Source of the DNA: an uncultured bacterium
Lineage (GTDB): Bacteria; Patescibacteriota; Minisyncoccia; Phycocordibacterales; Phycocordibacteraceae
Assembly (NCBI GenBank): GCA_903825105.1
Contig: CAIJZI010000005.1
Location: 18,821 to 82,820 of the forward strand
Reading direction: 5' to 3'
Length of the DNA stretch: 64,000 nt
Notes under the pieces: generated by a model
Database searches by the model: none
Told to the model about the DNA's origin: nothing
The model's input: only the letters and a program-made list of their open reading frames with translations
Shown here: positions 1 to 64,000 of the stretch, piece by piece
Layout: the number at the start of each line of letters is the position of its first letter
How positions within the stretch are numbered: the stretch's first letter is position 1
Translations under genes and position numbers: made by a program

Positions 1-123
1 TTACCCTCGGGGTTAAAACGGCTATAAAAGAAAAAGAAAACATTGTTTCCGATCATTTGTCAGAACAGTTGTGGCTCCGTAATCATTAATTACGCTATGA
101 ATACACCAAAATCTTTTCCTATT

Positions 124-555
124 ATGATCAAGCGAGATGGTGGATTTACACTAATAATTGCACTCTTTTCCCTTGCTCTTTTTTTTACTCTTGCTACTGC
201 TTATTTAAACACTGTCATCGGCTCTGCACAGACTGGTCGGCACAATATAGAAAATGCACAGGCATTCGCTCTCGCAGAAGGAGGGGTCGATAAGGCGATT
301 TCTCAATTGGACCAAAATGATGATTACCGCGGCGAAGAAAACACGAGACTCTCACCCGGAGCATTCACTATCACAATTTCCGTTATCGATAGTTCTTCAA
401 GAGAGGTAACAGTAACTGGATTCGTACCAAACAACATAAACTCAACAGCGACGAGAACAGTCAAGGTTCTGGTAAAACAGATTTCTGAAAAAAAGAAGAC
501 TGACCCTACTACTTATTGGATGTTTGTTCCCGGAAGTTATGTGATACTGCGCTAA
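124..555 (+). CDS. prepilin-type N-terminal domain protein, PilX-like minor pilin (no Glu at +5)
   Basis: ORF 43..555; N-terminus MIKRDGGFTLIIALFSLALFF resembles prepilin cleavage/methylation helix; AFALAEGGVDKAI resembles PilX N-domain; ATG at 124 (alt 97). Confidence 0.5.
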   Translation: MIKRDGGFTLIIALFSLALFFTLATAYLNTVIGSAQTGRHNIENAQAFALAEGGVDKAISQLDQNDDYRGEENTRLSPGAFTITISVIDSSSREVTVTGFVPNNINSTATRTVKVLVKQISEKKKTDPTTYWMFVPGSYVILR

Positions 556-578
556 TCTTATTTTGCTATACTGAAAGA

Positions 579-1322
579 ATGATTATTGTTGCCAATTGGA
601 AAGCTTATATAGATGATTTTGAAAAGGCAAAGAAGCTCTTCGCGATCAGTAAAAGGATTGCTCGTGCATCAAAAAATAAAATAATTCTGGCGATACCAGC
701 ACCTTTTATCGGCGCGTTCGCTGTTAAAAATAAAACAAAAGTCGCCTTTTCTGCACAAGATGTTTCTTTAACGACCGGAGGCGCCTCAACAGGGGAGATA
801 ACTGCCCAGGCGTATTCTGCTGTTGGAGCAACATACGCAATCATAGGACATTCTGAACGCCGCCGGGCGGGCGACGATTATTCTGTCGTCGCGAATAAAC
901 TCGCGCACGCTATTACACACGGACTCACGCCGATTCTTTGTGTTGGCGAACAAGAACGCGATAGTGAAGGAAAATATTTATCATCGGTGCGAGAACAGAT
1001 CGTTACCGCTCTTGAACCACTCACACAAAAAGAGCGAACAGAAATTATAGTCGCGTATGAGCCTATTTGGGCGATCGGCATAGACCCGACCGGCGTTATC
1101 GCCCCAAATGATCTCACTGAAATGGTTTTGTATATTAGAAAAGTGCTTGCGGAACTTCTGCCAGGGAAAAGTTCTGCCCATTCTCTCGTTCTCTACGGAG
1201 GTTCGGTAGAGCAGGGGGGCATTAGAGCTCTCGCGGCTAATTCTGGTGTGGACGGATTTCTCGTGGGGCGCAGTTCAGTCGACCCCCACACTTTTTCAGC
1301 ATTGGTAAAACAGCTCGACTAA
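579..1322 (+). CDS. tpiA: triosephosphate isomerase
   Basis: MIIVANWKAY...GHSERR...VAYEPIWAIG...YGGSV motifs typical of TIM; ATG at 579. Confidence 0.9.
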   Translation: MIIVANWKAYIDDFEKAKKLFAISKRIARASKNKIILAIPAPFIGAFAVKNKTKVAFSAQDVSLTTGGASTGEITAQAYSAVGATYAIIGHSERRRAGDDYSVVANKLAHAITHGLTPILCVGEQERDSEGKYLSSVREQIVTALEPLTQKERTEIIVAYEPIWAIGIDPTGVIAPNDLTEMVLYIRKVLAELLPGKSSAHSLVLYGGSVEQGGIRALAANSGVDGFLVGRSSVDPHTFSALVKQLD

Positions 1323-1323
1323 T

Positions 1324-2400
1324 ATGCGCAGTGTTCGCGACATAAAATTGTTTGAGAATATCCCGATACTCGTACGAGCACCTCTGAATGTGCCCGTAGA
1401 AAATGGCGTCGTTACTAATGATTATCGACTTCGTCGCGCATTACCGACCATCAAATTTCTTTCAGAAAAAGGCGCGCGCGTTATTCTTATAGGTCATATC
1501 GGAGAAAAAGGGACGGAGACTCTGGCTCCTGTCGCTGATGCTTTAAGTAAATTAATTTCTGGTGTTTCCTTTTTCCCAGAGACGATTGGCGAGCGAGCGC
1601 GTGCGGCGATACGCGATTTGGTACCGGGGAATATTCTCGTCCTCGAAAATTTGCGTCGAAATAGTGGCGAGAAAAATAATGATAAAAACTTTGCGAGAGA
1701 ATTGGCGGGGTTGGGAGATATTTTTGTTCAAGATTCTTTTGACACTTGCCACCGGACGCACGCATCGATTGTTGGTGTTCCAGAGATTTTACCTTCATAC
1801 GCTGGCCTTCTTCTCGAAGAAGAGGTGCGTGAATTAACGAGTGCGCTCAAGCCAAAATCTCCATCGCTCGCGGTTATCGGCGGTGCGAAATTTTCTACCA
1901 AAGAGCCGGTGCTGGAGAAATTATTAGAAATATATGACAAAGTCTTTGTCGGCGGCGCGCTCGCAAACGACTTTTTAAAAGCTCACGGGACTGATGTTAA
2001 AAAATCGCTCGTGTCTAATGCAGGCCAAGAAGCAATTAAAAAAATACTTTCGAATAAAAAACTGGTTTTGCCGATTGATTTTGTTATGAAAGATGAAATG
2101 ATTCTTGATTCTGGCGTAGGAACTTCTGCACTCTTAAATGATTTGGCGAAAAAAGCGAAGACGATTATCTGGAATGGCCCGCTCGGTAATTATGAAAATG
2201 GTTTTGTCGGCGCGACCAATGCATTCGCACAGTCAGTCGCGAATTCAAAAGCTCATTCGATTATCGGGGGAGGGGACACAATTGCGGCAATAGAACAATT
2301 GGGAATTATGTCTGACTTTTCATTCGTATCGACGGGTGGTGGCGCGATGCTCAACTTCCTCGCGCAGGGGACATTGCCCGGCATCAAAGCACTCAATTAA
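1324..2400 (+). CDS. pgk: phosphoglycerate kinase
   Basis: 358 aa, N-terminal VRAPLNVP and C-terminal GGGAMLNFL/GxLPG typical PGK; starts 2 nt after tpiA stop. Confidence 0.9.
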   Translation: MRSVRDIKLFENIPILVRAPLNVPVENGVVTNDYRLRRALPTIKFLSEKGARVILIGHIGEKGTETLAPVADALSKLISGVSFFPETIGERARAAIRDLVPGNILVLENLRRNSGEKNNDKNFARELAGLGDIFVQDSFDTCHRTHASIVGVPEILPSYAGLLLEEEVRELTSALKPKSPSLAVIGGAKFSTKEPVLEKLLEIYDKVFVGGALANDFLKAHGTDVKKSLVSNAGQEAIKKILSNKKLVLPIDFVMKDEMILDSGVGTSALLNDLAKKAKTIIWNGPLGNYENGFVGATNAFAQSVANSKAHSIIGGGDTIAAIEQLGIMSDFSFVSTGGGAMLNFLAQGTLPGIKALN

Positions 2401-2457
2401 TTTAAGAATATAAAGATTTAAATATATAAATTAAATATAAAAATGAGTGGGTAAAAG

Positions 2458-2495
2458 CAAAACCCGCGGCGCGCATGCGCGCCGCGGGGTTGTTG
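2458..2495. terminator. GC-rich hairpin (cccgcggcgcgcatgcgcgccgcggg) between convergent pgk and membrane-protein gene
   Basis: perfect palindrome followed/preceded by A/T runs; bidirectional intrinsic terminator candidate. Confidence 0.6.
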
Positions 2496-2504
2496 ATTAA
2501 AAGA

Positions 2505-2966
2505 TCAGGTGGTTTTTGCTCGTGACAGTCGCCGTTTGGCGAGCTTTTGGTAGATCAGAATGACCCCACCGAAGACAACGCCGAGTCCGAGTGGCAAGTT
2601 GGCGAGGAAGTTGAGCAGCCAATTGCGCCACGGATTCGGCTCTTCGATTGAATCAAATGCCGACATCCCCACAACAACGAATGTGACTGCTATTAAACTG
2701 CCGGCAAGGACTCTTGCCATATCATGTGCACAAATCAGCGCAACCATTGCGAGCGCAGCGCTGAAACCACACAAGATTCTTTCAACCTTCTTGTTTTCAT
2801 CCCTTGTTAAAAGAGACGCACATACGCCGCCAAGCGCAGATATTACAATCGCGGTGATCATCGCAGCGTCCAAGTCTCTTAAAAAGAGATAGTACGCTAC
2901 TGCAATGACCACAATTTGGAAGAAGAAAATTCCGCACACCCACTTCCAGTTTCTCAATTCAATCAT
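2505..2966 (-). CDS. small polytopic membrane protein (paralog A of 38227..38673)
   Basis: ORF 2505..3101 trimmed to ATG at 2966 (MIELRNWKW) preceded by AGAAGGAG RBS; 3-4 predicted TM helices; shares N- and C-terminal motifs with 38227..38673. Confidence 0.6.
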   Translation of the reverse strand: MIELRNWKWVCGIFFFQIVVIAVAYYLFLRDLDAAMITAIVISALGGVCASLLTRDENKKVERILCGFSAALAMVALICAHDMARVLAGSLIAVTFVVVGMSAFDSIEEPNPWRNWLLNFLANLPLGLGVVFGGVILIYQKLAKRRLSRAKTT

Positions 2967-3025
2967 TTTGAACTCCTTCTTTGGTACAAACTTCCGATAG
3001 AATACTATGCCAATTCCTAAAAAAG

Positions 3026-3439
3026 TCAAACAATTTTCTCTCGAATCTTTTCTGCTATTTCTGAGGCAGAGGTTGGAGTAGGGCAGTCCGTCTCGGGCCA
3101 AAATTCGAATTCGTTTCGCGCGTGGCGTGGAATAATATGGAAGTGGAGGTGGTGAACGACTTGTCCGGCCGCCTCGCCGTGATTTGAGTTGATGTGAACG
3201 CCGTGCGCGCCAACAGCATCGCGTACTGCAGGAGAAATCTTTCGTACGGTTCTCATTATTGCCGAGAGCGTCTCGTCGTCTATGTCAAAAATATTTTCAA
3301 AAGGTTTTTTCGGTATGACGAGTGTGTGCCCGAGAGCTATTGGCTTAATATCAAGAAAAGCGAGCGTCTGAGCATCTTCATACACAATGTCAGCCGGTAT
3401 CTCGCGCTTAACAATCTTCATAAAAACGGTATCCTCCAT
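3026..3439 (-). CDS. HIT family (histidine triad) nucleotide hydrolase
   Basis: 137 aa with HHLHFHIIP histidine-triad motif and N-terminal IVKREIPADIVYED. Confidence 0.85.
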   Translation of the reverse strand: MEDTVFMKIVKREIPADIVYEDAQTLAFLDIKPIALGHTLVIPKKPFENIFDIDDETLSAIMRTVRKISPAVRDAVGAHGVHINSNHGEAAGQVVHHLHFHIIPRHARNEFEFWPETDCPTPTSASEIAEKIREKIV

Positions 3440-3483
3440 TGCATTTAATTCTACAACCTATAACCTACTCTCTACAAGCTCCT

Positions 3484-5202
3484 ATGTTTCCGCTTCACGA
3501 CTCACTTGATAAAAATCTTCGAGAAGAATTGTCAGCATATGACGACTTAACTTCTGCACTCCTCGCGAGGCGTGGCATTTTAAAAAAAGAAGAGGCAGAA
3601 AAATTTTTGAATCCTTCGTACGATCTGCATCTCCACGATCCTTTTTTAATGACAGACATGAGAAAAGCTGCAGAGAGATTCGCCGATGCGATTTTAAAAG
3701 GGGAGAGGATCGCCGTGTGGAGCGACTATGACTGCGACGGTGTCCCGGGCGCCGTTATCCTCCACGATTTTCTTAAAAAGGTTGACGCGAATTTTGAAAT
3801 ATATATTCCGCATCGCCACGATGAAGGGTATGGGATGAATGTTGAGGGGATAGAAAAGCTTGCTTCAAATAAGGTAAAACTTATTGTCACCGTCGATTCT
3901 GGGATCACCGATCACGAGCCCGTCTCGCGTGCAAAAGAATTAGGGATTGATGTGATTATTACCGACCATCATTTACCTAAAGAAACATTGCCTGATGCAT
4001 ATGCCATTGTGAATCCGAATGCCAGAGCAGATGAAAAATATCCCTTCCATGAACTCTGTGGTTCTGGCGTCGCGTGGAAATTGGTGTGTGCTGTTCTTTT
4101 TATTTCTCCAACACTCCGAGAAAAAGCTCCGCTTGGTTGGGAGAAATGGCTACTTGATATGGTCGGGCTCGCGACCATTGCCGACATGGTCTCACTCACA
4201 GGAGAAAATCGCGTGCTCGCTACATATGGATTAAAAGTGCTGCGGAAGTCGCCACGAATTGGATTCCAAAAATTGTGTAAAGTGATGCGTGTGAATCAGC
4301 GCCAAATTACCGAAGATGATGTCGGCTTTATGATCGCGCCGCGCGTGAATGCTGCGAGCCGTATGGGTGACGCGTTTGATGCTTTTAAAATGTTTATCAC
4401 TAACGATGAGGGAGAGGCTGAGCTACTCGCGAGTAAATTAGAAAAAATAAATAAACAAAGAAAGGTTGAAGCGGGCGTCATCACGCGCGCCGTGCATACA
4501 AAGTTAAAAGAAAAAAGTGAAATAAGAAATGTCATTGCACTCGGTGATCCGGAGTGGCGGCCAGCACTTCTCGGGCTCGTCGCGGGAACCATCGCAGACG
4601 AATATGAGCGGCCTGTATTTTTATGGGGAAGGGAAGGCAACAATACTTTTAAAGGGTCGGTGCGGAGCGGGAGTGTGCACGCACTCGAGCTGATGCAGGC
4701 AGCTGAAAAAACTTTTGTTGAATTCGGCGGTCACTCAGCAGCCGGCGGTTTCACTGTGCGAGATGACGCGATATTTTTTCTCGAAGATAAATTAGTTGAA
4801 GCATATGAGCGCCTTCCAAAAAAAGAAGAGGTGGATGATATTTCTAATTATGCTGATGCAGTGATCACTCCTGAAGAAGCGAATGAATCATTTTTAAAAA
4901 AGATTGAGAAGCTGTCTCCATTTGGTATGCAAAATGCGAAGCCCGTGTTCCTGCTCCGCGAGATTGTCGTGAGAGAGATTTCACGCTTTGGAAAAGGGAA
5001 GGAACATTTAAAATTAAAAATCAGTTCGCGAGATAAAAATAATAAAATTGATGCGGTCACCTTTTTTGTAAAAGGGAATATTGCGCGCACCATTGAGACT
5101 ATTCAACCAAACGGCGTCGCGACCATTCTCGCGCATCTCGAGCGCGACACCTTCAGCTATGGCAACCCCGTCCGCTTGCGCCTTTTGGATATCAAACTAT
5201 AG
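3484..5202 (+). CDS. recJ: single-stranded-DNA-specific exonuclease RecJ
   Basis: DHH motifs (DYDCDGV, VDSGITDH, ITDHH) and DHHA1-like C-terminus; track ORF begins at TTG 3439, first ATG at 3484. Confidence 0.85.
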   Translation: MFPLHDSLDKNLREELSAYDDLTSALLARRGILKKEEAEKFLNPSYDLHLHDPFLMTDMRKAAERFADAILKGERIAVWSDYDCDGVPGAVILHDFLKKVDANFEIYIPHRHDEGYGMNVEGIEKLASNKVKLIVTVDSGITDHEPVSRAKELGIDVIITDHHLPKETLPDAYAIVNPNARADEKYPFHELCGSGVAWKLVCAVLFISPTLREKAPLGWEKWLLDMVGLATIADMVSLTGENRVLATYGLKVLRKSPRIGFQKLCKVMRVNQRQITEDDVGFMIAPRVNAASRMGDAFDAFKMFITNDEGEAELLASKLEKINKQRKVEAGVITRAVHTKLKEKSEIRNVIALGDPEWRPALLGLVAGTIADEYERPVFLWGREGNNTFKGSVRSGSVHALELMQAAEKTFVEFGGHSAAGGFTVRDDAIFFLEDKLVEAYERLPKKEEVDDISNYADAVITPEEANESFLKKIEKLSPFGMQNAKPVFLLREIVVREISRFGKGKEHLKLKISSRDKNNKIDAVTFFVKGNIARTIETIQPNGVATILAHLERDTFSYGNPVRLRLLDIKL

Positions 5203-5209
5203 TTAATTT

Positions 5210-5632
5210 ATGAATTTTACTATCAATGCCGACGGGGGATCGAGAGGTAATCCGGGAGCTTCAGGAGTTGGCGCGACGATTCGCGATGAGTCAAATACCA
5301 TTGTCGCGACGGTCTCAAAATTTCTTGGCACGCACACCAACAATTTTGCTGAATATGAATCCGTCATTCTCGCTTTTGCAGAGCTCTCAAAAATTGTTCC
5401 GGTTGGGAAAAGAGGCGAGACAAAAGTGATAGTGAAGATGGACAGCGAACTTGTTGTGAAGCAAATGCGTGGCGAGTACAAAGTAAAAAATGCGGATTTA
5501 AAAGAGCAGTACGCACGACTTCTACAAAACATCGGCGCATTCGGGAATGTTTCATTCACTCATGTGCGACGCGAATTAAATAGCGACGCCGACGCGCTCG
5601 CAAACGAAGCGATGGATCGCGGCGCGCATTAG
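5210..5632 (+). CDS. rnhA: ribonuclease HI-like protein
   Basis: 140 aa; N-terminal INADGGSRGNPGASGVG and acidic catalytic residues layout of RNase H type 1. Confidence 0.8.
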   Translation: MNFTINADGGSRGNPGASGVGATIRDESNTIVATVSKFLGTHTNNFAEYESVILAFAELSKIVPVGKRGETKVIVKMDSELVVKQMRGEYKVKNADLKEQYARLLQNIGAFGNVSFTHVRRELNSDADALANEAMDRGAH

Positions 5633-5668
5633 TTTCACACGAAGGTACTTTAAATGATTCACAAAGAA

Positions 5669-5695
5669 AGCCACCACAATCCGTGGCGGCTTTTA
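5669..5695. terminator. hairpin gccaccacaatccgtggc + T-run between convergent rnhA and 5703..6020
   Basis: 5-6 bp GC stem followed by GGCTTTT. Confidence 0.5.
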
Positions 5696-5702
5696 AATCG
5701 GT

Positions 5703-6020
5703 TCAAGCGCATTCGCTGAGAGCTTCTTCTTTTTTTCGTTCTTCCTCAAGTCCCTCAACGATCTTGCGATCTTCTTCTTCACTCGGCGCGAAACAGTCCG
5801 GGAAATGCTTGAACTTCTCATAGAAATGTTTGTCGTTCACAAATATTTCGCGGACATATTCATCTCCCGAAGCGATCGAATCAATGCAGTAATCGCAGTG
5901 ATAGGTGCGTTGAGCGACAAACGATTTGGTGGTGCGCAAGAAACGCCAATACAATCTTCGCAGTTTCCTTCGCTTCTTTTCTTCCTCTTTTTTGAACTGC
6001 TGCAAATCAACAACAGCCAT
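5703..6020 (-). CDS. hypothetical charged small protein with CxxC pair
   Basis: 105 aa ORF, lysine/glutamate-rich, HCDYC motif; no recognisable family. Confidence 0.4.
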   Translation of the reverse strand: MAVVDLQQFKKEEEKKRRKLRRLYWRFLRTTKSFVAQRTYHCDYCIDSIASGDEYVREIFVNDKHFYEKFKHFPDCFAPSEEEDRKIVEGLEEERKKEEALSECA

Positions 6021-6070
6021 CGCAGACCTCCAAAAGATCCCTCAGATCGGGATAATAGCACAAAAGAATT

Positions 6071-7693
6071 TTGAGTTCTTGCTACCATAGTTTCATGAGG
6101 TTTTTGATTTCTGTCGTCCTTGGATTTGCGAGTGGAATATTTTTGCGCTCGATTTTTATTTTTTCTTGGCCGGTCATTTTGTTTTCACTTCTTCTCGCGA
6201 TTTTATTTTTAACAGCTGCGTTTTTAAAATCGCGCCTTGCGTACACGCTTGGCGCGGTTTTTTGTTTGTTCATAGTTTTCGGAATATTGCGCGCGCAGAC
6301 TGCCGACACGCCACTCCCAAAATCTTTTGCGAGCGAATTACATCATCGTGTTTCGTATGAAGGCGTTGTTGTTTCTGATCCTGACATTCGCGATGCGAAT
6401 CAACGCTTTGAAGTGTCTGTTACAAAAAATGATGCGACAACAAAAATTCTTATTTCTACTCTGCGCACAAAAACAATTTCTGTTGGCGATAAAGTAGAGG
6501 TATCTGGAGTTCTTTTGGTTCCACAAAATTTTTCAACTGATGGTGGCCCTCCTTCGCTTGGCTTCGGCGGGACAAGTAGAGTTTTTAATTATGAAAAATA
6601 TTTACAGCGTGACGGTGTGCGATTCATTATCAATTTTGCTTCAGTAAGTGTTTTACAAAAAGCGCCATGGTATTCAATCTCATCTGCGCTCGCAAAAATA
6701 AAACATTTATTTTTAAATGGACTTTCTGCAACACTGCCCGAGCCGTATGCATCGCTCGCTGGCGGTGTCGTGATAGGAGGGAAGACCGGCCTCGGCACTG
6801 ATTTACAAAATGCATTTATAAAAAGTGGGCTGGTGCAGATCGTTGTTCTCTCTGGATACAATGTGATGATTATAGCCGAGTGGGTGATGGCGCTCCTCGC
6901 ACACACGAAACTTTCTCGCCGGTGGAGCTCGGTCGCTGGCGTGCTCGCGATTATTATTTTTGTCGGCATCGCCGGAGCGTCAGCGACCGCGATTCGTGCG
7001 TCACTTATGGCATTCATCGCGCTCTACGCGCGAGCTACAGGGAAGTCATACGCAGCGGGCCGTGCGCTTCTTCTCGCAGTCTTTCTTATGCTTATTTGGA
7101 ATCCACTTTATCTAGCCTATGATCCAGGATTTGGATTATCGGTAGCGGCGACAGCAGGAATTATTTGGCTCGCACCAGTTATTGAATCGTGGCTCGGTGA
7201 GTGGAGAAAGATTTTTCAGAGTATGCCAAGTGCAGCGAAGCGAAACGCTCTGAAAAATTTTTATCCCGAACAAGAGCCTTCTTTTTGGATAAACACAATC
7301 GCGACAACAATCGCTGCACAAATCGCTGTTCTTCCACTTCTGCTTTATGACACCGGCAATCTTTCATTCGTCGCCATTCCAGCAAATGTGCTCACGATGC
7401 CAATGGTCCCACTTGCGATGGGTCTCTCCGCGCTCGCCGGTTTCGCGGGAATTATTTTTTCAAATATTGTTCCGCTTGTTGGAATTATTTTTGCATTCCC
7501 TGCGTATGTCGCGAATGCGTATCTTATTTTCATCGCAGAAAAATCTGCGTCCCTGCCATTCGCAGCATTCACCCTTCCTGCGTTTCCGTTTTGGCTTGTA
7601 CTCGTCGTTTATGCGGCACTTATTTTCATAGCGTCGTCAAAACGCTTTTCGACGACAGACCAGTCCAAGTTTTCAAAAAAGGCGTCAATATAA
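6071..7693 (+). CDS. comEC: ComEC/Rec2-family DNA internalisation membrane protein (membrane competence domain only)
   Basis: 540 aa polytopic membrane protein; N-terminal DUF4131-like OB region and LAGGVVIGGKTGL competence-domain signature; no C-terminal MBL domain in this ORF. Confidence 0.75.
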   Translation: MSSCYHSFMRFLISVVLGFASGIFLRSIFIFSWPVILFSLLLAILFLTAAFLKSRLAYTLGAVFCLFIVFGILRAQTADTPLPKSFASELHHRVSYEGVVVSDPDIRDANQRFEVSVTKNDATTKILISTLRTKTISVGDKVEVSGVLLVPQNFSTDGGPPSLGFGGTSRVFNYEKYLQRDGVRFIINFASVSVLQKAPWYSISSALAKIKHLFLNGLSATLPEPYASLAGGVVIGGKTGLGTDLQNAFIKSGLVQIVVLSGYNVMIIAEWVMALLAHTKLSRRWSSVAGVLAIIIFVGIAGASATAIRASLMAFIALYARATGKSYAAGRALLLAVFLMLIWNPLYLAYDPGFGLSVAATAGIIWLAPVIESWLGEWRKIFQSMPSAAKRNALKNFYPEQEPSFWINTIATTIAAQIAVLPLLLYDTGNLSFVAIPANVLTMPMVPLAMGLSALAGFAGIIFSNIVPLVGIIFAFPAYVANAYLIFIAEKSASLPFAAFTLPAFPFWLVLVVYAALIFIASSKRFSTTDQSKFSKKASI

Positions 7694-8145
7694 TTTTTCT
7701 TTTCTGCGGGAACATAATCAACCATATACGCATGCTCCCAAAGATCGAGGGCGAGGATAATCGGCAGTCCAGAAAGTTGACCGAGCTCGTGGTCATTCAC
7801 GAAAAGAGTATGCGTCGTATTCATCACTTTGTCATAATAGACAACAACCCAACCGGTGCCACGCGTACCAGCCACTTCTTTTATTTTTGTAATTAATTCT
7901 TGTCTCTCTGTTTTTGGGGCTACAGCCCCGCTCTCAAGCTCTTCAAAATAATATTCATGCATACGCATCCCGTCGAACTCAAAAGCAAATCGATTTGCAC
8001 TATTATTTTCTAACAATAAATTTATATTTTTTACATATCCTTCATAGAGCGCGAGATGCACCTTAATCTGTTCTTCTGAAATTCCTTTTAAAACCGGCAG
8101 ATTGAATGTTTTTGGTATGTAGGTCATAGGTTGTAAATTTACCAT
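7609..8145 (-). CDS. sod: Fe/Mn superoxide dismutase (short form)
   Basis: DLWEHAY motif plus conserved His/Asp ligand positions (IKVH, MRMHEYYF); C-terminal overlap of about 85 nt with convergent comEC ORF. Confidence 0.7.
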   Translation of the reverse strand: MVNLQPMTYIPKTFNLPVLKGISEEQIKVHLALYEGYVKNINLLLENNSANRFAFEFDGMRMHEYYFEELESGAVAPKTERQELITKIKEVAGTRGTGWVVVYYDKVMNTTHTLFVNDHELGQLSGLPIILALDLWEHAYMVDYVPAEKKNYIDAFFENLDWSVVEKRFDDAMKISAA

Positions 8146-8156
8146 ATAATTTATAG

Positions 8157-8666
8157 ATGCAGCGATTACCGAAAATTTTCTATACGGTCCTTATTTTAAT
8201 ACTCATCGCGGCAAACATTTGTGTCTACCAAACTATTTTTACTCCTCACACGCTTCAAATCTCTGTACTTAATGTTGGAAAGGGGAATTCAGTTCTTATT
8301 CGCACGCCAAATAAAAAGACTATCCTTATAGACACCGGCCCAGACGCGAGCATCTTACGCGCGCTTGGCACGACACTCCCCGAATGGCAGCGAACTATCG
8401 ACATTATTATTCTCACGGGAACCAAATCAAACTTCACGGGCGGTCTGCCCGAGGTTCAGAATAAATATCACACACCAACTCATATTTATTTTGGCACTCC
8501 AGCTTTCCCATATGGCTCACAAATTTCTCTTGATTCTGTTTCTATAAAAATAATTGCCCCCGCGACTCTCACCATCTCTTTCGGCTCTGCTTCACTCCAA
8601 ATCTCATCCTCCACACCAAAGGGCGTGTATGCACCAGACGGGAAGGGAATTATTAAAAAGAATTAG
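8157..8666 (+). CDS. membrane-anchored metallo-beta-lactamase-fold protein resembling the ComEC C-terminal domain, metal-binding motif degenerate
   Basis: LNVGKGNSVLIRTP..ILIDTGPD matches ComEC MBL start (LDVGQGDA); expected HxHxDH position reads LTGTKSNFTGG. Confidence 0.5.
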   Translation: MQRLPKIFYTVLILILIAANICVYQTIFTPHTLQISVLNVGKGNSVLIRTPNKKTILIDTGPDASILRALGTTLPEWQRTIDIIILTGTKSNFTGGLPEVQNKYHTPTHIYFGTPAFPYGSQISLDSVSIKIIAPATLTISFGSASLQISSSTPKGVYAPDGKGIIKKN

Positions 8667-8688
8667 GCGCTCCCTTACGGGAGCGCCT
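8665..8688. terminator. hairpin aggcgctccc-ttac-gggagcgcct between convergent genes
   Basis: 10-bp perfect stem, 4-nt loop. Confidence 0.6.
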
Positions 8689-8736
8689 ATGCTGCTATTT
8701 CCTTTTCTTACTTACCCAGTAGGTGATTGTGCTCAA

Positions 8737-8979
8737 TCAAATAACCTTCGCTTTTTTGAGTGCTGCAAATGCGCCGTTTTTCTTGATTGTTTTAAGCCCC
8801 TTCACCGAGACATTGAGGATGACGGTCTTGCCGATTTCTGCGACATAGACACGGCGTTTCTGGATATTCGCCTTTCTGCGGACCTTGCCGGTCGGGTTGA
8901 ATTGGGTCGCGCGGGTACGATTAGAATACCGCCCGCCGATTTGCGTGCTCTTTCCGGTTATTGCGCAGGTGCGTGCCAT
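8737..8979 (-). CDS. rpmB: 50S ribosomal protein L28
   Basis: MARTCAITGK...typical L28 N-terminus, 80 aa. Confidence 0.9.
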   Translation of the reverse strand: MARTCAITGKSTQIGGRYSNRTRATQFNPTGKVRRKANIQKRRVYVAEIGKTVILNVSVKGLKTIKKNGAFAALKKAKVI

Positions 8980-9017
8980 AGTTGCCCTATGGTAGCATAC
9001 GATACGATAGACGCAAT

Positions 9018-9668
9018 ATGACCACCGCCATTACCCTCATTATCCTTATTCTTTCCGTCATTATGCACGAAGTGGCGCACGGCTATGCCGCGAATTCGCT
9101 TGGCGACCCAACAGCCCGTCTCGCTGGCCGTTTGACTCTCAATCCGATCCCACACATTGATCTCATGGGCTCTATTATTATTCCTGGCCTCCTTGTTTTA
9201 ACGGGCTCGCCAATGCTCTTCGGCTGGGCGAAGCCGGTGCAGTATAATCCATACAATCTTCGCAATCATCGCTGGGGAGAATTTTTTGTTGCTGTCGCTG
9301 GAGCGTGTACAAATATCTCTCTTGCTATTATTTTTGGACTTATTGTTCGTTTTGGCTCGACTGCACTCGCCACAGGTGGCTCTACTATATTCTCGCCAAC
9401 GGCTATTTCTCTCGCTGCGACAATTGCCTTTATAAATCTTTTCCTCGGCATATTTAATCTCATCCCTTTTCCACCGCTCGACGGCTTCACCGCGCTTCGC
9501 TCGGCACTCCCGTGGCGCTTTTCTATCAGTTTTGCTAAATTCGAACACTCTATTCGTAGTATGGGCGTTATTTCTCTTATTCTTTTCTTATTCATCTTCT
9601 CATTTATCTTATCTGGGCCATTCTTCGCTTTTGTTTCTTGGATATTCAGATTTATAACTGGTGTATAG
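9018..9668 (+). CDS. site-2 protease family zinc metalloprotease (peptidase M50)
   Basis: HEVAHG (HExxH) in first TM segment and NLIPFPPLDG motif; ORF trimmed to ATG 9018. Confidence 0.75.
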   Translation: MTTAITLIILILSVIMHEVAHGYAANSLGDPTARLAGRLTLNPIPHIDLMGSIIIPGLLVLTGSPMLFGWAKPVQYNPYNLRNHRWGEFFVAVAGACTNISLAIIFGLIVRFGSTALATGGSTIFSPTAISLAATIAFINLFLGIFNLIPFPPLDGFTALRSALPWRFSISFAKFEHSIRSMGVISLILFLFIFSFILSGPFFAFVSWIFRFITGV

Positions 9669-9737
9669 ATACACCGGATTGCAATTTTAAGAAAATATTA
9701 TATTGTCTATATTAGATACTTGATTGGAGGTGGCCCG

Positions 9738-9911
9738 ATGCGCTTGTGCAAGATGTGTGGAAGGCACATTTTTATCGAAATAGTAGAAAAAAGTGGTAAA
9801 AAGCATTTGCTCAAAGAAGAAAATGGGCACGATCTCTGTAAAAGATGTTGGCGCGCGCTAAGAAACAAAACACGAGATAAGCCAGAAGAAACCAGACTAG
9901 AAAACCCTTGA
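9738..9911 (+). CDS. small zinc-ribbon protein (CxxC...CxxC)
   Basis: 57 aa from ATG 9738 preceded by GGAGGTG RBS; CKMCGRH...CKRCWR; followed by strong terminator. Confidence 0.4.
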   Translation: MRLCKMCGRHIFIEIVEKSGKKHLLKEENGHDLCKRCWRALRNKTRDKPEETRLENP

Positions 9912-9958
9912 GAAGCCGCACTTACTATCGCGGGCACTTCTCAAGGGTTTTTATTTTT
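9903..9958 (+). terminator. intrinsic terminator (aacccttgagaag...cttctcaagggtt + TTTTTATTTTT)
   Basis: 13-bp stem with T-rich tail. Confidence 0.7.
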
Positions 9959-10038
9959 AATAAAAATATCACGCATATTTTGTTACTGCGTACACACATA
10001 CTCGACAGCACGACGAGGCGTCGACTGCTATACTATAA

Positions 10039-10458
10039 GTGATGGAGTATCAGGTACCTCAATTTATTGAAGTTGAAAACAAAATTGTCGGGCCATTGAC
10101 CTTGAGACAATTTATTTACCTAGCTGGTGGGGCAGGGCTGTGTGTTCTGTTCTTTGTTTATTTACCGATAATTTTTGCCCTTTTGTTTTCGGCGCTCGCT
10201 GTTGCCTTTGCGGTCGCACTCTCTTTTTATAAGGTAAATGGAAAGCCTTTTATCGAAGTGCTCGAAGCTGGATTCAACTATTACACTGGCGCAAAACTCT
10301 TTCTCTGGAAAAGAAGAGATCCCGAGGCACAAAAAAATACACTGGCAAAAGTAGAGCCAGAAGTACAGAAAACAGAGAGAATAACCCGAGGGAAGCTCTC
10401 TGAGCTCGCGTGGTCTCTCGATGTCTCTTCTGGTGGCAAGCAGGAAGACCAAAAATAA
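10039..10458 (+). CDS. PrgI/VirB3-like small membrane protein of T4SS-like operon
   Basis: N-terminal PQFIEVENKIVGPLTLRQFIYL followed by two TM helices, as in PrgI-family proteins that precede VirB4 ATPases. Confidence 0.5.
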   Translation: MMEYQVPQFIEVENKIVGPLTLRQFIYLAGGAGLCVLFFVYLPIIFALLFSALAVAFAVALSFYKVNGKPFIEVLEAGFNYYTGAKLFLWKRRDPEAQKNTLAKVEPEVQKTERITRGKLSELAWSLDVSSGGKQEDQK

Positions 10459-10459
10459 T

Positions 10460-11095
10460 ATGCCTACACCAAAATCAAATGCGACACAGCAGTTCGTCCC
10501 CGTTAAAGAGATAAAAAACGGCGTCATTATTCTTAAAGATGGTACTTACCGAGGAGTGCTTATCTGTTCAGCGATCAACTTCGGACTTAAGTCTGCGGAC
10601 GAACAGCACGCTATAGTTCTTGGTTTTCAGAATTTTTTAAATATGCTCGATTTTTCTATACAGATAGTGGTGAACTCACGGAAAATGGATTTGCGACCCT
10701 ATCTCGCTCTTCTAGCAGGGAAGGCAGTAGATCAGAAGACGGAGCTTATGCGCATTCAACTCAGAGAATATACCGAGTTCATTCGCTCATTCGCGGAGCA
10801 GTCAAACATAATGACAAAATCGTTTTACATCATCGTACCGTATTCTCCACACGCCTCTACCGCACACACTATGAACTTTCTTAAACGAGAGAGTGATGCT
10901 GTTAAAAATGCTGAGGCAACTACCTCTTTCGGAGAAAGTCGCGCACAACTCGAACAACGAATGTCTCTTATTTCTGGAGGGCTATCAAGAACGGGGGTTC
11001 GCGCGGTGCCGCTTAATACAGAAGAAGTGGTCGAGCTTCTATACCGGTCATTTAATCCAGGAGAATTGGAGAATCCTATTAGACTAGATGTATGA
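10460..11095 (+). CDS. VirB4 N-terminal-domain-like protein (separate ORF)
   Basis: FVPVKEIKNGVIILKDGTYRGVLICSAINFGLKSADEQ resembles CagE/TrbE/VirB4 N-terminal domain of Gram-positive-type VirB4s; ATG 10460 immediately after upstream stop. Confidence 0.4.
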   Translation: MPTPKSNATQQFVPVKEIKNGVIILKDGTYRGVLICSAINFGLKSADEQHAIVLGFQNFLNMLDFSIQIVVNSRKMDLRPYLALLAGKAVDQKTELMRIQLREYTEFIRSFAEQSNIMTKSFYIIVPYSPHASTAHTMNFLKRESDAVKNAEATTSFGESRAQLEQRMSLISGGLSRTGVRAVPLNTEEVVELLYRSFNPGELENPIRLDV

Positions 11096-11125
11096 GATTT
11101 ACACTTTTAAATATTTAAATATCTT

Positions 11126-12943
11126 ATGGCATTACTCGATTTCCTAAATAATAAAAAAGAAAAAGAACGGGAAATAATTCCTGTGCTTCCAAAAGATATT
11201 TATAAGCAGGGAACACTAGACTTGGTAGACACTATAGCGCCAACAGCGCTTCTCGTTGGCTCGCGCGAATTACAACTGGGAGAAAAGTTTGTGCGCGCTT
11301 TTTATACCATTTCATATCCACGATTTCTTTCTGATAGTTGGTTCTCGCCGATTATAAATCTCGACAAGGTTCTCGACGCGTCTATATTCATTCACCCCGT
11401 AGAGACAGAGCAGGCGCTTCGTGGATTCCAGAAAAAAGTCGCCGAAGTACAAAGTCAAATCAGCGAGCGTGAATCAAAAGGCCTTGTGCGCGACCCAATG
11501 CTCGACACAGCATACCAAGATCTCGAGAATTTAAGAAACGACCTCCAACAGGCTCAAGAAAAGCTCTTTGATGTCGGACTCTATTTGTCACTTTATGGTG
11601 ATACGAAAGAAGAGATTGATAAAACAGAAGGGGACATACGCGGCATTCTCGACGCAAAATTGGTGTATACGAAGCCAGCACTCTTCCAACAAGAGCAGGG
11701 ATTCCGTTCCTGCCTCCCGCTCGGAACCGATGAACTTTTGGTCAATTCTAAACTAAATTCGTCGCCACTCTCTTCACTTTTCCCCTTCGTCTCTTTCGAT
11801 CTCACGAGCGACCGTGGCATTTTGTATGGTATAAACAGACACAACTCTTCGCTTGTTCTCTTCGATCGTTTCTCGCTCGAAAATTATAATTCAGTCATAT
11901 TCGCCAAATCAGGTTCTGGTAAGTCGTATGCGACGAAGCTCGAAATCTTGCGTTCGCTTATGTTTGGTACCGATGTTATTGTCATCGACCCAGAACGAGA
12001 ATATGACCAGCTCGCTGAATCGACAGGGGGTCGCTCATTTCACATCTCTCTTTCTTCAGAACATCACATCAATCCGTTTGACCTGCCTCCAGTAAAAGAG
12101 GATGAAGACCCGAAAGATATTCTGCGTTCAAACATCATCGCTCTCGTAGGGCTCTTCCGTATTATGCTTGGCGGTCTCACACCAGAAGAAGATTCTATTA
12201 TCGATCGTGCGATTAGCGAGACCTACGCACTGAAAGACATCACTGGAGACGCTGACTTTACTGGTGCCGAATCGCCGCTACTTTCAGATTTTGAACAAGT
12301 TCTTTCGGGCATGGAAGGGAGCGAGTCGCTCGTCGAGAGACTTTCGAAGTATACGCGCGGGAGCTGGTCAGGCTTTATGAATCAGCCCACCAATATCGAC
12401 CTCAAACAACAATTCGAAATTTTCTCGGTACGCGATATGGAGGATGAGCTTAAGCCAGTGGCGATGTATATCATCACACACTTCATCTGGAATGCGATAC
12501 GCAGAGAGGTTAAGAAGCGCCTGCTGGTTATCGACGAGGCGTGGTGGATGATGAAGAGCGAGGATACCGCGAGCTTCTTGTATTCACTCGCGAAGCGTGG
12601 GCGTAAATATTACATTGGGGTCTGCACCATAACACAAGAAGTTGAAGATTTCGTTAATTCACAATATGGGAGAGCGATATTGAATAATTCATCACTCCAA
12701 CTCCTATTGAAACAGTCTCCGACTTCTATTGATGCACTCCAAAATACTTTTAAATTAACCGATGAGGAAAAATATCTCTTGCTCGAAGCTGGAGTAGGGG
12801 AGGGGCTCTTCTTCGCCGGACTAAAACATGTCGCTATTAAAATCGTCGCCAGTTACACCGAAGATCAGATTATTACTTCAGACCCGTCGCAGCTTCTCGC
12901 GATAAAGGAAGAGAAGGATCGCCATGCAGCAGAACAAAAGTAG
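11126..12943 (+). CDS. VirB4/TraC-family conjugal-transfer-type ATPase (ATPase domain)
   Basis: Walker A AKSGSGKSY (~11911), Walker B LLVIDEAWWMM with VirB4-hallmark DEAW (12532..12543); 605 aa. Confidence 0.75.
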   Translation: MALLDFLNNKKEKEREIIPVLPKDIYKQGTLDLVDTIAPTALLVGSRELQLGEKFVRAFYTISYPRFLSDSWFSPIINLDKVLDASIFIHPVETEQALRGFQKKVAEVQSQISERESKGLVRDPMLDTAYQDLENLRNDLQQAQEKLFDVGLYLSLYGDTKEEIDKTEGDIRGILDAKLVYTKPALFQQEQGFRSCLPLGTDELLVNSKLNSSPLSSLFPFVSFDLTSDRGILYGINRHNSSLVLFDRFSLENYNSVIFAKSGSGKSYATKLEILRSLMFGTDVIVIDPEREYDQLAESTGGRSFHISLSSEHHINPFDLPPVKEDEDPKDILRSNIIALVGLFRIMLGGLTPEEDSIIDRAISETYALKDITGDADFTGAESPLLSDFEQVLSGMEGSESLVERLSKYTRGSWSGFMNQPTNIDLKQQFEIFSVRDMEDELKPVAMYIITHFIWNAIRREVKKRLLVIDEAWWMMKSEDTASFLYSLAKRGRKYYIGVCTITQEVEDFVNSQYGRAILNNSSLQLLLKQSPTSIDALQNTFKLTDEEKYLLLEAGVGEGLFFAGLKHVAIKIVASYTEDQIITSDPSQLLAIKEEKDRHAAEQK

Positions 12944-13589
12944 CCCCAAGTTACCGCAAAACAGAAATCGCGGCACGGTACCCAGAAGGAATAGTGGTTC
13001 TAGCCCTCCACCGACGATGACTTGGGGTAAAGCGTCGCCGGTTTTGGTAGTGGCAGTTATCTTTGATTTGGCACGAAACTTTTTCGAATGGTTTTGGCTT
13101 TTTGGGCCGGCGCTCTTCGCTGTCGGGTGTACCGCAGGGATGAATAGTTATATAGGAACGACCATCACACAGCTTTCTGGTAAGGCTGTCGCGGTAGGCT
13201 GTATGGCTCTCGCTGGAGTGGCTGGATATTTTGGCGTTGAAGTTACCGAGGGATTTGGCATTATGATGGCGGCATTTGTTGGGTTCACTGGTTTTTTAAC
13301 TTTGCTTCTTTTGATTTCAATGACCAATTCTCGTTTGTTTAAAGTAAATCCGCGCGGGATGTTTTCTTTTGTGGGAAGTTTTGGCGTATGCGAAGTTCCT
13401 TTTGTTGGAGCAATCCCAGCTTTTTCGATCAGTCTTTATTTGTTGTACCGAAGACAGATAAAAATAGAAAAAGCAGCACTCAAAGCATGGAAGAAAGAAC
13501 AGGAAGAAAATAAACAGAATGAAAGAGCTGGTCAAATCACAGAGTTTATACAAATGCGCGATGCCCAACTAGCTTATGGCGAGATATAA
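12924..13589 (+). CDS. polytopic membrane protein of T4SS-like operon (possible VirB6-like component)
   Basis: 4-5 predicted TM helices; overlaps VirB4 stop by 20 nt. Confidence 0.35.
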   Translation: MQQNKSSPKLPQNRNRGTVPRRNSGSSPPPTMTWGKASPVLVVAVIFDLARNFFEWFWLFGPALFAVGCTAGMNSYIGTTITQLSGKAVAVGCMALAGVAGYFGVEVTEGFGIMMAAFVGFTGFLTLLLLISMTNSRLFKVNPRGMFSFVGSFGVCEVPFVGAIPAFSISLYLLYRRQIKIEKAALKAWKKEQEENKQNERAGQITEFIQMRDAQLAYGEI

Positions 13590-14601
13590 TGAATCTATGC
13601 GTTTTATTTTTCCACTCGCTTTAACTCTTCTCATTCTGCCTTCTGTAGCATTCGCTCAATTTTTAGGAGGAGATGCACTTGATGAGAGCACTGCCTTCTC
13701 TGCTTCGATAGACCCACAGTATCCAGCGCCGTATACCAATGCGACACTTTCTGTTCTTTCAGCATCTCTTGACCTCGCGAATGCGACAATGAAAGTTTCT
13801 GTAAATAAAAAACAAATCTATTCTGGAAGCGTCCAAGATCTTTCTATTCGTCTTGGCGGTGCAGGGAATATGACAAAAATAGATGTGACGATTTCATCTT
13901 CTGGGAAAAGCTATACCCAAAACCTCTCTGTTCAACCACAAGATGTGGTGCTCGTAGCCGAGCCACTATCTTCTGCTCCACCACTCTACCCAGGGAAGAC
14001 ACTGGTGCCTCTCGAAGGGAGTGTGCGTGTTGTCGCTATGGCAAATCTCCGAGATACAAAAGGGAAAGCCATCGATCCTGCGACCCTCTCATACTCTTGG
14101 ACGGTTGATGAAACGAGTCTCTCAAATGCATCTGGGATTGGGAAAAGTGCGATTATTGTAGATTCCCCATTTAAGTACCGCTCGACAGATGTATCCGTGT
14201 CGATAAAGAGCCAAGACGGCTCACTTGTTGGCGGAGACTCTTTGTCGCTCGTTGCCTCTGACCCAGTCATCCGTGTGTATGAAAACGATCCACTCCTCGG
14301 TATTGTCTTTAACCGCGCCATTTCAGGAAATTATAAAATCACTTCATCTGAAGATTCGCTCTATGCCGCTCCATTCTCTATGCCAACCTCTTCTGGACTA
14401 CCGGTTATTCAATGGTTTTTAAATGGTGACCTCGCACAAACCGGAAAGACAATAACACTGCGCCCAACAGGAAGCGGGCAGGGGAGCGCTTCTCTCTCGC
14501 TCATCGCGTCTTCAGGAGAATCAACACGAGCGACTCAAGAATTCTCGCTCTCTTTTGGCGCGATACAGAGTAGCGTGCTTAATAAATTATTTGGACTATG
14601 A
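13576..14601 (+). CDS. secreted protein with signal peptide, T4SS-like operon
   Basis: MRFIFPLALTLLILPSVAFA signal peptide (alt start 13597); Ser/Thr-rich beta-type sequence. Confidence 0.4.
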   Translation: MARYNESMRFIFPLALTLLILPSVAFAQFLGGDALDESTAFSASIDPQYPAPYTNATLSVLSASLDLANATMKVSVNKKQIYSGSVQDLSIRLGGAGNMTKIDVTISSSGKSYTQNLSVQPQDVVLVAEPLSSAPPLYPGKTLVPLEGSVRVVAMANLRDTKGKAIDPATLSYSWTVDETSLSNASGIGKSAIIVDSPFKYRSTDVSVSIKSQDGSLVGGDSLSLVASDPVIRVYENDPLLGIVFNRAISGNYKITSSEDSLYAAPFSMPTSSGLPVIQWFLNGDLAQTGKTITLRPTGSGQGSASLSLIASSGESTRATQEFSLSFGAIQSSVLNKLFGL

Positions 14602-15869
14602 AAAAAATTATTTTTCTATTCTTGATTCTTTCTTTATCTCTTTCTCTCCCGCATTTTGCATTTGCACAACAAGTTGGAGAAGTTGGGGATACTTGTAAAA
14701 CACCAAACGATTGTTCTGTGGATTATTGTGTTAACAATGTTTGTAGTGCCGGAGAAGCGGGAGATGTTTGCAATGGAAATGGTGATTGCTCTGGAGATCT
14801 AACTTGTAAAAATAAAGTCTGTGCTAGTACAAGTTCCTCAAATACGCAATCAACAACACAAGCGAAAACAAATGGATTCACCGCGCTCGCGCCAATACCA
14901 GGCCTCACAGATAAATCGAGTACCGCTTTGGTAAATTCAGACAGTCTCGCAAACTTCTTTAACAATCTTTATAAATATCTTATCGGCCTCGCCGCGATCT
15001 TGGCGATTATACAGATAATGTGGGCGGGCTTTGATATGGCTTGGGAACACAAGGATTCGGTGAGTGCGATAACTGATGATAAAGGGAGGATTAAAAACGC
15101 CATTTTTGGACTTGTTCTTATCCTCTCTCCGGCCGTTATCTTCTCTATCATTAATCCAAGTATTCTGAACTTATCTATCGGCCTCCAACCGCTTGATATG
15201 TCGAAGACTACTATGGATTCAAGTGGATCTGGAACAGGTAATGATCTTTTGACACAGGACGGCAAACCTCCAATTACACAAACTAAATCAACCTCAGGAT
15301 GCGCGACAGCTACAAATGGTCCTCTGAGTGGAACTTTTTATACAACATGTACAGCTACGGATGAAAAAACCGCATCTAGCGAAGCCGCATCCTATGTGGC
15401 AGCTAATTGTCCTACAAGCGGCACGAAAACTGGAGGGGCGTATGCTGCTGTTGGATCTGATGAGAAGACAACAATGGACTCAAATAATAATATTAAAAAA
15501 TATTATTCTACATATTCTGCAAAAGCTTGGTGTAGCCAAATTATTAAAATAACTGGCGTATACCAAAAAAGTTTGATGAATTCTGAAATTTCTAATCTAA
15601 TAGGTTATTTCAACGCATCAGATGCGATTGGAAATATAAATCCTGATAAAGTGTGTGGTAATTGGTCTTTATCTGGCAGTTTTAAGGTGGATAATTTTTC
15701 ATCATCAGCTGGATTGGATAATTCAGGCGGGTATGGTTCTGACAATCTTGGTCCATGTCCTAGTGACGATTCTTTCCAGAAATGGTTTCTTGCACTTAAA
15801 GGGAAAAATGATCTATATGTACCAACATGCGGGGACACAAGCTTCTATTGCGTAATGCCTATTAATTAA
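14598..15869 (+). CDS. Cys-rich secreted protein containing a VirB2/TrbC-like hydrophobic helical hairpin
   Basis: signal peptide, Cys-rich module (CKTPNDCSVDYCVNNVC...), then LIGLAAILAIIQIMWAGFDMAW...IFGLVLILSPAVIFSII two-helix hairpin; ATGA overlap with upstream gene. Confidence 0.4.
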   Translation: MKKIIFLFLILSLSLSLPHFAFAQQVGEVGDTCKTPNDCSVDYCVNNVCSAGEAGDVCNGNGDCSGDLTCKNKVCASTSSSNTQSTTQAKTNGFTALAPIPGLTDKSSTALVNSDSLANFFNNLYKYLIGLAAILAIIQIMWAGFDMAWEHKDSVSAITDDKGRIKNAIFGLVLILSPAVIFSIINPSILNLSIGLQPLDMSKTTMDSSGSGTGNDLLTQDGKPPITQTKSTSGCATATNGPLSGTFYTTCTATDEKTASSEAASYVAANCPTSGTKTGGAYAAVGSDEKTTMDSNNNIKKYYSTYSAKAWCSQIIKITGVYQKSLMNSEISNLIGYFNASDAIGNINPDKVCGNWSLSGSFKVDNFSSSAGLDNSGGYGSDNLGPCPSDDSFQKWFLALKGKNDLYVPTCGDTSFYCVMPIN

Positions 15870-15870
15870 C

Positions 15871-17103
15871 ATGAAACGCTTCCTTCTCATCCTCATAACA
15901 CTCATCATCCTCATCGGAGTTGGGGTATTTATTTATTTCTACTTCTTCGCCAATAAAGCGACGGTTGTCGTTGCTCCTCCTGGTACGACAACACTCCCGA
16001 TCTCTGGAAATAATGGAACGACACAATCTGGTGGTGGAAATAAAAACCCAAATTCATCAGCTTCGAGTATCCCAGTGTCAGTCGCGCCGAGACTCGTCGA
16101 GATAAATGCCGGGCCGGTCGTGAATGGGGAAGTGGTGCTCGATGTTTCTATTAAAAATGCCACAACCTCTGCCTCAACTACTCCCGTAATAAGCTCGGAT
16201 GTTATCGCTAAATATATCGAGCGCGAAAGTGGCAATGTTTTTTCCTATTCAGTAAAAGACAATAAGAATACGCGCGTGAGTAATAAGACACTCCCCGGGA
16301 TTCAGTCAGCGACTTGGCTGCCAAATGGATTAACTGCATTTGTTCGTTACCTATCAGGAAATGATTTTTCTACCATAAACACCTATGCTTTCATGGCAGA
16401 TGGTTCTAACGGATTCTTTTTACAACAAAATCTCTCTAGTATCGATATCTCTTCGACGAGTGTCCTTATGCTCGCTTCTGGAGTAAATGGCTCATCAGCT
16501 TCTCTCGCGAACACCGACGGCACCAAAGCCTCAAATGTGTTCACAACACCGCTTTCACAGCTTCGTGTGTCATTCGCTGGTAAAAAATATCTCGCCTACA
16601 CCAAACCGTCTTCTGGGATAGATGGATATGCATTTATTGTTGATTCGACAGGCCACTTCTCGAGAATCGCTGGGCCCCGTAGCGGTCTTACCGCTCTCGC
16701 GAGCCCTTCTGGCGCGTGGGTACTCTTAAGTTACCCTCTCAACAACGACCTCCAAATGGAGCTCGTGAACACCTCAACAGGAGAGATTGTCTCTCTTCCG
16801 GTCGCGACTATCGCTGACAAGTGTGTATGGACGAATGATGAATCTTCTATTTATTGTGGCATCCCGACAAATGTTTCGAGTGATGCCTCGTATCCTGATG
16901 ATTGGTATCAAGGGGCGTTCCAATTTTCAGACCGAATCTGGAAGATAGATGTTTCTGGCAGATTTGCTCAACTCACACTCGACTTTTCAAGTGCGACAAA
17001 TGGAGTTTCTCTCGACGCTGTCGCTCTCTCGGTTGACCAAAATAATACCGAACTTGTTTTTATGAACAAAAACGACAACTCTCTTTGGGGCTATCAGCTC
17101 TAG
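15871..17103 (+). CDS. membrane-anchored extracytoplasmic protein, last gene of T4SS-like operon
   Basis: N-terminal TM anchor then 380 aa Ser/Thr-rich domain; no family recognised. Confidence 0.35.
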   Translation: MKRFLLILITLIILIGVGVFIYFYFFANKATVVVAPPGTTTLPISGNNGTTQSGGGNKNPNSSASSIPVSVAPRLVEINAGPVVNGEVVLDVSIKNATTSASTTPVISSDVIAKYIERESGNVFSYSVKDNKNTRVSNKTLPGIQSATWLPNGLTAFVRYLSGNDFSTINTYAFMADGSNGFFLQQNLSSIDISSTSVLMLASGVNGSSASLANTDGTKASNVFTTPLSQLRVSFAGKKYLAYTKPSSGIDGYAFIVDSTGHFSRIAGPRSGLTALASPSGAWVLLSYPLNNDLQMELVNTSTGEIVSLPVATIADKCVWTNDESSIYCGIPTNVSSDASYPDDWYQGAFQFSDRIWKIDVSGRFAQLTLDFSSATNGVSLDAVALSVDQNNTELVFMNKNDNSLWGYQL

Positions 17104-17106
17104 AGA

Positions 17107-17847
17107 TTACACCTTCTCACTTACACCTTCTTTTACTCCTCTCCTAACATAGAGCTCTTGTAGTGTGCCGACGATATTTGTTGTGATGAAGTAGAGCGCC
17201 ACCGCTCCTGAGGTTGTGTACGAAATAACAGCAATAAGAAAGGGGAAGACATACTTTAATTGCATTCCCATCATCTGTTGGAATCCTGCCTGCATTCCGC
17301 TTCCGTCTCCTGATGGCTTCATGGTCCCCGAGAGGGCGAAATGTGCTTGAAGGAATTGTGTTACGCCAGCCAAAATCGCCAACAAAATACTTTTCCCTGC
17401 GACAGAAATTATTCCTAAAAATTCTAGAGAAATGGTGTGTGGAATTGGTGTTATCGCGTACAATCTCGCTGTGTTTATAACAGAAAATGGTTCATAGCAA
17501 AAAACCCAATAGAGTGCGAGGAGGACTGGAATTTGAATAAACACCGTTAGAATACTCGCGAAGGGATTCACTTTTGCATCTTTATATAAAGCGAGTGTTT
17601 CTATAGCTTCTTTTTCTTTATCGCCCTTGTGCTTTTCTTTTAATTCTTTTAATTTAGGTTCCAGGACTTTCATCGCGCGCTGTGTTCTGACTGCCGACAA
17701 AGAGAAGGGGAGGAGAATCAAACGAATGATGATAGTGATGAGAATAACCGCGACACCCACATCGCCTTTTGGAATAAAAGCGACAAGCGCTACGAGAGCG
17801 TTATATATCGGATTATAAAAAACGGCGTGAAAAAAAGCTGAAATCAC
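17107..17847 (-). CDS. yidC: membrane protein insertase YidC (short form)
   Basis: 246 aa, YNPIYNALV...IRLILLPF...KVNPF motifs of YidC/Oxa1; in rpmH-rnpA-yidC cluster. Confidence 0.85.
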   Translation of the reverse strand: MISAFFHAVFYNPIYNALVALVAFIPKGDVGVAVILITIIIRLILLPFSLSAVRTQRAMKVLEPKLKELKEKHKGDKEKEAIETLALYKDAKVNPFASILTVFIQIPVLLALYWVFCYEPFSVINTARLYAITPIPHTISLEFLGIISVAGKSILLAILAGVTQFLQAHFALSGTMKPSGDGSGMQAGFQQMMGMQLKYVFPFLIAVISYTTSGAVALYFITTNIVGTLQELYVRRGVKEGVSEKV

Positions 17848-17865
17848 AGGTGGTTGGATTAATTT

Positions 17866-18168
17866 TTATATTTTAGAAATAAGATCTATGAGTTCTTTTT
17901 CTATATCCTGATAGTGTACACCCTCTAGTTTAGAACGCGAAAAAACAATAAGCGATGGTGGTAATTTCTGTTTTTTGAGAGCTCCGATGATGCGCCGCTT
18001 TATTTTATGCCTGTCGACAGAGAGCTTGGCTACCTTTTTGGGCACCACAACAGCATATCCTGCCACCTCTTTAGAAACAGTGGCGGTAAAGTGGGTAGAA
18101 GAGAATCTGCGCCCTTTTAGTACGAGAGGGAATGTTGCTCGCGTCAGCCTATAACTGCGCTTAAACAC
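17866..18168 (-). CDS. rnpA: ribonuclease P protein component
   Basis: 100 aa basic protein, position between rpmH and yidC, RnpA-like KLSVDRHKIKRR. Confidence 0.85.
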   Translation of the reverse strand: MFKRSYRLTRATFPLVLKGRRFSSTHFTATVSKEVAGYAVVVPKKVAKLSVDRHKIKRRIIGALKKQKLPPSLIVFSRSKLEGVHYQDIEKELIDLISKI

Positions 18169-18172
18169 GGGT

Positions 18173-18310
18173 TTAGACGGCTAAACTGGCCCTTCCTGCT
18201 CTTCGTCGCCCTTTTATAATCTTACGGCCAGAACTGGTTGCCTTTCGAGCAAGAAATCCATGCGTCGTTGCGCGCTTCTTTTTCTTTGGTTGGTAGGTTC
18301 TTTTTGGCAT
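18173..18310 (-). CDS. rpmH: 50S ribosomal protein L34
   Basis: [45 protein letters not shown]; track ORF trimmed to ATG at 18310. Confidence 0.85.
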
Positions 18311-18401
18311 ATTAAATAGGTGTTTATCCACACATAGTACCAGATTCTGCACAAAACACCATTTTGTCCTAGTTTTATGAAAAGAGTATACTCTGGGCAC
18401 G
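18311..18401. promoter_or_regulatory. oriC / divergent promoter region between rpmH and dnaA with perfect DnaA box TTATCCACA at 18324..18332
   Basis: consensus 9-mer read directly; classic rpmH|dnaA location. Confidence 0.6.
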
Positions 18402-19754
18402 ATGGACAAGAGAAATTTACAGGAACTTTGGGAACATGTTTTGACTCAAGTTGAACTTTCTATATCTCCTGCGAATTTTAATACTTGGTTTTGTAACAGT
18501 TTCATTGTGAAGGTTACTGAAGATGGGGTAGTCCACATTGGTGTTCCAAGTCAGTTCTTCAAGGATTGGTATATGAAAAAGTTTCATACGCTCTTATTGA
18601 AAATCCTCCGTGACATTTCTTATGAGTTCAGAAACATTGAATACGCAATAGTGAAAGATGAGCGGAGAAAAGTTTTAAAAGAAACAAAGAAAGTTTCTGG
18701 CGCGATGGAGCTTCCGTTAAATGAATTTTATATTAATAAGAGCGATAACCTAAATCCGCGCTATACCTTCGATACTTTTGTTGTTGGGTCTTTCAACGAG
18801 CTTGCCTATACCGCTGCTCAAGCCGCACTCAAACGCCCTGGCATAACCTATAACCCACTTTTTATTTATGGAGATACTGGGAGAGGGAAGACGCATTTAA
18901 TACAGGCGATTGGTAATCAATTTAAAAAACAGTTCAACAGCCAAAAAGTTTTTTATCTTACTTCTGAAAAGTTTGCTATTGATTATACGGACTCTGTTCA
19001 AGCCGGAACGGCGAATCGTTTTAAAGACAAATATCGTCAGTACGATCTTCTTATTATGGATGATGTGCAGTTTCTTTCTAAAAAAGAAAAGACCCAAGAG
19101 GAACTCTTTCATTTGTTCAATGCTTTATACGATACCAATAAGCAAATTATATTCTCATCTGATCGTTCTCCTGTCGCCATTCCAGATATCGCAGAGCGCT
19201 TAAAAGGGAGACTTGCTAGTGGAATGACAGTTGATATTAGTGAGCCAGACACTGAATCTCGTATGGCGATTATTCAAAAAAAGGCGGCATTACACGGGTT
19301 TATGCTCTCAAATGATGTTGTTGAGTATGTGGCGACCTCTATAACAGGATCTATTCGTGAACTTGAAGGGATGATAAATAATATTGTCTGCCACGCCCAA
19401 GCGAAAGGGTATGCGCCAGATATTGCTGAAGTGAGACAGTCGCTTCGATCCTTCACTCGTCCACAAAAAACAATTTCGATTAAAAATGTTGTGGATAAAG
19501 TTGCTGAATTTTATGGAATTGATGAAGAGAGTATTTATGAAAAGACGCGACGAAGGGAAGTGGTGCGTCCACGCCAGGTGATTATGTATCTTCTTCGAGA
19601 AGATTTTAATATTTCATATCCAACCATTGGTTCAAAACTTGGCGGACGCGATCATACAACCGTTATCCACTCTTGTGAAAAAATAAAGCGTGAAATAGTT
19701 GGGGATGCAGATCTATCTAAAGATATACAGAGTATAAGAGCCCTACTTGTATGA
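18402..19754 (+). CDS. dnaA: chromosomal replication initiator DnaA
   Basis: 450 aa, AAA+ Walker [12 protein letters not shown]-terminal DNA-binding domain. Confidence 0.9.
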
Positions 19755-19877
19755 TACCTTTCAACACACTATCAACAGGTTTAGGGTATAATGAAGAAAG
19801 AAAGAAGCTTGTATTTAATGGTTATTTTTTACTTCTCCACATATCAACACCCTTAATAGAAACATCATAAGAATTTT

Positions 19878-20978
19878 ATGAATATTTCAATAAATAAAAA
19901 ATTATTCTCAGAGGCTGTGCATATCGTCTCACGATTCTCTGATAAGAAAAATACAACACTTCCAGCACTCTCTTCTATTCTTATTATTGCGAGTGATGGG
20001 GAGATAAAAATGAGAGCTACAAACCTAGAAATAGGAGCGGATTTAAAAATTAATGGAAATATAAAAAGTGAAGGTGTTGTCGCTGTACCATCCTCGCTTT
20101 TACAACAAATAGCGAATTCTTTGTCAGGAGAAGGGGATATAACACTCGAACACACAGGAAATATTGTTTCGCTTACGAGCGGATCAGGAAAAAGTTCAAT
20201 AAAAACAACACTATATGAAGACTTCCCATCAATTCCTTTCCCAGAAAATACAAAAGGAAGAATGGTTATACAGGGTGTAATTCTAAAAAATATATTCACT
20301 TCAGTGGCGTCATGTGCCTCTTTGTCTACTATTCGTCCAGAACTCGCTAGTGTGTATATGACGATAGAAGGAGGTGCTTTAACAGCTGTTGCTACAGATT
20401 CTTTCAGACTTGTGGAGAAAAAAGTTCCTCTTGTTAACAAAGGTACTCAAGGAAAATTCCTTATTCCTGCAAAAAATGCTCTTGAAATAGCACAAATCCT
20501 ACCTGATGAAGAAATCATTGTGTCTTTTGACGAGCATCAATGCGCTTTTGTTAGTCCAAAAGGAATGTTCGTTTCGCGATTAACAAATGCAATCTATCCA
20601 GACTACAGACAAATCATTCCAAAAGAATCAGTGGCAGAAGCTGTGGTGTTACGAAAAGATTTTGAAACAGCTCTCAAACAAACAACCATCTTTTCTGACT
20701 CATTCCAAAAAATTCGTTTAGGTTTCGATCCAAAAAAGAATCAACTCTCTTTCTTTGCGAAGAATAATGATGTGGGAGAATCGTCCGAAACAATACAAGC
20801 GCGTATTTCTGGTGGTGCTATTGAATTATCTTTTAATCATAAATACCTAAACACCGCATTATCAATGTCATTAAATGATAGTATTTCTCTATCCTCAGCT
20901 GGAATTGGGCGACCACTTATAATCAAAGGGGTAGGGGACTCATCGTTGCTTTATCTCGTTTCCCCAATGAATCAGTAG
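19878..20978 (+). CDS. dnaN: DNA polymerase III beta sliding clamp
   Basis: 366 aa three-domain clamp, follows dnaA. Confidence 0.9.
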   Translation: MNISINKKLFSEAVHIVSRFSDKKNTTLPALSSILIIASDGEIKMRATNLEIGADLKINGNIKSEGVVAVPSSLLQQIANSLSGEGDITLEHTGNIVSLTSGSGKSSIKTTLYEDFPSIPFPENTKGRMVIQGVILKNIFTSVASCASLSTIRPELASVYMTIEGGALTAVATDSFRLVEKKVPLVNKGTQGKFLIPAKNALEIAQILPDEEIIVSFDEHQCAFVSPKGMFVSRLTNAIYPDYRQIIPKESVAEAVVLRKDFETALKQTTIFSDSFQKIRLGFDPKKNQLSFFAKNNDVGESSETIQARISGGAIELSFNHKYLNTALSMSLNDSISLSSAGIGRPLIIKGVGDSSLLYLVSPMNQ

Positions 20979-20982
20979 GTGA

Positions 20983-23133
20983 TTATTGGGTTGCTGCGGA
21001 AACAGGAACAGGAAGCATTACGCCACTAGTAAAAAGTTCTGGGTGTGAAGCATAATATGCTGACACACCGTACTCCCAATAAGCATATTGAGAATCTTGA
21101 TCAGGATTTGTTAATGGAGCGCCTTGTGGATTATTTTTGTCAGTCCAATACAATAAATCATGCGGAAAAATATTTCCATTTCTATCAGGAACTTGCCAAT
21201 TTCCCTGAAGCATCGGAGGTACTGAATTTGGAATAGTGTCTGCTTGTCCAAAATAAGTTTTTGGATATTTTGAAAGAGCATACACCATTGCTTCGTGCCA
21301 CATTGGAGCGGCGATGAAACCAGCAATTGATTTAACCATCGGCGTGTTGTCGTTATTCCCCGCCCATACGCCAAGAGCAATAGATGGTGTATAGCCAACA
21401 ACCCACGCATCTCGTGTGTCATCTGTCGTTCCAGTTTTTACCGCGACATCATATCCTGAAAAAGAGAGTGGGGAATTAAGAGGATATTCAGGAACACGCG
21501 CAGGAGCATCTGAAAGCATCCCTGAAACATCGCGCGCAATATTTGAAGACAGCACCGTAGATTGTTGTTGTACATATTTCTGAAGAATAGTGTTTTGAGA
21601 GTCATCAACTTCAAGTATTCCTGTTGGGGCGTTTTTTACTCCGTCATTTGCGAATACTGAATAAGCACCAACAAGATCAAGAAGACGGACTTCGCCACCT
21701 CCGAGGACAAGTGTGAGACCATACTGATTCGGATCTCCGAGAGTTGTGAGACCAAACGACTTTGCGAGATTTATGGCATTTTGTATACCGACAAGATATA
21801 AAACTTTAATAGCCGGGATGTTTATTGATTGTGCGAGTGCCGTCTCGAAGGTCATTGGACCACGGAATTTATTGTCGAAGTCACTTGGTGCATAACAAGG
21901 TGACTTATTATTTGTAACCGCTGATGGATTACATGCAGTTGAGAATTGAGTTGGGACATCAAAGACGACCGTGTCCCGCGTATAACCATTCATAAGAGCA
22001 AGAGAATACACAAAAGGCTTCATTGTTGATCCTGGTTGACGGAGAGAAAGTGCCGCATTGTATTGTCCATCGATATTTTTATCGAAGAAATCGCGAGAAC
22101 CAACCATTGCCAATATTTGTCCGGTTGTCGGATCTATCGCTACAAGAGAAGCGTTTGATGCTTTAAAATCCTTTTCATTTTGTAGCGCGTATTGATTTAC
22201 AATCGACTCAGCTTTTACCTCTAAATCAGCGTCAAGTGTGGTGGTAACTTTGAGTCCAGAAATAAGTGCCTGCTCCCCATATTTTTGTTCAAGCTGGTCA
22301 AGAATATAAAAAACAAAATGTGGTGCGATAATGCCGTTTTTACTCGATGGAGCAAAAGAAACATTTTCAGAAGTCGCAGAAGCATATTCGGTGTCATTTA
22401 TAAAGCCAAGGGTATGCATTCGTTCCAATACCAAATTTTTTCTCGCGTCCAACGCATCTCGGTGCGATCCATATGGGGAATAGTAGCTCGGTGCTTGAAT
22501 CATTGCGGCGAGATAAGCCGATTGTGCTAGAGAGAGATCTTTTGAAGAAATACCAAAATACGCTTCTGATGCAGCTTCTATCCCGTACAATGTCCCACCA
22601 AAAGGAATATTATTCAAATATGTTTCGAGGATCTGATCCTTTGAATAGACTTGTTCAAGCTTTATTGCCAAAATCCATTCGCGCACCTTTCTTGTTATGC
22701 TTTTTTCACTAGTGAGAAGGGTGTTTTTTACAACCTGCTGGGTGATCGTTGACCCTCCTTGAGAAGCAGAACCACCAAAAGCGTCGACGAATATCGCTCG
22801 AATAATGGAAGTTAGACGAATGCCACCATGTTGATAAAAACTAGAATCCTCGATAGCTATAGCTGCTTGTATAGCGTTTGGTGATATGTCGGATAGTTTA
22901 ACCACATCGCGGCGTGCGTCACGATTGTAGTCATAAAGAAGTACCTGACCGGTACGATCGTAAATCTTTGTAGACTGCGCCACTTGTCTATTAGTAAATG
23001 AGCTAATGTCTGGGGTAGGGGTAGTGGCAATAAAAATAATGCCAATTCCAGCAAAAAAGAATATAAGACCAAAAACAATAAGTCCGAATCGAATAAGGAT
23101 ATTTCTTTGTTTTAAACCACGACGAGAAACCAT
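20983..23133 (-). CDS. class A penicillin-binding protein (transglycosylase/transpeptidase)
   Basis: 716 aa; N-terminal TM, GT51 motifs (EDSSFYQHGG), transpeptidase STMKP/SxN/KTG. Confidence 0.85.
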   Translation of the reverse strand: MVSRRGLKQRNILIRFGLIVFGLIFFFAGIGIIFIATTPTPDISSFTNRQVAQSTKIYDRTGQVLLYDYNRDARRDVVKLSDISPNAIQAAIAIEDSSFYQHGGIRLTSIIRAIFVDAFGGSASQGGSTITQQVVKNTLLTSEKSITRKVREWILAIKLEQVYSKDQILETYLNNIPFGGTLYGIEAASEAYFGISSKDLSLAQSAYLAAMIQAPSYYSPYGSHRDALDARKNLVLERMHTLGFINDTEYASATSENVSFAPSSKNGIIAPHFVFYILDQLEQKYGEQALISGLKVTTTLDADLEVKAESIVNQYALQNEKDFKASNASLVAIDPTTGQILAMVGSRDFFDKNIDGQYNAALSLRQPGSTMKPFVYSLALMNGYTRDTVVFDVPTQFSTACNPSAVTNNKSPCYAPSDFDNKFRGPMTFETALAQSINIPAIKVLYLVGIQNAINLAKSFGLTTLGDPNQYGLTLVLGGGEVRLLDLVGAYSVFANDGVKNAPTGILEVDDSQNTILQKYVQQQSTVLSSNIARDVSGMLSDAPARVPEYPLNSPLSFSGYDVAVKTGTTDDTRDAWVVGYTPSIALGVWAGNNDNTPMVKSIAGFIAAPMWHEAMVYALSKYPKTYFGQADTIPNSVPPMLQGNWQVPDRNGNIFPHDLLYWTDKNNPQGAPLTNPDQDSQYAYWEYGVSAYYASHPELFTSGVMLPVPVSAATQ

Positions 23134-23145
23134 TCTTTAAATAAT

Positions 23146-23183
23146 AACACGAGCGCTCCTTTTTTTAACGGAGCGCTCGTGTT
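23146..23183. terminator. hairpin aacacgagcgctcc-TTTTTTT-aacggagcgctcgtgtt
   Basis: 14-bp stem flanking T-run. Confidence 0.5.
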
Positions 23184-23373
23184 ATATGAATTAATTAAAA
23201 CTCATCCTCATCCTCTAAACCTTCAATTCGTGGGCCATCCTCCTCCTCTTCAATTTCTTCACCATCTATCAATTCATCTTCATCATCAAAACTAGGCATA
23301 TGTGTATGTTATGGGTTAACCCCACACAGGGGCTGATACATTTAAGCAAAATAGATTTTTTCTGCAAGTGCCT

Positions 23374-23865
23374 TTATTTTTTACCTGTGGATTGTATTAA
23401 AAAACCTGTGGCGAGCGCGGTAATACCAATAGCGATGGCGTCGAGCTCATCATCAAGGCGTTTCTTTTTCGGTAAATTAAGAAGGAGGGGAACCATTCTC
23501 TCAATCGATTTTTTGTCTGCGCCGCCATGGCCGGTAACGGCTAATTTTATTTGTTGAGGTGAAAATTCAATAACCGGAATCGATTGTATACCCGCTGCGG
23601 CAAGGATCGCGCCGCGCGCCTCAGCGACTTTGAGCGCCGTCTTTTTATTAATACTAAAAAACAATGTTTCAATCGCCAATATATCAGGAGCGTATTTTTT
23701 AATCGCCGCAGAAACAGCTTGTGAGATTGTAGCGAGCCGTTCAGAGCTCACACCCTTGTCTGGCACTATACAATCGCTCCAAACAAGTGTCGGTCGTGAA
23801 GAATTACCTTCAACGATCGCAATGCCCATACGATCATACCCAGGGTCAATCGCCACTATTCTCAT
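23374..23865 (-). CDS. ruvC: crossover junction endodeoxyribonuclease RuvC
   Basis: MRIVAIDPG...catalytic acidic residues; ORF trimmed to ATG 23865. Confidence 0.85.
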   Translation of the reverse strand: MRIVAIDPGYDRMGIAIVEGNSSRPTLVWSDCIVPDKGVSSERLATISQAVSAAIKKYAPDILAIETLFFSINKKTALKVAEARGAILAAAGIQSIPVIEFSPQQIKLAVTGHGGADKKSIERMVPLLLNLPKKKRLDDELDAIAIGITALATGFLIQSTGKK

Positions 23866-24397
23866 AGCCTGTGGCATTGGTAAAAACTCCCTGCACATCT
23901 TCGTGCTCATCGAGCACTTCTATAAGAGCGACTAGTTTTTCTTCATCAGCACCTGATATCTCAAGAGTGGTGGTAGGAACATAAGAATCACCAGTTTTGG
24001 TAAATGCCCACTGTGCTGACCCTGGAGGAGCGATTTCAGTTCCGTGGGTAACCAGAAGATGTTTCAATTCTTGTGTGGTGCGATTTTTATTATCCGTCAT
24101 CGCATCGATAAGAATGGCGACACCGGCCGGGCCGTAGGTTTCATAAAGATTGTGAGCTAACTCACCAGAATCTTTTGAAACACCTTTCGCAACAGCGCGT
24201 TCGATATTGTCTTTTGGCATATTCGCCGCCTTCGCTTTATTTATCGCAGAAGCGAGAGACGGGTCAGAAACATTTCCTTGTGATCTTTTCGATTCAAAGG
24301 CAATCAGACGCGCGTGGCGCGCGAAGATTCTGCTTTTAGCAGCATCTGTCACCGACTTCTGATGTTTAATTTGTGACCATTTACTGTGTCCGGACAT
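23846..24397 (-). CDS. yebC: YebC/PmpR-family transcriptional regulator (shortened, 183 aa)
   Basis: MSGHSKWSQIKHQK... N-terminus and DVQ C-terminal motif; middle domain apparently absent. Confidence 0.75.
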   Translation of the reverse strand: MSGHSKWSQIKHQKSVTDAAKSRIFARHARLIAFESKRSQGNVSDPSLASAINKAKAANMPKDNIERAVAKGVSKDSGELAHNLYETYGPAGVAILIDAMTDNKNRTTQELKHLLVTHGTEIAPPGSAQWAFTKTGDSYVPTTTLEISGADEEKLVALIEVLDEHEDVQGVFTNATGYENSGD

Positions 24398-24399
24398 AA

Positions 24400-25395
24400 T
24401 TAAAATAAATTAGATTTTTCGCCAAGGTATTCGCGGCCTTTTTGGGTCAGTATGCGACCACGCGGTGAGCGTTCGATAAAGCCAAGGCGGAGTAAATACG
24501 GTTCGTAGACATATTCGACCGTGTCAGAATCTTCGTGAAGCCCCGCGGCGAGCGCGCGAACGCCAGCGGGGCCACCATGAAAACTCTTTTTGAGAGTTTC
24601 GAGATAGCGGCGATCATCTTTCGTCAGGCCAAACTCATCGATACCGAAAAGTTCACACGCTTCATCACAAAGTTCTGGAGAAATCTTTTGTTCTTTTACC
24701 TCAGAGAAGTCACGAATGCGCTTTAGAAGAGAATTGGCGACGCGCGGTGTCGCGCGGCTTCTCTTCGCTATACTTTTTATTACCCCATCAGACACCGAGA
24801 GTTTCAGTAGGTGAGCAGAGCGGCGAATAATATCCTGCAAATCTTCATCAGTATAAAAATCGAGTTGGAAGGTGCCGCCGCCAAAACGGGAGCGAAGAGG
24901 TCCAGAAAGTTCGGCAACGCGCGTGGTCGCGCCAACAAGAGTGAATGGTGGAAGAGCGAGCTCGACTGTGCGCGCCGACGGGCCTTTCCCAAGCACGATA
25001 TCGAGATGTCCCGATTCAAGCGCTGGATACAGCAATTCTTCTATTTTCCGAGACAACCGATGAATTTCATCAATAAAAAGAACGGTGTTCGGCTCGAGGT
25101 TGGTCAATATGGCGGCGAGATCTCCTGCGCGCTCAATAGCGACTCCGGAAGTGCTCTTAAGCGGCGATTCAAGCGTCGCAGCGACCAAATAGGCGAGCGT
25201 CGTCTTCCCGACGCCTGGCGGGCCGTAGAAAAGAATGTGTTCGGGCATCCCTCCACGCTTCTTCGCAGCATCAATCGAGATGCTCACATTCGCTTTAACC
25301 TGCTTTTGTCCGACATATTCGTCCCACCGGCTCGGGCGTAGCGCGGCGTCAAGAGAAGTAGACAAATCATCGGAGAGCTTCGGAGCTATTGACAT
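24400..25395 (-). CDS. ruvB: Holliday junction branch migration ATPase RuvB
   Basis: GPPGVGKTTLA Walker A, sensor motifs, 331 aa. Confidence 0.9.
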   Translation of the reverse strand: MSIAPKLSDDLSTSLDAALRPSRWDEYVGQKQVKANVSISIDAAKKRGGMPEHILFYGPPGVGKTTLAYLVAATLESPLKSTSGVAIERAGDLAAILTNLEPNTVLFIDEIHRLSRKIEELLYPALESGHLDIVLGKGPSARTVELALPPFTLVGATTRVAELSGPLRSRFGGGTFQLDFYTDEDLQDIIRRSAHLLKLSVSDGVIKSIAKRSRATPRVANSLLKRIRDFSEVKEQKISPELCDEACELFGIDEFGLTKDDRRYLETLKKSFHGGPAGVRALAAGLHEDSDTVEYVYEPYLLRLGFIERSPRGRILTQKGREYLGEKSNLF

Positions 25396-25637
25396 AAAAA
25401 TAATACGATGCTAACATTCTAGCATAGATTTTTGATCCTGTTCATACTCCTCTAGGCAAGGGCTTGACGGCTTTTGGCGTTTCCCCAAGGATTCTCTGGT
25501 CCGCTACTTCGGTAGTGATGCTGTGGATCTCCTCAGGTGCTACGCCTTCGCCCGCCATTGGCGGGATTTTGCCTTGAGGATTCTGGACGGGATTTGTTCT
25601 TTTGCAAAATCAATCACAAAAAGAAAGGAGAAGAAAA

Positions 25638-25844
25638 GTGGAGCAAACAGAACGGGAGAAAGAGATCGTCAAGAAACTCAGCGAGATGCACAAAAACCAC
25701 ACAACAGACCCTTGGATTTTGTGCGCGGTGGCATTCCATGAATTTGATCCTCAACATACGTACATTGCGGAGTACACCGTACTACAACTACAAGAAGAGC
25801 TGTTTGAGATATGCCACACCCGCGGGGACAAGTGGACGCGGTAA
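25638..25844 (+). CDS. hypothetical small protein (GTG start after AAAGGAG RBS)
   Basis: 68 aa; structured GC-rich leader upstream with terminator-like hairpin at 25550..25570. Confidence 0.35.
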   Translation: MEQTEREKEIVKKLSEMHKNHTTDPWILCAVAFHEFDPQHTYIAEYTVLQLQEELFEICHTRGDKWTR

Positions 25845-25852
25845 AACAGGTT

Positions 25853-25890
25853 AGGCTAGGAGATGATTTTGTCTCCTAGCCTTTCTTTTT
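25853..25890. terminator. hairpin aggctaggagat-gatttt-gtctcctagcct + T-run between convergent small ORF and pilB
   Basis: 12-bp stem. Confidence 0.6.
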
Positions 25891-27559
25891 ACCTTGGCAG
25901 ATCGACAGTACCAGCGACTTCGGAGAGGGAGGTGGCGCCGGCGAGGGCTTTGAGAATGCCGTCTTGTGCCATGGTGAGATAGCCTTGTTTTGTTACCAAT
26001 TTTGCAATTTCATTTTCTGGTGGATTGTCGCGGAGAAAGTTCGCGAGCTCGTCATCCATAAAAATAGCTTCATAGAGACCGACGCGACCTTTGTATCCCG
26101 TCTCATCTTCATTCGCTGGCGAAGGCTCCCAAACCGTTTCTATTTTTTCTGGAATCAAACTTTTATCAGTAATTGTTTCAAAGACTTTTCCAATCATTTT
26201 TTTCTCATCATCGGTGAGTGGGCGTTCTTTTTTCTTTTCTGGGTCGAGCTTTCTTAAAAGGCGTTGTGCCATCGAGACGGTTACCGAAGAACCAAATGAT
26301 TTTGGGTCTGCGCCGAGGTCGACGAGGCGCGGGAAGGTGCCAGCCGCATTGTTGGTGTGAAGGGTAGAGAAGACGAAGTGGCCTGTGAGCGCCGCTTGGA
26401 TAGCGATATTCGCCGTCTCTCCATCGCGGATTTCGCCAACCATGATGATGTCTGGGTCTTGGCGCACAATCGAGCGAAGCCCTTCGGCAAAAGTATATTT
26501 CCCATCAACCACTTGTGTCTGGACAATGCCGTCGAGGTGATATTCAACCGGGTCTTCAATAGTAATTATTTTTATTTCTGGCGTATGGATTTCGCGTAAG
26601 AAAGAATAAAGAGTGGTCGTTTTACCAGAGCCGGTTGGGCCGGTGGTGAGGAGCATGCCGTTTGGTCTTCTAATTTCTGCTTCGAGTCGCGCGAGCAGCT
26701 TCGGGTGAATGCCGAGCTCTTTATACGAAACTTTTGTCGCTTCAGGGTCGAGAATACGCATCACGATTGACTCGCCATAATTGCCAGGGATAAACGAAAC
26801 ACGAATTTCAATCTGATTATTTCCTCGTACAATACTAAAACGCCCGTCTTGTGCGCGATTCGTCACATTCAATTTCATTCCTGAGAGTAACTTGATGCGC
26901 GAATTGAGCTGATGGTAGGTCGCTGGGTCAAATAAATAAGTATCCGAGAGAATACCATCAACACGAAGTCGCAGAAGTGTTTTGTCCTCGCTTGGTTCGA
27001 AGTGAATGTCTGACGAACGAAGAGCGAACGCACCAGCGAAGATTGTTTCAAGTGTGTGAGAAATTCTATCGAGCGATTTTAATGCTGTTATTGAATCGAG
27101 ATCCTGTTTCAATGCACTTTTCGTTTTTATTTCGTCAGTGATTTTCTTAAGGGTTTCTGGTGCAAGGGTGAAGACACCCACTTTTGATTCTGTTGAAAAC
27201 AACAAGTCTTTATATCGAGCAAATGCTTTGTCTAAACTTTTTTTTGAAACAAGGAATTCATTTAGCGTAAATTCGCGTGCGACCAGACCATCTTTCAATT
27301 TTAATAGTGCTGGATTATTTGGATTATGAACGGCGAGAGAGATTGTCTTTGCATTTTTAGCAAAAGCGACCGCTTCAGCTGCGCGCGCCTCTTCTTCTGG
27401 AATAACACGTAGAGCTTCGTTGTCTATTTCTTGGGATGACAAATCAACATAGGCAATGCCATATTTTTGAGAAAGAATTTGTGCGACATCCTCCTCTTCG
27501 CGCTCACGGATAGAAGAAATCTCTTCTTCAGTATGTTTTGAATCAAAAAGTGCGTCCAT
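25889..27559 (-). CDS. pilB: type IV pilus assembly ATPase PilB (GspE family)
   Basis: TGPTGSGKTTTL Walker A, Asp/His boxes, N-terminal GSPII-type domain; 556 aa. Confidence 0.85.
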   Translation of the reverse strand: MDALFDSKHTEEEISSIREREEEDVAQILSQKYGIAYVDLSSQEIDNEALRVIPEEEARAAEAVAFAKNAKTISLAVHNPNNPALLKLKDGLVAREFTLNEFLVSKKSLDKAFARYKDLLFSTESKVGVFTLAPETLKKITDEIKTKSALKQDLDSITALKSLDRISHTLETIFAGAFALRSSDIHFEPSEDKTLLRLRVDGILSDTYLFDPATYHQLNSRIKLLSGMKLNVTNRAQDGRFSIVRGNNQIEIRVSFIPGNYGESIVMRILDPEATKVSYKELGIHPKLLARLEAEIRRPNGMLLTTGPTGSGKTTTLYSFLREIHTPEIKIITIEDPVEYHLDGIVQTQVVDGKYTFAEGLRSIVRQDPDIIMVGEIRDGETANIAIQAALTGHFVFSTLHTNNAAGTFPRLVDLGADPKSFGSSVTVSMAQRLLRKLDPEKKKERPLTDDEKKMIGKVFETITDKSLIPEKIETVWEPSPANEDETGYKGRVGLYEAIFMDDELANFLRDNPPENEIAKLVTKQGYLTMAQDGILKALAGATSLSEVAGTVDLPR

Positions 27560-27657
27560 ATCAATAATAATACACGGATACAGCGGCTCGATAAGTGCGA
27601 TTTGACAATAGTGTTGATTTAAGTATTATTAATTTTGGAAACAGAAGGGGTAATCTG

Positions 27658-27999
27658 ATGAAAATTGTAAAGATTCTCTGTGTTCTTTTCTTCTGTATTT
27701 GTGCGTTCGCCGCGAGCGCGTAGCAGTCGTGCATAACGATAAACGGCGTTCCGTACTGTCCGCAGCGGGCACAACAGGTACCCGCTATGCAACCGGTCGT
27801 TGTGCCTCAGCCAATATGTCCTCTTGGGACGCAGTCTGTAATGACTCAGTACGGGCTTGTGTGCGCCAATATGTACTCACTATACGGACCACAGTACTTT
27901 ATGCCTGTCGTCGTGGGGCGCCGTGCAGTTTTTGTATCGATACAGTTTGGCGGAGGGTATGGCCAGGTCTGTATAGGCAGAAGGTTTTGCATTCAGTAA
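27658..27999 (+). pseudogene. secreted Cys-rich small protein gene interrupted by one in-frame TAG (27721..27723)
   Basis: ATG 27658 after GAAGGGG RBS encodes MKIVKILCVLFFCICAFAASA then TAG; same frame continues as Cys-rich ORF 27724..27999 (track ORF 27787..27999). Confidence 0.4.
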
Positions 28000-28060
28000 T
28001 ACCGTGCGCCCTTCTTTCGTAGGAGGGCGCATTTCTCTTTTCGGCTGTACAATAAAGGGA

Positions 28061-28510
28061 ATGGAAACGAAGGTCCAAAATCTTGAAGAAATGCACGCAG
28101 AAGCAACGCGTTTTCTGGGCGGATTACATAAAAAAGAAGACGGTGCGATGCTGATAACTCTCTCTGGCGAACTCGGAGCGGGGAAGACCGCTTTTGTAAA
28201 AATGATCGCGCAGGAGCTCGGCGTCGATGACTTGGTAACCAGCCCAACGTTCGTTCTCGAGAAGATTTATTCACTTGGAGGTCCGACCTCCAAGTTCGCG
28301 CAGTTCGCGCGTCTTATTCACATAGATGCGTATCGTCTCGAAGATGGAAAAGATTTGTCAGCTATAGGCTTTGATGAAATTTTACAAGATCCAGATAATC
28401 TTATTTTTCTCGAATGGCCAGAAAAAGTTGAGAATAATCTGCCCAAAACCGCCCACAAGATTTCTATAAAAGTTCTTTCTGACGATTCTCGTCTCATTTC
28501 TTATGACTAA
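28061..28510 (+). CDS. tsaE: tRNA threonylcarbamoyladenosine biosynthesis ATPase TsaE
   Basis: LSGELGAGKTAFVK P-loop and TSPTF motif; ATG 28061 after AAAGGGA. Confidence 0.8.
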   Translation: METKVQNLEEMHAEATRFLGGLHKKEDGAMLITLSGELGAGKTAFVKMIAQELGVDDLVTSPTFVLEKIYSLGGPTSKFAQFARLIHIDAYRLEDGKDLSAIGFDEILQDPDNLIFLEWPEKVENNLPKTAHKISIKVLSDDSRLISYD

Positions 28511-30872
28511 AGAATTACAAAAGAAAATAGTGCTCCTTGATACGCATGCGATAATCCATCGCGCTTATCACGCCTTACCGCAGGATTTTACGGGCCCAAA
28601 TGGTGCCCCAACCGGCGCTTTGTACGGTCTTGTTTCGATGCTTTTAAAAATAATCACCGATCTCTCTCCTGATTATATCGTCGCGTGCTACGACCTGCCG
28701 AAGCCAACCATCCGTCACGAAGCGTATGCTGACTATAAGGGTACACGCACAAAAACAGATGATGCGTTGTCACTCCAGATTCAAGAATCGCGCAAAATCT
28801 TTGAAGTTTTTTCGATTCCACTGTATGAAAAAGAAGGTTTTGAGGCAGACGATCTGCTTGGCACCATTGCTTTTAAATTAAAAGAAGATAAAAATACACA
28901 AGTCATTATTGCTTCGGGCGATATGGATACGCTCCAGCTCGTCGAAGGTAAAAAAGTGTGTGTTTACACGCTAAAAAAGGGCATACACGACACTATTTTG
29001 TATGATGAAAAAGCGGTAGAAGCGCGATTTAATTTCTCACCGACGCTTATTCCTGATTGGAAAGGCCTCCGTGGTGACCCCTCTGACAACATAAAAGGTA
29101 TCCCCGGCATTGGAGAAAAGACGGCCACTGAACTCATAACCAATTTCGGTTCAATTGAGAAAATATATACTGTCCTTAAAAAAGGAGATGATGCATTTAT
29201 AAAAAAAGGAATTAAAACGCGTATCATCACTCTCTTAAAAGAACACGAAGAAGATGCGCGATTTTCAAAATCGCTCGCGACGATTCGGCTCGACGCGCCG
29301 ATCGCATTTCATTTGCCCGAACACTCGTGGCGCGAGTCGGTTCATATAGAAAAAGTTTTTAACATTTTTGATGAATTTGGATTTAGATCGCTTCGAGAGC
29401 GAGCGCGCACAACGCTTGGTGTTCGTGAGCGAGAAGATTTTGTCGAGCCAGAACCAGAAATGGTAGACGCTACTCATTTTTCTGAAGCGCAGATTATGCT
29501 CTGGCTTATTTCTTCAGAATTTACGAACCCTTCGCTTGATGACATTCTCGCTTTTACCAAAGAGCGCACCTTTGATCCAGCTTATAAAGAACTTTTTAAA
29601 CAAATATCAGAAGAAGGGGAGATGCTCGAGGTATACGAAAAAATAGAAAAGCCGCTCATACCGATCGTGCGAGCGATGACCATTTGTGGCATTTCTGTCG
29701 ATCCGGAAGTTTTAAAAGATTTGTCAAAAAAATATGGCGCAGAACTCGAGCGCCTCGAAAAAGAAATTTATAAAATCGCTGGTCACGAATTTAATATTAA
29801 TTCGCCACAACAACTCGGCGTGGTGCTCTTCGATGAATTAAAAATAATTCCCGAACGGCAGAAAAAGACGGCGGGTGGTGCGCGCTCAACGCGCGAGAGC
29901 GAGCTCGAAAAAATTCGTGAAGCAAACCCTATTGTCCCAGCAATTCTTGATTACCGAGAATTGAAGAAACTCCTCTCCACCTATATTGAAAATCTCCAAC
30001 ATTTACTTGATGAAAATGGTCGTCTCCACGCAGAATTTATACAGACCGGTACAACAACAGGGCGCCTCACTTCACAAAATCCAAACCTTCAAAACATCCC
30101 GATCCAATCAGAGCGCGGGCAGGCAATACGACACGCTTTTGTCGCATCTGAAGGATATAAACTCGTATCGCTAGATTATTCACAAATAGAACTACGAATC
30201 GCAGCGATTCTTTCGGGTGATGAAAACTTGTGCGAAATATTTCGTGCCAGTCGCGATGTTCACACTGAAGTTGCTGCACGCGTATTTCATGTGTCGTCAG
30301 AACAAGTAGATGCTGAGATGCGTCGAAGAGCCAAGGTAATTAACTTCGGTATTCTTTATGGAATGGGCATAAACGCACTTCGCGCGCAGTTAAAGACTAC
30401 TACTGCAGAGGCGCATACCTTCTATGAAGAATACTTTGAACAATTTAAAACGCTGTCAGACTATCTCGAGAGCACTAAAGGCTTTGCGCGTAAAAATGGC
30501 TATACCGAAACGCTTTTTGGTCGTCGTCGCCAATTCCCGGAGATGAAATCAACTCTTCCTTATGTGCGCGCTCAAGCAGAGCGAATGGCGATTAATGCGC
30601 CGATACAAGGAACCCAAGCAGACATCATTAAGCTCGCGATGGTACGCGTACACGAAATGCTGGAGAAAAAATATAAAAAGAGCGACGCGAATCTTCTCCT
30701 TACTGTGCACGACGAATTGGTATATGAAGTCCGCGACGCGCTTGTAGAAGAAATCAGTGATGAAATTAAAAAAATTATGGAATCCATTTTACCTCTTGAA
30801 GAAACGCGTGGCGTCCCGCTTATCACAACGATGAAAAAGGGCCCGAACTGGGGCTCAATGGAAACAGTATGA
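28503..30872 (+). CDS. polA: DNA polymerase I
   Basis: 789 aa; 5'-3' exonuclease N-domain and family A polymerase motifs (DYSQIELR, RRxxKxxNFGxxYG, HDE). Confidence 0.9.
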   Translation: MTKELQKKIVLLDTHAIIHRAYHALPQDFTGPNGAPTGALYGLVSMLLKIITDLSPDYIVACYDLPKPTIRHEAYADYKGTRTKTDDALSLQIQESRKIFEVFSIPLYEKEGFEADDLLGTIAFKLKEDKNTQVIIASGDMDTLQLVEGKKVCVYTLKKGIHDTILYDEKAVEARFNFSPTLIPDWKGLRGDPSDNIKGIPGIGEKTATELITNFGSIEKIYTVLKKGDDAFIKKGIKTRIITLLKEHEEDARFSKSLATIRLDAPIAFHLPEHSWRESVHIEKVFNIFDEFGFRSLRERARTTLGVREREDFVEPEPEMVDATHFSEAQIMLWLISSEFTNPSLDDILAFTKERTFDPAYKELFKQISEEGEMLEVYEKIEKPLIPIVRAMTICGISVDPEVLKDLSKKYGAELERLEKEIYKIAGHEFNINSPQQLGVVLFDELKIIPERQKKTAGGARSTRESELEKIREANPIVPAILDYRELKKLLSTYIENLQHLLDENGRLHAEFIQTGTTTGRLTSQNPNLQNIPIQSERGQAIRHAFVASEGYKLVSLDYSQIELRIAAILSGDENLCEIFRASRDVHTEVAARVFHVSSEQVDAEMRRRAKVINFGILYGMGINALRAQLKTTTAEAHTFYEEYFEQFKTLSDYLESTKGFARKNGYTETLFGRRRQFPEMKSTLPYVRAQAERMAINAPIQGTQADIIKLAMVRVHEMLEKKYKKSDANLLLTVHDELVYEVRDALVEEISDEIKKIMESILPLEETRGVPLITTMKKGPNWGSMETV

Positions 30873-31528
30873 TCTATTTATTTTACGGAACCGACACAGA
30901 AAAAGTTCGAAAAAATGCTTTTGAATGGATTGCTGCCGCGCGCGCGAAAGAGCCGAACCTCGCATACGCGCACATTTCTGGCGCTGAATTAACCTCCAAC
31001 ACAATCGAAGACGCGGCTTCTTCTGGAGGGCTTTTTGTGAAGCGGCTTCTTATATTAATCGACGATCCTTTTCAAGAAGAAGATTCGGCAGAAATTATTG
31101 AGAAAAATATGAATGCGCTCGCTGATTCAGATAATGCGATTATTATTCTCGCGCCGAAACTCACTGCAGCAAAAGCGAAAAAAATTAGTGCGAAAGCGAA
31201 GAAGGTGTATGTGCATGATATAAAAACTGCTACTGGGAAAAACGAGCGCGGATTTAATTCAAATCTCGTGAACGCGCTCGCTGCGAGGAATCGCGAAAAG
31301 CTCTGGCTCGAGATTAACCGCGCGCTTCGAGAAGGTGATGCGGCTGAGATGCTGCATGGGCTGCTCCATTGGAAAGCACGCGATTTGATGGAGAAGGGGA
31401 GTCGAGCATGGACTCAAAATGAATCGCGCCAGTTATCACTTGATCTCATCGCCCTTTTGCAAAAGTCGCGTAGTAGCGACGGGCTCGAATTAGCCGAATC
31501 GCTCGAAAAATTCGCACTATCGATTTGA
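30869..31528 (+). CDS. holA: DNA polymerase III delta subunit-like protein
   Basis: N-terminal IYLFYGTD pattern typical of HolA; overlaps polA stop. Confidence 0.5.
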   Translation: MIYLFYGTDTEKVRKNAFEWIAAARAKEPNLAYAHISGAELTSNTIEDAASSGGLFVKRLLILIDDPFQEEDSAEIIEKNMNALADSDNAIIILAPKLTAAKAKKISAKAKKVYVHDIKTATGKNERGFNSNLVNALAARNREKLWLEINRALREGDAAEMLHGLLHWKARDLMEKGSRAWTQNESRQLSLDLIALLQKSRSSDGLELAESLEKFALSI

Positions 31529-31546
31529 GGTATATAATTCAAAAAC

Positions 31547-31936
31547 ATGAAAAAATACGAGCAAGAGATAAGGAAATATCTAAAAGAACGGAAATGGGAT
31601 AATTTGCGTCCAGCAGATCTCGCAAAATCTATATCGATAGAATCAGCTGAATTGCTCGAACTTTTCCAGTGGGAGAATAAAAGTCTTGAAGAAATTAAAA
31701 AAGATAAAGAAAAAGTTGAGGCAATTAAGAAAGAATTAGCAGACGTGCTTCTTTATTGTTTTGACATGAGTGTTCTTTTGAAACTTGATACCGGAAAAAT
31801 TATTTTAGAAAAACTTAAAAAAGTAAAAGAAAAATACCCAGCACATTTATTCAAAAATAGAGACAAAAATGTTGATGCAGGTTCAGAAGAAATTTATTGG
31901 AAAATCAAAAAAGAACACAGAATGAAAGGTAAATAA
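31547..31936 (+). CDS. MazG-like nucleotide pyrophosphohydrolase
   Basis: 129 aa; ESAELLELFQW and ELADVLLYCFDM helices typical of the all-alpha NTP-PPase (MazG) fold. Confidence 0.65.
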   Translation: MKKYEQEIRKYLKERKWDNLRPADLAKSISIESAELLELFQWENKSLEEIKKDKEKVEAIKKELADVLLYCFDMSVLLKLDTGKIILEKLKKVKEKYPAHLFKNRDKNVDAGSEEIYWKIKKEHRMKGK

Positions 31937-31940
31937 TTTG

Positions 31941-32013
31941 TGCGCCCAGGTGGACTCGAACCACCGACCAACGGCTTAAAAGACCGCTGCTCTACCAGCT
32001 GAGCTATGGGCGC
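31941..32013 (-). tRNA. tRNA-Lys (anticodon TTT)
   Basis: cloverleaf folds: acceptor gcgccca/tgggcgc, anticodon loop cTTTTaa, T-loop ttcgagt. Confidence 0.85.
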
Positions 32014-32047
32014 GTATTCGTAATTTACCTCTTATTTATGATTTTTT

Positions 32048-32974
32048 CTAGTAGCTAAATGCATCTACCGTTTTTCCACTCGCGTCGAGCAGTTTTACCA
32101 ATTCATTTTTTGTTCGCCATATCGAGTTGGTATGGCCTAAATAAACTCGCCAGACAGTACCTTCAAAATCAGCATCTTTTTGGTGTGTGGTTAAACAGCC
32201 GTTGTAGTTCAAATAATTTGCCACAAAACTTTGGCAGGCGCTCGTGATGCCGACCGGCGGAGTGAGAGCGGTCTGGCATCTATTTAATTTATTAACATAC
32301 TCAATACAGACACTGTCGCGAATATAATAATTGCCATAGTTCGCGAGAAGTTCGTCTGATGGAGAAGGGCACACTTGTGGCAGCACCGGATAAAAATTCT
32401 GGAATGAGCTAAAGTAGCCGATGCACTTATTCTCTTTAAACGAGGCGCCGATGGGCGATCGCCCAGAAATAAGAATGGCCTTTTCTCCGGGAGTTAACAC
32501 AATGTCCTGTGCCTCATTTATCACTCCAGAAGTTGGTGTCTCTGTTCCTTTTGGGATAACTGCTCCATTTCCCGTAGCGCCGCTGGTAATCGTCCAGCCA
32601 GTAATATCTACTGGAACATTCGCTGTGTCTGAAACAGATAATTCAACATATTCATTTGAAGGTTCTGAAGACCCCGCGCCAGAAACAGATTCGCTCATCA
32701 TCACGATCCCACGATAAATCGAAGGAGACCCGTAAAGTGCGCCGCCGACAAGAGACGGGACATTTGTGCTAGAACCATTTTGGACACTCCAACTACTCCC
32801 GCCGATACTAAATGGGGCAATAGGGAAACTTAAGTAAGTGCCGGTCCCAAGAGATTTTGGCAACGATAATGTCGGGCCCGTAAAAGCGATTGGATGTTTC
32901 GGACCGCCGATAATAACCCATATAACAAATATGAATGCGAATATGCCGATAAAAAACCACGCATCGTGCTCCAT
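32048..32974 (-). CDS. membrane-anchored protein with lamin-tail-like domain
   Basis: N-terminal TM; NEYVELSVSDTANVPVDITGWTI resembles LTD core (EYVEL..GW). Confidence 0.45.
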   Translation of the reverse strand: MEHDAWFFIGIFAFIFVIWVIIGGPKHPIAFTGPTLSLPKSLGTGTYLSFPIAPFSIGGSSWSVQNGSSTNVPSLVGGALYGSPSIYRGIVMMSESVSGAGSSEPSNEYVELSVSDTANVPVDITGWTITSGATGNGAVIPKGTETPTSGVINEAQDIVLTPGEKAILISGRSPIGASFKENKCIGYFSSFQNFYPVLPQVCPSPSDELLANYGNYYIRDSVCIEYVNKLNRCQTALTPPVGITSACQSFVANYLNYNGCLTTHQKDADFEGTVWRVYLGHTNSIWRTKNELVKLLDASGKTVDAFSY

Positions 32975-33067
32975 ACAGGTATAGTAGCAGAGAGAAAGGT
33001 CTTTACAATAAAAAGTGAGCAGGGTAGCTTAACTACGGAAGTGATCTTTTAACGGGGAGGGGAATAA

Positions 33068-33793
33068 ATGAGAAATGGAAGAGCCTATCCGAAAGGATAT
33101 CGGTACATTCCGATCGAAAGCCAAATAAGCACACTCTCTAATCTGTTTGGCGTAGACGATCGACCTGCACTCGGTTATTCAAAAAACACGGGGCGCCCCC
33201 CGTCGGATGGATTGTTTGCTGTGTTGAGGAGTGGAGCGTTTTCTCCTTCCTCTCATCATTTTGCAGAAATTTATCAAAACGTTTGCAAGTCTGTCGCAAG
33301 AGAGATAGGAGTCAAGGTTTTAGGAACGAGCATCTCATCTTTTATCAGATTTGCACACACAAGAAACACGCTCGAAGAAATCGCTGAGATTCAGAATGGC
33401 AGCGACATTCTGATAATCAGTGCCCAACTTGGTCTCGAGCGCTGTGGCCAGTCGGTGGATTACGCCAGGAAAGATTGCTCGATAAGCCGGCGCGGCGAAT
33501 TCTGTCTCGGCACCTTGGAACTACTCTCGATCGCCATAACTCATCCGCATCGCTTTTCAGATAACGAAGGGCTTGGTGTTGATTGTGCTGGCGATTCAGC
33601 AGACAAGCACGGATTCCCAGCATCTCCGGTATTAAGACCTTTAGGGAACGGAGATCTTGTATTGTCGTCATGCTTTTCAGATGGGACGAGTGATATTTAC
33701 GGGGTTCCAACTGGTTTTTTCTCTCCGGCGGCACAACGCTCGGTTGAACTTAAAAGGAAAGGCAGGTTACCAAAACTCGCCTTCGCTGTATGA
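33068..33793 (+). CDS. hypothetical protein, tandem paralog 1 (THPxRF / CAG[DE] motifs)
   Basis: 241 aa; GGGGAGGGG RBS; aligns with the downstream ORF over several motifs; locally GC-rich. Confidence 0.5.
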   Translation: MRNGRAYPKGYRYIPIESQISTLSNLFGVDDRPALGYSKNTGRPPSDGLFAVLRSGAFSPSSHHFAEIYQNVCKSVAREIGVKVLGTSISSFIRFAHTRNTLEEIAEIQNGSDILIISAQLGLERCGQSVDYARKDCSISRRGEFCLGTLELLSIAITHPHRFSDNEGLGVDCAGDSADKHGFPASPVLRPLGNGDLVLSSCFSDGTSDIYGVPTGFFSPAAQRSVELKRKGRLPKLAFAV

Positions 33794-33921
33794 ACAAGAA
33801 TTTATAGGCAGTCACTTTATGTGGCTGCCTATTTTCTTATTTTCCGCAACAATAGTGTGTCTTGATAATTGTCATCTTGTACGTTAATTTGCAGGAGGAC
33901 AGAAGCTCTTTAGGAGGCGAA

Positions 33922-34686
33922 ATGAATACTATCAGAACGCAGATCAAAAATCTCGCAGAGATTTTTGACTTAGATCCGCGTCCGGCACGTGCTTTCGCGA
34001 TGGAGTTGCCGGATATTCCAGATGGCGCAGAGGCGTGGGTCGCGCGTCCAGCGATTGAGGCGTTGCAGAGGAACTACTTTCCTCAAATAAACGACCCGGA
34101 CAAAATGCACTGTCGGGGCATCGAGCTTGTATTGTCGAAGATCCAGGAACACCGGGAGCTTCATAATCAATTCCACTCTCGACTCGAGAGAGTAATAAAA
34201 CCGAACCAGTTGCGAATTCATTCGCGCACGGTGCCATTTTTGGATCAAATCGCACAGGCTCAAAAAGGTGACATCCAAATCATCGCGGTTCAACTCGGGC
34301 GACTCTATTGTGAAGAATCCGTTTCAGATGCTCGGTTGAGTTTTTTCGAAAACGAATTCGGTCTGGACAGCATAACAGTGGGTTCTGTCATACTGACTCA
34401 TCCTAGGAGATTCATTAACATGGATGATCGGTATGTTTTCTGCGCCGGAGAAGAGTGCTGTGGTGAGCATATAGAATTCAAAAATTGCCCGTCGTTTGAC
34501 CAGTTTCTTTCCCGTAGTGGGGGGGGGATCAGCTGTATCAGTTACGGTTATGGCGGCATCCACTACAAAAGTTCTTTCTATGGGGCGGCCTCGGGATTTG
34601 TCCCGGAATTGCGCGCGACAAAAGGTAAGCGCGTAAGATCTTGGAAGATTCCTATCCCTATGCGTACACAACCCGTTTTCGCTTAA
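33922..34686 (+). CDS. hypothetical protein, tandem paralog 2
   Basis: ATG 33922 after AGGAGG; shares LxxxFxxDxRPA, QxGxDIxIIAxQLG, ILTHPxRF, CAG motifs with 33068..33793. Confidence 0.5.
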   Translation: MNTIRTQIKNLAEIFDLDPRPARAFAMELPDIPDGAEAWVARPAIEALQRNYFPQINDPDKMHCRGIELVLSKIQEHRELHNQFHSRLERVIKPNQLRIHSRTVPFLDQIAQAQKGDIQIIAVQLGRLYCEESVSDARLSFFENEFGLDSITVGSVILTHPRRFINMDDRYVFCAGEECCGEHIEFKNCPSFDQFLSRSGGGISCISYGYGGIHYKSSFYGAASGFVPELRATKGKRVRSWKIPIPMRTQPVFA

Positions 34687-34703
34687 AAACAGGGCTATCT
34701 AAA

Positions 34704-35987
34704 TCAGATAGCCCTGTTGTTTTTTAATTTTTCTAATTCTTCCCGTACGACAGTTGCATCGCTCCAGGGAGTTTTAGAACCATGAGAACCCATTATAAAA
34801 GGGTCAGTGCCTTTGCCAGAAATCAAAACAGCGTCGCCAGAGCGCGCCGCGCGAAGCGCGGCGTGTATCGCTTCTCTTCTATCCATAATAATTTCTGGCA
34901 CGCGAGACATTCCGCCCGCTATATCATTAATAATTTTTTCTGGATCTTCGTCATATGGATCTTCATTGGTGAGAATAACTTTTCCGCAACACTCGTCCGC
35001 AATTTTGCCCATCTCTGGCCTTTTCCAAGAATCGCGTCCTCCGCCGGTGCTGCCAAGCACACAGATCTTTTTGTGATTTGCGAACGCGCCATACAGAGCC
35101 TGAAGTGAATCGGGTGTGTGTGCATAATCAACAACGGCGATAAAATCTTGACCCATATCAATTCGCTCCACACGACCACGCACCACAGGAAGATTTTTTA
35201 ATGCCGCTGACGCTGCCGAGAGAGAAATACCAAATGCCTCGCAGAGTTTTATTGTCGCGAGCGCATTCATCGCATTAAAAACGCCTGGGATCGGCAGTGA
35301 GAAATGAGTATCGGCATAATCAAATGCAATACTGCTATCATCGCTCGAAACATTTTTAAGTTCCTGCTTGCTAAACCCGATTGCTTTTGAAACTTTTGAA
35401 GAAAGAAATTCGCGGCTTTCGAGGGCATCTTCATTCGCGACGAGAATTTTAGAATGTTTTGGAGAGTTCGCGAGTGTTTCAACTATTTTTCTTTTTGCGG
35501 CAACATACTTTTCAAATGAGCCGTGGCTCTCAATGTGCTCACGCTGGATGTTTGTCACAATAAGTCCATCAAGATACAAAAATAAATTGCGATATTGCAA
35601 GACACTTTCAGAAGTCACTTCAATCACCATGTGCGTACAGCCAGCCTTCAAAGCGCGACGCATAAATGCTTGTGCGAAGCCGCGCCCTTGGAGCGTCATT
35701 TTGTACAAATTTTGTTCAGAATTATCTTCAATAGCGAAGCGAATGGTAGAAATAAGCGCTGTTTTGTATCCCGCTTTTCGCAATACGGCAAAAAGCATTT
35801 CAGCCGTTGTCGATTTTCCTTTTGTTCCTGTAACACCGATAACGGTGAGCTTTTTAGCAGGGAAGCCATAAGCGAATGCCATAACATAAGCGAGAACGCA
35901 GTGGTACGCTGGCAAAAGTGGACGAACGATGCTTTTTGGGAGAATCTTTTTTAAAATCTTGACGACAATATTTATAAATTTGTACAT
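34704..35987 (-). CDS. Mur ligase family protein (MurE/MurF-like) with N-terminal membrane extension
   Basis: GVTGTKGKSTT P-loop, Mur ligase middle and C-terminal domains. Confidence 0.7.
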   Translation of the reverse strand: MYKFINIVVKILKKILPKSIVRPLLPAYHCVLAYVMAFAYGFPAKKLTVIGVTGTKGKSTTAEMLFAVLRKAGYKTALISTIRFAIEDNSEQNLYKMTLQGRGFAQAFMRRALKAGCTHMVIEVTSESVLQYRNLFLYLDGLIVTNIQREHIESHGSFEKYVAAKRKIVETLANSPKHSKILVANEDALESREFLSSKVSKAIGFSKQELKNVSSDDSSIAFDYADTHFSLPIPGVFNAMNALATIKLCEAFGISLSAASAALKNLPVVRGRVERIDMGQDFIAVVDYAHTPDSLQALYGAFANHKKICVLGSTGGGRDSWKRPEMGKIADECCGKVILTNEDPYDEDPEKIINDIAGGMSRVPEIIMDRREAIHAALRAARSGDAVLISGKGTDPFIMGSHGSKTPWSDATVVREELEKLKNNRAI

Positions 35988-35996
35988 AAATAATTT

Positions 35997-36542
35997 TTAA
36001 TTACCTGAAGAAAGTGCTGCTTTGAGGCGTTTATCTTTACCGACCTGATCATCGGGGATCGCTTGGAGCGCTTTACGCGCTTCGCGCTCGGTGTAACCAA
36101 GCGCGACAAGCGTGTCGAACACTTCATTGTCCGCAGAGTCGTGTGCGTGCGCGCCAACCTTCTCTGCGAGCTCTATCAGCATTTTTTCTGCACTCTTTTT
36201 CCCGAGCCCAACTACCTTTGTTAAGTACTGGAGATCTCTTTTACCAATCGCTCCCTCAAGCGCTTCGCGCGGGGAGCGGCGCATAATACTAAGCGCAGTC
36301 TTAGGTCCAATGCCAGAAACAGAAATAATAAGTTCGAAGAAGTCGCGCTCGTTGGCGTCGATGAATCCATAAAGATCAACACCGTCCTGCTTCACAGCCA
36401 GATGCGTCGCGAGAGTCGCTTCTGTACCCACTTCAATTTTTTGTGGATTCGCGAGATAGACCTCGATACCGAAGCCGGCGACTTCAACAATAGCGCTTGT
36501 TATCTCGGCTGAGAGTACCTTGCCGCGTATTTGCCTGATCAT
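35997..36542 (-). CDS. ruvA: Holliday junction DNA helicase subunit RuvA
   Basis: MIRQIRGKV... OB domain, two HhH motifs (GIGPKTA). Confidence 0.85.
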   Translation of the reverse strand: MIRQIRGKVLSAEITSAIVEVAGFGIEVYLANPQKIEVGTEATLATHLAVKQDGVDLYGFIDANERDFFELIISVSGIGPKTALSIMRRSPREALEGAIGKRDLQYLTKVVGLGKKSAEKMLIELAEKVGAHAHDSADNEVFDTLVALGYTEREARKALQAIPDDQVGKDKRLKAALSSGN

Positions 36543-36608
36543 CCATCTATCATACCGCCATTTGCATTTTTTGCGTAAAACTTGTACGATGCATCCATCA
36601 ACTAATTT

Positions 36609-36875
36609 ATGGCAATAACCAAATCGGCAAAAAGAGCAATTCGATCTTCTGACAAGAAGCGTGTTTTTAATCTCCGACGCAAGAATGCGCTTACGGACAC
36701 TACAAAAGCAATCACCAAGGCGCTCACAACGAAAGATGTTAAGGGGGCAGAGAAGCTTCTCTCAGGAGCCTATAAAGCAATCGACAAAGCCTGCAAAAAC
36801 GGCGTTATTAAGAAAAATACAGCAAGTCGCAAAAAGTCGCGCCTCGCCCTCGCGATTAAAAAGGCAAAAGGTTAA
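36609..36875 (+). CDS. rpsT: 30S ribosomal protein S20
   Basis: MAITKSAKRAIRSSDKKR... 88 aa. Confidence 0.9.
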   Translation: MAITKSAKRAIRSSDKKRVFNLRRKNALTDTTKAITKALTTKDVKGAEKLLSGAYKAIDKACKNGVIKKNTASRKKSRLALAIKKAKG

Positions 36876-36877
36876 TT

Positions 36878-36951
36878 GGTGCTCCTGCCAGGAATCGAAC
36901 CTGGATTTCTTCCTTCGCAGGGAAGTGTCCTATCCGTTGAACGACAGGAGC
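36878..36951 (-). tRNA. tRNA-Arg (anticodon reads GCG) with encoded CCA
   Basis: acceptor gctcctg/caggagc, anticodon stem cttcc/ggaag with loop cTGCGaa, T-loop ttcgatt, CCA end. Confidence 0.65.
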
Positions 36952-37045
36952 GTAGTGAGGAAATGCGACTGCACGTCCTTGTGTAGGCGGATTCTCCGAA
37001 CGAGCTCATGTATGCCTACATACAGGAGCAATAAATAAAGGTATA

Positions 37046-37519
37046 TCAGAAACCGAGCCAAGCCGCCACTAGATCAGAGAAGGTGTGCGGATGTTCCTTC
37101 TCGTCAACACTCTTAAGAAAGTGGAGATACACCACATCCGCATCAACACCCTCAAGCGGGATTATTAGGTGTGGCGAGAGCCAAGTATTATTTTTAATAG
37201 AAAGAAGAGGAGGGAATTCACCCTCGATATCTTCGAGAACAGAAAAAGAAATCATCTTTTCAAAAGGGTGCAATTCTTCGCCAATCATAATTCCTTTATC
37301 TATCAACTTGAAACGGTGGAGTGGAGGGTGTTTGGCAGCGTGAATGGCGATAACTAGAGCGGCGACAACCACAAGAACGGCAGGCAGATATTGGGCAAAA
37401 AGAACGAGTGCTATGGTAATCGCTATAGCGATAATCCATAAAGCGACATACCAATCGGTGCTTTTTGGGTTGTGATCATATTCTCGTCCCTCCCATTCAA
37501 CAATTTCATCTCGTGGCAT
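37046..37519 (-). CDS. hypothetical membrane protein
   Basis: 157 aa, two adjacent TM helices; no family recognised. Confidence 0.4.
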   Translation of the reverse strand: MPRDEIVEWEGREYDHNPKSTDWYVALWIIAIAITIALVLFAQYLPAVLVVVAALVIAIHAAKHPPLHRFKLIDKGIMIGEELHPFEKMISFSVLEDIEGEFPPLLSIKNNTWLSPHLIIPLEGVDADVVYLHFLKSVDEKEHPHTFSDLVAAWLGF

Positions 37520-37600
37520 ACCACAAGTATATCACTCAACTCTATTGCGAAGCGGGGCATATGGATATATAAGTGACTTATTGTACATAATTAAAATAAA

Positions 37601-38143
37601 ATGATTCCCACAAAAGTATTTTTAACAAAAGGAGTTGGCGTTCATAAAGATAAGCTCGCGAGTTTCGAATTCGCCCTACGGAATGCGGGTATAGAGAAAT
37701 GTAATCTCGTGTATGTTTCAAGTATCTTTCCACCAAAAGCGAAGATTATTTCAAAAGAGAAGGGCATTCAAGAATTGAATGCGGGGCAGATCACTTTTTG
37801 TGTAATGTCGCGAAATGAGACGAATGAGCCGAGTCGTAGAGTCTCATCTTCAGTTGGGCTCGCTATGCCGAGCGACAATACGCACTATGGCTACCTATCT
37901 GAGCACCACTCTTTTGGTGAAAAGGGAGAAGTCGCTGGAGAATATGCAGAAGACCTCGCGGCGACGATGCTCGCGACGACGCTGGGCGTAGAGTTTAACG
38001 CTGACTCGGCGTGGAGCGAACGCGAACAAGTCTATAAACAATCTGGGCATATCTTCAAGACGACCAACATCACTGCCTCTGCAGAAGGGGATAAGGACGG
38101 CCACTGGACAACCGTCATTTCTGCCGCGGTTCTCTTGCCATAA
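37601..38143 (+). CDS. pdaD: pyruvoyl-dependent arginine decarboxylase (PdaD family)
   Basis: FLTKGVG...[11 protein letters not shown] matches PdaD self-cleavage region (Ser-Ser), 180 aa. Confidence 0.7.
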
Positions 38144-38158
38144 GTTATTCGGCATAAA

Positions 38159-38193
38159 GCTTGACATAAGCGATTATTCGCGTATATTTATGC
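38159..38193 (+). promoter_or_regulatory. sigma70-like promoter TTGACA-N16-TATATT upstream of 38227 gene
   Basis: consensus -35 and near-consensus -10 read directly. Confidence 0.4.
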
Positions 38194-38226
38194 TTGGAAA
38201 CAGGGTCTTTTTGAAAGGGGCATGAA

Positions 38227-38673
38227 ATGGTCGAATTAAGGAATTGGAAATTCGCGAGCCTAGTTTTCTTTGGGCAGGTTGGCGTGTTTGTTGCTGCATA
38301 CTCTGTCTACCAAAATGTTTTGTGTGCTCTTACTGACACATTTCTCTTTGCGGCGTTCATTACTATTTGGATGAAAGTCCGCAGGCCGAGAGAAGTACAG
38401 AAGCGTATGTGTTCAAGCTGTGCCGCTTTTGCCGTATTTCCTGCGCTTGTGCACTTGCGATTCCAGCAAGAAACAGAAAGCGTCATACCACTCCTGCTCT
38501 TATTTCTGCTTCCAGCTATAGGGGCCGCAGGAGTTTCAGCCGGCAGTTTTCGGAATTCTCCCAGAAAGTGGTTGTTGAACTTTCTCGCTGATCTCCCGCT
38601 TGGCATCGGCTTCATCGCCGGCGGGGTGATTCTCTCCTGTCAGAAATGGCAGAAGAGAGCAGCAGCAGTCTGA
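38227..38673 (+). CDS. small polytopic membrane protein (paralog B of 2505..2966)
   Basis: MVELRNWKF N-terminus and WLLNFLADLPLGIGFIAGGVIL C-terminus mirror paralog A. Confidence 0.6.
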   Translation: MVELRNWKFASLVFFGQVGVFVAAYSVYQNVLCALTDTFLFAAFITIWMKVRRPREVQKRMCSSCAAFAVFPALVHLRFQQETESVIPLLLLFLLPAIGAAGVSAGSFRNSPRKWLLNFLADLPLGIGFIAGGVILSCQKWQKRAAAV

Positions 38674-38694
38674 TCTTTCTTAAAAAAAATAGCA

Positions 38695-38728
38695 AAAGCG
38701 CGTCTCGCAAGAGACGCGCTTTCTTTTT
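38695..38728 (+). terminator. intrinsic terminator aaagcgcgtctc-gcaa-gagacgcgcttt + TTCTTTTT
   Basis: 12-bp stem with T tail. Confidence 0.65.
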
Positions 38729-38738
38729 AAATATACTG

Positions 38739-38822
38739 CGGAAGGGGTGGGACTCGAACCCACAAGGGCTTTTGGCCCGCCAGTTTTCAAGACTGGTTCC
38801 TTACCATTCGGAGCACCCTTCC
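38739..38822 (-). tRNA. tRNA-Ser (anticodon TGA), long variable arm
   Basis: acceptor ggaaggg/cccttcc, anticodon stem ccagt/actgg loop cTTGAaa, variable arm gggcc/ggccc, T-loop ttcgagt. Confidence 0.85.
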
Positions 38823-38826
38823 ATTT

Positions 38827-39303
38827 CTACTTTTGCAGTGTAGCGCTAAGCCAACTTTTTTCCAAATAATGCTTTTCTGCATGGCAATTTGGGCAAAGTA
38901 ATTCCAAATTGCTTAATTCATTGTGATTTCTGTTTTTATCTTTGTGATGAACATTCAGAATTTCTTTTTTGTTATAGCCACACATCTCACATTTTTCTCC
39001 CCGTAAAGCAAAAAGTCGTAACTTAAGCGAACGCTGATCCTTAACTTTATCTTTCGGGCGCCCAATTTTATAACGAATTCCTGCTCGATGTATATTTGCA
39101 CAACGCCTGCTACACGTTTTTGCATTCATTCTTGCGAGAATCGGCGTCCCACAGACAGCACACGGCGTCTCTTTTCTATTGGCAATTCCATAGCATTCCT
39201 TACCACAAAAAACTCGACCACGCTTTATTTCAGTTGGGCGTCTATAAATTGGCTTAGCACAAACTCCGCACTTAACATTTGGATTTCTTTTATAATTATC
39301 CAC
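38827..39303 (-). CDS. HNH endonuclease with N-terminal zinc-ribbon repeats
   Basis: three CxxC...C repeats then HHKDKNRNHNELSNLELLCPNCH HNH motif; stop 4 nt from tRNA-Ser 5' end. Confidence 0.8.
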   Translation of the reverse strand: MDNYKRNPNVKCGVCAKPIYRRPTEIKRGRVFCGKECYGIANRKETPCAVCGTPILARMNAKTCSRRCANIHRAGIRYKIGRPKDKVKDQRSLKLRLFALRGEKCEMCGYNKKEILNVHHKDKNRNHNELSNLELLCPNCHAEKHYLEKSWLSATLQK

Positions 39304-39336
39304 TCACATATTATACCACTAACACAATAACCTTAA

Positions 39337-39612
39337 TTACACCGATTCTGATGAATGGTGAATATGTGTGTGCTCTGAGTGATTTTTAGAAATATCTTTT
39401 CTGAACCAGATGAGATAGACGATCTCGAGAATGCCGAGCGTGTTGGCGATAAGGAGGAAGAAGAACCACCATTTCTGATTCCCGCGCGCAGCGTGCCAGA
39501 GTGCGAAGCCTTTTAAAACAAGCGTCCATACTATTGCTGCTAAAAATAATGGAGCAAAAACAGCAATTATCGCAGGGGTAAGTGGAGAATAAAAAGGAAG
39601 AAATGTGTGCAT
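39337..39612 (-). CDS. hypothetical small membrane protein with His-rich tail
   Basis: 91 aa, three TM helices. Confidence 0.4.
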   Translation of the reverse strand: MHTFLPFYSPLTPAIIAVFAPLFLAAIVWTLVLKGFALWHAARGNQKWWFFFLLIANTLGILEIVYLIWFRKDISKNHSEHTHIHHSSESV

Positions 39613-39641
39613 ATAAGCGAATTATAGCATAAACTGGGCGT

Positions 39642-40049
39642 ATGCGGTACTTAGGAGTTGATTATGGGAGTAAAAGAGTCGGGATCGCCTTGTCTGGCGA
39701 AGCGGGGAGTATGGGATTCCCTCACTCGATTATCGAGAACACCAAACACCTTGTTGATGAGGTGTGTGCTCTTATTGAAAAAGAAAAAGTCGACGCGATA
39801 GTTATTGGAGATTCAGAAAATTTTTCCGGAGGAAGAAATGCGATTGCTGAAAATGCAAAAAAATTTGGCGATGCCGTGAGTGAGAAAACAGGGAAGCCCG
39901 TATTTTTTGAATCAGAGATTTTTACCACCGCTCTCGCGCGTCGGGTGCCAGAAAAAGAACTGAAATCGCGTTCGCCCAAACAACATAAAAAAGTGGATGC
40001 GTCAGCCGCGGCGCTTATTCTTACCAGTTATCTTTCAAAATATGAATAA
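39642..40049 (+). CDS. ruvX: putative pre-16S rRNA nuclease / Holliday junction resolvase-like YqgF (RuvX)
   Basis: MRYLGVDYGSKRVGIALS N-terminus of YqgF family. Confidence 0.8.
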   Translation: MRYLGVDYGSKRVGIALSGEAGSMGFPHSIIENTKHLVDEVCALIEKEKVDAIVIGDSENFSGGRNAIAENAKKFGDAVSEKTGKPVFFESEIFTTALARRVPEKELKSRSPKQHKKVDASAAALILTSYLSKYE

Positions 40050-40380
40050 AGAAAAAATTTCAATAGAAGACTTTTCAAAAATAGAAGTAAAAGTCGGCAC
40101 GGTAAAAACAGCTGAAAAGATTCCAGAAACAGAAAAACTCTTGCGGCTCACTGTTGATTTTGGCGAAGAAAGTGTACGACAAATTGTTTCTGGTATCGCT
40201 GGATATGTCTCTGAACCAGAATCTTTGATTGGGAGACAGCTCGCTTTTGTTACAAATCTCGAGCCGAGAACGATCCGCGGTTTTGAATCAAACGGTATGC
40301 TCTTCGCGGTTGGCGAAGGAGAATCATTTGCATTTGTTACTCCCGATCGAGAAGTTCCGCCGGGGACCAGTGCACACTAA
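40042..40380 (+). CDS. tRNA-binding protein (CsaA/Myf-type OB domain)
   Basis: IEDFSKIEVKVGTV...TVDFGEE..RQIVSGI...GMLFA matches EMAP/Myf tRNA-binding domain; 8-nt overlap with ruvX. Confidence 0.7.
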   Translation: MNKEKISIEDFSKIEVKVGTVKTAEKIPETEKLLRLTVDFGEESVRQIVSGIAGYVSEPESLIGRQLAFVTNLEPRTIRGFESNGMLFAVGEGESFAFVTPDREVPPGTSAH

Positions 40381-40407
40381 TCACAAATTAATAATCTTTT
40401 TTATGGT

Positions 40408-41517
40408 TTGGCGTTATACTGTTTAGTAATGCATTCAGTTTTTCTTGAACGAGTCAGATCTCAGTTTACGCCACCGCGTTATTTGACTTTTCCTTTTTCA
40501 GGAATTGAACTTTCGGCGAGTGGTGTGAAAGCTGTTCGTCTTGAAGAAACCCCGCATGGTTTTGTGCTCGCAAAATTTGTAGAAGAGCGGTTCCCGTCTG
40601 GAACTTTTGTTGAGGGAGAGGCGGTTGATGGCGATTTGATTATTGAAAAAATAATTACTGCAGCAAAAGCTACTGGCATCTCTTCGGCGAATATAGCATT
40701 GCCAGAATCGAAGTCATTTATTTTTGAAACAACGACGCAAGGAGTTTCTGATGATGAATTGCGTATCGGAGTAGAACAACATCTCGATGAGTTGATACCT
40801 TTACCACCCGCTGAAACAGCCTTTGATATATTAAAGATCGGTAATGACGACCGTGGAAATGTTCGTGTGGCTGGAATCGGCGTAGCAGAGAGGGTTGTAG
40901 ATGACACTCTTCTCTTGTTCGACAGTGCGCGTATAGGTGTACAAGCAATCGAAGAAGAAACATTTGCGATGGCTCGCGCCCTTCTCCCAAATGGCGACCA
41001 GTCAGTTTCCCTGATTATTGATATAGGCAAAACAACAACAAAAATCGTAATTGTGGATAAACGAATCCCGCGGTTCTCCAAAACAATCAATGTTGGTGGG
41101 CATTCATTTACGCTCGCCATTCAAAAATATTTTGGTGTTACAGAAGAAGAAGCGCGAAAGGTGAAGGCAGAACACGGCATTGTTTCGACAGAAGGGAATG
41201 AAGAATACCTATCAGCGATGCTTTCAACTGCGTCTGCGATTCGAGATGAGATTTCTAACTGTATAGAGTATTGGCAAGGGAAAACACGGAATGACCAATC
41301 TTGTGAACCTATAGCGCGAGCCATTCTTTCCGGGGGAAACGCTTCGGTAAAAGGGTTGCCAGAATATTTTAGCGGCACACTTAAAATGCCGGTGGTTTCT
41401 GGAAATGTTTTTACTAATTTTGCATCCAGCGATACATGGATTCCACAACTTACTTACGAAGAATCACTTTCTTACACAACAGCAATCGGATTGGCATTGT
41501 ATGACAGCTCCAAATAA
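40408..41517 (+). CDS. pilM: type IV pilus assembly protein PilM (actin-like ATPase)
   Basis: 369 aa; FSGIELSASGVKAVRL start and actin-fold glycine motifs; followed by pilN/pilO-like genes. Confidence 0.75.
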   Translation: MALYCLVMHSVFLERVRSQFTPPRYLTFPFSGIELSASGVKAVRLEETPHGFVLAKFVEERFPSGTFVEGEAVDGDLIIEKIITAAKATGISSANIALPESKSFIFETTTQGVSDDELRIGVEQHLDELIPLPPAETAFDILKIGNDDRGNVRVAGIGVAERVVDDTLLLFDSARIGVQAIEEETFAMARALLPNGDQSVSLIIDIGKTTTKIVIVDKRIPRFSKTINVGGHSFTLAIQKYFGVTEEEARKVKAEHGIVSTEGNEEYLSAMLSTASAIRDEISNCIEYWQGKTRNDQSCEPIARAILSGGNASVKGLPEYFSGTLKMPVVSGNVFTNFASSDTWIPQLTYEESLSYTTAIGLALYDSSK

Positions 41518-41520
41518 AAT

Positions 41521-42117
41521 ATGAAGAATAATAGAACAAACTTGCTTCCAGAAGAACGACAAAAAACGCTACGCCGAGAATATTTTCTGCGTCTCGGAAC
41601 AGTCGCGATGGTATTTTTAATAGCGCTTGTGTCGTTTGCGGCGATTCTCATTTCTCCGACCTATGTATTTCTTCTTCGTAATGCGCACGCAAAAAATGTG
41701 CAACTTATGAATATTGTGTTAAATGCATCTTCCACAAATAATTCACTATTATTTACGCAAATCGGTGCTCTGTCTGACAGCGCGAAGACTCTGGAAGGTC
41801 TTTCTGATGTTCCTTCAGTTAGCGAGACATTCCGAGCGGTTCTAGCAGTGCCACATCCAGGTATTACGCTGTCAGGTTTTTCTTACACAGTGACGAGTAA
41901 CAAAAAAGCGAACAAATTAGCCATTTCTGGAGTATCGGCGACCCGCGATGCCCTGCGAAATTATCAAATGGCGCTTCAATCAATGTCATTTACTGATTCG
42001 GCGGATCTCCCCGTTTCTGTATATGCAAAAGATTCTAATATTAATTTCACCATCACGGTTGCTCTCGCCCCAACTGATGATTGGCGCTCGTCAATGGGTA
42101 CAAAAACAACACAATGA
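41521..42117 (+). CDS. pilN: PilN-like pilus assembly protein
   Basis: NLLPEERQ N-terminus, single TM, follows pilM. Confidence 0.6.
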   Translation: MKNNRTNLLPEERQKTLRREYFLRLGTVAMVFLIALVSFAAILISPTYVFLLRNAHAKNVQLMNIVLNASSTNNSLLFTQIGALSDSAKTLEGLSDVPSVSETFRAVLAVPHPGITLSGFSYTVTSNKKANKLAISGVSATRDALRNYQMALQSMSFTDSADLPVSVYAKDSNINFTITVALAPTDDWRSSMGTKTTQ

Positions 42118-42641
42118 AATCACCTGCAGCACATTTTTTTATAACAGTAATTGCGTGTGTGTTAGCGCTTTTTGCCTGTCGGTGGTGGTACACAGATGTT
42201 GAAACAAAAAGTGTCGATGTCGCAAATTTACAACAGCAAATTTATTCAGAAACACAGACCGCCGGAATTGTTGGGGCAGCGCGCGCAGAAATCGCGAGAA
42301 TTTCTAGTGATGAGGTTACATTGCAAAATTATTTCGTCCCACAAACAGGCGTTGTCTCATTTATAAATTTTCTTGAAGGAGAAGGCCGGTCACAAGGGTC
42401 ATCGGTAAAAATCCTATCGGTTTCTCCTGGCACAGGGACGCCGCCGACTCTTGTATTGAAATTTACGATAGGCGGAACATTTGATGCGGTGATGCGAACA
42501 GTCGGTACGATAGAATATTCACAGTACGATTTGTATGTTTCGCAATTCTCCGTTACGCAAGATGGAACCAATAGCTGGAATGCAAATGTGGGGCTCGTGG
42601 TCGGATCTATAAATTTACAAACAGCAACAAGTACACCATGA
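42114..42641 (+). CDS. PilO-like pilus assembly protein
   Basis: single N-terminal TM, ATGA overlap with pilN, position in pilMNO order. Confidence 0.45.
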   Translation: MKSPAAHFFITVIACVLALFACRWWYTDVETKSVDVANLQQQIYSETQTAGIVGAARAEIARISSDEVTLQNYFVPQTGVVSFINFLEGEGRSQGSSVKILSVSPGTGTPPTLVLKFTIGGTFDAVMRTVGTIEYSQYDLYVSQFSVTQDGTNSWNANVGLVVGSINLQTATSTP

Positions 42642-42943
42642 GTATTTCAAAAATTAAAAATTCTTTTATAAAACATTTTCACTATGGTGAAATTAATCCG
42701 ATGCGTGATTGGCTCGTGTTGATTACACTGTTTATCATTGCCCTCGCTGGCGTCGTCGTTTGGGATATATGGTCATTCGGGGTAGTGACAAACGGGGGTA
42801 CAATCGGGGGCACCAAAACGGTTTCGACGCAGACACTCGATCAGTCTTCGCTTAACAAAATAAATATTATTTTTTCGAGTCGAGCGGCTGAAGAAAATAA
42901 ATATAAGACTGGCGTGTATCGCTACGCCGACCCTTCGCAATGA
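42638..42943 (+). CDS. hypothetical membrane protein (possible pilus-assembly accessory)
   Basis: 101 aa, one TM, coupled to pilO-like gene. Confidence 0.3.
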   Translation: MSISKIKNSFIKHFHYGEINPMRDWLVLITLFIIALAGVVVWDIWSFGVVTNGGTIGGTKTVSTQTLDQSSLNKINIIFSSRAAEENKYKTGVYRYADPSQ

Positions 42944-42977
42944 TAAATAAAAGATTAGAATATGGTATTATAACCCT

Positions 42978-43289
42978 ATGCCATATAAAAATAGATCCGA
43001 CCTATATGCTGCACAAAAAAGGCATCGTGTGAAAATTCGGCAAAAACTGTTAGAGTATTTATCGGTGAGAGAGTGTGTTGATTGTCGCGAGAAAGACCCG
43101 ATAGTTCTAGAATTCGATCACCGCGATAGAAAGGACAAGTTTAAAATCGTAGTTAAAATGTTGTCCGGGCATTATTCGTGGGAGTCTGTTCTAAAAGAAA
43201 TCAAAAAATGTGATGTGCGTTGTGCAAATTGCCATAGACGAAAAACATATAAGGAACAAAATTGTTGGGGTAAAACTACGCCCTCGTAG
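42978..43289 (+). CDS. HNH endonuclease (small)
   Basis: CVDCREKDPIVLEFDHRD...CANCHRRKT HNH motif; last 10 nt overlap tRNA-Arg. Confidence 0.75.
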   Translation: MPYKNRSDLYAAQKRHRVKIRQKLLEYLSVRECVDCREKDPIVLEFDHRDRKDKFKIVVKMLSGHYSWESVLKEIKKCDVRCANCHRRKTYKEQNCWGKTTPS

Positions 43290-43354
43290 TTAAATGGATA
43301 TAACCGCGGACTTCTAAGCCGCTATTCGAGGTTCGATTCCTCGCGAGGGCACCA
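43280..43354 (+). tRNA. tRNA-Arg (anticodon TCT), CCA encoded
   Basis: acceptor gccctcg/cgagggc, anticodon loop cTTCTaa, T-loop ttcgatt. Confidence 0.8.
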
Positions 43355-43383
43355 ATAAGTAATAAAATTCTCCCATTTTTTAG

Positions 43384-43465
43384 TGCCGTGGGGGAGATTC
43401 GAACTCCCGACTCTTGCGAGATACGCTTCTGAGGCGTACGCGTATACCAGTTCCGCCACCACGGC
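43384..43465 (-). tRNA. tRNA-Leu (anticodon CAG), long variable arm
   Basis: acceptor gccgtgg/ccacggc, anticodon stem tacgc/gcgta loop cTCAGaa, T-loop ttcgaat. Confidence 0.85.
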
Positions 43466-43564
43466 TTAATTTTTAAACTATAGCAACTTTAATGATTATC
43501 ATCACGCAGCACTTGACAAAATATTTTGCTTGATTATATTAGATGAGGGTTTGGAGGAGAAAAT

Positions 43565-43804
43565 ATGGGAAAGAATTTATTTTCAAAAAGAGTTTTCCTG
43601 CCGTGGGTAATTATAACGCTCCTCATCTTCGGTATTCTCGAAGTAATCGAGCGTTTGAACCAGAGTGAATGGGTGATTCTAAGCAAGGAAGAGTTTGAAG
43701 TCCTTGCGGTAGCGTCGCTCGTTGTAGTGGTATATTTTCTCGTTTCGGGGAAGTGGTTCGAGCCTGACTGGGGCCTGCACCGCGAGTTGAAGAACAAAAG
43801 CTAA
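43565..43804 (+). CDS. hypothetical small membrane protein
   Basis: 79 aa, two TM helices; terminator follows. Confidence 0.35.
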   Translation: MGKNLFSKRVFLPWVIITLLIFGILEVIERLNQSEWVILSKEEFEVLAVASLVVVVYFLVSGKWFEPDWGLHRELKNKS

Positions 43805-43808
43805 AAAC

Positions 43809-43845
43809 ACGGCGCGCGGGAGTTTCTACCCGCGCGCCGTTTCGA
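43809..43845 (+). terminator. hairpin acggcgcgcggg-agtttcta-cccgcgcgccgt + TTTCG
   Basis: 12-bp GC stem. Confidence 0.6.
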
Positions 43846-43870
43846 TTATCTGGTAAACTGGTGAATGTTC

Positions 43871-43943
43871 GGGCGATTAGCTCAGTTGGTAGAGCAACGC
43901 ATTTACACTGCGAAGGTCACAGGTTCGAGTCCTGTATCGCCCA
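43871..43943 (+). tRNA. tRNA-Val (anticodon TAC)
   Basis: acceptor gggcgat/atcgccc, anticodon loop tTTACac, T-loop ttcgagt. Confidence 0.85.
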
Positions 43944-43949
43944 CATAAT

Positions 43950-44642
43950 ATGGATCTTCCGATTCTCTATGAAGACTCTGATATCGTCGCTATAAACAAG
44001 CCGGCGGGGCTTATTACTCATAAGGATGGCCGAACAGAAGAAAAAAGTGCCGAAGATTGGTTCACTGAGAGGCGCAAGGTTCAAGGTATAAGTTTGTCTG
44101 ATAAATCAGGATATGTGCATCGCCTCGATAGAGATACTTCGGGCGTTTTACTTTTTGCAAAAAACGAAAAGGCGTATGAATTTATGCGTAAAGCATTTCA
44201 CGATAGGGAAGTGAAGAAGACCTATCTCGCTATCGTTTTTGGTGTGCTCAAAGAGAAGAAAGGAACAATAGATTTTGATATCGGCAGATCGCGAAAGGAT
44301 TTCAGAATGCGCAGCGCACAGCCGAAGGCGAAGGGGAAATTGCGCGAGGCGCTGACGCGCTATGAAGTCGTTGGAGAATATGAGAACTACGCTCTACTTA
44401 AAGTAAATCCAGAGACGGGTAGAACGCATCAGATTCGCGTGCATCTAAAAGCGATTCATCATCCGATTGTTGGTGATACGCTCTATGCGGCGGGGCATAA
44501 AAACACGCTCCCGATCTCGCGCCTTTGTCTCCACGCGGGCGAAATAGATGTGCCCCTTTTGTCGGGAGAAAGAGTCACTATCACCGCCCCAATTCCTGAA
44601 GAACTCGAGAGAACAGTTGCTCTATTTCAGAATGCGTGCTAA
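43950..44642 (+). CDS. RluA-family pseudouridine synthase
   Basis: HRLDRDTSGVLLFAK catalytic motif, 230 aa. Confidence 0.85.
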   Translation: MDLPILYEDSDIVAINKPAGLITHKDGRTEEKSAEDWFTERRKVQGISLSDKSGYVHRLDRDTSGVLLFAKNEKAYEFMRKAFHDREVKKTYLAIVFGVLKEKKGTIDFDIGRSRKDFRMRSAQPKAKGKLREALTRYEVVGEYENYALLKVNPETGRTHQIRVHLKAIHHPIVGDTLYAAGHKNTLPISRLCLHAGEIDVPLLSGERVTITAPIPEELERTVALFQNAC

Positions 44643-44654
44643 TCTGCGCTCCAC

Positions 44655-45143
44655 ATGGAGAAGGTAATTACAACAGTCAATGTTGACGGTCGCGCGCGCC
44701 TCGGGATTCGCGCGGGTGACACGGTGCGCGTGATGCAGAATATCGTCGAGCTTAAGAAGAAGCGCGGCACCGATAAGAAAGAAAAAATCGCGAAAAGCAC
44801 CCGTACCCAAGCCTTTGAAGGCCTCGTTATCGCGACCAAGCACGGCACCGAAGCGGGCGCATCCTTCACTGTTCGCGCGACACTCTCGGGAATTGGTGTC
44901 GAGAAGACCTTTCCACTTTATTCCCCAATGATCGCGTCAATCGAAATCATCAAGCACTCGCGTGTGCGCCGAGCGAAACTCTATTTCATCCGTGAGAAGG
45001 CAACAAAGGCTGTCCGTCGCCAGCTTCGCAATTCGCGCATGATGAATGTGAAGAGCGATGAGACAGTCCCCGTTGAAGTAACTGAAGAAGCTGGCCCAGA
45101 GATTGTAGAAGAAACAAAGCAGGAAGTTGTGTCTGTAGAATAA
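44655..45143 (+). CDS. rplS: 50S ribosomal protein L19 with C-terminal extension
   Basis: GDTVRV...FEGLVIA...KLYFIREK typical L19 core. Confidence 0.9.
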   Translation: MEKVITTVNVDGRARLGIRAGDTVRVMQNIVELKKKRGTDKKEKIAKSTRTQAFEGLVIATKHGTEAGASFTVRATLSGIGVEKTFPLYSPMIASIEIIKHSRVRRAKLYFIREKATKAVRRQLRNSRMMNVKSDETVPVEVTEEAGPEIVEETKQEVVSVE

Positions 45144-45220
45144 ATTTAAAAACAAAACGAAGCCGAGTTATCCACTCGGATTTTGTTCAAATATTATTGG
45201 TATACGCTTATACTTGAGGT

Positions 45221-45931
45221 ATGGGACTGCGTGGGCCGAAACCAAAGAGAAGGGAAGTAATCTGGTCGCCAGAGCTCGCGTATGCGATCGGGCTTATTGC
45301 CACGGACGGATGCCTGTCAAATGACGGCAGGCATCTCTTTTTTGTCTCAAAAGATATTCAACAAATAAAAAATATTAAAAAATGTCTCGGGCTCAAGGTA
45401 AAAATTGGCGTGCACAAGGCAGGAATAAGAATGAAGAATAGAAATTATCATCGAGTGCAGTGGGGCGATATATTTCTATACAATTTTTTGCTCAAAATCG
45501 GTCTCACACCAAACAAATCAAAAACAATTGGAGCACTTGTAGTTCCCGATAAATACTTTTTCGATTTTCTGCGCGGCAATTTTGATGGTGACGGTTCTTT
45601 TTATAGTTATTTTGATCCGCGCTGGGAATCGAGTTTTATGTATTACATCAGTTTTACTTCCGCGAGCGTCTTGTATGTTGAATGGTTACAAAAAACACTA
45701 AATAATTTATTGAAAGTGGATGGACACATAACGAAAGTTAGGATAAACGAAGAAAAATGCTCCCCCATATATAACCTTAGGTTCGCAAAGAGAGAATCGC
45801 TTATTGTTATGAACGCGATGTATTCGACCCGGTGTGAAGTCTGTCTTTCTCGAAAGAGATTGAAAATAGTGCGCGCATTGCGTATAGTGAATAAGTCGCT
45901 TCTTTCAAACAGAAAGAAGCTGACAAGATAA
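45221..45931 (+). CDS. free-standing LAGLIDADG homing endonuclease (two-motif, single chain)
   Basis: LAYAIGLIATDGCL and FLRGNFDGDGSF motifs; stop 1 nt before tRNA-Leu. Confidence 0.8.
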   Translation: MGLRGPKPKRREVIWSPELAYAIGLIATDGCLSNDGRHLFFVSKDIQQIKNIKKCLGLKVKIGVHKAGIRMKNRNYHRVQWGDIFLYNFLLKIGLTPNKSKTIGALVVPDKYFFDFLRGNFDGDGSFYSYFDPRWESSFMYYISFTSASVLYVEWLQKTLNNLLKVDGHITKVRINEEKCSPIYNLRFAKRESLIVMNAMYSTRCEVCLSRKRLKIVRALRIVNKSLLSNRKKLTR

Positions 45932-45932
45932 T

Positions 45933-46014
45933 GCCCAGGTGGCGTAATTGGTAAACGCGTAAGCTTGAGGTGCTTATGTCGCAAGACGTGGAGGTTCAAG
46001 TCCTCTCCTGGGCA
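45933..46014 (+). tRNA. tRNA-Leu (anticodon GAG), long variable arm
   Basis: acceptor gcccagg/cctgggc, anticodon stem taagc/gctta loop tTGAGgt, T-loop ttcaagt. Confidence 0.85.
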
Positions 46015-46022
46015 CAGGAAAT

Positions 46023-46853
46023 ATGGAGAATACACACCCTGTTATTCAGCATCTTTTAGCACGCACAAATAAGAAAGTTCCAATAGAAGATAATAGAAAA
46101 ATTGCACTAATACTTTTTGGTGGTGCGATCGCTGGTGTTAGAGGCGCTGCCGCAGAGCTTGTGCTTAATGACATTGGTTTATCAAATGCCTTCGATGAAA
46201 TATATTCTGCATCAGCAGGATTTTGTAATGCGTCATACCTGCTTTCTGATAATCCAAAAGAGGGAATAGCTATTTATTATGAAGATTTGTGCGGTGATAA
46301 GTTTATAAATTATTTAAAACCGTGGCGTATAGCAGATATCGAATATGTTGTAAATTGCGTTAAAAATTTAAAACCGTTGAAGGTAAGAAAAATTCTAGAA
46401 TCCGAAACAAAATTATTTGTGCGCGTAAAAGATGTAAAAGAAAAGAAAGAAGTTCTTTTAGAGGCGCATGAATTTCCGGATGAAAAGTACTTTCAACTTA
46501 TGCGTGCCGCAACAGCAGTCCCGTATTTAAGTCCTGGAGCTATTAAAGTCGGCGGCATTGAATATAAAGACATTATTACCGACGGTGGTTGGGCAAGTAT
46601 TGTGGGCGATATTTTAAAATCAGACATAACGGATCTGTTAATTATTTACAACACAAGAAGGCAATATGATTTGTTACATAATAAAATCGGACCCCTTCTG
46701 AATTCAGATCGAGTATTTGAAATAGTACCTGAAAAATCTTGGAAATTTTCAAAACTTGAAAGAGATGCAAAAAGCATCAAGAATGCGGCTGAACAAATGA
46801 TTGAATTAACAAAAAATATTTTCGGTGTCGAAAAAGAAATTTCTTTAAATTAG
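46023..46853 (+). CDS. patatin-like phospholipase
   Basis: GGAIAGVRG glycine-rich loop, SASAG nucleophile elbow, DGG catalytic Asp; AT-rich codon usage. Confidence 0.7.
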   Translation: MENTHPVIQHLLARTNKKVPIEDNRKIALILFGGAIAGVRGAAAELVLNDIGLSNAFDEIYSASAGFCNASYLLSDNPKEGIAIYYEDLCGDKFINYLKPWRIADIEYVVNCVKNLKPLKVRKILESETKLFVRVKDVKEKKEVLLEAHEFPDEKYFQLMRAATAVPYLSPGAIKVGGIEYKDIITDGGWASIVGDILKSDITDLLIIYNTRRQYDLLHNKIGPLLNSDRVFEIVPEKSWKFSKLERDAKSIKNAAEQMIELTKNIFGVEKEISLN

Positions 46854-46868
46854 ATATAATAAAAATAT

Positions 46869-47414
46869 ATGCTCTACACACGAAAAGGCGATGATGGGAA
46901 GACAAAATTGTTTTGCGATCAGCAGAAGATTTCGAAGTCGTCAGAAATTCCTGAAACGCTCGGCGCACTCGACGAATTAAATGCATTTCTTGGATTTGTA
47001 AAAATGCGTGCGGCGCATTCAGCGCGAATCGCGGGAGCGATTCGCGCTGCTCAAGAAAATCTTTTTATTATTCAAGCTGAAGTCGCGGGTGCGGATAAAA
47101 AAACAAAAAAGAACGCGGTAAAAAATATAGAGAAACTCATTAATGAAATAGAAAAAGAAATTCCAAAAATAACCGGTTTTTCTATTTCTGGCGGGACGGA
47201 GCTCTCCGCGCTCCTCGATGTCGCGCGCACCGTCGCGCGCCGAGCCGAGCGCCGTGTTGTCGCGGTTAGTGAAATGGACAAATCTGACTTGTCCAAAGGC
47301 AAACTCTCGAACGATACGCTCGTGTATCTGAATCGCTTATCCTCACTCCTCTTCGCGCTCGCGCGCCTCGCCAACCACGAAGCGGGCGTGAAAGAAGAAA
47401 ATCCGAAGTATTAA
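46869..47414 (+). CDS. ATP:cob(I)alamin adenosyltransferase, PduO type
   Basis: TRKGDDGKT...DELNAFLG and C-terminal helices of PduO/MMAB family. Confidence 0.8.
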   Translation: MLYTRKGDDGKTKLFCDQQKISKSSEIPETLGALDELNAFLGFVKMRAAHSARIAGAIRAAQENLFIIQAEVAGADKKTKKNAVKNIEKLINEIEKEIPKITGFSISGGTELSALLDVARTVARRAERRVVAVSEMDKSDLSKGKLSNDTLVYLNRLSSLLFALARLANHEAGVKEENPKY

Positions 47415-47491
47415 AAAGGGAAAGACAAAATATTTTATTTACCCACAACGGAGAGTGTTTCCGTTTCAATAAAAAGATCTATCATAAAGAG

Positions 47492-47986
47492 ATGGCACAA
47501 GCGATTTGTAAATTGTGCGGGAAATCTTTTTATGTAAAACCGCACTGGCTTAAGGTTGGTTATGGTAAATATTGTTCGGCAGATTGTCACCACGCAGGTA
47601 TGAAAAATGGGAAGGAAGTTCCTTGTGCAGTGTGCGGAAAATTATCTTATAAAACTCAAAAAGGTCTCAAGGGTTCAAAAAGTGGCAAGTATTTCTGCAC
47701 CAAAAGATGCCAAACACTCTGGCGTAATCAGCTTTATATTGGCTCGGCGCATAAAAATTTTAAGACAGGAGAATTTGTCTATCGGGCAGTGATGGAACGG
47801 AACAAGGTTCCAAAAATATGCAAATTGTGTAAAACTACAGATTACCGAGTCTTGGCGGCACATCACCTCGACAAGAACCGGAAAAACAACGCATTAGAAA
47901 ATCTCGTATGGCTTTGCCACAATTGCCATTTTCTTGTGCATCATTCTGAACCAGAACGAGAGAAACTGATAAAAGTGAAAAAATAA
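47492..47986 (+). CDS. HNH endonuclease with zinc-ribbon repeats (paralog of 38827..39303)
   Basis: repeated CxxCG...C modules then HHLDKNRKNNALENLVWLCHNCH; stop 1 nt before tRNA-His. Confidence 0.8.
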   Translation: MAQAICKLCGKSFYVKPHWLKVGYGKYCSADCHHAGMKNGKEVPCAVCGKLSYKTQKGLKGSKSGKYFCTKRCQTLWRNQLYIGSAHKNFKTGEFVYRAVMERNKVPKICKLCKTTDYRVLAAHHLDKNRKNNALENLVWLCHNCHFLVHHSEPEREKLIKVKK

Positions 47987-47987
47987 T

Positions 47988-48065
47988 GGTGGTCGTAGCT
48001 CAATTGGCTAGAGCATCTGCTTGTGGAGCAGAAGGTTGTGGGATCGTCCCCCATCGACCACCCCA
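47988..48065 (+). tRNA. tRNA-His (anticodon GTG) with G-1 and encoded CCA
   Basis: 8-bp acceptor ggtggtcg/cgaccacc, anticodon loop tTGTGga, T-loop atcgtcc. Confidence 0.85.
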
Positions 48066-48072
48066 AACACGA

Positions 48073-48105
48073 GTTGACAAATAAGTTGGTAGCTGTATTA
48101 TAAAT
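48073..48105 (+). promoter_or_regulatory. sigma70-like promoter TTGACA-N17-TATTAT upstream of 48148 gene
   Basis: consensus hexamers read directly after tRNA-His. Confidence 0.4.
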
Positions 48106-48147
48106 TTCGGATTGCACGACGATACCCTCTGAACTGAAAGGGAAGAG

Positions 48148-48615
48148 ATGAAGACTTTTGAGGAACAGCAACAAATGCTCGATGAGTTTTTTGAACAAAT
48201 CATCGCTCAAACAAAAGCGTTTGTTGAACAAAACGAACTCATTCCGCTTGGTCGCCGTTACGAATTTTCTGTCAGTGTGAGGCGTCGCAGGACGGGAATT
48301 AATCTCACCACTAAAAAGAAAATGAGCACAGTGCCGCGCTGGAAGATGACCAACGAACTTCCGTCCGATCAAGATTGGGAGCAAATCTTTGCTCTGCCCC
48401 AGCTGGATCCTGCAATCTATGGACCTGGCACAGGGCCAAGCTTTCTTAAAGAGACACTCGAAGAGGTCAAGAAAGCAAATTCTGGCAATGGGACTTACAT
48501 TCGTTACGGATCGGGCTATGTTTCAAAAATCAACAAAATCCTCGAAGAGGCCAACAGCGAATTCCGTTTGTTTTCTCGGGGTAGCGAACAGTACATCCTC
48601 AGAAGGATTCAGTAA
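48148..48615 (+). CDS. hypothetical cytoplasmic protein
   Basis: 155 aa; no family recognised. Confidence 0.35.
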   Translation: MKTFEEQQQMLDEFFEQIIAQTKAFVEQNELIPLGRRYEFSVSVRRRRTGINLTTKKKMSTVPRWKMTNELPSDQDWEQIFALPQLDPAIYGPGTGPSFLKETLEEVKKANSGNGTYIRYGSGYVSKINKILEEANSEFRLFSRGSEQYILRRIQ

Positions 48616-48701
48616 AACAAAACCTTCAACAGGCTCCGCGATTTTATGCGGGGCCTTTTTCATTCAAAAACAAAAATGCTGGGCGGTGGTATTATGAATA
48701 T

Positions 48702-49340
48702 ATGAAAGGATTTTTACTTGGCGTTTTGGCTACCGTGATTATTGTTGGGGCAGGGCTCTGGTATAGGAATGCTTCTGAGCATTCGTCACAGCCGATCGCT
48801 TGCCCGATGGACGCTCTTGTCTGCCCCGACGGCACTTCAGTAGGGCGCACAGGGCTCTCCTGCACCTTTCCTATATGCCCGCCACCAAATGTTTCTCTCC
48901 CCGATGTTGGGATTTCTTTTGCTATCCCCGAAGGATTTTCTACAACTGAAGTCTCTGACGATTCGAGTGTTGCGGCATATCAAATGAAAGAAGCATCATC
49001 CACTTCAAATATCATCATTCGCCAATATGCGATCACTGCATCATCGAGCGCTCTCGACACCATTAAACAAACAGCGATAAGTAGTGCTTCTGGTATGCCA
49101 GTCAGCGCGACTTTATTTTCTTCAAAAACGCTCGGCACGCACCGCTTCACCGTTGTTTCGATTGAACGATTCGAAGGTGTCGTCGACACGGCATATTATC
49201 TCGCTCGCGAGGCTGATGTTCTGCGTTTCGACGCGATTGACCAAGGCGTGACCAGTTGGACTGATCCAAAACTCGATACTTCAAAATTGCCGGCGAATGC
49301 GGCACTTCAAAAACTCCTCACGACTCTGCAGGGAAATTAA
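48702..49340 (+). CDS. hypothetical membrane-anchored secreted protein with Cys-rich N-region
   Basis: N-terminal TM then CPMDALVCPDG..CTFPICPP. Confidence 0.35.
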   Translation: MKGFLLGVLATVIIVGAGLWYRNASEHSSQPIACPMDALVCPDGTSVGRTGLSCTFPICPPPNVSLPDVGISFAIPEGFSTTEVSDDSSVAAYQMKEASSTSNIIIRQYAITASSSALDTIKQTAISSASGMPVSATLFSSKTLGTHRFTVVSIERFEGVVDTAYYLAREADVLRFDAIDQGVTSWTDPKLDTSKLPANAALQKLLTTLQGN

Positions 49341-49381
49341 ACAGGTGTACAATGTGAGTACTAATAACTAACTTTTTTCTT

Positions 49382-50191
49382 ATGAACGAAAACTGTATGT
49401 GCAAACTGTGTAAAGGTCACGGCATTCGTATCGCGGGTTTCGCGGTCTTGGTAGTCCTCGCTCTATTCTTGCTCGCTCAGACGATACTTGCTTTCGGGAA
49501 TTTTGGCCGCCCAAATAACCCAGCGACCGACACAATTACGGTGAGTGGCGATGGCCAAGCGACACTCCCACCCGATGTCGCTAAAGTTTCTTTCTCTGTT
49601 CAAAATACGACAGTGACTGTTTCTGACGCACAGGATAAAACAACCGTACAAACGAACTCCGCTCTCGCATTTGTAAAAGAGCAGGGAATCGCAGATAAGG
49701 ATGTAAAGACGGCTTCATATAACATCACGCCGCAGTATTCGTATCCAAACCCTTGTACGGGCGGAGTGATGTGCCCAGTGTATAGCGGCTCGCCAAAGGT
49801 CACAGGCTATGAGGTATCTGAAACGATTCAAGTGACTATTCACGATCTAACCGCTGTTGGTAAGCTCCTCTCGGGGCTCGGAAAATTGTCGGTACAGAAT
49901 ATCTCTGGTCCTAACTTCACGCTAAATGACACGAGTGCCGGCTACGACGCTGCGCGCGCTGACGCGATAAACAAAGCGAAGCTACAGGCAACACTGCTCG
50001 CGAAGCAGCTTGGTATTAAACTCGGCAAGATTGTTAATTTTTCTGAATCGTCTGGCGGGTATCAATATCCGATGTATGCGACCGGTATGGGTATGGGTGC
50101 TTCAGATATGAAAGCAGAGGCGACGCCGTCAGTCCCTGCGGGCGAAAACACCTATAACGCCTCGGTCTCGATAACCTACGAAATTAGATAA
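49382..50191 (+). CDS. SIMPL-domain (DUF541) protein
   Basis: TITVSGDGQATLPPDVAKVSFSV start of SIMPL fold, N-terminal TM. Confidence 0.6.
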   Translation: MNENCMCKLCKGHGIRIAGFAVLVVLALFLLAQTILAFGNFGRPNNPATDTITVSGDGQATLPPDVAKVSFSVQNTTVTVSDAQDKTTVQTNSALAFVKEQGIADKDVKTASYNITPQYSYPNPCTGGVMCPVYSGSPKVTGYEVSETIQVTIHDLTAVGKLLSGLGKLSVQNISGPNFTLNDTSAGYDAARADAINKAKLQATLLAKQLGIKLGKIVNFSESSGGYQYPMYATGMGMGASDMKAEATPSVPAGENTYNASVSITYEIR

Positions 50192-50192
50192 A

Positions 50193-50242
50193 AACAAGGT
50201 TCAACCTTAAATCCGAATTCTCAAGGTTGAACCTTGTTTTCC
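50193..50242 (+). terminator. intrinsic terminator aacaaggttcaacctt...aaggttgaaccttgtt + TTTT
   Basis: 16-bp stem, T tail. Confidence 0.7.
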
Positions 50243-50327
50243 ACAGCTCTTGACTCAAAGCATGCGTCATACTATGATGCTGGTATAAGAGCCCGCAGGG
50301 CTTTTTTAATTACCGAACATTTCTTCT

Positions 50328-50516
50328 ATGAATGCACTCATCTCATATCTGAAACATGTGCGCGAAGAATTCACTCATATCGTGTGGCCCTCGCGCCGCA
50401 CGGCGATTGCTCACACCTTCGTTGTTATCTTTATCGCCGCAGCGATAGCGATTCTCGTTGGCCTTCTCGACTACGGATTCGGCTTGGTCGTGAATCATAT
50501 TATTCTCGGCAACTAA
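50328..50516 (+). CDS. secE: preprotein translocase subunit SecE
   Basis: 62 aa, EFTHIVWPSRR then single TM; precedes nusG. Confidence 0.8.
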   Translation: MNALISYLKHVREEFTHIVWPSRRTAIAHTFVVIFIAAAIAILVGLLDYGFGLVVNHIILGN

Positions 50517-50525
50517 TATTTTCTT

Positions 50526-51071
50526 ATGGAAAACGCTGACAAAAAGAAAGAAGCGAAGTGGTACACAGTGCACGCGTATGCGGGATACGAAAACGCTGTT
50601 GAACGCAATTTAAAACAGCGCATCGAGTCGCTGGGGATGGAAGACAAAATTTTTGAAGTGGTTGTGCCAACAGAGAAAAAAATTCGCGTGAAGGGAGGGA
50701 AGCGTGTCGTCGAAGAAGAAAAAATTTATCCGGGATATATTCTCGTGCACATGATTGTTGATGACGATTCGTGGTTCGTGGTACGCAATACGCCACGCGT
50801 GACCGGCTTTGTCGGCAGTGGCACCACACCAGTCCCGATGGAAGATTCTGAAGTCTCTTCTCTTATGAAAAGAATGAATGCCGAGGCGCCGAAGCACCAC
50901 ATCGATCTTATGAAAGATGATCCGGTCGTCATCGCCGACGGCCCATTTAAAGACCTCGAGGGGAAGGTGAGTGACATTGATGAAGATAGAGGGAAGGTGA
51001 AGGTAATGGTCTCGATGTTCGGCCGCGAAACGCCCGTCGAGTTGGACTTTTTGCAAATCAGGAAATTATAA
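50526..51071 (+). CDS. nusG: transcription termination/antitermination factor NusG
   Basis: WYTVHAYAGYEN NGN domain and C-terminal KOW. Confidence 0.9.
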   Translation: MENADKKKEAKWYTVHAYAGYENAVERNLKQRIESLGMEDKIFEVVVPTEKKIRVKGGKRVVEEEKIYPGYILVHMIVDDDSWFVVRNTPRVTGFVGSGTTPVPMEDSEVSSLMKRMNAEAPKHHIDLMKDDPVVIADGPFKDLEGKVSDIDEDRGKVKVMVSMFGRETPVELDFLQIRKL

Positions 51072-51088
51072 GGTAAAGTCTGAATATT

Positions 51089-51508
51089 ATGGCTACCGTA
51101 GTTAAAAAGATTAAATTACAGATTCAAGGCGGCGCAGCGACTTCTGCTCCTCCTGTTGGCACCGCGCTCGGTCCTGCTGGCGTGAACATTGGTCAGTTCG
51201 TGTCTCAATTTAACGAGGCGACTAAGGACAAAAAGGGGATGGTGATCCCGATCGAGCTCTCGGTCTACGATGATCGCTCATTTACCTTCATAATGAAGAA
51301 CCCGCCAGCCTCACGATTGATTCTCAAGGCGCTTGGTCTCGAGAAGGGGGCGAATAAGCCACGAGAACAAAAAGTGGGCACGCTCACGAAGGCGCAGGTA
51401 GCGGAGATTGTGAAAGAAAAAATGCCCGATCTTAATGCGAGCAGCCCAGAAGCAGCCGCGAAGATTATCGAAGGGACAGCAAGATCGATGGGGATTGATG
51501 TGAAGTAA
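51089..51508 (+). CDS. rplK: 50S ribosomal protein L11
   Basis: [26 protein letters not shown]. Confidence 0.9.
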
Positions 51509-51522
51509 GAAACATTTAGAAA

Positions 51523-51562
51523 AAGCAAACGCGGCGGCCTCTGGCCGCCGCGTTTGCTTTTT
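51523..51562 (+). terminator. intrinsic terminator aagcaaacgcggcggcc-tctg-gccgccgcgtttgctt + TTT
   Basis: 17-bp stem; directly after rplK, no rplA follows. Confidence 0.7.
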
Positions 51563-51619
51563 GTCTCTCCAGCGCGTAGAGTCGATTTGGATAGTTCCAA
51601 AAATACAAAGGAGTTTATC

Positions 51620-53008
51620 ATGGCAGATGAAAGGATTTTAGGTTTGAATCATGCAGTGCGCGAGTTCCCAGGCGGATTCGTGCTTGTCCTCAACACCGGC
51701 GCAATTATCACACCCGAAGCAGAAGCGATGCTCCAGGCACTTCATTCGTGCTCGACAGGTGGTATCCGCGAGCATCTGAACACACTCGCGAACAAAGGCG
51801 CCGAGAAGTTCATGGAAAGCTTCTATGTCGGCTATGGGCACAAATCGATCGGCGATTGTGGCACGACCACAATCTTCATCGAGGGCGTGTCCATGCTGGT
51901 CGCTAAAGCGATTCAAGACTGGCTGCTCTATTCTGGTCAGGAAGCATCGACGCGATACATCGATTTCTCGAAACAGCGGTTCGTTGACCCAGTCGGTTCG
52001 GAGGAATCTAAACGGATTCTCGAAGAGTGGCGTACATTCTATCTCGCGTCTCAAGAACCGGTACGGGAGCATCTGCGCAAGCAGTTCCCGCGCAATGAAG
52101 GAGAAGACGAGGTAGTGTACGAGAAGGCAATCAAAGCGAGAAGTTTCGACATCTTGCGCGGATTTCTTCCGGCCGGCGCCTCGACCAATCTCGCGTGGCA
52201 CACTAACCTGCGCCAAGCAGCGGATCACCTGATGCTTCTTCGGCATCATCCGCTCGCTGAAGTTCGGATGGTCGCAGAAGCGATCGAGGAAGCGCTCAAA
52301 GAAGCACATCCAAGTTCATTCGTGCACAAGCGGCACGGAGAAACCGAGAGCTATAACAGCTTCTGGATGAACAACCTGTACTACTTCCTTGGCGATCCAG
52401 GAGATGAAAGTCCTCTGGTCGCCAACACTGCCGACAGTTTCTTTATGGCGTATAACTCAATCAATTCGCATTCTCTTGCAGAATACGAACTGATGATGAG
52501 AAACCGCCCACCAAAAACAGAACTGCCGAAACAGATCGCTGAAGCTGGCATGATGCAGTTCGAATTCCTCATCGACTTCGGCTCATTTCGCGATATTCAG
52601 CGTCAACGCTCAATCATTCAGCGGATGCCGCTGGTCACTGCAAGATTCGGCATGCATCCGTGGTATCTCGAATCTTTGCCGAGTTTAGAGAGAATCGACG
52701 CTGCGTTTCTTATTCAGGCGCAGATCGACGAGATCGCACAACTCGAAGCCTCTGCAGAAGTTCGGCAGTACTACTATCCGATGGGGATGTGTGTGCCGTG
52801 TCGGGTAACCGGGGATCTCGCAGCGCTTGTTTATGTGGTAGAGCTGCGGGCGCAAAAAGTTGTCCACCCAACACTTCACGAAGTGGCGCTGAAAATTGCA
52901 GACCATCTTTTGATCTGCTTCAAGAATCTCGGGCTCAAGTTATATATCGATCGCGAACAAGGGCGGTTTGATGTAAAGCGCGGGCTCCACGACATTGTTC
53001 AAAAATGA
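51620..53008 (+). CDS. thyX: ThyX-like FAD-dependent thymidylate synthase, unusually long (two ThyX-like halves)
   Basis: ARSFDILRGFLPAGASTNLAWHTNLRQAADHLMLLR and C-terminal GDLAALVYVVELRAQKVVHPTLHEVALKIADHL resemble ThyX core repeated; ATG 51620 after AAGGAG. Confidence 0.5.
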   Translation: MADERILGLNHAVREFPGGFVLVLNTGAIITPEAEAMLQALHSCSTGGIREHLNTLANKGAEKFMESFYVGYGHKSIGDCGTTTIFIEGVSMLVAKAIQDWLLYSGQEASTRYIDFSKQRFVDPVGSEESKRILEEWRTFYLASQEPVREHLRKQFPRNEGEDEVVYEKAIKARSFDILRGFLPAGASTNLAWHTNLRQAADHLMLLRHHPLAEVRMVAEAIEEALKEAHPSSFVHKRHGETESYNSFWMNNLYYFLGDPGDESPLVANTADSFFMAYNSINSHSLAEYELMMRNRPPKTELPKQIAEAGMMQFEFLIDFGSFRDIQRQRSIIQRMPLVTARFGMHPWYLESLPSLERIDAAFLIQAQIDEIAQLEASAEVRQYYYPMGMCVPCRVTGDLAALVYVVELRAQKVVHPTLHEVALKIADHLLICFKNLGLKLYIDREQGRFDVKRGLHDIVQK

Positions 53009-53097
53009 ACATTCAAGCGACGGTTTCGGCCGTCGCTTTTCTTTTGTCATTTTTATGTGTACACTCGACTTCGGATAGTTCTAAAAACGGAGGCTGT

Positions 53098-53736
53098 ATG
53101 GTGGCTGATTATGTGATTTTCGATGGAATGGATGGAAGCGGGAAGGGGACACAGATAGAACTTCTGAAGAAAAAATTCGGGGATTCAGTCGTGTTTACTC
53201 GTGAGCCGGGCGGTACGCCGTTTGCTGAGGATATACGAAAAGTTATCCTCGACAATCCGCTCGCTGGGGAATCGACTGCGCTCAACAACCTTTTGCTTTT
53301 CTTTGCAGCACGGGAGGAATTGCAAAAAAATCTTGTCGTTCCATCTCGTAAAGCGGGGAAGACCGTGTTTTCTGATCGCGGCGACTCATCAACATTTGCA
53401 TTTCAACTTTACGGAGAAATGCACACAGAATTCCTGAGCACATTTCGATTTTTAAGAAATGTGGTGTTTGGGAATTATTTCCCAAACTTGTACATCATCT
53501 TTGATTTGCCAGCCGAGACTGCTCGTAAACGAGTTATGAACGATGCGAATCGTGCGCCGAATCATTTTGATGTTCGTGGCTTGGATTACTATACGAGAGT
53601 CCGAGAAGGATTCCGTGCTTTTGAGAGATTCGCGCCGGTAGAATTCGTCAGTGCGACTCAGACAGCAGAAGAGGTACATGAGTCTGTGCTCGCGATTCTC
53701 GCAAGAAGACAGATCTTTCCAATCGGCGCGCCATAG
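53098..53736 (+). CDS. tmk: thymidylate kinase
   Basis: IFDGMDGSGKGTQ P-loop, TREPGGT, LID region; ATG 53098 after ACGGAGG. Confidence 0.85.
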   Translation: MVADYVIFDGMDGSGKGTQIELLKKKFGDSVVFTREPGGTPFAEDIRKVILDNPLAGESTALNNLLLFFAAREELQKNLVVPSRKAGKTVFSDRGDSSTFAFQLYGEMHTEFLSTFRFLRNVVFGNYFPNLYIIFDLPAETARKRVMNDANRAPNHFDVRGLDYYTRVREGFRAFERFAPVEFVSATQTAEEVHESVLAILARRQIFPIGAP

Positions 53737-53769
53737 GCGCGCCGATTTCTTTTTGCTACACTCTTAAGA

Positions 53770-55410
53770 ATGGAAGAGCGCATACGAAAAGCTATAGAAA
53801 AAGCCCTTGGGGGGCCTAGGTTTACCATTGAACGACCACCGAGTCAGGCTCAGGGTGACTATGCTGTTTTTATCGGAATGGATAAAGCAGAAAAAGTTGC
53901 TGAAGAAATTAAAAAAGAATGTGAAGACACTGTTGCGAAAGTTGAAGTGGTTAAGCCAGGATTTGTGAACATTACGCTCTCGCGCGAAGCAGTCACTTTT
54001 ATTATTGATGAAGCTGAAGTGCAGAGTAGAGGGTGGGGAATGAATACGGCGAACGCCGGTAAGAAAATAAGTGTTGAATACAGTAACCCGAATCCTTTTA
54101 AAGAAATGCACATTGGCCACCTGATGAGCAGTGTTATTGGCGAATCAGTGTCGCGTCTTGTCGAATCTTCTGGAGCGGCTGTCGCTCGCGATACCTTCGG
54201 TGGTGATGTGGGGCCGCATGTCGCTAAAGCGCTTTGGGCTCTGCGAAAAGAAGGTGTAACAGAAATAGAAAATGCGAGCCAAATTGGCGAAGCGTATCTA
54301 CGAGGCTCGACTGCGTATGAAGAAAGTGAAAAAATAAAAGAAGAAATCGACGAGTTGAATACAAAGATTTATGAATTGGTGAAAAAAAAAGAAAATACAA
54401 ATGCAGGCATCGAGGGAGAAGATCGCATTCTGCTTTCGCTCTGGCGACAGGGGCGCGAAATCTCAATGGAAGAATTTCGTCGCATCTTCGCGATTATCGG
54501 CACCAAGTTTGATTATGAATTTTTTGATAGCGATACGATCGAGCCAGGGCTCCGCGTCGTGCGCGATGGTGTAGAAAAGGGCATTTTTGAAGAGAGCGAA
54601 GGCGCGGTTATTTATCGTGGTGAAAAAATAGGTCTGCACACGCTCGTCTTTATCACGAGTCGTGGCACACCAACCTATGAGACCAAAGATGTTGGCCTCG
54701 CATTCTTAAAAGAAGAAAAAATATTGGCAGATGAAGTGATTATCGTGACCGGCTCTGAACAAAAAGGGCATTTTAAAGTGTTTATCGCGGCGCTCTCTGA
54801 GATCGCGCCACTCGTCGCAGCGAAGATGAAGCATGTCGCTCACGGGCTCCTTAGCCTAACGACCGGGAAGATGTCTTCGCGTGCGGGGAATGTAATCACT
54901 GCGACAAAGTTAATTCAAGAAATTATTGAAAAAGTGAGTGAAAAAAATGCGGACCCGCTTATCAGAGAACAGGTGGCTATCGGCGCGATTAAATATATGA
55001 TTCTGCGCCAGTCGCCAGGGTCGAATATTATTTTTGATCCAGAAAAATCATTGTCACTTGATGGCGACTCAGGGCCGTATCTTCAATACGCGCTTGTGCG
55101 CGCGCGAAAGATCCTCGCCTATGGCGACAACGGGGAAGGCGGTACGAATATCCCGCCAGAGCCGTACGCGATCGAGCGCGTCATTATTCATTTCCCAGAA
55201 ATAGTCGCGCGTGCTGCAAGAGAGCTCGCGCCAAACCTACTCGTGAATTATCTGACCGAGCTCGCTGCCGCTTGGAATTCTTTTTATGCGACCGAGCAGA
55301 TTCTTGGTAGCGCTGAAGAAGTGTATAAACAGCGCGTCGCGCGCGCCTTCGCGAACACGATGATCAACGGCCTCGCTCTTCTGGGCATTCCAGCTCCAGA
55401 AAGGATGTAG
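53770..55410 (+). CDS. argS: arginine--tRNA ligase
   Basis: SNPNPFKEMHIGHL HIGH region, DALR anticodon-binding C-terminus, 546 aa. Confidence 0.85.
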   Translation: MEERIRKAIEKALGGPRFTIERPPSQAQGDYAVFIGMDKAEKVAEEIKKECEDTVAKVEVVKPGFVNITLSREAVTFIIDEAEVQSRGWGMNTANAGKKISVEYSNPNPFKEMHIGHLMSSVIGESVSRLVESSGAAVARDTFGGDVGPHVAKALWALRKEGVTEIENASQIGEAYLRGSTAYEESEKIKEEIDELNTKIYELVKKKENTNAGIEGEDRILLSLWRQGREISMEEFRRIFAIIGTKFDYEFFDSDTIEPGLRVVRDGVEKGIFEESEGAVIYRGEKIGLHTLVFITSRGTPTYETKDVGLAFLKEEKILADEVIIVTGSEQKGHFKVFIAALSEIAPLVAAKMKHVAHGLLSLTTGKMSSRAGNVITATKLIQEIIEKVSEKNADPLIREQVAIGAIKYMILRQSPGSNIIFDPEKSLSLDGDSGPYLQYALVRARKILAYGDNGEGGTNIPPEPYAIERVIIHFPEIVARAARELAPNLLVNYLTELAAAWNSFYATEQILGSAEEVYKQRVARAFANTMINGLALLGIPAPERM

Positions 55411-55411
55411 T

Positions 55412-55591
55412 ATGAAAAACTTTTTAGAAAATAAATACAAAGATCTGCCGGGATCAAAGCCAGTGGAAAGAGCAGTAATAAAATCGAAACAAGATCCGGA
55501 ACGAAAATTCGCACCGCATTCGCGCGATGAACGAATTCAAGCCTATCTGAATCGTCTCGATAAAATAGTTGAGGACGAGCGCGGGTGGTAA
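55412..55591 (+). CDS. hypothetical small protein (59 aa)
   Basis: ATG 55412 after AAAGGA, 2 nt after argS stop; below 60 aa track cutoff. Confidence 0.3.
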   Translation: MKNFLENKYKDLPGSKPVERAVIKSKQDPERKFAPHSRDERIQAYLNRLDKIVEDERGW

Positions 55592-55609
55592 CTTCTGAAA
55601 AATAAAATT

Positions 55610-57346
55610 ATGAAAGAATTTGTCATCGATACTGACGACGAAGAAGCTTTAACAAAAATCGCGAATGGCTTGTACGAATCAGAAAAGAGAATTGCAATCG
55701 AACAAGGTCGTGGCGCAGAAGTAGAAAGAATCGGAGGTGGCGAAGGTGTTATTGAGAAATATAAAGAAGCAGTACATGAAAAGCGCGATATTCAAAAAAA
55801 GACACTCTCATCGTGGCTCGATTATTTAAAACAAAACGATGCCAACTATCCGACCTGGTTCCGCTATTTTGTTGTGCGCAATCTTGAGAAAATGGGCACG
55901 CTCGATAAAGAAAAAGGCGAATACACCAAGCGCAATGATTACACTGTCGCGCCATTCCCAGAAATTAATTCTGAAGCGCTCGGTTTCGTGTATCGAATGC
56001 TCACGACTGGTATCGGTCATCAAGAATTTGTTAACGAGCCAGAGAAACGCGAACAGTTGACACAACTTATCTCGAAAAAAGATTTTATTAAGCTCTACAC
56101 CTTCGCACAAATTGAAACCGCCGGCTCTTTGAATCGCGAATCAATGCAAGGCGAATGGGTAAAATATGATAAAGGTTCTGACTACCACATTCTCGAAAAT
56201 TCTCTTCGGGGGAAGGGTACTGGTTGGTGCACTGCCGAGGGAAGCGCCTCAAGTCATCTCCAAGGCGGCGACTTTTATGTTTATTATTCTCGTGGGAATT
56301 CAGGCACCTACAGCGAACCGCGTGTCGCGATTCGCATGGAAAATAATCAGGTTGCCGAGGTGCGCGGGGTGAATCATCGCCAAGAATTGGAACCAGCACT
56401 CGTCGATGTCGCCACAGAGAAATATCATTCCCTCCCCGGAGGAGAAAAGTTTGATAAAAAGTCTGCTGACATGAAAAAAGTAACAGAATTAGTAAAGAAA
56501 CAAGAAAAGGGCGAGCAGTTTAATAAAGATGATCTTGTTTTTCTTTATGAACTCAATGCGCTGATAGAATACTTCGGTTACGATAAAGACCCACGCATAA
56601 AAGAACTTCGCGATACGCGCGATACAAATGCTGACCTGCCAATTATCTTCGACTGCGCGCCAGAAGATGTCGCACATTCTGTTTCAGAAATTAGAGAAAC
56701 TACAAAAGCGTATGTTGGAAAACTTGAGTCGGGGATATTTGATGTGCTTCCGAGAGAGATTGAACATGTCTATACAAAATTCCCAGAAGAGCGAATGAAG
56801 TTTCATAACAATATCGAACTTGGCACAGGAATTAAAGATGGTAGTGAATTTCAAAAAACTATAGAAGAACAGGAGATGAGAGTTTCGACATACGCAGCGC
56901 AAATACTTAAAAGTCCGGATTTTAAAGTTCTGGCCGAAAATGAAAACATAGATCTCATTGAAGTATCGGTGCGTGCGCTCGGATTTGAAAAGTTGGCGAG
57001 ATATGAAGATATTTGTAAGAGAGCAAAAGAGCTCGGGCTTGAACTCTGCCCAGCTGAAGTAGGACCACAACTTCGTTTGCAGTATAAAGATCAACCGATG
57101 GGCGAATGGCTAATTGTAGCGATGAATGCAATTAGCGGCTCGGACGGTAACCCGAAGCTCTTCGATGTGGATCGGCTCGACGACGAGTTGTGGCTGAACG
57201 GCAACGATGGGAGGCCTGACAACGAGTGGAATCCCGAGAATCCTTTCGTATTTCTTCGTCCCCGCAATTCTCACCACACACTTTTAGCGAGACCGCCAAT
57301 GATTGGCGGTCTTGTTTTTTATGTTGACGCGCATTCTCGTAACTGA
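55610..57346 (+). CDS. large hypothetical cytoplasmic protein (578 aa)
   Basis: no TM, no family recognised; upstream of RelB/RelE pair. Confidence 0.4.
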   Translation: MKEFVIDTDDEEALTKIANGLYESEKRIAIEQGRGAEVERIGGGEGVIEKYKEAVHEKRDIQKKTLSSWLDYLKQNDANYPTWFRYFVVRNLEKMGTLDKEKGEYTKRNDYTVAPFPEINSEALGFVYRMLTTGIGHQEFVNEPEKREQLTQLISKKDFIKLYTFAQIETAGSLNRESMQGEWVKYDKGSDYHILENSLRGKGTGWCTAEGSASSHLQGGDFYVYYSRGNSGTYSEPRVAIRMENNQVAEVRGVNHRQELEPALVDVATEKYHSLPGGEKFDKKSADMKKVTELVKKQEKGEQFNKDDLVFLYELNALIEYFGYDKDPRIKELRDTRDTNADLPIIFDCAPEDVAHSVSEIRETTKAYVGKLESGIFDVLPREIEHVYTKFPEERMKFHNNIELGTGIKDGSEFQKTIEEQEMRVSTYAAQILKSPDFKVLAENENIDLIEVSVRALGFEKLARYEDICKRAKELGLELCPAEVGPQLRLQYKDQPMGEWLIVAMNAISGSDGNPKLFDVDRLDDELWLNGNDGRPDNEWNPENPFVFLRPRNSHHTLLARPPMIGGLVFYVDAHSRN

Positions 57347-57363
57347 TACACTTTTGGAACAGT

Positions 57364-57588
57364 ATGATTACACCAACAAAAAAGCGAATAAATATCAGTG
57401 TGTCAAAAGAAACCGATACAGCAATGATTGCTCTCGCGAAGCGTGATCGCGTCCCGCTCGCAACAAAAGCTTCTCACTTAATATCGCTCGCTCTTGAGAT
57501 TGAAGAGGATCAAGTGCTTGACGCTCTCGCATCGAAGCGCGACACACCACGAGCAAAGTTTGTTTCGCATACTCTCGCATGGCGCTAG
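57364..57588 (+). CDS. ribbon-helix-helix antitoxin (RelB/DinJ-like)
   Basis: 74 aa, INISVSKETDTAMIALAKR RHH-like N-terminus; 10-nt overlap with toxin gene. Confidence 0.55.
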   Translation: MITPTKKRINISVSKETDTAMIALAKRDRVPLATKASHLISLALEIEEDQVLDALASKRDTPRAKFVSHTLAWR

Positions 57589-57866
57589 AGTTTGAAATTG
57601 TTTATCTACAGATCGTTGTAGAGGAGGACATCCCGCATATTTCAAATGCGTGGAGAATTAAAATTAAATCAGCAATTGAAGAAAATCTTGTGATGCATCC
57701 TGATATCTACGGGAAGCCGCTCCGCAGGTCACTTCGCGGGTATAGGAAGTTGCGCGTAGGGGATTATCGAGTGGTGTTTCGTATTGATGGAGGGCGTGTA
57801 AAGATTTTTGCGATCGCGCATCGATCTGTGGTCTATAAAACACTAGAGCGAAGAATGCCAGGATAA
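57579..57866 (+). CDS. RelE/ParE-family toxin
   Basis: LRVGDYRVVFRIDGGRVKIFAIAHRSVVY signature of RelE/StbE superfamily. Confidence 0.7.
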   Translation: MALEFEIVYLQIVVEEDIPHISNAWRIKIKSAIEENLVMHPDIYGKPLRRSLRGYRKLRVGDYRVVFRIDGGRVKIFAIAHRSVVYKTLERRMPG

Positions 57867-57881
57867 TGTAATATATCTCTT

Positions 57882-60800
57882 ATGCCCGAGAAATCAGAAG
57901 TAGCAAAAAGAGAAGAAAAAATCCTAGAATTCTGGGAGCGCGAGCATATCTTCGAAAAGTCGATCGAGAAGAAATCACCCAAAGGAGAATTCGTTTTTTA
58001 TGAGGGGCCGCCAACGGCAAATGGGAAACCGGGTATTCATCACCTTGAAAGTCGCGCGTTTAAAGATGCGATTCCGCGATATAAAACAATGCGTGGCTAC
58101 CGTGTTGACCGCCGTGCGGGTTGGGACACACATGGACTACCAGTCGAATTGCAAGTTGAAAAAGAGCTCGGCTTTAATGGAAAACCCGACATAGAAAAGT
58201 ACGGCATCGCAGCATTTAATAAGAAATGTCGCGAAAGCGTTTTTGTTTATATCGATCAATGGGAAAAATTTACGAAACGCATGGGGTATTGGGTCGATGA
58301 GGATAAAGCATATTTCACTTTCGATAATTCATATATGGAAGTGCTCTGGCACCTCTTCGCGAAGACTTCAAAAGATGGCCGACTGTATAAAGATTATAAA
58401 GTAGTGCCATGGTGTCCACGCTGTGGAACAGCGCTTTCTTCACACGAACTCGCGCAGGGCTACGAAGATGTTAAAGATCTTACTATCACGGCCAAATTTG
58501 AATTAATTGATGAACCAGGGACATATCTCCTCGCATGGACGACAACGCCGTGGACTCTGCCGGGTAATATCGCGCTCGCGGTTGGCGAGAATATTGAGTA
58601 TGTAGAGATTCTTGTAGAAAATGAAAAATACATTCTCGCTAAAAATCGTCTCCCAATTATCACCACCCCATACACTATTCAGAAAGAGTTAAAAGGGAAA
58701 GATCTTGTTGGTAAAAAATATAAGCCACTCTACGATGTTGCAAAAAGTGTTGCGGCAGAAAGTGAAAAAGCAAAATTTGATAAAGCGTTTCAGGTTTATG
58801 CTGCAGACTTTGTAACGACTGAAGAGGGGACAGGGATCGTTCACACTGCAGTGATGTATGGGCAAGAAGATTTTGAATTGGGAAATAAAATTGGGTTACC
58901 TAAAGTACATTTGGTAAATCCAGAAGGAAAATTTATTGAAGGGGTGGGCGTTCTCGCCGGCTGCTCGGTTGTCGAAGAACAAACATCAGTTGAAATACTA
59001 AAAGATCTGTCCGAGCGAAATATCCTTTTCAAAAAAGAACCCTACACACACAGTTACCCATTTTGTTGGAGGTGTAAAACACGGCTTATCTATTATGCTC
59101 GTGATTCGTGGTATATACGTATGTTTGACCTGCGCGAAAAGCTTGTTGCAGAAAATAAAAAGATACACTGGGAGCCAGAGTATATTCGCGATGGTCGCAT
59201 GGGCGAGTGGCTCACCAACGCAAAAGATTGGGCTATTAGCCGCGAACGCTATTGGGGGACACCATTGCCGATTTGGCGCAGTGCGGATGGAAGTGAGCAA
59301 GTCGTCATCGATTCTGTCGATGATCTTAAGAAATACACCAAAAAATCGGGGAATAAATATTTCGGGATGCGCCACAGCGGGACTGAATATAATGCGAAGT
59401 ATATCGCGAGCGCGACAGCGACGGCCCCAGACCATGTCACCGAAGCAGGGAAGGATGGTATTCGCGCAGCAGCCGAAAAGCTCAAAGACAAAAAAATAAC
59501 AAAAATAATCTGCTCACCTTTTGTGAGAACAAAAGAAACGGCAGAAATCGTGGCGAAAGAAATCGGTTACCCGATTGATCAGATTGTTGTTGATGAGAGA
59601 ATTCGCGAATACAACTTCGGTGATTTTGATCAGAAATCACGCACTCTTTATGATGTGTGGCGAAAAGAGAATCCAGATTTATCTGTGGCGCCTCCACACG
59701 GAGAGTCATACGCTGATGCAAGACGGCGCGCAGCTGAATTTATGTATGACACGGAGCAAAAGTATCAGAATGAAAATATTCTCTTTGTCTCGCACGGCAT
59801 TGTATTTGAAGCACTCCCGTCCGTTCTCCGTGGTGATGATGCGAAAACAACCAATGAAAAATGGGGCGCAGATTTTTTACATTGGGCAGATGTGAAAGAA
59901 TATAATTTTGTTCCACTTCCGCACAATGATGACTATGAGCTCGATTTGCACCGGCCATATATCGACGAGGTCATTTTAATTTCAGAAAAGGGAACTGAAC
60001 TGCGAAGAGTGAAGGAGGTGATGGATGTGTGGTTTGACTCTGGTGCGATGCCCTTCGCACAATCAGCAAAAGAACGCGGAGATGAACCACTCGAGTCTTT
60101 CTTAAAAAAAGTTGAATACCCAGCTGACTTTATATCAGAAGCAATTGATCAAACGCGTGGCTGGTTCTACACCCTCCTTGCAGTCGGAACGCTCTTTGGG
60201 CGTGACGCCGCTTTTAAAAATGTTATTTCACTCGGACACCTTCTTGATGCAGAGGGCCAGAAAATGAGTAAATCAAAAGGAAATGTTGTCGATCCGTGGG
60301 CCGAGATGGATAAGTGGGGTGTTGATACTCTGCGCTTTTGGATGTACAGCGTCACTCAAGCTGGCGATTCTAAAAATTATGATCAAAAAACAGTCAAAGA
60401 AGCGGCGAGAGTGCTCACTTGGATAGAAAATAGTGTAAAGTTTTATGAATTATTTAAAACCGAAACAGCAAATGCTTCTGTCTCTACAAATGTGTTAGAT
60501 AAATGGATCGATGCGCGTACAGAAGAGACTGTTTCGATTGTTGAAAGTGCTATGGATGAATATCGTTTATTTGAAGCGACACGCGCGATTGCAGATCTCA
60601 CAGGTGATCTCTCTCAGTGGTATGTTAGACGCGTTCGTGACCGTGTGCGAGATGGAGACGCGACAGCAATCGAGACTCTTCGAAGAACCTTAAGAACTTT
60701 AGCTCTCATTTTGGCTCCGTTCGCTCCGTTTATCGCCGAAGAGGTGTTCCAAGAGGTGCGTGAAGAGGGCGATCCAGAGAGTGTGCACCTCGCTGGTTGG

Positions 60801-61259
60801 CCCTCCTCCGCCAAGGCTTCGAAGGGCACAGCCTGGTTTCCCAATATTTTCTCGAAAGAAACCAATGACAATTTAATTGCCGAAATGCAAAAAGTGCGTG
60901 CGCTCGCTTCAGAAGCATTACAGCTACGCCAAAAGTCAGGAATGAAAGTGCGTCAACCACTCGCTTCGCTCACGGTCCCTACGCAGCTCTCTGAAGAGTT
61001 GGCGGCAATTCTCGCTGATGAAGTAAATGTAAAAAAAATAATCGCAGGCACTGAATTGGCGTTAGACACTGCTCTTACCCCAGAACTTATTAAAGAAGGC
61101 GACGAGCGCGAGCTGTCGCGTGCGGTCGCTGAGGCGAGAAAGACAGAAGGGCTCTCCCCGCGTGATAAAGCGCATGCAGAAATGAGTGAGGAAGGGAAGT
61201 ATGAAGTGACACTATCTACCGGTGTCGCTCACTTCAATCTGGTCAGAGATGCGGCATAA
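57882..61259 (+). CDS. ileS: isoleucine--tRNA ligase (type 2) with inserted histidine-phosphatase-like domain
   Basis: [16 protein letters not shown] region, KMSKS, editing domain; about 170 extra aa (approx 59310..59945) with RHSG / [10 protein letters not shown] / VSHG motifs. Confidence 0.8.
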
Positions 61260-61788
61260 ATATGACACTTGTGGCATCGTCTTGGCTCGCACTGCAGTTG
61301 GCGAAGCGAATGACTCAATAGCGATTTTGACACAGGAGGTCGGCCTCGTGCGCGCTCGCGCTCAGGGGGTGCGAAAGTCTGGTGCGAAGCTCGCCCACGC
61401 ACTTACCACCTTCACAGAAAGCGAGGTCGTCTTGGTACAAGGGAAAGAATATTGGCGCATCGCGGGCGCCGTTTTAAAAGAAAATTGGTTTTTGCGTATG
61501 TCTCGCGCTGAGACGCGCACGCGCGCAGCGCGCGTAGCGAACTTACTTTTGCGCCTCGTCGCAGGCGAGACGCGCGACTCGGCGCTCTTTGAAATTATTA
61601 GAAACTTTTTTGAATCGCTCGTGACTCTCTCTGAAGAGAAGCACGAACAAGCTGAAATCCTCACCGTGCTCGGCATTCTCGCTGCACTCGGGCTCGATAC
61701 GGGAGAGATCCCAGAAGAAATAAAAGAAGGGAATTATACCAGCTACATACGCAGAATTAACCGAGGCATCGAAGCGTCAGGGCTGTAA
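61249..61788 (+). CDS. recO: DNA repair protein RecO
   Basis: [19 protein letters not shown]...[19 protein letters not shown] fold start of RecO. Confidence 0.7.
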
Positions 61789-61805
61789 TCTTGTATACTA
61801 AATAA

Positions 61806-63662
61806 ATGACCACACATCCGGAAGATGATATTGGTTTTCTCGAAGAAGCGAAGAAGCGCTTGTATGATCCGAATAATAAAATAGAAGATGTGCGTAAACC
61901 ATTTCCCGAACCAATGAAACAACAACCGCCACATTCTTGGGGAGACACTGCTCCTCTCGCTCGTCCAGCCACAAAAAAGAAAATGCATTTTGCAGGAATC
62001 TTTTTTACCCTCGCATTTCTCTTTTTTGTCGCATCGGTCGGCATCGCTGGGTACTTCCTTTATTTTGGCGGGAATGCGGTCTCGGTAAATAAAATCGCCA
62101 TCGATATTCAGGGCCCCACCACCATCGCGGGAGGCGACACGGTCCCACTCTCGCTCACTATCACGAATAAGAATTCTACAACAATACAAAACGCGACGGT
62201 TGAAATCACTTTCCCTGATGGCACCAGAGACGCTGCTGATGCGACGAAATCGTATCCGCGCTACACAGAAAATCTCGGGACAATAGCGAGTGGTGCGTCA
62301 GTAACGCGCTCGATAAAAGTGGTTATGTTCGGTGGCGAGGGCGCCCCTTTAAACCTGCCCGTCTCTTTTTCTTTTGAGACCGATAATTCAAATACCGTCT
62401 TTGTTAAAAAAACATCCTTCGCGCTCGCTGTGTCATCGACGCCTCTGTCTGTTTCTGTTGACGCGCCAACACAGATCGTCTCTGACGAACCTTTTATCCT
62501 CACGCTCATCGCGCGCTCGAATGCGACGACAAAAATGGATAATGTAGTGCTCACGACCGCACTCCCATTTGGATTCTCGGTCGCCTCATCATCACTACCA
62601 CTCGTAGATTCAAGTTTTCTTATTGGAACCCTTCAACCGGGGGCGAGTAAAAAAATAATTATCGCCGGGTCGCTTAAAGGGCAAGAAAACGAACAACAGG
62701 CATTTCATTTCACTATCGGGACAGGAAAGACAGAAAATGACCAAACGCTCGCTGTCTCGTATATGACGCAGGACACGCTCGTGACTATCGGCGCACCCTT
62801 TATAAGCACAACGATTTCAATCAATGGTAATCCAGCGTCAACGATAACTTCAGGAAGTGTCCAGAGTGTATCCGTTTCTTATGCGAATACGCTCTCGACG
62901 AGTGTGGCGAATACAGAAGTTGATGTCTCGATTTCTGGCGCAGCGGTCGATTATGACAGCATTAAGACTTCAAACGGCTTCTATCGTTCTGGGGATCACA
63001 CGATTGTCTTTAGTAAGGACACTGACCCTTCGCTCGCCAGTCTCGCTCCAGGCGCTTCGGGTATCGGCACCTTCACCTTCTCTACGCTCGCTCCTGAATC
63101 TGTCCCTGCCTCTTCTTCAATAACATTCTCGATTTCTGCTTCTGGCTCGGGAGTGCAGAGTGGTTCGACACATGCGAAGACTGAAACGGTAAAGGTAGCG
63201 ACAGTAGTCACATTCTCTTCGTCAGCGCTTCACTCGTCTGGCCAATTTGGCAATAGTGGGCCGATCCCGCCACACGCCGGGAGCCCAACAACCTACACGA
63301 TTGTCTGGAATGCCCAAAATAAAGGCAGTGCGATCGCCGGCGGGGCAGTGTCTGCAGTATTGCCGAGTTATGTCTCGTATACCGGCGTCGCGAGCGGTGG
63401 CTTCTCGTTTGATAAAGGTTCACGCACCGTGACCTGGAATGTGGGAGATATATCACAAAAATCTACCGCGCAAGGTTCATTCCAAGTTTCTATCACACCA
63501 TCAACTTCGCAGAAGGGCAGCGCGCCGAAGCTTGTCGGCCAAGCATCATTCTCGGGCTATGACCGCTTCGCAGGTGTGCAGATTTCTGCATTAGCAGATC
63601 CGGTCACTACCGAAACACCACAAGACCCGGGCTACACCAGCGCAAACGGAACGGTGCAATAA
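61806..63662 (+). CDS. membrane-anchored surface protein with repeated beta-sandwich-like modules
   Basis: N-terminal TM, 500 aa Ser/Thr/Val-rich with recurring motif periodicity. Confidence 0.4.
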   Translation: MTTHPEDDIGFLEEAKKRLYDPNNKIEDVRKPFPEPMKQQPPHSWGDTAPLARPATKKKMHFAGIFFTLAFLFFVASVGIAGYFLYFGGNAVSVNKIAIDIQGPTTIAGGDTVPLSLTITNKNSTTIQNATVEITFPDGTRDAADATKSYPRYTENLGTIASGASVTRSIKVVMFGGEGAPLNLPVSFSFETDNSNTVFVKKTSFALAVSSTPLSVSVDAPTQIVSDEPFILTLIARSNATTKMDNVVLTTALPFGFSVASSSLPLVDSSFLIGTLQPGASKKIIIAGSLKGQENEQQAFHFTIGTGKTENDQTLAVSYMTQDTLVTIGAPFISTTISINGNPASTITSGSVQSVSVSYANTLSTSVANTEVDVSISGAAVDYDSIKTSNGFYRSGDHTIVFSKDTDPSLASLAPGASGIGTFTFSTLAPESVPASSSITFSISASGSGVQSGSTHAKTETVKVATVVTFSSSALHSSGQFGNSGPIPPHAGSPTTYTIVWNAQNKGSAIAGGAVSAVLPSYVSYTGVASGGFSFDKGSRTVTWNVGDISQKSTAQGSFQVSITPSTSQKGSAPKLVGQASFSGYDRFAGVQISALADPVTTETPQDPGYTSANGTVQ

Positions 63663-63715
63663 AAAATAGAAAAATCTCATTTGTCCTTCCTCTCTCTTGG
63701 TAGTAATCTATACCA

Positions 63716-64000
63716 ATGGAAGACAAAAATGTTATGGAGAAGATTATCTCGCTCTGTAAGCGCCGCGGGTTCATTTTTCAAGGTTCCGAGATTTATGGCG
63801 GGCTCGCCGGCATCTATGACTACGGACCACGCGGGGTAGAACTCTTGAATAACATCAAGCGCGCGTGGTGGAGCGCCAATGTCTATGAAAAAGATAATTT
63901 CTATGGTCTCGACGCCGGGATGTTTAAAAACCCTCGTGTCTGGGAGGCGAGCGGGCACACGAGCGGATTCTCTGATCCACTCGCGGAGTGTAAGAAGTGT
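63716..64000 (+). CDS. glyQS: glycine--tRNA ligase (alpha2 type), 5' fragment running off window
   Basis: LCKRRGFIFQGSEIYGGLAGIYDYGPRG...WW typical GlyRS N-terminus; no stop in window. Confidence 0.7.
   Translation, partial: MEDKNVMEKIISLCKRRGFIFQGSEIYGGLAGIYDYGPRGVELLNNIKRAWWSANVYEKDNFYGLDAGMFKNPRVWEASGHTSGFSDPLAECKKC

What the first reader, a model, noticed from the sequence alone, without database searches (positions are those of the whole stretch)
38739..48065. Four homing-endonuclease-like genes each abut and are co-oriented with a tRNA gene
Three HNH genes (38827..39303 minus, 42978..43289 plus, 47492..47986 plus) and one LAGLIDADG gene (45221..45931 plus) each end 0-4 nt from the 5' end of a co-oriented tRNA (Ser-TGA, Arg-TCT, His-GTG, Leu-GAG). 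In one case the HNH stop codon lies inside the tRNA. Four of the eight tRNAs in the window have this arrangement. Each nuclease mRNA would then be transcribed as a tRNA precursor leader and released by RNase P. This points to tRNA-targeted mobile nuclease genes or a domesticated tRNA-linked expression arrangement. The tRNAs show no introns.
Basis: partly seen in the sequence, partly recalled or inferred. Interest (0 to 1): 0.75.

Follow-up and report, generated by a model that had tools for sequence, protein, structure and literature searches.

The report
Nuclease-tRNA cassettes overwriting resident tRNA genes
Four small nuclease genes in this ultra-small bacterium each sit directly in front of one particular tRNA gene, and related genomes suggest that nuclease plus tRNA form a selfish cassette that breaks the resident tRNA gene and supplies its own copy.

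Summary
Two programs place the four nuclease ORFs 4, -10 (overlap), 1 and 2 nt from the 5' ends of tRNA-Ser(UGA), Arg(UCU), Leu(GAG) and His(GUG).

The pairing is not chance. Each nuclease family is tied to one tRNA across Patescibacteria:
- HNH1 with Ser: 79 of 80 loci.
- HNH4 with His: 76 of 80.
- HNH2 with Arg(UCU): all 6 genome groups.
- LAGLIDADG with Leu(GAG): all 7.

Syntenic relatives carry the same tRNAs without the nucleases, and the four genes assort independently.

New here: many loci keep stubs of a second, different copy of the same tRNA around the unit. In L132 and L148 a 5' stub and a 3' stub with complementary acceptor strands flank [promoter-HNH4-intact tRNA-His]. So the tRNA looks like cargo, and the resident gene was split. 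Only the LAGLIDADG stub is detectable in the window itself.

Best reading: intron-less homing-endonuclease cassettes that replace their target tRNA gene. They appear to be expressed as leaderless mRNAs that read into the tRNA. Cleavage, homing and co-transcription are inferred, not shown.

Strong purifying selection on the nucleases keeps a domesticated role possible.

I found no prior description. I rate it a new variant of a known kind.

The parts
38694..38723 (-). Intrinsic terminator just downstream of tRNA-Ser; it ends the HNH1-tRNA-Ser unit
   Evidence: 13-bp stem followed by a T run. No terminator-like site lies between the HNH1 ORF and the tRNA.
38738..38822 (-). tRNA-Ser(UGA), intact, no intron; proposed cargo of cassette 1
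   Evidence: ARAGORN; Rfam tRNA 52.3 bits. In 79 of 80 related loci a tRNA-Ser(TGA) follows the HNH1 homologue.
38827..39303 (-). HNH1: two zinc ribbons plus an HNH nuclease domain, 158 aa, GTG start
   Evidence: PF01844 at 30.3 bits. Invariant C105 C108 H119 H120 N128 N132 C137 C140 H141 H145 in the family alignment. AF2 model pLDDT 81; Foldseek matches HNH domains of Cap5, McrA, ZRANB3 and T4 endo VII with probability up to 1.0.
39310..39318 (-). Extended -10 box TGGTATAAT ending 6 nt before the GTG start; predicts a leaderless mRNA
   Evidence: Read from the sequence. 65 of 81 HNH1 loci have a TATAAT-like hexamer ending exactly 6 nt before the start codon, against 0 of 81 when the test is displaced by 10 nt.
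39311..39326 (-). Possible decayed 5' stub of a former tRNA-Ser (weak in this window)
   Evidence: TGTGTTAGTGGTATAA against tRNA-Ser positions 8-23 scores at background level. Clear stubs starting at tRNA position 1 occupy the same place in L001, L023, L017, L035, L050, L057, L073 and L076.
42953..42974 (+). Left end of cassette 2: GATTAGAA motif (family consensus GGGTTAGAA, resembling T arm GGGTTCGAA) and a -10-like TATTATAAC
   Evidence: Read from the sequence. GGGTTAGAA-N8-TATAAT-N6/7-ATG is conserved in 7 distinct loci. L174-L178 match tRNA-Arg positions 41-58 at 16 of 18. This is suggestive only; nhmmer finds nothing.
42978..43289 (+). HNH2: 103-aa mini HNH-like nuclease; its last 10 nt, including the stop codon, lie inside tRNA-Arg
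   Evidence: CxxC...DH...CxxCH is invariant in 25 homologues. hhalign against the HNH1 family gives E 1.7e-4. AF2 pLDDT 88, but Foldseek is not significant. 83 of 120 homologues end in P[SL], the residues encoded by tRNA 5'-GCCCYYGTAG.
43280..43354 (+). tRNA-Arg(UCU), intact; proposed cargo of cassette 2
   Evidence: All HNH2 homologues looked up (6 genome groups) overlap a tRNA-Arg(TCT) by 10-15 nt.
45163..45179 (+). Terminator-like hairpin after rplS, upstream of cassette 3
   Evidence: It is absent from the empty allele in L001, where rplS is followed after 10 nt by tRNA-Leu(GAG).
45196..45220 (+). 5' stub of a former tRNA-Leu(GAG), D loop to anticodon loop (positions 15-39), flush with the ATG; holds the -10-like TATACT (45209-45214) and the GAGG of the anticodon loop
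   Evidence: nhmmer with a tRNA-Leu(GAG) profile gives E 3.5e-3 in the upstream-region search and 6.8e-3 in a 13-kb search of the window. The same stub is seen in L162/L163, and in decayed form in L164 and L166.
45221..45931 (+). Double-motif LAGLIDADG endonuclease, 236 aa
   Evidence: PF14528 at 30.9 bits. Best PDB sequence hit is 2dch, a putative homing endonuclease, E 4.6e-4. 2965 homologues found.
45933..46015 (+). tRNA-Leu(GAG), intact; proposed cargo or restored gene of cassette 3
   Evidence: All 12 related loci (7 distinct contexts) have tRNA-Leu(GAG) 1-24 nt after the LAGLIDADG stop.
47440..47485 (+). Left end and promoter of cassette 4: TACCCACAAC (family motif TATCCACAA, the reverse complement of the tRNA-His anticodon loop), a -35-like GTTTCC, and -10 TATCAT (47480-47485) ending 6 nt before the ATG
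   Evidence: Read from the sequence. TCCACA[AG] occurs in 30 of 62 distinct loci at -45..-60, against a shuffle expectation of 0.008. 43 of 62 loci have a -10 box 6-8 nt before the start. No tRNA-His stub is detectable in this window.
47492..47986 (+). HNH4: paralogue of HNH1 (two zinc ribbons plus HNH), 164 aa
   Evidence: 31% identity to HNH1, E 1e-18. 84% identity to the L001 orthologue. dN/dS 0.045 against L001.
47989..48065 (+). tRNA-His(GUG), intact, with an unusual T loop (GGGATCGTCCCC); proposed cargo of cassette 4
   Evidence: 76 of 80 metagenome loci have tRNA-His within -23..+37 nt of the HNH4 stop; in 48 the stop lies exactly 15 nt inside the tRNA.

Best explanation
The four genes are homing-type endonuclease genes. 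HNH1 and HNH4 are paralogues with two zinc ribbons plus an HNH domain. HNH2 is a mini HNH-like protein. The fourth is a double-motif LAGLIDADG enzyme.

Each is the protein-coding part of a compact cassette: [-10 promoter, leaderless nuclease ORF, complete tRNA gene]. Each family is dedicated to one tRNA:
- HNH1 with tRNA-Ser(UGA).
- HNH4 with tRNA-His.
- HNH2 with tRNA-Arg(UCU).
- LAGLIDADG with tRNA-Leu(GAG).

Shown:
- The pairing, and the abutting or overlapping geometry.
- Presence/absence at syntenic sites.
- In many relatives, stubs of a different copy of the same tRNA on one or both sides of the cassette.

Inferred mechanism:
1. The nuclease cuts the resident cognate tRNA gene in one of its conserved loops. 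The predicted sites are the D loop for HNH1, the 3' side of the anticodon loop for HNH4 and LAGLIDADG, and the T loop for HNH2.
2. Repair from a cassette-bearing copy uses the tRNA-derived flanks as homology and copies in the nuclease gene together with a working tRNA.
3. The essential function is kept without an intron or intein, and the old gene decays to stubs.

Inferred expression:
- Transcription starts at the start codon and runs into the tRNA.
- RNase P then frees the tRNA.
- Where the stop codon lies inside the tRNA, this leaves a non-stop nuclease mRNA, which would limit nuclease expression.
For: 1. Family-to-tRNA specificity.
- HNH1: at least 446 relatives in species-representative genomes. 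79 of the best 80 have a co-oriented tRNA-Ser(TGA) directly downstream. The stop lies inside the tRNA in 25, at 0-5 nt in 31, and at most 100 nt away.
- HNH4: at least 440 relatives. 76 of 80 lie within -23..+37 nt of tRNA-His.
- HNH2: all 6 genome groups overlap tRNA-Arg(TCT). 83 of 120 proteins end in the tRNA-encoded P[SL].
- LAGLIDADG: 12 of 12 loci precede tRNA-Leu(GAG).

2. Empty sites and independent assortment.
- L001 has HNH1 and HNH4 but lacks HNH2 and LAGLIDADG.
- L179-L186 have HNH2 but lack HNH1; there DUF5652 is followed directly by tRNA-Ser.
- L183 also lacks LAGLIDADG and HNH4.
- In loci fetched for other reasons, occupancy is His 1 of 9, Arg(TCT) 0 of 20 and Leu(GAG) 1 of 12.

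3. Stubs.
- 23 of 74 HNH4 loci have a tRNA-His 5' half (positions 1 to about 38) roughly 55 nt before the ATG, with E down to 4.5e-9.
- 5 loci also have a 3' stub after the intact tRNA.
- In L132 the stub acceptor strands GTGTCCA and TGGACAC are perfectly complementary. In L148 GTGTCTA and TAGACAT pair. The intact tRNA between them has a different acceptor stem.
- Stubs differ in type from the local intact tRNA but match tRNAs of other genomes.
- 8 of 81 HNH1 loci have a tRNA-Ser stub starting at position 1.
- The LAGLIDADG stub is present in the window itself.

4. A dated gain. L001 is closer to HNH1-less L179 (RuvX 75%, PilM 71%) than to the window (59-61%). The L001 stub GGAGGGGTCGCATAGTGGT matches L179's intact tRNA-Ser at 18 of 19 positions. 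L001's working tRNA-Ser is another type.

5. Expression signals. A -10 box ends 6 nt before the start in all four window genes and in 65 of 81 HNH1 and 43 of 62 HNH4 loci. There is no terminator before the tRNA and one after tRNA-Ser.

6. Other nuclease families occupy the same niche. In L130 a LAGLIDADG gene (PF14528, E 7e-11) lies 2 nt before tRNA-His.
Against: - No cleavage, homing or transcript data exist.
- In the window itself only the LAGLIDADG stub is detectable. The HNH1 stub is at background level, and HNH2 and HNH4 have none. Most related loci also lack recognisable stubs.
- An intact cargo tRNA should contain the target site again. I found no consistent 'resistant' sequence class. 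The same tRNA-Ser and tRNA-Arg types occur with and without the nuclease.
- HNH1 and HNH4 are more conserved than neighbouring housekeeping genes. Mean pairwise identity is 64% for HNH1 against 43% for RuvX. Between the window and L001, dN/dS is 0.045 for HNH4 with dS saturated. This is unusual for selfish genes at fixed sites and fits a host-useful role equally well.
- Nuclease identity does not track cargo-tRNA identity (Spearman 0.05-0.12). Co-transfer of nuclease and tRNA is therefore not shown by that test.
- HNH2's nuclease fold is only weakly supported.
Confidence: 0.68

Rival explanations
1. Domesticated, vertically inherited nucleases. On this view the genes entered once, are kept because they serve the host, and are simply lost in some lineages. 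Possible host roles include allele-specific exclusion of incoming DNA or a role tied to expression of the linked tRNA.
For: - HNH1 and HNH4 are as conserved as ribosomal protein L19 between the window and L001 (79% and 84% against 78%). dS is saturated and dN/dS for HNH4 is 0.045.
- Catalytic residues are invariant in all sampled copies.
- The locus is syntenic in most genomes; RuvX lies within 3 kb in 55 of 80.
- The closest host pairs also have the most similar HNH1.
Against: - Three unrelated nuclease folds or families show the same geometry.
- Occupancy is low in related genomes.
- The four genes assort independently.
- Stubs of a different tRNA copy flank the unit.
- L001 appears to have gained the cassette after splitting from HNH1-less L179.
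Confidence: 0.17
2. Ordinary free-standing homing endonuclease genes that insert beside or into the resident tRNA and carry only the displaced 5' part of the tRNA, not a whole foreign tRNA. The working tRNA would then be a fusion of the element-borne 5' part with the resident 3' part.
For: - The LAGLIDADG stub in the window is the same tRNA type as the intact tRNA (20 of 25 identical).
- Most loci have no 3' stub.
- Double-strand-break repair using a 5' stub and the tRNA 3' half as homology arms predicts exactly this product.
Against: - Five HNH4 loci have a 3' stub after a complete tRNA.
- Its acceptor strand pairs with the 5' stub, not with the intact tRNA.
- Stub and intact tRNA differ over the whole 5' half, including the acceptor stem.
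Confidence: 0.1
3. Relics of group I intron-containing tRNA genes, whose intron-encoded endonuclease gene survived while the ribozyme was lost.
For: - Group I introns, some with HNH genes, are known in Patescibacteria tRNA anticodon loops (PMC13011429).
- The HNH4 and LAGLIDADG junctions lie at the anticodon loop.
Against: - No group I or group II intron signal appears in 38600-48300 even at E up to 1.
- A complete, uninterrupted tRNA follows each ORF.
- The HNH1 junction (D loop) and HNH2 junction (T loop) are not typical intron sites.
Confidence: 0.03
4. Chance adjacency in a gene-dense genome, or mis-called tRNA ends.
For: Intergenic spacers are short throughout the window.
Against: - Two independent tRNA finders agree on the ends.
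- The same pairing recurs in more than 170 independent loci.
Confidence: 0.01

Closest known systems
Phage T4 SegB, a free-standing GIY-YIG homing endonuclease in the T4 tRNA gene cluster (PMC2330249)
   Same: - It is an intron-less endonuclease gene lying among tRNA genes.
- Its 27-bp site contains the conserved T-psi-C stem-loop motif of a tRNA gene.
- It drives inheritance of itself together with neighbouring tRNA genes.
   Different: - SegB is a phage gene of another nuclease family.
- It serves a multi-tRNA cluster and is not packed 0-4 nt in front of one tRNA.
- No split resident tRNA with stubs has been described for it.
- Here the elements sit in bacterial chromosomes, one nuclease family per isoacceptor, in hundreds of species.
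Intron-less homing / marker exclusion by free-standing T-even phage endonucleases (SegF, SegG, MobE; my own knowledge, plus PMC2790892 listed)
   Same: The endonuclease gene sits next to a copy of its target gene. Cleavage of the sensitive allele leads to co-conversion of nuclease gene and adjacent allele.
   Different: In those phages the target gene is replaced in place by homologous flanks. Here the resident gene is physically split and left as stubs, and the cargo is a whole short RNA gene.
Group I introns with HNH or LAGLIDADG genes in tRNA genes of Patescibacteria and Cyanobacteriota (PMC13011429)
   Same: The host phylum is the same, the targets are tRNA genes, the nuclease families are the same, and insertions are at the anticodon loop.
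   Different: There the tRNA is restored by RNA splicing. Here no ribozyme is found and function is apparently restored by a spare gene copy.
LAGLIDADG endonuclease genes in rRNA insertion sequences of CPR bacteria (PMC11270868, listed)
   Same: The same phylum, with LAGLIDADG enzymes colonising conserved structural RNA genes.
   Different: Those sit inside rRNA genes as intervening sequences. This family sits before tRNA-Leu(GAG), always after rluD-rplS.
Integrase-driven genomic islands and prophages that integrate into tRNA genes and carry a replacement for the displaced end (my own knowledge)
   Same: The element inserts in a tRNA gene and carries tRNA sequence that keeps a working gene. 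A duplicated tRNA fragment marks the far junction.
   Different: Those use tyrosine or serine recombinases, usually restore the 3' end, and are kilobases long. These cassettes are 0.4-0.8 kb with a single nuclease ORF and no recombinase.
Fractured genes with free-standing homing endonuclease genes and split inteins (PMC2677866, listed)
   Same: An endonuclease gene lies between the two halves of a split host gene.
   Different: There function is restored by protein trans-splicing. Here the halves are dead and a spare gene is supplied.

Membership tests
HNH (His-Me finger) endonucleases | Beta-beta-alpha-metal core with a catalytic His, Asn/His metal ligands and, in this subgroup, two CxxC zinc pairs: HNH1 | tested here: met
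   PF01844 at 30.3 bits, above the 21.4 cut-off. Invariant C105, C108, H119-H120, N128, N132, C137, C140-H141 and H145. Foldseek matches HNH domains with probability 0.99-1.0 at rmsd about 2.5 over 64 residues.
HNH (His-Me finger) endonucleases | The same core: HNH4 | tested here: met
   Below Pfam cut-offs on its own. BLASTP E 1e-18 to HNH1 with all motif residues aligned. The family profile gives E 6e-43.
HNH (His-Me finger) endonucleases | The same core: HNH2 | tested here: inconclusive
   CxxC...DH...CxxCH is invariant. hhalign against the HNH1 family gives 49% probability, E 1.7e-4. The HNH2 profile hits the HNH1 ORF at E 8.7e-4. No PDB sequence hit. The confident AF2 model (pLDDT 88) has HNH domains as top Foldseek hits, but at E 0.9 or worse.
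LAGLIDADG endonucleases | LAGLIDADG domain(s); two motifs in a single chain for monomeric enzymes | tested here: met
   PF14528 at 30.9 bits, above the 22.5 cut-off. Two motifs can be read in the translation: LAYAIGLIATDG and LRGNFDGDGS. PDB hits include 2dch (E 4.6e-4) and I-CreI derivatives.
Homing endonuclease genes (functional class) | Presence/absence polymorphism at one defined site in a conserved target gene | tested here: met
   Empty syntenic sites exist for all four genes.
Homing endonuclease genes (functional class) | Distribution not explained by vertical descent alone | tested here: inconclusive
   For: the four genes assort independently, and L001 appears to have gained the cassette after splitting from L179. 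Against: dS is saturated between the window and L001 copies, and HNH1 identity correlates weakly but positively with host genes.
Homing endonuclease genes (functional class) | Site-specific cleavage of the nuclease-free allele and copying of the gene by repair | not testable with these tools
   This needs enzyme assays or crosses.
Homing endonuclease genes (functional class) | The occupied allele is protected because the site is disrupted or altered | tested here: inconclusive
   The resident gene is disrupted into stubs, but the cargo tRNA is intact and no consistent resistant variant was found.
Group I intron-encoded endonucleases | The ORF is embedded in a self-splicing ribozyme that interrupts the tRNA | tested here: not met
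   No Intron_gpI or group II match at gathering score or at E up to 1. The tRNAs are uninterrupted.
Integrative elements targeting tRNA genes | A tyrosine or serine recombinase in the element, and att repeats | tested here: not met
   Each cassette holds one ORF, the nuclease. No recombinase lies between the flanking housekeeping genes.

The most novel reading that the evidence does not exclude
These may be a so far undescribed class of selfish element, 'tRNA-replacing homing cassettes'. The endonuclease gene would solve the problem of inserting into an essential gene by carrying a complete spare copy of its short RNA target, rather than by an intron or intein. It would also borrow the tRNA's processing: RNase P and the tRNA terminator would serve as its own 3' end, and a stop codon inside the tRNA would give non-stop mRNA control. 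If so, such cassettes repeatedly overwrite tRNA genes across Patescibacteria. They could be a driver of the unusually divergent, sometimes non-canonical tRNAs of this phylum.
Probability: 0.5. Interest if true: 0.85.

Novelty: new variant of a known kind. Interest (0 to 1): 0.8.

Why it matters
Homing endonuclease genes are thought to persist in essential genes only inside self-splicing introns or inteins, or beside a resistant allele in phages. A cassette that carries a spare copy of its target would be a further strategy. It would operate in cellular chromosomes of a very large, poorly understood bacterial phylum.

If the reading is right, several things follow:
- Horizontal replacement of tRNA genes would be an ongoing process. 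That bears on tRNA evolution and on tRNA-based phylogenetic or annotation assumptions in Patescibacteria.
- It would supply several compact (103-236 aa) nucleases with predicted long, conserved targets that can be tested directly.
- It would give a natural case where a protein-coding mRNA is the 5' leader of a tRNA, sometimes with its stop codon inside the tRNA. RNase P processing and translation would then compete.

Tried and rejected
- **Nuclease identity against cargo-tRNA or host-gene identity.** Correlations were weak (Spearman 0.05-0.24) and cannot separate transfer from saturation. I did not use them as evidence for transfer.
- **Local alignment of each upstream region to its own downstream tRNA.** This gave no signal for HNH1, because stubs are of a different tRNA type. 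Signal appeared only with a panel or profile of tRNAs.
- **A tRNA-Arg stub before HNH2.** nhmmer finds nothing. There is only a 16-of-18 match in one genome group and the conserved GGGTTAGAA motif, so I left it as suggestive.
- **My first reading of GGGTTAGAA/TTAGAA as a -35 box.** Rejected, because it lies only 8 nt from the -10.
- **An embedded tRNA promoter in the conserved C-terminal HYLEKSWL coding region of HNH1.** The motif-to-tRNA distance varies from 37 to 157 nt and Leu codon use is not decisive. Not claimed.
- **A 'resistant' class of cargo tRNAs.** 26 of 57 HNH4-linked tRNA-His lack the canonical GTTCRA T loop, but the other three tRNA types show no difference. Not conclusive.
- **PDB sequence search for HNH2.** No hit.
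- **Look-up of the window's own HNH2 protein to identify the source genome.** Only two contigs of about 1 kb were returned, which was uninformative. The homologue tables list a 91,240-nt NCBI/ENA contig for the 100%-identical proteins P0121 and P0241.
- **Literature searches.** They found intron-borne tRNA endonucleases and T4 SegB, but no description of this arrangement. The library is incomplete, so absence is not proof.

Full report
**1. Observation**

ARAGORN finds eight tRNA genes in the window. Rfam's tRNA model gives the same 5' ends. The ORF list and the sequence itself show the following.
- HNH1, 38827..39303 (-), ends 4 nt before tRNA-Ser(TGA).
- HNH2, 42978..43289 (+), overlaps tRNA-Arg(TCT) by 10 nt. 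Its stop codon is the TAG of the tRNA's GCCCTCGTAG.
- The LAGLIDADG gene, 45221..45931 (+), ends 1 nt before tRNA-Leu(GAG).
- HNH4, 47492..47986 (+), ends 2 nt before tRNA-His(GTG).

Pfam confirms HNH for HNH1 and LAGLIDADG_3 for the 236-aa protein. HNH4 is a paralogue of HNH1, 31% identical with E 1e-18. HNH2 has no Pfam hit. It carries an invariant CxxC...DH...CxxCH pattern and matches the HNH1 family profile weakly.

Six-frame profile searches find no other member of these families in the 64 kb. All four nuclease-like genes therefore abut a tRNA. By my arithmetic the chance of that is about 3e-12.

**2. Each nuclease family is tied to one tRNA**

The genome-collection scan with an HNH1/HNH4 alignment found at least 446 relatives, all in Patescibacteria-type assemblies.
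- In 79 of the best 80 loci a co-oriented tRNA-Ser(TGA) follows directly. The exception is cut by a contig end.
- The stop codon lies inside the tRNA in 25 loci, 0-5 nt before it in 31, and at most 100 nt away.

The metagenome scan for HNH4 found at least 440 relatives.
- 76 of the best 80 lie within -23..+37 nt of tRNA-His(GTG).
- In 48 the stop lies exactly 15 nt inside the tRNA.

The HNH2 family has 1584 proteins, is 67-82% identical, about 103 aa long, and has almost no Pfam annotation.
- It overlaps tRNA-Arg(TCT) by 10-15 nt in all six genome groups looked up.
- 83 of its 120 best members end in P[SL], the residues encoded by the tRNA's first ten bases.

The LAGLIDADG family has 2965 proteins. 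It lies 1-24 nt before tRNA-Leu(GAG) in all 12 loci, always after rluD-rplS.

Other nucleases use the same niche. In L130 a single-motif LAGLIDADG gene (PF14528, E 7e-11) lies 2 nt before tRNA-His, and a LAGLIDADG-like ORF abuts tRNA-Arg(CCT).

**3. Empty sites**

- The syntenic relative L001 has HNH1 and HNH4. There rplS is followed after 10 nt by tRNA-Leu(GAG), and tRNA-Arg(TCT) has no HNH2.
- Loci chosen through HNH2 (L179-L186, two genome groups) have DUF5652 followed directly by tRNA-Ser(TGA), with no HNH1. L183 also lacks the LAGLIDADG gene and HNH4.
- In loci fetched for unrelated reasons, occupancy is 1 of 9 for tRNA-His, 0 of 20 for tRNA-Arg(TCT) and 1 of 12 for tRNA-Leu(GAG).

The four genes assort independently among relatives.

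**4. The tRNA is part of the unit; the resident tRNA is broken**

Searching 250 nt upstream of the nuclease start codons with isoacceptor profiles gave clear results for HNH4.
- 23 of 74 loci have a tRNA-His 5' half (positions 1 to about 38, ending with the anticodon loop TTGTGGA) roughly 55 nt before the ATG. E values go down to 4.5e-9.
- Five of these loci also have a 3' stub (T arm, acceptor 3' strand, CCA) 6-44 nt after the intact tRNA.
- In L132 the 5' stub begins GTGTCCA and the 3' stub ends TGGACAC-C-CCA, a perfect complement. In L148 GTGTCTA pairs with TAGACAT. The intact tRNA-His between the stubs has a different acceptor stem.

The stubs are thus two halves of one former tRNA-His, split by insertion of [promoter-HNH4-complete tRNA-His]. 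Stubs differ from the local intact tRNA (for example 26 of 39 identical) but match tRNA-His genes of other genomes almost perfectly.

The other families show weaker versions of the same pattern.
- HNH1: 8 of 81 loci have a tRNA-Ser fragment starting at position 1, matching at 16 or more of 18 positions (the shuffled maximum was 15). It is again of another type than the intact tRNA.
- LAGLIDADG: a tRNA-Leu stub (positions 15-39) ends flush with the start codon, including in the window at 45196-45220.
- HNH2: only a conserved GGGTTAGAA motif, which resembles the T arm, and one 16-of-18 match. This is suggestive only.

In the window itself, only the LAGLIDADG stub is detectable.

**5. A dated gain**

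L001 is closer to HNH1-less L179 (RuvX 75%, PilM 71%) than to the window (59-61%). The stub before HNH1 in L001, GGAGGGGTCGCATAGTGGT, matches L179's intact tRNA-Ser at 18 of 19 positions. L001's working tRNA-Ser is the GGAAGGGTGCTCCGAATGGT type also found in the window.

The simplest history is insertion of an HNH1-tRNA-Ser cassette into the resident gene after L001 split from L179.

**6. Expression signals**

- All four window genes have a -10-like hexamer ending exactly 6 nt before the start codon: 39315-39310, 42966-42971, 45209-45214 and 47480-47485.
- The same holds in 65 of 81 HNH1 and 43 of 62 HNH4 loci, against 0-1 when the test is displaced by 10 nt. This predicts leaderless mRNAs.
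- No terminator lies between ORF and tRNA, and a strong one follows tRNA-Ser.

Because the resident promoter is left upstream of the stub, the cargo tRNA probably depends on the nuclease promoter. RNase P would then separate mRNA and tRNA. Where the stop codon is inside the tRNA, the processed mRNA would lack a stop. These steps are inferred.

**7. What argues for caution**

- HNH1 and HNH4 are under strong purifying selection and are more conserved than neighbouring housekeeping genes. dS between the window and L001 copies is saturated, so there was no recent transfer between these two lineages.
- Nuclease identity does not track cargo-tRNA identity.
- The cargo tRNA should carry the target site again, and I found no consistent resistant variant.
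- No ribozyme is present, so relics of group I introns are unlikely.
- No recombinase is present.

**8. Comparison and novelty**

The closest known case is phage T4 SegB. It is a free-standing endonuclease in a tRNA cluster that recognises a tRNA T-loop motif and spreads with neighbouring tRNA genes. Patescibacteria are also known to have intron-borne HNH genes in tRNA genes and LAGLIDADG genes in rRNA insertions.

What I did not find described has three features:
- an intron-less, one-nuclease-one-tRNA cassette in bacterial chromosomes;
- a resident tRNA gene that is split and then replaced by cargo;
- several nuclease families and hundreds of species.

I rate it a new variant of a known kind and of high interest.

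Noticed in passing
window 43383-43870: tRNA-Leu(CAG) is on the minus strand here. In relatives L001 and L179, Arg(TCT), Leu(CAG) and Val(TAC) are co-oriented and nearly contiguous. The window also has about 400 extra bases holding a 79-aa membrane-like ORF (43565..43804), a consensus promoter (43513-43540) and a minus-strand terminator (43840-43809). This looks like a local inversion or insertion next to cassette 2.
   Followed up: no
window 46023-46853: A 276-aa ORF starts 8 nt after tRNA-Leu(GAG). I take it to be patatin-like by eye only; no domain search was run. It has no counterpart in L001 or L162, where Cob_adeno_trans follows the tRNA directly, and tblastn finds it in no other fetched locus. 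It is an indel directly downstream of cassette 3.
   Followed up: partly
window 47989-48065; L082-L161: Many HNH4-linked tRNA-His genes are non-canonical. 26 of 57 lack the GTTCRA T loop (for example GGGTGCAAATCCC; the window has GGGATCGTCCCC) and 16 of 57 lack GG in the D loop. The nuclease-free copies and the three recognisable 3' stubs (L132, L142, L148) mostly have canonical T loops. This may relate to nuclease resistance, or may be a lineage trait.
   Followed up: partly
window 47440-47449; L082-L161, 45-60 nt before the HNH4 start: The motif TCCACA[AG], the reverse complement of the tRNA-His anticodon loop, occurs in 30 of 62 distinct loci at a fixed position. Where a 5' stub is present it forms TTGTGGA-N3-4-TCCACAA palindromes. 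It could be an autoregulatory operator or a repair scar. Unexplained.
   Followed up: partly
L130 (about 536 nt between the HNH4 stop and tRNA-His): Two nuclease genes are stacked before one tRNA-His: an HNH4 gene, then a 150-aa single-motif LAGLIDADG gene (PF14528, E 7e-11) ending 2 nt before the tRNA.
   Followed up: partly
L132 and three other loci (ORF abutting tRNA-Arg(CCT) or tRNA-Arg(GCG), gap 0): A 207-aa ORF with an N-terminal helix-turn-helix-like part and a LAGLIDADG-like motif (LYWGEGAK) ends 0 nt before tRNA-Arg(CCT). It has no Pfam hit. It may be a further tRNA-linked nuclease family.
   Followed up: partly
L179 3438-4766 and L180 4082-5416: A large serine recombinase gene (Resolvase, Recombinase, Zn_ribbon_recom) lies about 1.5 kb beyond the 3' side of the nuclease-free tRNA-Ser(TGA). 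It may belong to an integrated element using the same tRNA from the other side.
   Followed up: no
L001 12926-14302: A reverse transcriptase (RVT_1) next to a bAvd gene, which is a likely diversity-generating retroelement, lies beside rpsT in the syntenic relative. It is not present at that place in the window.
   Followed up: no
protein family of HNH1/HNH4: A profile of the zinc-ribbon-plus-HNH family matches 1899 cluster representatives (50% identity clusters) at E 1e-10 or better, and 21,034 at E 1e-3 or better. Many are 150-170 aa long. There may therefore be many more sub-families, perhaps tied to other tRNAs. Their genomic contexts could not be looked up.
   Followed up: no

Follow-up and report, generated by a model that had tools for sequence, protein, structure and literature searches.

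The two similar sequences that precede thyX and tmk in the stretch of DNA analysed here (64,000 nucleotides, referred to as the window) are probably the start-proximal halves of two similar promoters of the sigma-70 type, which, to judge from sequence comparison, would carry a pathway-specific, promoter-proximal element that acts on the initiation of transcription. At both genes the motif lies between a terminator and a ribosome-binding site. It is part of a module that is kept in relatives and that is restricted, in the sequence examined, to genes of the pathway to dTTP. The host genome belongs to Paceibacteria-like Patescibacteria, and it is in this clade that the module is found, preceding thyX, a second, short Thy1 gene, dcd, the non-homologous gene encoding dCMP deaminase, and about half of the tmk genes. 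The comparison suggests a previously undescribed, fairly ordinary co-regulation of dTTP genes in tiny-genome groundwater Patescibacteria. In the literature, no described thyX, tmk, or dcd promoter motif was found, nor any study of CPR promoters.

Two similar sequences in the window

The sequences TCGATTTGGATAGTTCCAAAAA (51582-51603) and TCGACTTCGGATAGTTCTAAAAA (53065-53087), both on the + strand, are identical in 20 of 23 alignment columns (87%), with one gap, which bears out the figure of about 87 percent given in the preliminary description for these copies of 22 and 23 nt. The gap-free part, 18 nt beginning at TT (TTYGGATAGTTCYAAAAA), is identical at 16 of its 18 positions. The motif occupies positions 17-38 nt before the ATG of thyX and 11-33 nt before that of tmk, so an earlier estimate of 15-35 nt for both was roughly right.

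When up to three mismatches are allowed, the full motif occurs at these two sites only in the 64-kb window, and none of 100 shuffled sequences matched it. Within the window it is confined to thyX and tmk; there is no third copy, and no other dTTP-pathway genes were found. When 70-nt upstream regions from the window are compared pairwise (2,775 pairs), the thyX/tmk pair has the highest local-alignment score (21, with 16 for the next best pair, a mean of 7.6, and a standard deviation of 1.6), about 8 standard deviations above the mean. With two copies in 64 kb and no repeat family that includes either, the motif does not look like a dispersed intergenic repeat of the REP or MITE-like kind.

Shorter parts of the motif are not distinctive: the core GGATAGTTC has 13 matches in the window with up to one mismatch (11 expected), and GGANNGTWCY has 4 (4.6 expected). 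The significance of the motif comes therefore from its long identity and promoter context, not from short cores. Such frequencies would suit a chance resemblance of two AT-rich upstream regions, but that reading is effectively refuted by the shuffles, by the pair scores, and by the recurrence of related boxes at orthologous positions in about 20 genomes.

Predicted promoters, dyad, and leader structure

The order of elements is the same at both genes: terminator, -35/-10, motif, Shine-Dalgarno sequence, and ATG (Table 1). Hexamers resembling -35 and -10 elements, spaced 17 +/- 1 bp as is appropriate for a sigma-70-type promoter, precede both, TTGCTT-N17-TAGAGT (51554-51582) in the case of thyX and TTTTCT-N17-TACACT (53037-53065) in the case of tmk. 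The motif corresponds to about -7 to +16 of these predicted promoters and is not a free-standing operator upstream of them. It had been described as an operator or promoter element, and of this the association with a promoter stands, whereas the idea of a separate site upstream of the promoter does not, since the motif is the promoter's downstream half.

The -35 hexamers match TTGACA, the E. coli consensus, poorly (3/6), and a generic promoter scan called neither promoter. Nonetheless, wherever a thyX upstream region of the close clade is complete, TTG(C/T)nn and TAnnGT are separated by exactly 17 bp, and the same arrangement recurs in most dcd and several tmk modules of relatives. Likewise, (G/A)GCG(C/T)G precedes the -10 hexamer in most thyX and dcd modules of relatives and in some tmk modules. 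The rplK gene uses hexamers of the same types (its -10, TAAAGT, is at 51074-51079 of the window), and TACACT appears again in a promoter found by the scan, TTGACG-N17-TACACT, at 57324-57352. Readings of the sites as sigma-54, ECF, or sigma-28 promoters were dropped after inspection by eye, as the spacing was inconsistent or key bases were missing.

Transcription would start some 7 nt past the -10 hexamer, at GG (51589 and 53073). This placement is supported by glyA and ileS of the same genomes, genes of the leaderless type whose -10 hexamer lies 6-8 nt before the ATG. With an intrinsic terminator of the gene before it directly upstream of each predicted promoter, thyX and tmk would be made as separate transcripts. 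The elements in fact overlap: the 3' arm and tail of the rplK terminator (RNA fold of -47.7 kcal/mol, z of -5.4) extend over the -35 of the thyX promoter, and the T-tail of the thyX terminator doubles as the -35-like TTTTCT of tmk (53037-53042). The start codon of thyX agrees with its homologs, whose alignments to the 462-aa product begin at residue 1. That product has an N-terminal Thy1 domain and a C-terminal half that is weakly Thy1-like (the C-terminal half of L096 matches Thy1 weakly); its homologs, about 4,500, are all from Patescibacteria, the nearest of them 74% identical.

Table 1. Features of the rplK-thyX-tmk region, in window coordinates
Feature	Position	Strand	Sequence or detail	Basis
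rplK intrinsic terminator	51525..51562	+	stem GCAAACGCGGCGGCC / GGCCGCCGCGTTTGC, T-tail	terminator scan, RNA fold, hairpin scan
thyX promoter, predicted -35	51554..51559	+	TTGCTT	17 bp before TAnnGT in relatives
GCGCG block	51572..51576	+	directly 5' of thyX -10	(G/A)GCG(C/T)G in relatives
thyX promoter, predicted -10	51577..51582	+	TAGAGT	TA(C/G/A)AGT conserved at same position in relatives
Motif copy 1	51582..51603	+	last -10 base, discriminator CGATTT, predicted start GG, box, A-run	
Copy 1, predicted start	51589-51590	+	GG	
Copy 1, box	51589-51598	+	GGATAGTTCC	
Copy 1, tetramer	51594-51597	+	GTTC	
thyX Shine-Dalgarno and start	51610..51622	+	GGAG 51610-51613; ATG 51620	sequence
thyX, long form	51620..53008	+	462 aa	Pfam PF02511 Thy1, 1.6e-20
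thyX intrinsic terminator	53015..53042	+	AAGCGACGG tttc GGCCGTCGCTT, T-tail	terminator scan
tmk promoter, predicted -10	53060..53065	+	TACACT	anchored alignment
Motif copy 2	53065..53087	+	last -10 base, discriminator CGACTTC, predicted start GG, box, A-run	
Copy 2, predicted start	53073-53074	+	GG	
Copy 2, box	53073-53082	+	GGATAGTTCT	
Copy 2, tetramer	53078-53081	+	GTTC	
tmk Shine-Dalgarno and start	53089..53100	+	GGAGG 53089-53093; ATG 53098	sequence
tmk, thymidylate kinase	53098..53736	+	212 aa	Pfam PF02223 Thymidylate_kin, 1.2e-26
tmk own terminator	53721-53747	+	followed by argS	terminator scan

The first copy does contain the perfect dyad TTGGA-tagt-TCCAA that drew attention to it at the outset, and the symmetry extends to TTTGGA-TAGT-TCCAAA (6+6). 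A dimeric transcription factor might bind such a dyad as a symmetric operator. The nearest relatives keep GGA-N4-TCC (GGACTGTTCC before thyX of L089, GGACCGTTCC before dcd of L095), TTGGA..TCCAA is retained in L086, and in L009 a larger palindrome with TTGGATAC lies between divergent tmk and thyX. The tmk copy of the window, however, has its dyad broken by an inserted C and by TCT in place of TCC, and the arms in L086 are separated by 9 nt rather than 4, half a helical turn off. Moreover, at dcd the box is GGACTGTACC, and the form seen in most thyX relatives is GGG/GGA..N7-9..TCC or one that ends with GTTCA or GTTCG, hence the outer arms are not conserved. With a dyad that is not present in all copies and is variable in spacing, a symmetric operator is improbable.

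The same dyad might instead work in RNA, as a hairpin in the 5' leader or as a site on the mRNA for a protein or sRNA, controlling translation or stability. The thyX copy can fold (-5.5 kcal/mol, z of -2.8), the C-to-T difference in tmk would give a G-U pair, and in some leaders, L006 for example, GUUCC could by eye pair weakly with the Shine-Dalgarno sequence. Also, a GGA at the 5' end together with the GGA of the Shine-Dalgarno sequence resembles pairs of sites of the CsrA type. But the tmk copy does not fold to any notable extent (-1.2 kcal/mol, z of +0.2), and the predicted leaders as a group (n = 29, 25-55 nt long) are no more structured than shuffles, their z-scores scattering around 0. 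Rfam gave no match to the motif: in E-value mode, positions 51400-53300 had only sub-threshold matches, to the terminator hairpin, and the whole window at the gathering threshold had 8 tRNAs only. A start at GG would leave the TTT of the dyad's 5' arm untranscribed, the leader of tmk measures only about 25 nt, and the position of the box is tied to the -10 hexamer (11-16 nt away) rather than to the Shine-Dalgarno sequence or start codon (about 20-49 nt to the latter). The conserved, covarying hairpin that the preliminary description had raised did not materialize: the tmk copy lacks the dyad, only L086 among the relatives keeps it, and neither covariation nor compensatory changes were seen. 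Conserved RNA structure is absent at the motif, and control at the level of RNA is slightly less probable still than a symmetric operator. A conserved 5' hairpin or anti-SD pairing was rejected on similar grounds, the leaders being unstructured and the pairing registers, by eye, inconsistent.

The module in relatives and the history of the locus

The comparison set comprised about 20 related loci or genomes with flanks of about 4-10 kb, which provided about 190 kb of close-relative sequence in addition to the 64-kb window. The closest relatives from JGI were at most 68% identical. Versions of the motif were found in related genomes upstream of thyX and often of tmk and dcd. The preliminary description had said that occurrence at many unrelated sites, or lack of conservation upstream of orthologs, would count against its proposal; the motif instead proved unique to the two sites in the window, with related versions in relatives.

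The module common to these genomes is TTGCTT-N17-[GCGCG]TAsAGT-N6-7-GGr..GTWC, with 0-5 bp between GGr and GTWC, followed by an A/C-rich, unstructured leader and a ribosome-binding site. Its conserved core, GG and GTWC, is low in information and varies in spacing by up to 5 nt among lineages. In the MAFFT alignment made for a sequence-only covariance model, the variably spaced GTWC block did not align. GT[TA]C follows the -10 hexamer at 9-22 nt in 16 of 17 promoters of thyX, 9 of 10 of dcd, 7 of 15 of tmk, and in the one case each of dCMP deaminase and short Thy1 (1/1), compared to a chance of about 9% per promoter and to about 12% of control promoters from the same loci (over an interval wider than 9-22 nt), though orthologous promoters are non-independent observations, so that enrichment statistics overstate significance. 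The longer pattern of a -10 hexamer, N5-8, and GG[AG]NNGTWC has 16 matches in 188 kb, 12 of them before thyX, dcd, tmk, or Thy1 genes with a Shine-Dalgarno sequence. In the close clade, the signature TTGnnn..GCGyG-TAnnnT occurs at thyX/dcd/tmk-type pathway genes only, and GTTC[CT]AA at 20-40 nt before a start codon is found almost only at thyX or tmk, even in the distant L051 and L053, whose ThyX proteins are 55-57% identical. Over the 64-kb window and the approximately 190 kb of flanks, then, the element has the properties of a regulon-specific cis element: it is found at linked genes, is absent from unrelated ones, and crosses species.

It might still be that common descent accounts for everything, a terminator-promoter cassette having been duplicated or gene-converted so as to give two ordinary promoters with no pathway-specific role. 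The thyX/tmk pair of the window is the highest scoring of all within-genome pairs of modules (26, against a mean of 13.7), and its copies share a discriminator, CGAyTT, that relatives do not have. In L089, the nearest relative, a 30-nt exact direct repeat flanks thyX, while in L086 the gene order is the same and the thyX and tmk upstream regions are dissimilar. That rplK shares the -35/-10 type also fits an ordinary promoter. Copying or gene conversion between the adjacent modules, local to this lineage, has most likely contributed to the exceptional similarity of the window copies. As a complete account, however, common descent is unlikely. GG..GTWC has been kept at thyX, dcd, dCMP deaminase, and the second Thy1 while ThyX diverged to 55-74% identity and the flanks were randomised; the box is attached to non-homologous, functionally linked genes and is mostly missing from the control promoters; and the window tmk module can be aligned over its full length with its L095 ortholog. 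Nor was a long duplicated segment demonstrated: a segmental duplication including the terminator was rejected, as the terminator part by itself scores 16, inside the spread seen for unrelated terminators. There was also no sign that the modules of a genome generally evolve in concert (13.7 vs 13.2).

The terminator half of the window tmk module matches the terminator before dcd in L095, whereas the core promoter and the leader align with the tmk module of L095 itself, and so the notion of an old dcd promoter fused to tmk is only half right. The thyX terminator is 28/29 identical to one after thyA in L095. The tmk arrangement in the window is best read, from these alignments, as the result of a deletion of dcd.

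Candidate regulation and comparison with known systems

In the preferred reading, that of a pathway-specific element in the start-proximal half of the promoter, the GGr..GTWC box would act on DNA as transcription initiates. The likelier mechanism would be an operator overlapping the start site, at which a putative regulator represses by occlusion. Alternatively, the box may be a start-site or initial-transcribed element contacted by RNA polymerase, tuning initiation or escape. Either mechanism could co-regulate the dTTP pathway. That the box defines a dedicated regulon for dTTP synthesis (thyX or thyX-like genes, dcd or dCMP deaminase, and tmk), run by a putative regulator or by nucleotide sensing intrinsic to the polymerase, is a possibility to be held tentatively. 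Two observations do not sit easily with a pathway-specific element: the variable GG-GTWC spacing fits poorly with one rigid site for a protein, and half of the tmk promoters of relatives lack the box. No conserved regulator gene was found beside the cluster in the loci examined (flanks of about 4-10 kb), nor were recA, lexA, or nrdR found in 790 kb.

Transcription signals and regulation are almost uncharted in Patescibacteria (CPR), which have very small genomes and few regulators and are not routinely cultured. A promoter module of dTTP genes would provide the clade with a promoter model (-35, -10, start site, and the distinction between leaderless and leadered genes) and a concrete candidate regulon linking genes of DNA-precursor supply. 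The module is found at genes of non-homologous enzymes that can replace each other, dcd and dCMP deaminase for example, and adjoins a slot able to hold thyX or thyA. A dedicated regulon, if true, would be among the first defined transcriptional circuits in tiny-genome, regulator-poor bacteria. A conserved promoter without a dedicated factor would still help to annotate transcription units, though it would be unsurprising.

Among known systems, LexA boxes are composed of GTTC, GAAC, or GTAC half-sites: CGAAC-N4-GTTCG (Cheo), GTTC-N7-GTTC in alphaproteobacteria, and RGTAC-N3-DGTWCB in cyanobacteria. The tetramers conserved here are also GTAC (within and near the -10, as well as in the boxes of dcd) and GTTC, but they are 14-18 nt apart, not 4-7. 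The Cheo consensus, with up to two mismatches, has 25 matches in the window (35 expected), but not one at either site.

Another comparison is with repressor operators that overlap the start of transcription, such as the NrdR boxes of nrd promoters and the DnaA boxes of nrdAB. As with the module, these are promoter-overlapping cis elements that coordinate genes of DNA-precursor supply, but the sequences do not match, and the targets here are thyX, dcd, and tmk, not nrd. The NrdR box is a 16-bp palindrome (acaCwAtATaTwGtgt), usually in tandem; with up to three mismatches this consensus is matched once, by chance, at 29158, and nowhere near thyX or tmk. DnaA boxes of the host are canonical (TTATCCACA): there are 27 matches where 12 are expected, including a perfect one at 18324, before dnaA. 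The reverse complement of the motif, CTATCCAAA or CTATCCGAA, has 2-3 mismatches, whereas a DnaA box should have 1 at most and should match above all in its CACA part. The resemblance of TTTGGATAG to the reverse complement of TGTGGATAA was likewise set aside, as relatives diverge further from it.

RNA polymerase itself reads elements near the start, namely the discriminator, the core recognition element with its preference for G(+2), and the initial transcribed sequence, and B. subtilis has GTP-initiating promoters under growth-rate control. The box resembles these in lying at -6 to about +15, in having a conserved GG where transcription is predicted to start, and, in most relatives, in its GC-rich discriminator, and a tiny genome would need no dedicated regulator to use it. 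Polymerase-read elements are generic, however, while the box is restricted to one pathway, and its conserved GTWC, near +6 to +12, is not known as an element that polymerase recognises.

There are also regulon-specific motifs that are built into the core promoter. PafBC binds the mycobacterial RecA-independent DNA-damage promoter. In acetogens, a promoter motif of Wood-Ljungdahl genes is activated by a TetR-family factor (PMC6873888). The distinctive part of the present module differs from both in lying downstream of the -10, in its unrelated sequence, and in being known from comparison alone. What it shares with them is a distinctive sequence in or abutting the -35, -10, and start of functionally linked genes, conserved across species.

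The element upstream of thyX and tmk

The long-form thyX and the tmk gene of the window, both identified by Pfam, lie between secE-nusG-rplK on the 5' side and argS and ileS on the 3' side. Since dcd, dCMP deaminase, dut, and glyA were not found in the window, these are its only dTTP-pathway genes. Homologs of the ThyX come exclusively from Patescibacteria (Kaiserbacteria, Paceibacteria, Parcubacteria), the closest being 74% identical. The C-terminal half of the protein has weak similarity to Thy1, possibly an internal duplication. One related locus (L096) has the long-form gene broken into two ORFs; an additional, short canonical Thy1 gene there, divergent from and adjoining tmk, carries a GGAACGTTCTAACC box.

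The preliminary description had proposed that a dyad motif of about 23 nt upstream of both genes is an operator or promoter element coregulating them. Both copies are present as described, identical at 20 of 23 aligned positions (TTYGGATAGTTCYAAAAA, ungapped from TT onward). When the 70-nt upstream regions of 75 ORFs were locally aligned with one another in all combinations, the thyX/tmk pair ranked first of 2,775 pairs, with a score of 21 (next 16; mean 7.6, sd 1.6). No third full copy with up to three mismatches occurs in the window, nor in 100 shuffles, and the short cores of the motif on their own appear at chance-level frequency. A repeat search of the window gave no indication of a dispersed repeat.

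Each gene directly follows the intrinsic terminator of its predecessor, and between terminator and ribosome-binding site lie -35-like and -10-like hexamers 17 bp apart, giving the predicted promoters TTGCTT-N17-TAGAGT (thyX) and TTTTCT-N17-TACACT (tmk). These hexamers resemble the E. coli consensus only weakly and were not called by a generic promoter scan; comparison with relatives supports their assignment as likely promoter elements. The first base of the motif is the final base of the -10, so the motif spans the discriminator, the predicted start (GG, 7-8 nt past the -10), and the first ~15 bases of the presumed transcript, which contain GGATAGTTC(C/T)AAAAA.

Other signals were seen nearby. 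Ahead of secE-nusG, no more than about 10 nt separate a strong consensus promoter from the conserved hairpin and T-tract downstream of it, AGAGCCCGCAGGGCTTTTTT. Promoter and hairpin are conserved upstream of secE in seven related loci (L004, L005, L007, L008, L083, L086, L096); the hairpin, which matches no Rfam family, might serve as a leader/attenuator or represent a very short RNA. Three further predicted promoters, one of them ahead of the long leader region of ileS, carry TGGAAACAG or TGGAACAG beginning 2-6 nt past the -10 (TATTAT, TATATT, TACACT), perhaps another start-site motif that recurs. In many genes (glyA, ileS, rplK, an RNase H-like gene), only 6-10 nt lie between ATG and a -10-like hexamer, often TAGGAT, and no Shine-Dalgarno sequence is present, a pattern suggesting that leaderless mRNAs are common in the clade. 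The IleS protein carries a His_Phos_1 (histidine-phosphatase) domain at residues 496-651, within its class I synthetase catalytic domain, and the same Pfam pattern occurs in ileS of L088 and L096. The sequence just 5' of dnaA includes a perfect DnaA box, TTATCCACA, and DnaA boxes with at most one mismatch are enriched across the window (27 vs 12 expected).

Coordinates of features in the window and, where a handle (L-number) is given, in loci of related genomes
Feature	Location	Strand	Detail
Motif copy, thyX	51582-51603
Motif copy, tmk	53065-53087
thyX	51620-53008		462 aa
thyX terminator	within 53009-53045
tmk	53098-53736
secE-nusG promoter	50250-50312		TTGACT-N17-TATGAT, then hairpin and T-tract
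Possible second start-site motif	27636-27644, 38195-38203, 57355-57362
-10 close to ATG	5198-5212, 51074-51091; L096:12000-12130, L092:3835-3900, L082:4040-4101, L088:5215-5256
ileS	57882-61259		isoleucyl-tRNA synthetase, 1125 aa
Replication origin region	17107-20978		rnpA-yidC / dnaA-dnaN
yidC	17107-17847	minus
rnpA	17866-18168	minus
dnaA	18402-19754
dnaN	19878-20978
DnaA box	18324-18332
DnaA box	19490-19498	minus
DnaA box	41052-41060	minus
Box/-10 inverted repeat	L082:2579-2617, L083:3738-3776, L088:2025-2063, L092:1890-1930
Divergent tmk-thyX spacer	L009:3915-3990		CTTGGATACGGA-AG-TCCGTATGCAAG
30-nt repeat	L089:1-30, L089:1528-1557		terminator 3' arm and -35
thyA C-terminal fragment	within L095:1-241		PF00303, 29.6 bits
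Split long-form thyX	L096:6344-7716
Short Thy1 gene	L096:8950-9891		313 aa

The module in related genomes

The comparison covered 80 thyX loci from species-representative genomes and 15 from contigs encoding the nearest ThyX/Tmk homologs. Genomes of the close clade (ThyX identity of 67% or more) arrange the cluster as rplK-thyX-(dcd or dCMP deaminase)-tmk-(dut/glyA/argS). Aligned at the -10, all complete thyX upstream regions of this clade show TTG(C/T)nn separated by exactly 17 bp from the downstream TA(C/G/A)nGT; usually GCGCG stands before the -10, and GG(A/G) 6-7 nt after it, with GTTC coming next. The dcd and dCMP-deaminase genes have the same module with GTAC replacing GTTC, and rplK has hexamers of these types but lacks the downstream box.

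Counted as GT[TA]C 9-22 nt past the -10, the box is found in 16 of 17 thyX modules, 9 of 10 dcd modules, the one dCMP-deaminase module, the one short Thy1 paralog module, and 7 of 15 tmk modules. Chance alone would give it to about 9% of promoters, a rate close to that among control promoters of these loci. The pattern -10 + N5-8 + GG[AG]NNGTWC matches 16 times in 188 kb: 12 matches are directly 5' of pathway genes with a Shine-Dalgarno sequence, and four are within coding sequence. GTTC[CT]AA placed 20-40 nt ahead of a start codon is almost confined to thyX and tmk, including the distant L051 and L053 (TTGACC-N17-TAGCGT-gc-GGATAG-acca-GTTCTAA). The window and its nearest relatives have in common a compact box of fixed spacing: GGATAGTTCC at thyX and GGATAGTTCT at tmk of the window, GGACTGTTCC at thyX of L089, GGACCGTTCC at dcd of L095, and GGACTGTACC at dcd of L088 and L007. 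Across the loci compared, the motif is neither spread over many unrelated sites nor unconserved at the orthologs. The element is real, conserved, pathway-linked, and promoter-proximal.

To that extent the coregulating promoter element of the preliminary description holds in outline. Its dyad, as the functional core, does not. Only the thyX copy has the perfect TTTGGA-TAGT-TCCAAA; the copy at tmk, which has an inserted C and reads TCT where thyX has TCC, does not fold. The outer arms are lost in most relatives (L086 retains TTGGA..TCCAA around a 9-nt loop), and a transcript starting at GG would leave out the outer TTT arm. Predicted leaders, from presumed start to ATG (n=29), are no more structured than shuffles (z-scores around zero), and the motif matches no Rfam family. 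The distance from box to -10 is nearly constant (11-16 nt), that from box to start codon variable (about 20-49 nt). We conclude that the conserved feature acts at the level of DNA or initiation, not as a hairpin.

Symmetry of other kinds was also seen. At dcd and dCMP-deaminase promoters, the box and -10 region form a 22-bp inverted repeat, GTACAG(T)-N8-10-(A)CTGTAC; this is not simple hairpin covariation, because the right arm is unchanged even where the -10 is GTAGAGT. In more distant lineages, tmk and thyX are divergent neighbors, their 47-75 nt spacers having symmetric elements of their own, such as that of L009 or the paired TTAATCAT boxes of L015, L018, and L023. These may be lineage-specific shared operators or merely mirror-image promoters.

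Apparent copying and gene loss

Modules of different genes are about as alike within genomes as between them (mean 13.7 vs 13.2). The thyX/tmk pair of the window is the top within-genome pair (26), thyX-dcd pairs scoring 18-24. The discriminator CGAyTT, common to both window copies, is not conserved in relatives; in L086, thyX and tmk are adjacent as in the window, yet their upstream regions are dissimilar. The terminator parts alone of the window pair are no more similar than chance. Copying between modules does occur in the clade, since thyX of L089, the nearest ThyX relative, has an exact 30-nt direct repeat, TCTAAGACTCTCACCCGATTTGCTTTTTAT, on either side. The L089 contig starts and ends in this repeat, which is probably the point at which the assembly broke.

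L095 has thyA, a terminator, dcd, and tmk in that order. The terminator is identical at 28 of 29 positions to that following thyX in the window, the dcd module is very similar to the window's thyX module, and the tmk modules align end to end. These matches suggest that dcd once stood between the terminator of thyX and the core promoter of tmk and was lost in the window lineage. The excess identity of the two copies is most simply explained if the start region of tmk has become somewhat homogenized to match that of thyX. The thyA fragment of L095 occupies the slot held by thyX in the window, which looks like a non-orthologous swap of thymidylate synthases within an otherwise conserved cluster and intergenic cassette.

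Possible mechanism and known systems

The box may modulate initiation in either of two ways. A putative regulator might bind across the start site and occlude RNA polymerase, a reading that fits because the box, within the sequence available, is pathway-specific and attached to non-homologous but functionally linked genes. Alternatively, the polymerase itself might recognize the GG start and the first bases of the transcript, and these would set the kinetics of initiation or escape. Such intrinsic control would suit a regulator-poor genome, but it leaves the pathway specificity of GTWC unexplained, and we slightly prefer a regulator. Confidence in the mechanism is moderate, because the GG-to-GTWC spacing varies between subclades, the core is low in information, and no candidate protein came up in the loci examined.

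The motif does not conform to a DnaA box, an NrdR box, or a Cheo/LexA box, and literature searches turned up no account of a motif of this kind or of promoters in Patescibacteria (CPR). While outside every family tested, the element works like a regulon-specific promoter/operator motif.

Follow-up and report, generated by a model that had tools for sequence, protein, structure and literature searches.

In the 64,000-nt window, that is, the whole stretch of DNA analysed here, which belongs to a tiny bacterium of the candidate phyla radiation (CPR), we have found a gene for an isoleucyl-tRNA synthetase (IleRS) with a branch-1 histidine phosphatase nested within its catalytic domain. We believe, with a probability of roughly 0.55, that a dedicated IleRS-phosphatase pair occurs here in fused form; a small-molecule substrate of the nucleotide type is favoured. 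The parts of this proposal are held with different confidence: judging from its catalytic residues the module is very likely an active phosphatase, its functional coupling to IleRS is rather likely, and the assignment of a specific nucleotide or by-product as its substrate is tentative. Across hundreds of assemblies the phosphatase and ileS are linked, and together IleRS and this apparently active phosphatase would make up a previously undescribed working pair. An earlier reading of the same DNA made without database searches (the sequence-only reading) had proposed an IleRS with an inserted PGAM-like histidine phosphatase, and this is borne out by profile HMMs, structure-based boundaries, fold and conservation; the open reading frame is also exactly the one that it had delimited (Table 1).

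Table 1. Features of the IleRS gene and of the phosphatase nested in it, in window positions.
Feature	Position	Strand	Basis or remark
IleRS with nested histidine phosphatase, complete ORF, 1125 aa	57882..61259	+	TIGR00392, Pfam
N-terminal section of IleRS, aa 1-486 (HUP/Rossmann fold and CP2 knuckle, first halves of each; CP1 including the editing domain)	57882..59339	+	matches 8c8w residues 11-478
Class I signature GIHH (GXHH, not HXGH), aa 51-54	58032..58043	+	sequence
Editing motif WTTTPWT	58536-58556	+	sequence
Editing motif GTGIVHTA	58827-58850	+	sequence
Nested branch-1 histidine phosphatase, 194 aa, aa 487-680	59340..59921	+	PF00300, 8c8w alignment, fold
R497-H498 of the RHG motif (here RHS)	59370..59375	+	invariant in 49 homologs
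R549, second phosphate-binding Arg (SPxxRTxxTA motif)	59526..59528	+	invariant
E576, predicted general acid/base	59607..59609	+	invariant in the homolog alignment (A1)
H638 of the SHG motif, second catalytic His	59793..59795	+	invariant in the homolog alignment (A1)
C-terminal section of IleRS, aa 681-1125 (CP2 knuckle, with HRPYID, and HUP fold, second halves of each; anticodon-binding domains)	59922..61259	+	matches 8c8w residues 480-907
KMSKS, aa 794-798	60261-60275	+	invariant among homologs

On its sequence features, the window gene is the cell's housekeeping type-2 IleRS, intact apart from the insertion. The protein scores 811 bits against the ileS equivalog model TIGR00392 (cutoff 621.4), and Pfam identifies tRNA-synt_1, His_Phos_1 and Anticodon_1 (aa 873-1027), together with a weak, sub-threshold match to DUF5915 (25.1 bits, cutoff 27). 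All of its best PDB relatives are IleRSs (8c8w, E=2e-214), and it shares family and domain order with type-2 enzymes such as Priestia megaterium PmIleRS2 (8c8u/8c8v/8c8w) and the Thermus thermophilus protein (1ile). It has both the CP1 editing motifs and the C-terminal anticodon-recognition domains of the type-2 class, the CP1 cysteines (CPRC/CWRC) are present, and the second HUP half carries DVWFDSG, DQTRGWF and KMSKS. In the class I signature, homologs always have H54 and conserve H53 to at least 90%; the same GXHH variant was studied in PmIleRS2, and in IleRS2 it has been described as giving mupirocin hyper-resistance (PMC10485003). MupA/MupB (NF000257/NF000258) were rejected as identities, the window protein reaching about 687-707 bits (cutoff 1900) and having only the general type-2 scaffold in common with them. 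An identical protein is present in public databases (P0001), and the nearest homolog is 71-73% identical. Since the window holds this one IleRS gene only, and since the locus is a conserved housekeeping block (SHMT-ThyA/X-dUTPase-Tmk-ArgRS-IleRS-RecO), the predicted aminoacylation of tRNA(Ile) is indirectly supported.

The tRNA-synt_1 match (E=1.4e-112) is split, aa 13-488 corresponding to profile positions 1-269 and the match resuming beyond His_Phos_1. In the alignment with P. megaterium IleRS2 (8c8w), residues 8-486 of the query correspond to 11-478 of the chain and the match resumes from query residue 681 at 480. Given that the alignment breaks at 478 and resumes at 480, the extra block is a clean single-point insertion, by which the window protein gains a 194-aa enzyme domain relative to PmIleRS2; the insertion point is a loop of the CP2 zinc knuckle. 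The sequence-only reading had placed an inserted block of about 170 residues at approximately 59310-59945; block and location stand, the true limits (59340-59921) falling within that range, but the insert is slightly longer than was estimated. All of the motifs it quoted were located, namely PIW (aa 463-465), RHSGTEYN (497-504), [14 protein letters not shown] (544-557, between RHSGTEYN and VSHG), VSHG (636-639) and HRPYID (690-695). PF00300 matches aa 496-651 far beyond chance (E=2.5e-27, 96.2 bits, gathering cutoff 21.7). A normal connective-peptide segment without the RHG/SHG constellation is excluded.

The catalytic pentad of the module is invariant in 49 homologs and intact in essentially all of the roughly 100 embedded modules, taken as 50%-identity clusters; it is also complete in each full copy of the proteins with two and four modules. 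R497-H498 is present in every embedded module that covers the column (94, out of 102), E576 is E in 96 and D in three of 99, and H638 is retained in 96 of 97. From the way the superfamily is known to work, H498 is predicted to be the nucleophile that accepts the phosphate. The position after RH is serine only in the window protein, and glycine in 98% of homologs; the serine codon, AGC, is one transition from GGC. The module surface, on the other hand, evolves fast, with a top-residue frequency of 0.55 compared to 0.86-0.91 in the HUP core. In the window lineage the CP2 zinc-knuckle cysteines have been lost; deeper lineages retain them, and lineages with the knuckle carry the module as well.

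A model of the isolated module (pLDDT 91.2, pTM 0.89) predicts with confidence an independently folding domain of the PhoE/CobC/GpgP type. The top Foldseek matches are Rv2419c GpgP, PhoE, PspA and CobC (probability 1.00, TM 0.70-0.77, rmsd 2.5-3 A), whereas mutases of 230-250 aa fit worse (target-normalised TM 0.55-0.66, rmsd 4-10 A), and the cap helix that characterises small-molecule members is kept. The modelled domain thus resembles small-molecule phosphatases (PhoE, GpgP, CobC and PspA) rather than mutases. Indeed, fold and catalytic residues are alike in PhoE/YhfR (1h2e, 1ebb), GpgP Rv2419c (4pz9), CobC (6nru, 6e4b), PspA (4ij5/6) and a riboflavin-pathway HFP (9mmh). Short branch-1 phosphatases also match the module in size (about 190-210 aa), but identity to them is only 20-25%, and the module subfamily differs from them in being nested in, or encoded beside, an aminoacyl-tRNA synthetase. 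None of the curated NCBIfam phosphatase equivalog cutoffs was reached by the module; alpha-ribazole phosphatase CobC (TIGR03162, 70-74 bits, cutoff 162.9) and phosphohistidine phosphatase SixA (TIGR00249, 24.9 bits, cutoff 74.5) were rejected as identities. An RNA-binding-type basic module was also considered, and the embedded modules proved not to be basic (median pI 6.1, net charge -2.5). The full-length AlphaFold model is poor (pLDDT 63.8, pTM 0.43, HUP core below 50) and gives no pocket orientation; with this model and a poorly conserved surface, no IleRS-facing interface could be defined on the module. The junction motif N-x-Y was dropped as an IleRS-specific interface, being equally conserved in standalone members.

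The insertion is common among relatives. PF00300 is found in all 240 IleRS homologs among the matches listed (120/120 and 120/120), and the full junction with the module occurs at 80 loci of GTDB species representatives. Paceibacteria-type Patescibacteria have the nested architecture as a rule; the fusion, which had been called unusual, is so across life but is the norm within this large clade. In related genomes elsewhere, the phosphatase stands as a separate gene immediately upstream of ileS. In a metagenome scan, a standalone gene of about 190 aa lies directly upstream of an insert-free ileS at 56 of 78 evaluable loci and the phosphatase is nested inside ileS at a further 11, so that 67 of 78 (approximately 86%) are adjacent or nested. 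In separate look-ups, six of seven standalone members neighbour ileS, five of them directly upstream with spacers of 1-31 nt, and the IleRS beside the standalone gene has no insert. At one locus (L085) the phosphatase-ileS pair is retained although the argS linkage is broken. Conversely, no extra standalone copy was found at the 80 nested-type loci. The subfamily unit spans about 190 aa (N-x-Y-F-x-x-R-H-G ... G-E-x-R-x-L/F); the window module has these features and can be aligned with standalone members from end to end. For this subfamily, whose genes either immediately precede ileS or have become part of it, we propose the name 'IleRS-associated histidine phosphatase'. It should be borne in mind that argS and recO are also neighbours of ileS, and that adjacency in compact CPR operons need not mean shared function. 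Around nested-type ileS only housekeeping synteny was seen, with no conserved kinase, toxin or partner gene; a gene with an HD domain that follows one insert-free ileS was considered as an analogous Ap4A hydrolase and set aside, the match being a generic HDIG one.

In other lineages the module occupies three further IleRS sites, in one to four copies. These sites were mapped by HMM and TIGR00392 coordinates (profile positions of about 506 as opposed to about 558-559), pairwise MAFFT alignment having been dropped because modules align to each other. All nesting sites fall within the catalytic half or next to it, in the stretch that begins at CP2, takes in the second half of the Rossmann fold and ends where the anticodon domain starts. 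The Peregrinibacteria are a second CPR class with the module; in Peregrini/Gracilibacteria it is absent from 43 of 121, close relatives with and without it coexist, and two insert-free ileS genes have no adjacent His_Phos gene. Given these module-free relatives, the module is not essential to IleRS function. Identities between domains are saturated (about 33% among embedded modules and about equal between embedded and standalone ones), and a neighbour-joining tree of both gave no resolved embedded clade. Some CPR IleRSs carry nested NUDIX, GNAT (P0434, P0203) or Y1 transposase domains; the NUDIX domains keep intact Nudix boxes and in one protein (P0419) stand alongside the phosphatase. The presence of GNAT and Y1 transposase domains may mean simply that CPR IleRS tolerates insertions. 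Outside IleRS, a genuine fusion of the phosphatase to TsaC (threonylcarbamoyl-adenylate synthase) forms a single cluster. In addition, a NeuB-type/CMP-sugar cluster holds a module that still bears IleRS knuckle flanks, from which it follows that the module can serve elsewhere. Our literature search found nothing relevant pairing IleRS, synthetases or CPR with a histidine phosphatase, PGM or acetyltransferase, and the module is not mentioned in a 2026 survey of 96,219 IleRS sequences.

Based on these observations, we propose the following model. A phosphatase subfamily would be dedicated to IleRS, as a separate upstream gene or nested, in one to four copies, at one of four or more loops on the synthetase surface. 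By the chemistry of the superfamily, H498 would attack the terminal phosphate to give a phospho-histidine intermediate, with the phosphate held by R497, R549 and H638 and the leaving group protonated by E576. The substrate may be a small nucleotide-type phosphate compound made or bound during the adenylate chemistry of IleRS, for example AMP, pyrophosphate or breakdown products of ApnA; a nucleotide-type substrate is favoured due to the TsaC-phosphatase fusion and the NUDIX domains nested in related IleRSs. Tethering would keep the two activities close together at 1:1 stoichiometry. Nesting may have arisen by tandem duplication of the phosphatase-ileS pair, after which deletions would leave ileS(5' part)-phosphatase-ileS(3' part). 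The sequence-only reading had suggested a role in editing or nucleotide hydrolysis: there is no support for amino-acid editing, the canonical editing motifs of CP1 being intact, whereas nucleotide hydrolysis is a live possibility. One may speculate, with considerable doubt, that CPR IleRS needs a dedicated accessory phosphohydrolase, of a kind not yet described for any aminoacyl-tRNA synthetase, and so tightly coupled that the partner gene has repeatedly moved inside the synthetase; it might, for example, dispose of a nucleotide by-product derived from the adenylate, or mend a tRNA(Ile) with a phosphorylated 3' end or a synthetase that has itself been phosphorylated. In a broader version, CPR IleRS would be a scaffold that gathers house-cleaning or defence enzymes (histidine phosphatase, NUDIX and GNAT).

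The phosphatase could instead be an autonomous metabolic or house-cleaning enzyme with no mechanistic tie to aminoacylation, a chance neighbour of ileS in a compact operon that was repeatedly captured by permissive loops of a large, well-expressed and essential protein. That its nearest folds and HMMs are generic small-molecule phosphatases, that its surface evolves fast, that its presence in Peregrini/Gracilibacteria is patchy, that GNAT, NUDIX and Y1-transposase domains are likewise nested in CPR IleRSs, that a module with relic IleRS flanks was recruited to the NeuB/CMP-sugar cluster, and that the syntenic block includes functionally unrelated genes all fit such a passenger. However, given that the large majority of loci in the scan, and of those in the separate look-ups, have the phosphatase adjacent to or inside ileS, that the pair persists where the argS linkage is broken, that split and nested forms are complementary, and that nesting at four or more sites in two CPR classes is unlikely to reflect neutral capture so often repeated, we consider this explanation rather unlikely. 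We also think it improbable that the substrate is a macromolecule, with the module acting in cis as a repair or regulatory phosphatase. On the 3' end of tRNA(Ile) it would remove a 3' phosphate, such as damage from tRNA-pyrophosphorylating toxins; on IleRS itself it would remove an inhibitory phosphate, for instance from the KMSKS serines, by analogy with the HipA/HipT kinases that phosphorylate other synthetases. In keeping with this, the module is tied to one synthetase only, every nesting site lies in or beside the catalytic half, and the NUDIX and phosphatase domains of P0419 would suit a two-step removal of a 3' pyrophosphate. Furthermore, MutT1, which acts on sensor kinases (PMC12407098), and SixA, which acts on Ndk (PMC12934123), show that branch-1 members can act on phosphoproteins. 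Yet the modules are not basic, they keep the small-molecule-type cap helix and have small-molecule enzymes as their best structural matches, no conserved kinase or toxin gene lies near nested-type ileS, two to four tandem copies fit poorly with a single macromolecular site, and the TsaC fusion is unsuited to a role on either a tRNA end or an IleRS phosphoserine.

Two further explanations concern the chemistry of the module itself. It might be an inactive structural insertion, as the sequence-only reading had allowed, or a regulatory one; such a pseudo-enzyme would only bind a ligand, or would steady CP2 where the zinc knuckle has been lost. The lost CP2 cysteines of the window lineage and the RHS of the window protein in place of RHG could be cited for this. 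We regard it as very improbable given that almost every one of the roughly 100 diverged modules keeps R-H-R-E-H, residues of the sort that pseudo-enzymes normally lose, and that lineages with a zinc knuckle have the module too. Least of all do we expect the module to be the cell's cofactor-dependent phosphoglycerate mutase (dPGM), despite the JGI name of one homolog (P0482), 'isoleucyl-tRNA synthetase/bisphosphoglycerate-dependent phosphoglycerate mutase', and a match below threshold to NF038349, the archaeal dPGM model. That match reaches 69 bits against 225, the classical model PRK01295 (NF002339) gives 30.5 against 316, and TIGR01258 is unmatched; in addition, the module has no counterpart of the extra segment found in the 230-250-aa mutases, matches them less well in structure than it does phosphatases, and follows SHG with I, A or L where the mutase motif is SHGN.

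Pairings of this kind have partial precedents. Mycobacterial MutT1 combines NUDIX and histidine phosphatase domains, a pairing that recurs in the IleRS P0419, and in the Rv2228c-type RNase H/acid phosphatase (PRK07238, among the best NCBIfam matches) a branch-1 phosphatase is likewise joined to a nucleic-acid enzyme. In contrast to the window protein, where the phosphatase is inserted in a loop of the synthetase catalytic domain, both are end-to-end fusions with a terminal His_Phos domain. The GNAT-bearing IleRS family (NF040702) sets a precedent for an extra enzyme domain in IleRS, albeit a different one, an N-acetyltransferase; the window protein has no GNAT domain and was rejected as a member (313 bits, cutoff 1999). 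The classical hydrolytic domain nested in the Rossmann fold is the CP1 editing domain of IleRS, ValRS and LeuRS, which cooperates with the synthetic site. CP1, however, is universal, has another fold and deacylates mischarged tRNA, whereas the window module is lineage-specific, lies in CP2 and is a predicted phosphate-ester hydrolase.

Bifunctional synthetases are already known as a kind, and we regard the nested phosphatase-IleRS as a new variant among them. The series of split, nested and multi-copy forms documents with unusual clarity how, in nature, a neighbour gene turns into an internal domain, and it maps the loops of a class I synthetase that tolerate insertion of a whole enzyme, which is useful to protein engineering. 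It also matters for annotation: most such proteins are named 'class I tRNA ligase family protein' by NCBI, and metabolic reconstructions of CPR could miss IleRS or miscount a glycolytic enzyme. Furthermore, the GXHH signature predicts intrinsic mupirocin hyper-resistance across the clade. If our favoured explanation is true, the window protein would represent a new kind of bifunctional aminoacyl-tRNA synthetase together with a synthetase-specific partner enzyme, and would point to an unrecognised step connected with the charging of isoleucine in a vast branch of uncultivated bacteria.

A single unbroken ORF of 1125 residues at 57882..61259 (+) is named IleRS by NCBIfam (TIGR00392, 811 bits; cutoff 621.4). 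Its tRNA-synt_1 match in Pfam (E=1.4e-112) falls into two stretches, the first of which (aa 13-488) ends at position 269 of the 414-position profile; next come His_Phos_1 (PF00300) at aa 496-651 (E=2.5e-27; 96 bits, gathering score 21.7) and then the remaining synthetase and Anticodon_1. Alignment with P. megaterium IleRS2 (8c8w) pairs query residues 8-486 with chain residues 11-478, and 681-1114 with 480-907. Because the alignment breaks at chain residue 478 and resumes at 480, the insertion is clean and occupies a single point. These matches bear out the sequence-only reading of an IleRS with an inserted histidine phosphatase; every motif it quoted was found, as was the extra block, although this measures 194 residues rather than about 170. 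In base composition the insert does not differ from the rest of the gene.

Related genomes, proposed as the place to look for the same insertion, do carry it: PF00300 and IleRS domains are both present in 120 of 120 listed homologs of the window protein (64-100% identity) and in 120 of 120 listed for a much more distant member (46-64%). Since an identical protein is also present on a 91-kb public contig, the fusion is not an assembly artefact. The source names of the homologs are Patescibacteria, Paceibacterota, Kaiser-, Vogel- and Pacebacteria and Minisyncoccia. A scan covering each GTDB species with a single genome gave at least 414 relatives, the best 80 of which all span the whole junction-module-junction segment. 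Many Paceibacteria-type IleRS and synteny records among the nested-type loci (L001-L080) bear the title 'uncultured Candidatus Saccharibacteria bacterium', one 'Bacillota bacterium'; for many such MAG records the assigned taxon is probably unreliable.

By motif and domain inspection, the synthetase portions are complete (see table), and we believe the gene to be the cell's working IleRS. It lies in a block conserved in 80 genomes (SHMT, ThyA/ThyX, dUTPase, thymidylate kinase, ArgRS, IleRS, RecO, a surface protein and a class II synthetase). The GXHH variant in IleRS2 has been shown experimentally to give mupirocin hyper-resistance (PMC10485003), and H53 and H54 are conserved throughout the fused clade; the whole clade is therefore predicted to be intrinsically hyper-resistant to mupirocin. 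The module enters the CP2 zinc-knuckle loop. The CxxC...CxC cysteines around this point are kept in deeper-branching fused members (P0360, P0361, P0376, P0387), and likewise in an insert-free IleRS (L086), and are lost in the window lineage (59277-59339 and 59967-60023).

Features of the IleRS, its surroundings and related IleRSs
Feature	Protein or region	Position	Remark
Nested module	window protein	aa 487-680; nt 59340-59921 (+)	194 residues, from 8c8w alignment
Class I HIGH signature	window protein	aa 51-54; nt 58032-58043	non-canonical G-I-H-H (GXHH)
KMSKS	window protein	aa 794-798	
CP1 editing motifs WTTTPWT and GTGIVHTA	window protein		present
CP1 CPRC/CWRC cysteines	window protein		present
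Type-2 C-terminal domains	window protein		present
ParD/ParE-type toxin-antitoxin pair	window	nt 57364-57588, 57579-57866	between argS and ileS
Site A	IleRS	TIGR00392 position ~506	the window's site
Site B	IleRS	TIGR00392 position ~558-559	between WFDSG and DQTRGWF motifs
Site C	IleRS		start of anticodon-binding domain
Site D	IleRS		upstream of WxISR motif
NUDIX	P0447	aa 223-327	intact Nudix box
NUDIX + histidine phosphatase	P0419	aa 227-326 + 689-845	only co-occurrence seen
GNAT acetyltransferase	P0434	aa 293-400	
IS200/RAYT-type Y1 transposase	P0479; P0203; also P0468, P0480, P0503	aa 362-486 (P0479); aa 326-472 (P0203)	in frame in editing-domain region

The rest of the window is an ordinary CPR chromosome (dnaA, polA, recJ, comEC, PBP1, a type-IV-secretion-like cluster and eight tRNAs). 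That cluster, at 11126-17100 and 18402-19754, a few kb from dnaA, encodes a TraG/VirB4-like ATPase, a TrbC/VirB2-type pilin domain within a 423-aa protein and two unmatched ORFs. Relatives have argS and ileS adjacent or with only a phosphatase gene between them; here, 55610-57866 holds extra genes, namely the toxin-antitoxin pair and an ORF of 578 aa that matches no family and is lower in G+C (0.39-0.43), apparently a small insertion that interrupts the conserved block. A recO ORF (RecO_N domain, 61222-61788) has a GTG start 38 nt before the ileS stop codon, so that either the genes overlap or the true recO start is further downstream. In the 484-aa ThyX homolog (51554-53008), the Thy1 domain covers aa 57-254 and ~230 C-terminal residues have no family match.

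The phosphatase also exists as a separate gene. The closest non-embedded relatives are genuine proteins of ~190 aa that start M..KN.YF.LRHG, end just past the last strand and align as the identical unit to the nested module; among the short database entries of 'standalone' type, some are pieces of fused genes. Five (P0250, P0216, P0242, P0258, P0267) immediately precede ileS on its own strand, with spacers of 1-31 nt and mostly arranged argS-phosphatase-ileS-recO; P0220 sits between argS and a convergent ileS, and P0181 is the sole looked-up member away from ileS. The neighbouring IleRSs (931-955 aa) align to the window protein up to residue 486 and from 688, with nothing between, and the window protein minus its module is 931 aa, matching this range. 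Querying metagenomes with an alignment of true standalone members gave 80 further loci, 78 of them evaluable: 56 directly upstream of ileS (with approximate spacers, extrapolated from tblastn), 11 nested, five with ileS farther off and six without ileS nearby, the other two not being judgeable. The phosphatase is thus adjacent to or nested in ileS at 67 of 78 loci (86%), and no additional standalone copy was found within the stretches covered, namely the window and the 80 nested-type genomic loci. At the sequence level, this shows a specific and repeated linkage to IleRS, and the complementary distribution of split and fused forms is the classical 'Rosetta stone' signal of functional partnership. 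Nesting may have arisen by tandem duplication of a phosphatase-ileS unit followed by deletions leaving ileS(5')-phosphatase-ileS(3'), a route that would explain both the whole gene-sized insert and the use of several loops. As separate observations, a standalone phosphatase away from ileS (L081:204-5354) adjoins a defence-like island (AbiEii, NERD, MazG-like, Schlafen-type helicase, DUF3800), and a 191-aa HD-domain phosphohydrolase (L090:8231-8806; generic HDIG match only) lies ~95 nt downstream of an insert-free Peregrinibacteria-type ileS, perhaps as an analogous partner, perhaps by unrelated chance.

The module HMMER search also revealed IleRSs with tandem double modules (the P0122, P0147, P0177, P0241, P0257, P0264, P0439, P0458 group), one with four (P0122) and modules elsewhere in the synthetase, and every complete copy in these proteins keeps R-H-R-E-H. 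HMM and TIGR00392 coordinates define four sites, A to D. A protein of Candidatus Peregrinibacteria, a different CPR class, has site B occupied alone, and the 121 IleRSs around this protein form a patchwork: none 43, A 26, tandem A+A' 23, B 17, A+C 10, A+B 1 and C 1. Among two-module proteins, first modules are 51% alike and second modules 41-48%, against ~30% within one protein; since like-position modules resemble each other more than intra-protein pairs, the doubled state is old, and both copies have remained intact. Some related IleRSs carry other enzymes in CP1/editing-region loops, namely NUDIX, GNAT and Y1 transposases, the last in several independent clusters; P0203 meets the NCBIfam cutoff for REP-associated tyrosine transposases (81.3 against 80).

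Is the module a working enzyme? Across 49 homologs, no other part of the protein evolves as fast: the mean top-residue frequency is 0.55 in the module and 0.86-0.91 in the Rossmann core. Yet R497, H498, R549, E576, H638, E608 and R616 are invariant across the same set. With the module alone as query, exhaustive HMMER searching returned 6471 relatives; ~91 of the best 150 cluster representatives are embedded in IleRS, and ~100 embedded modules sharing ~33% identity retain the R-H-R-E-H pentad wherever the sequence is complete. This bears the signature of selection on catalysis rather than of decay or a purely structural insert, making the inactive insertion that the sequence-only reading had allowed unlikely, and indicates two complete catalytic machineries on one chain. 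At residue 499 (59376-59378) the protein reads RH-S, against RH-G in 98% of the 49 close homologs; the AGC codon is one transition from GGC, and the difference may reflect either a sequencing error or a true change in this lineage that lowers activity. The full-length structure model is of poor quality; the module with short flanks was modelled at pLDDT 91.2 and pTM 0.89, in keeping with an insert that folds by itself. Its best structural matches, with which a PDB sequence search agrees, are ~200-aa small-molecule phosphatases (Rv2419c, a glucosyl-3-phosphoglycerate phosphatase; PhoE/YhfR; PspA; CobC; the riboflavin-pathway HFP) at target-normalised TM 0.70-0.77 and rmsd 2.5-3 A. A phosphoglycerate mutase role, as in one database label ('isoleucyl-tRNA synthetase/bisphosphoglycerate-dependent phosphoglycerate mutase'), is unlikely, as 230-250-aa mutases fit the model worse and the archaeal dPGM score is 69 against a cutoff of 225. 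No other curated subfamily cutoff was reached either, CobC scoring 70-74 against 163 and SixA 25 against 75.

If the module follows the chemistry established for its superfamily, H498 would accept the phosphoryl group, R497, R549 and H638 would bind it and E576 would serve as general acid/base. We tentatively favour, at roughly one chance in three, a small nucleotide-type substrate connected with adenylate chemistry (AMP, PPi or products of ApnA), because structurally related enzymes act on small molecules and a cap helix is retained in the module, because sister IleRSs contain nested NUDIX domains, a family that cleaves pyrophosphate bonds in nucleotides, and because the sole other fusion partner seen is TsaC, another enzyme converting ATP to an acyl-adenylate and PPi. 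In that fusion (P0190, L092:977-2140; a single cluster on a 3.7-kb contig), L-threonylcarbamoyladenylate synthase (TsaC/Sua5; TIGR00057 146.8, above its curated cutoff of 123.2) is joined to the IleRS-type phosphatase subfamily. The tRNA(Ile) 3' end or phospho-IleRS is a possible target instead, as branch-1 histidine phosphatases include protein phosphatases (PMC12407098, PMC12934123). That the modules lack a basic character speaks against direct binding of RNA and for the nucleotide-type substrate. The strongest competing reading, a passenger enzyme mechanistically unconnected with IleRS, is supported by the module's patchy occurrence in Peregrini/Gracilibacteria, by ileS genes that have neither insert nor neighbouring phosphatase, by the unrelated domains nested in IleRS, and by one module found elsewhere on eight contigs. 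The latter (P0186, L175:5001-5870) is a 289-aa ORF with IleRS CP2-knuckle-like flanks, ..SLEELKKKIKISGN.. and ..LPHNKNFEL..CSQCGG.., in a nonulosonic-acid-type cluster (UDP-GlcNAc 2-epimerase, NeuB, CMP-sugar synthetase); it seems to be a module cut out of ileS and put to use in another setting.

Taken singly, the IleRS and histidine phosphatase families are well known. The CP1 editing domain is a precedent for an extra domain in a synthetase, and the NCBIfam IleRS-with-GNAT model, which the window protein does not match, for an extra enzyme domain. In MutT1 and RNase H/acid phosphatase, a histidine phosphatase is fused terminally to a nucleotide or nucleic-acid enzyme, whereas the window module is nested. 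In the literature searched, no histidine phosphatase was described as nested in an aminoacyl-tRNA synthetase or as dedicated to one; two recent IleRS2 papers, one of them a survey of 96,219 sequences, make no mention of the module, and database labels are automatic only ('class I tRNA ligase family protein'). Judged from sequence comparison, the nested phosphatase is a real and widespread feature that is under selection and has IleRS as its specific partner.
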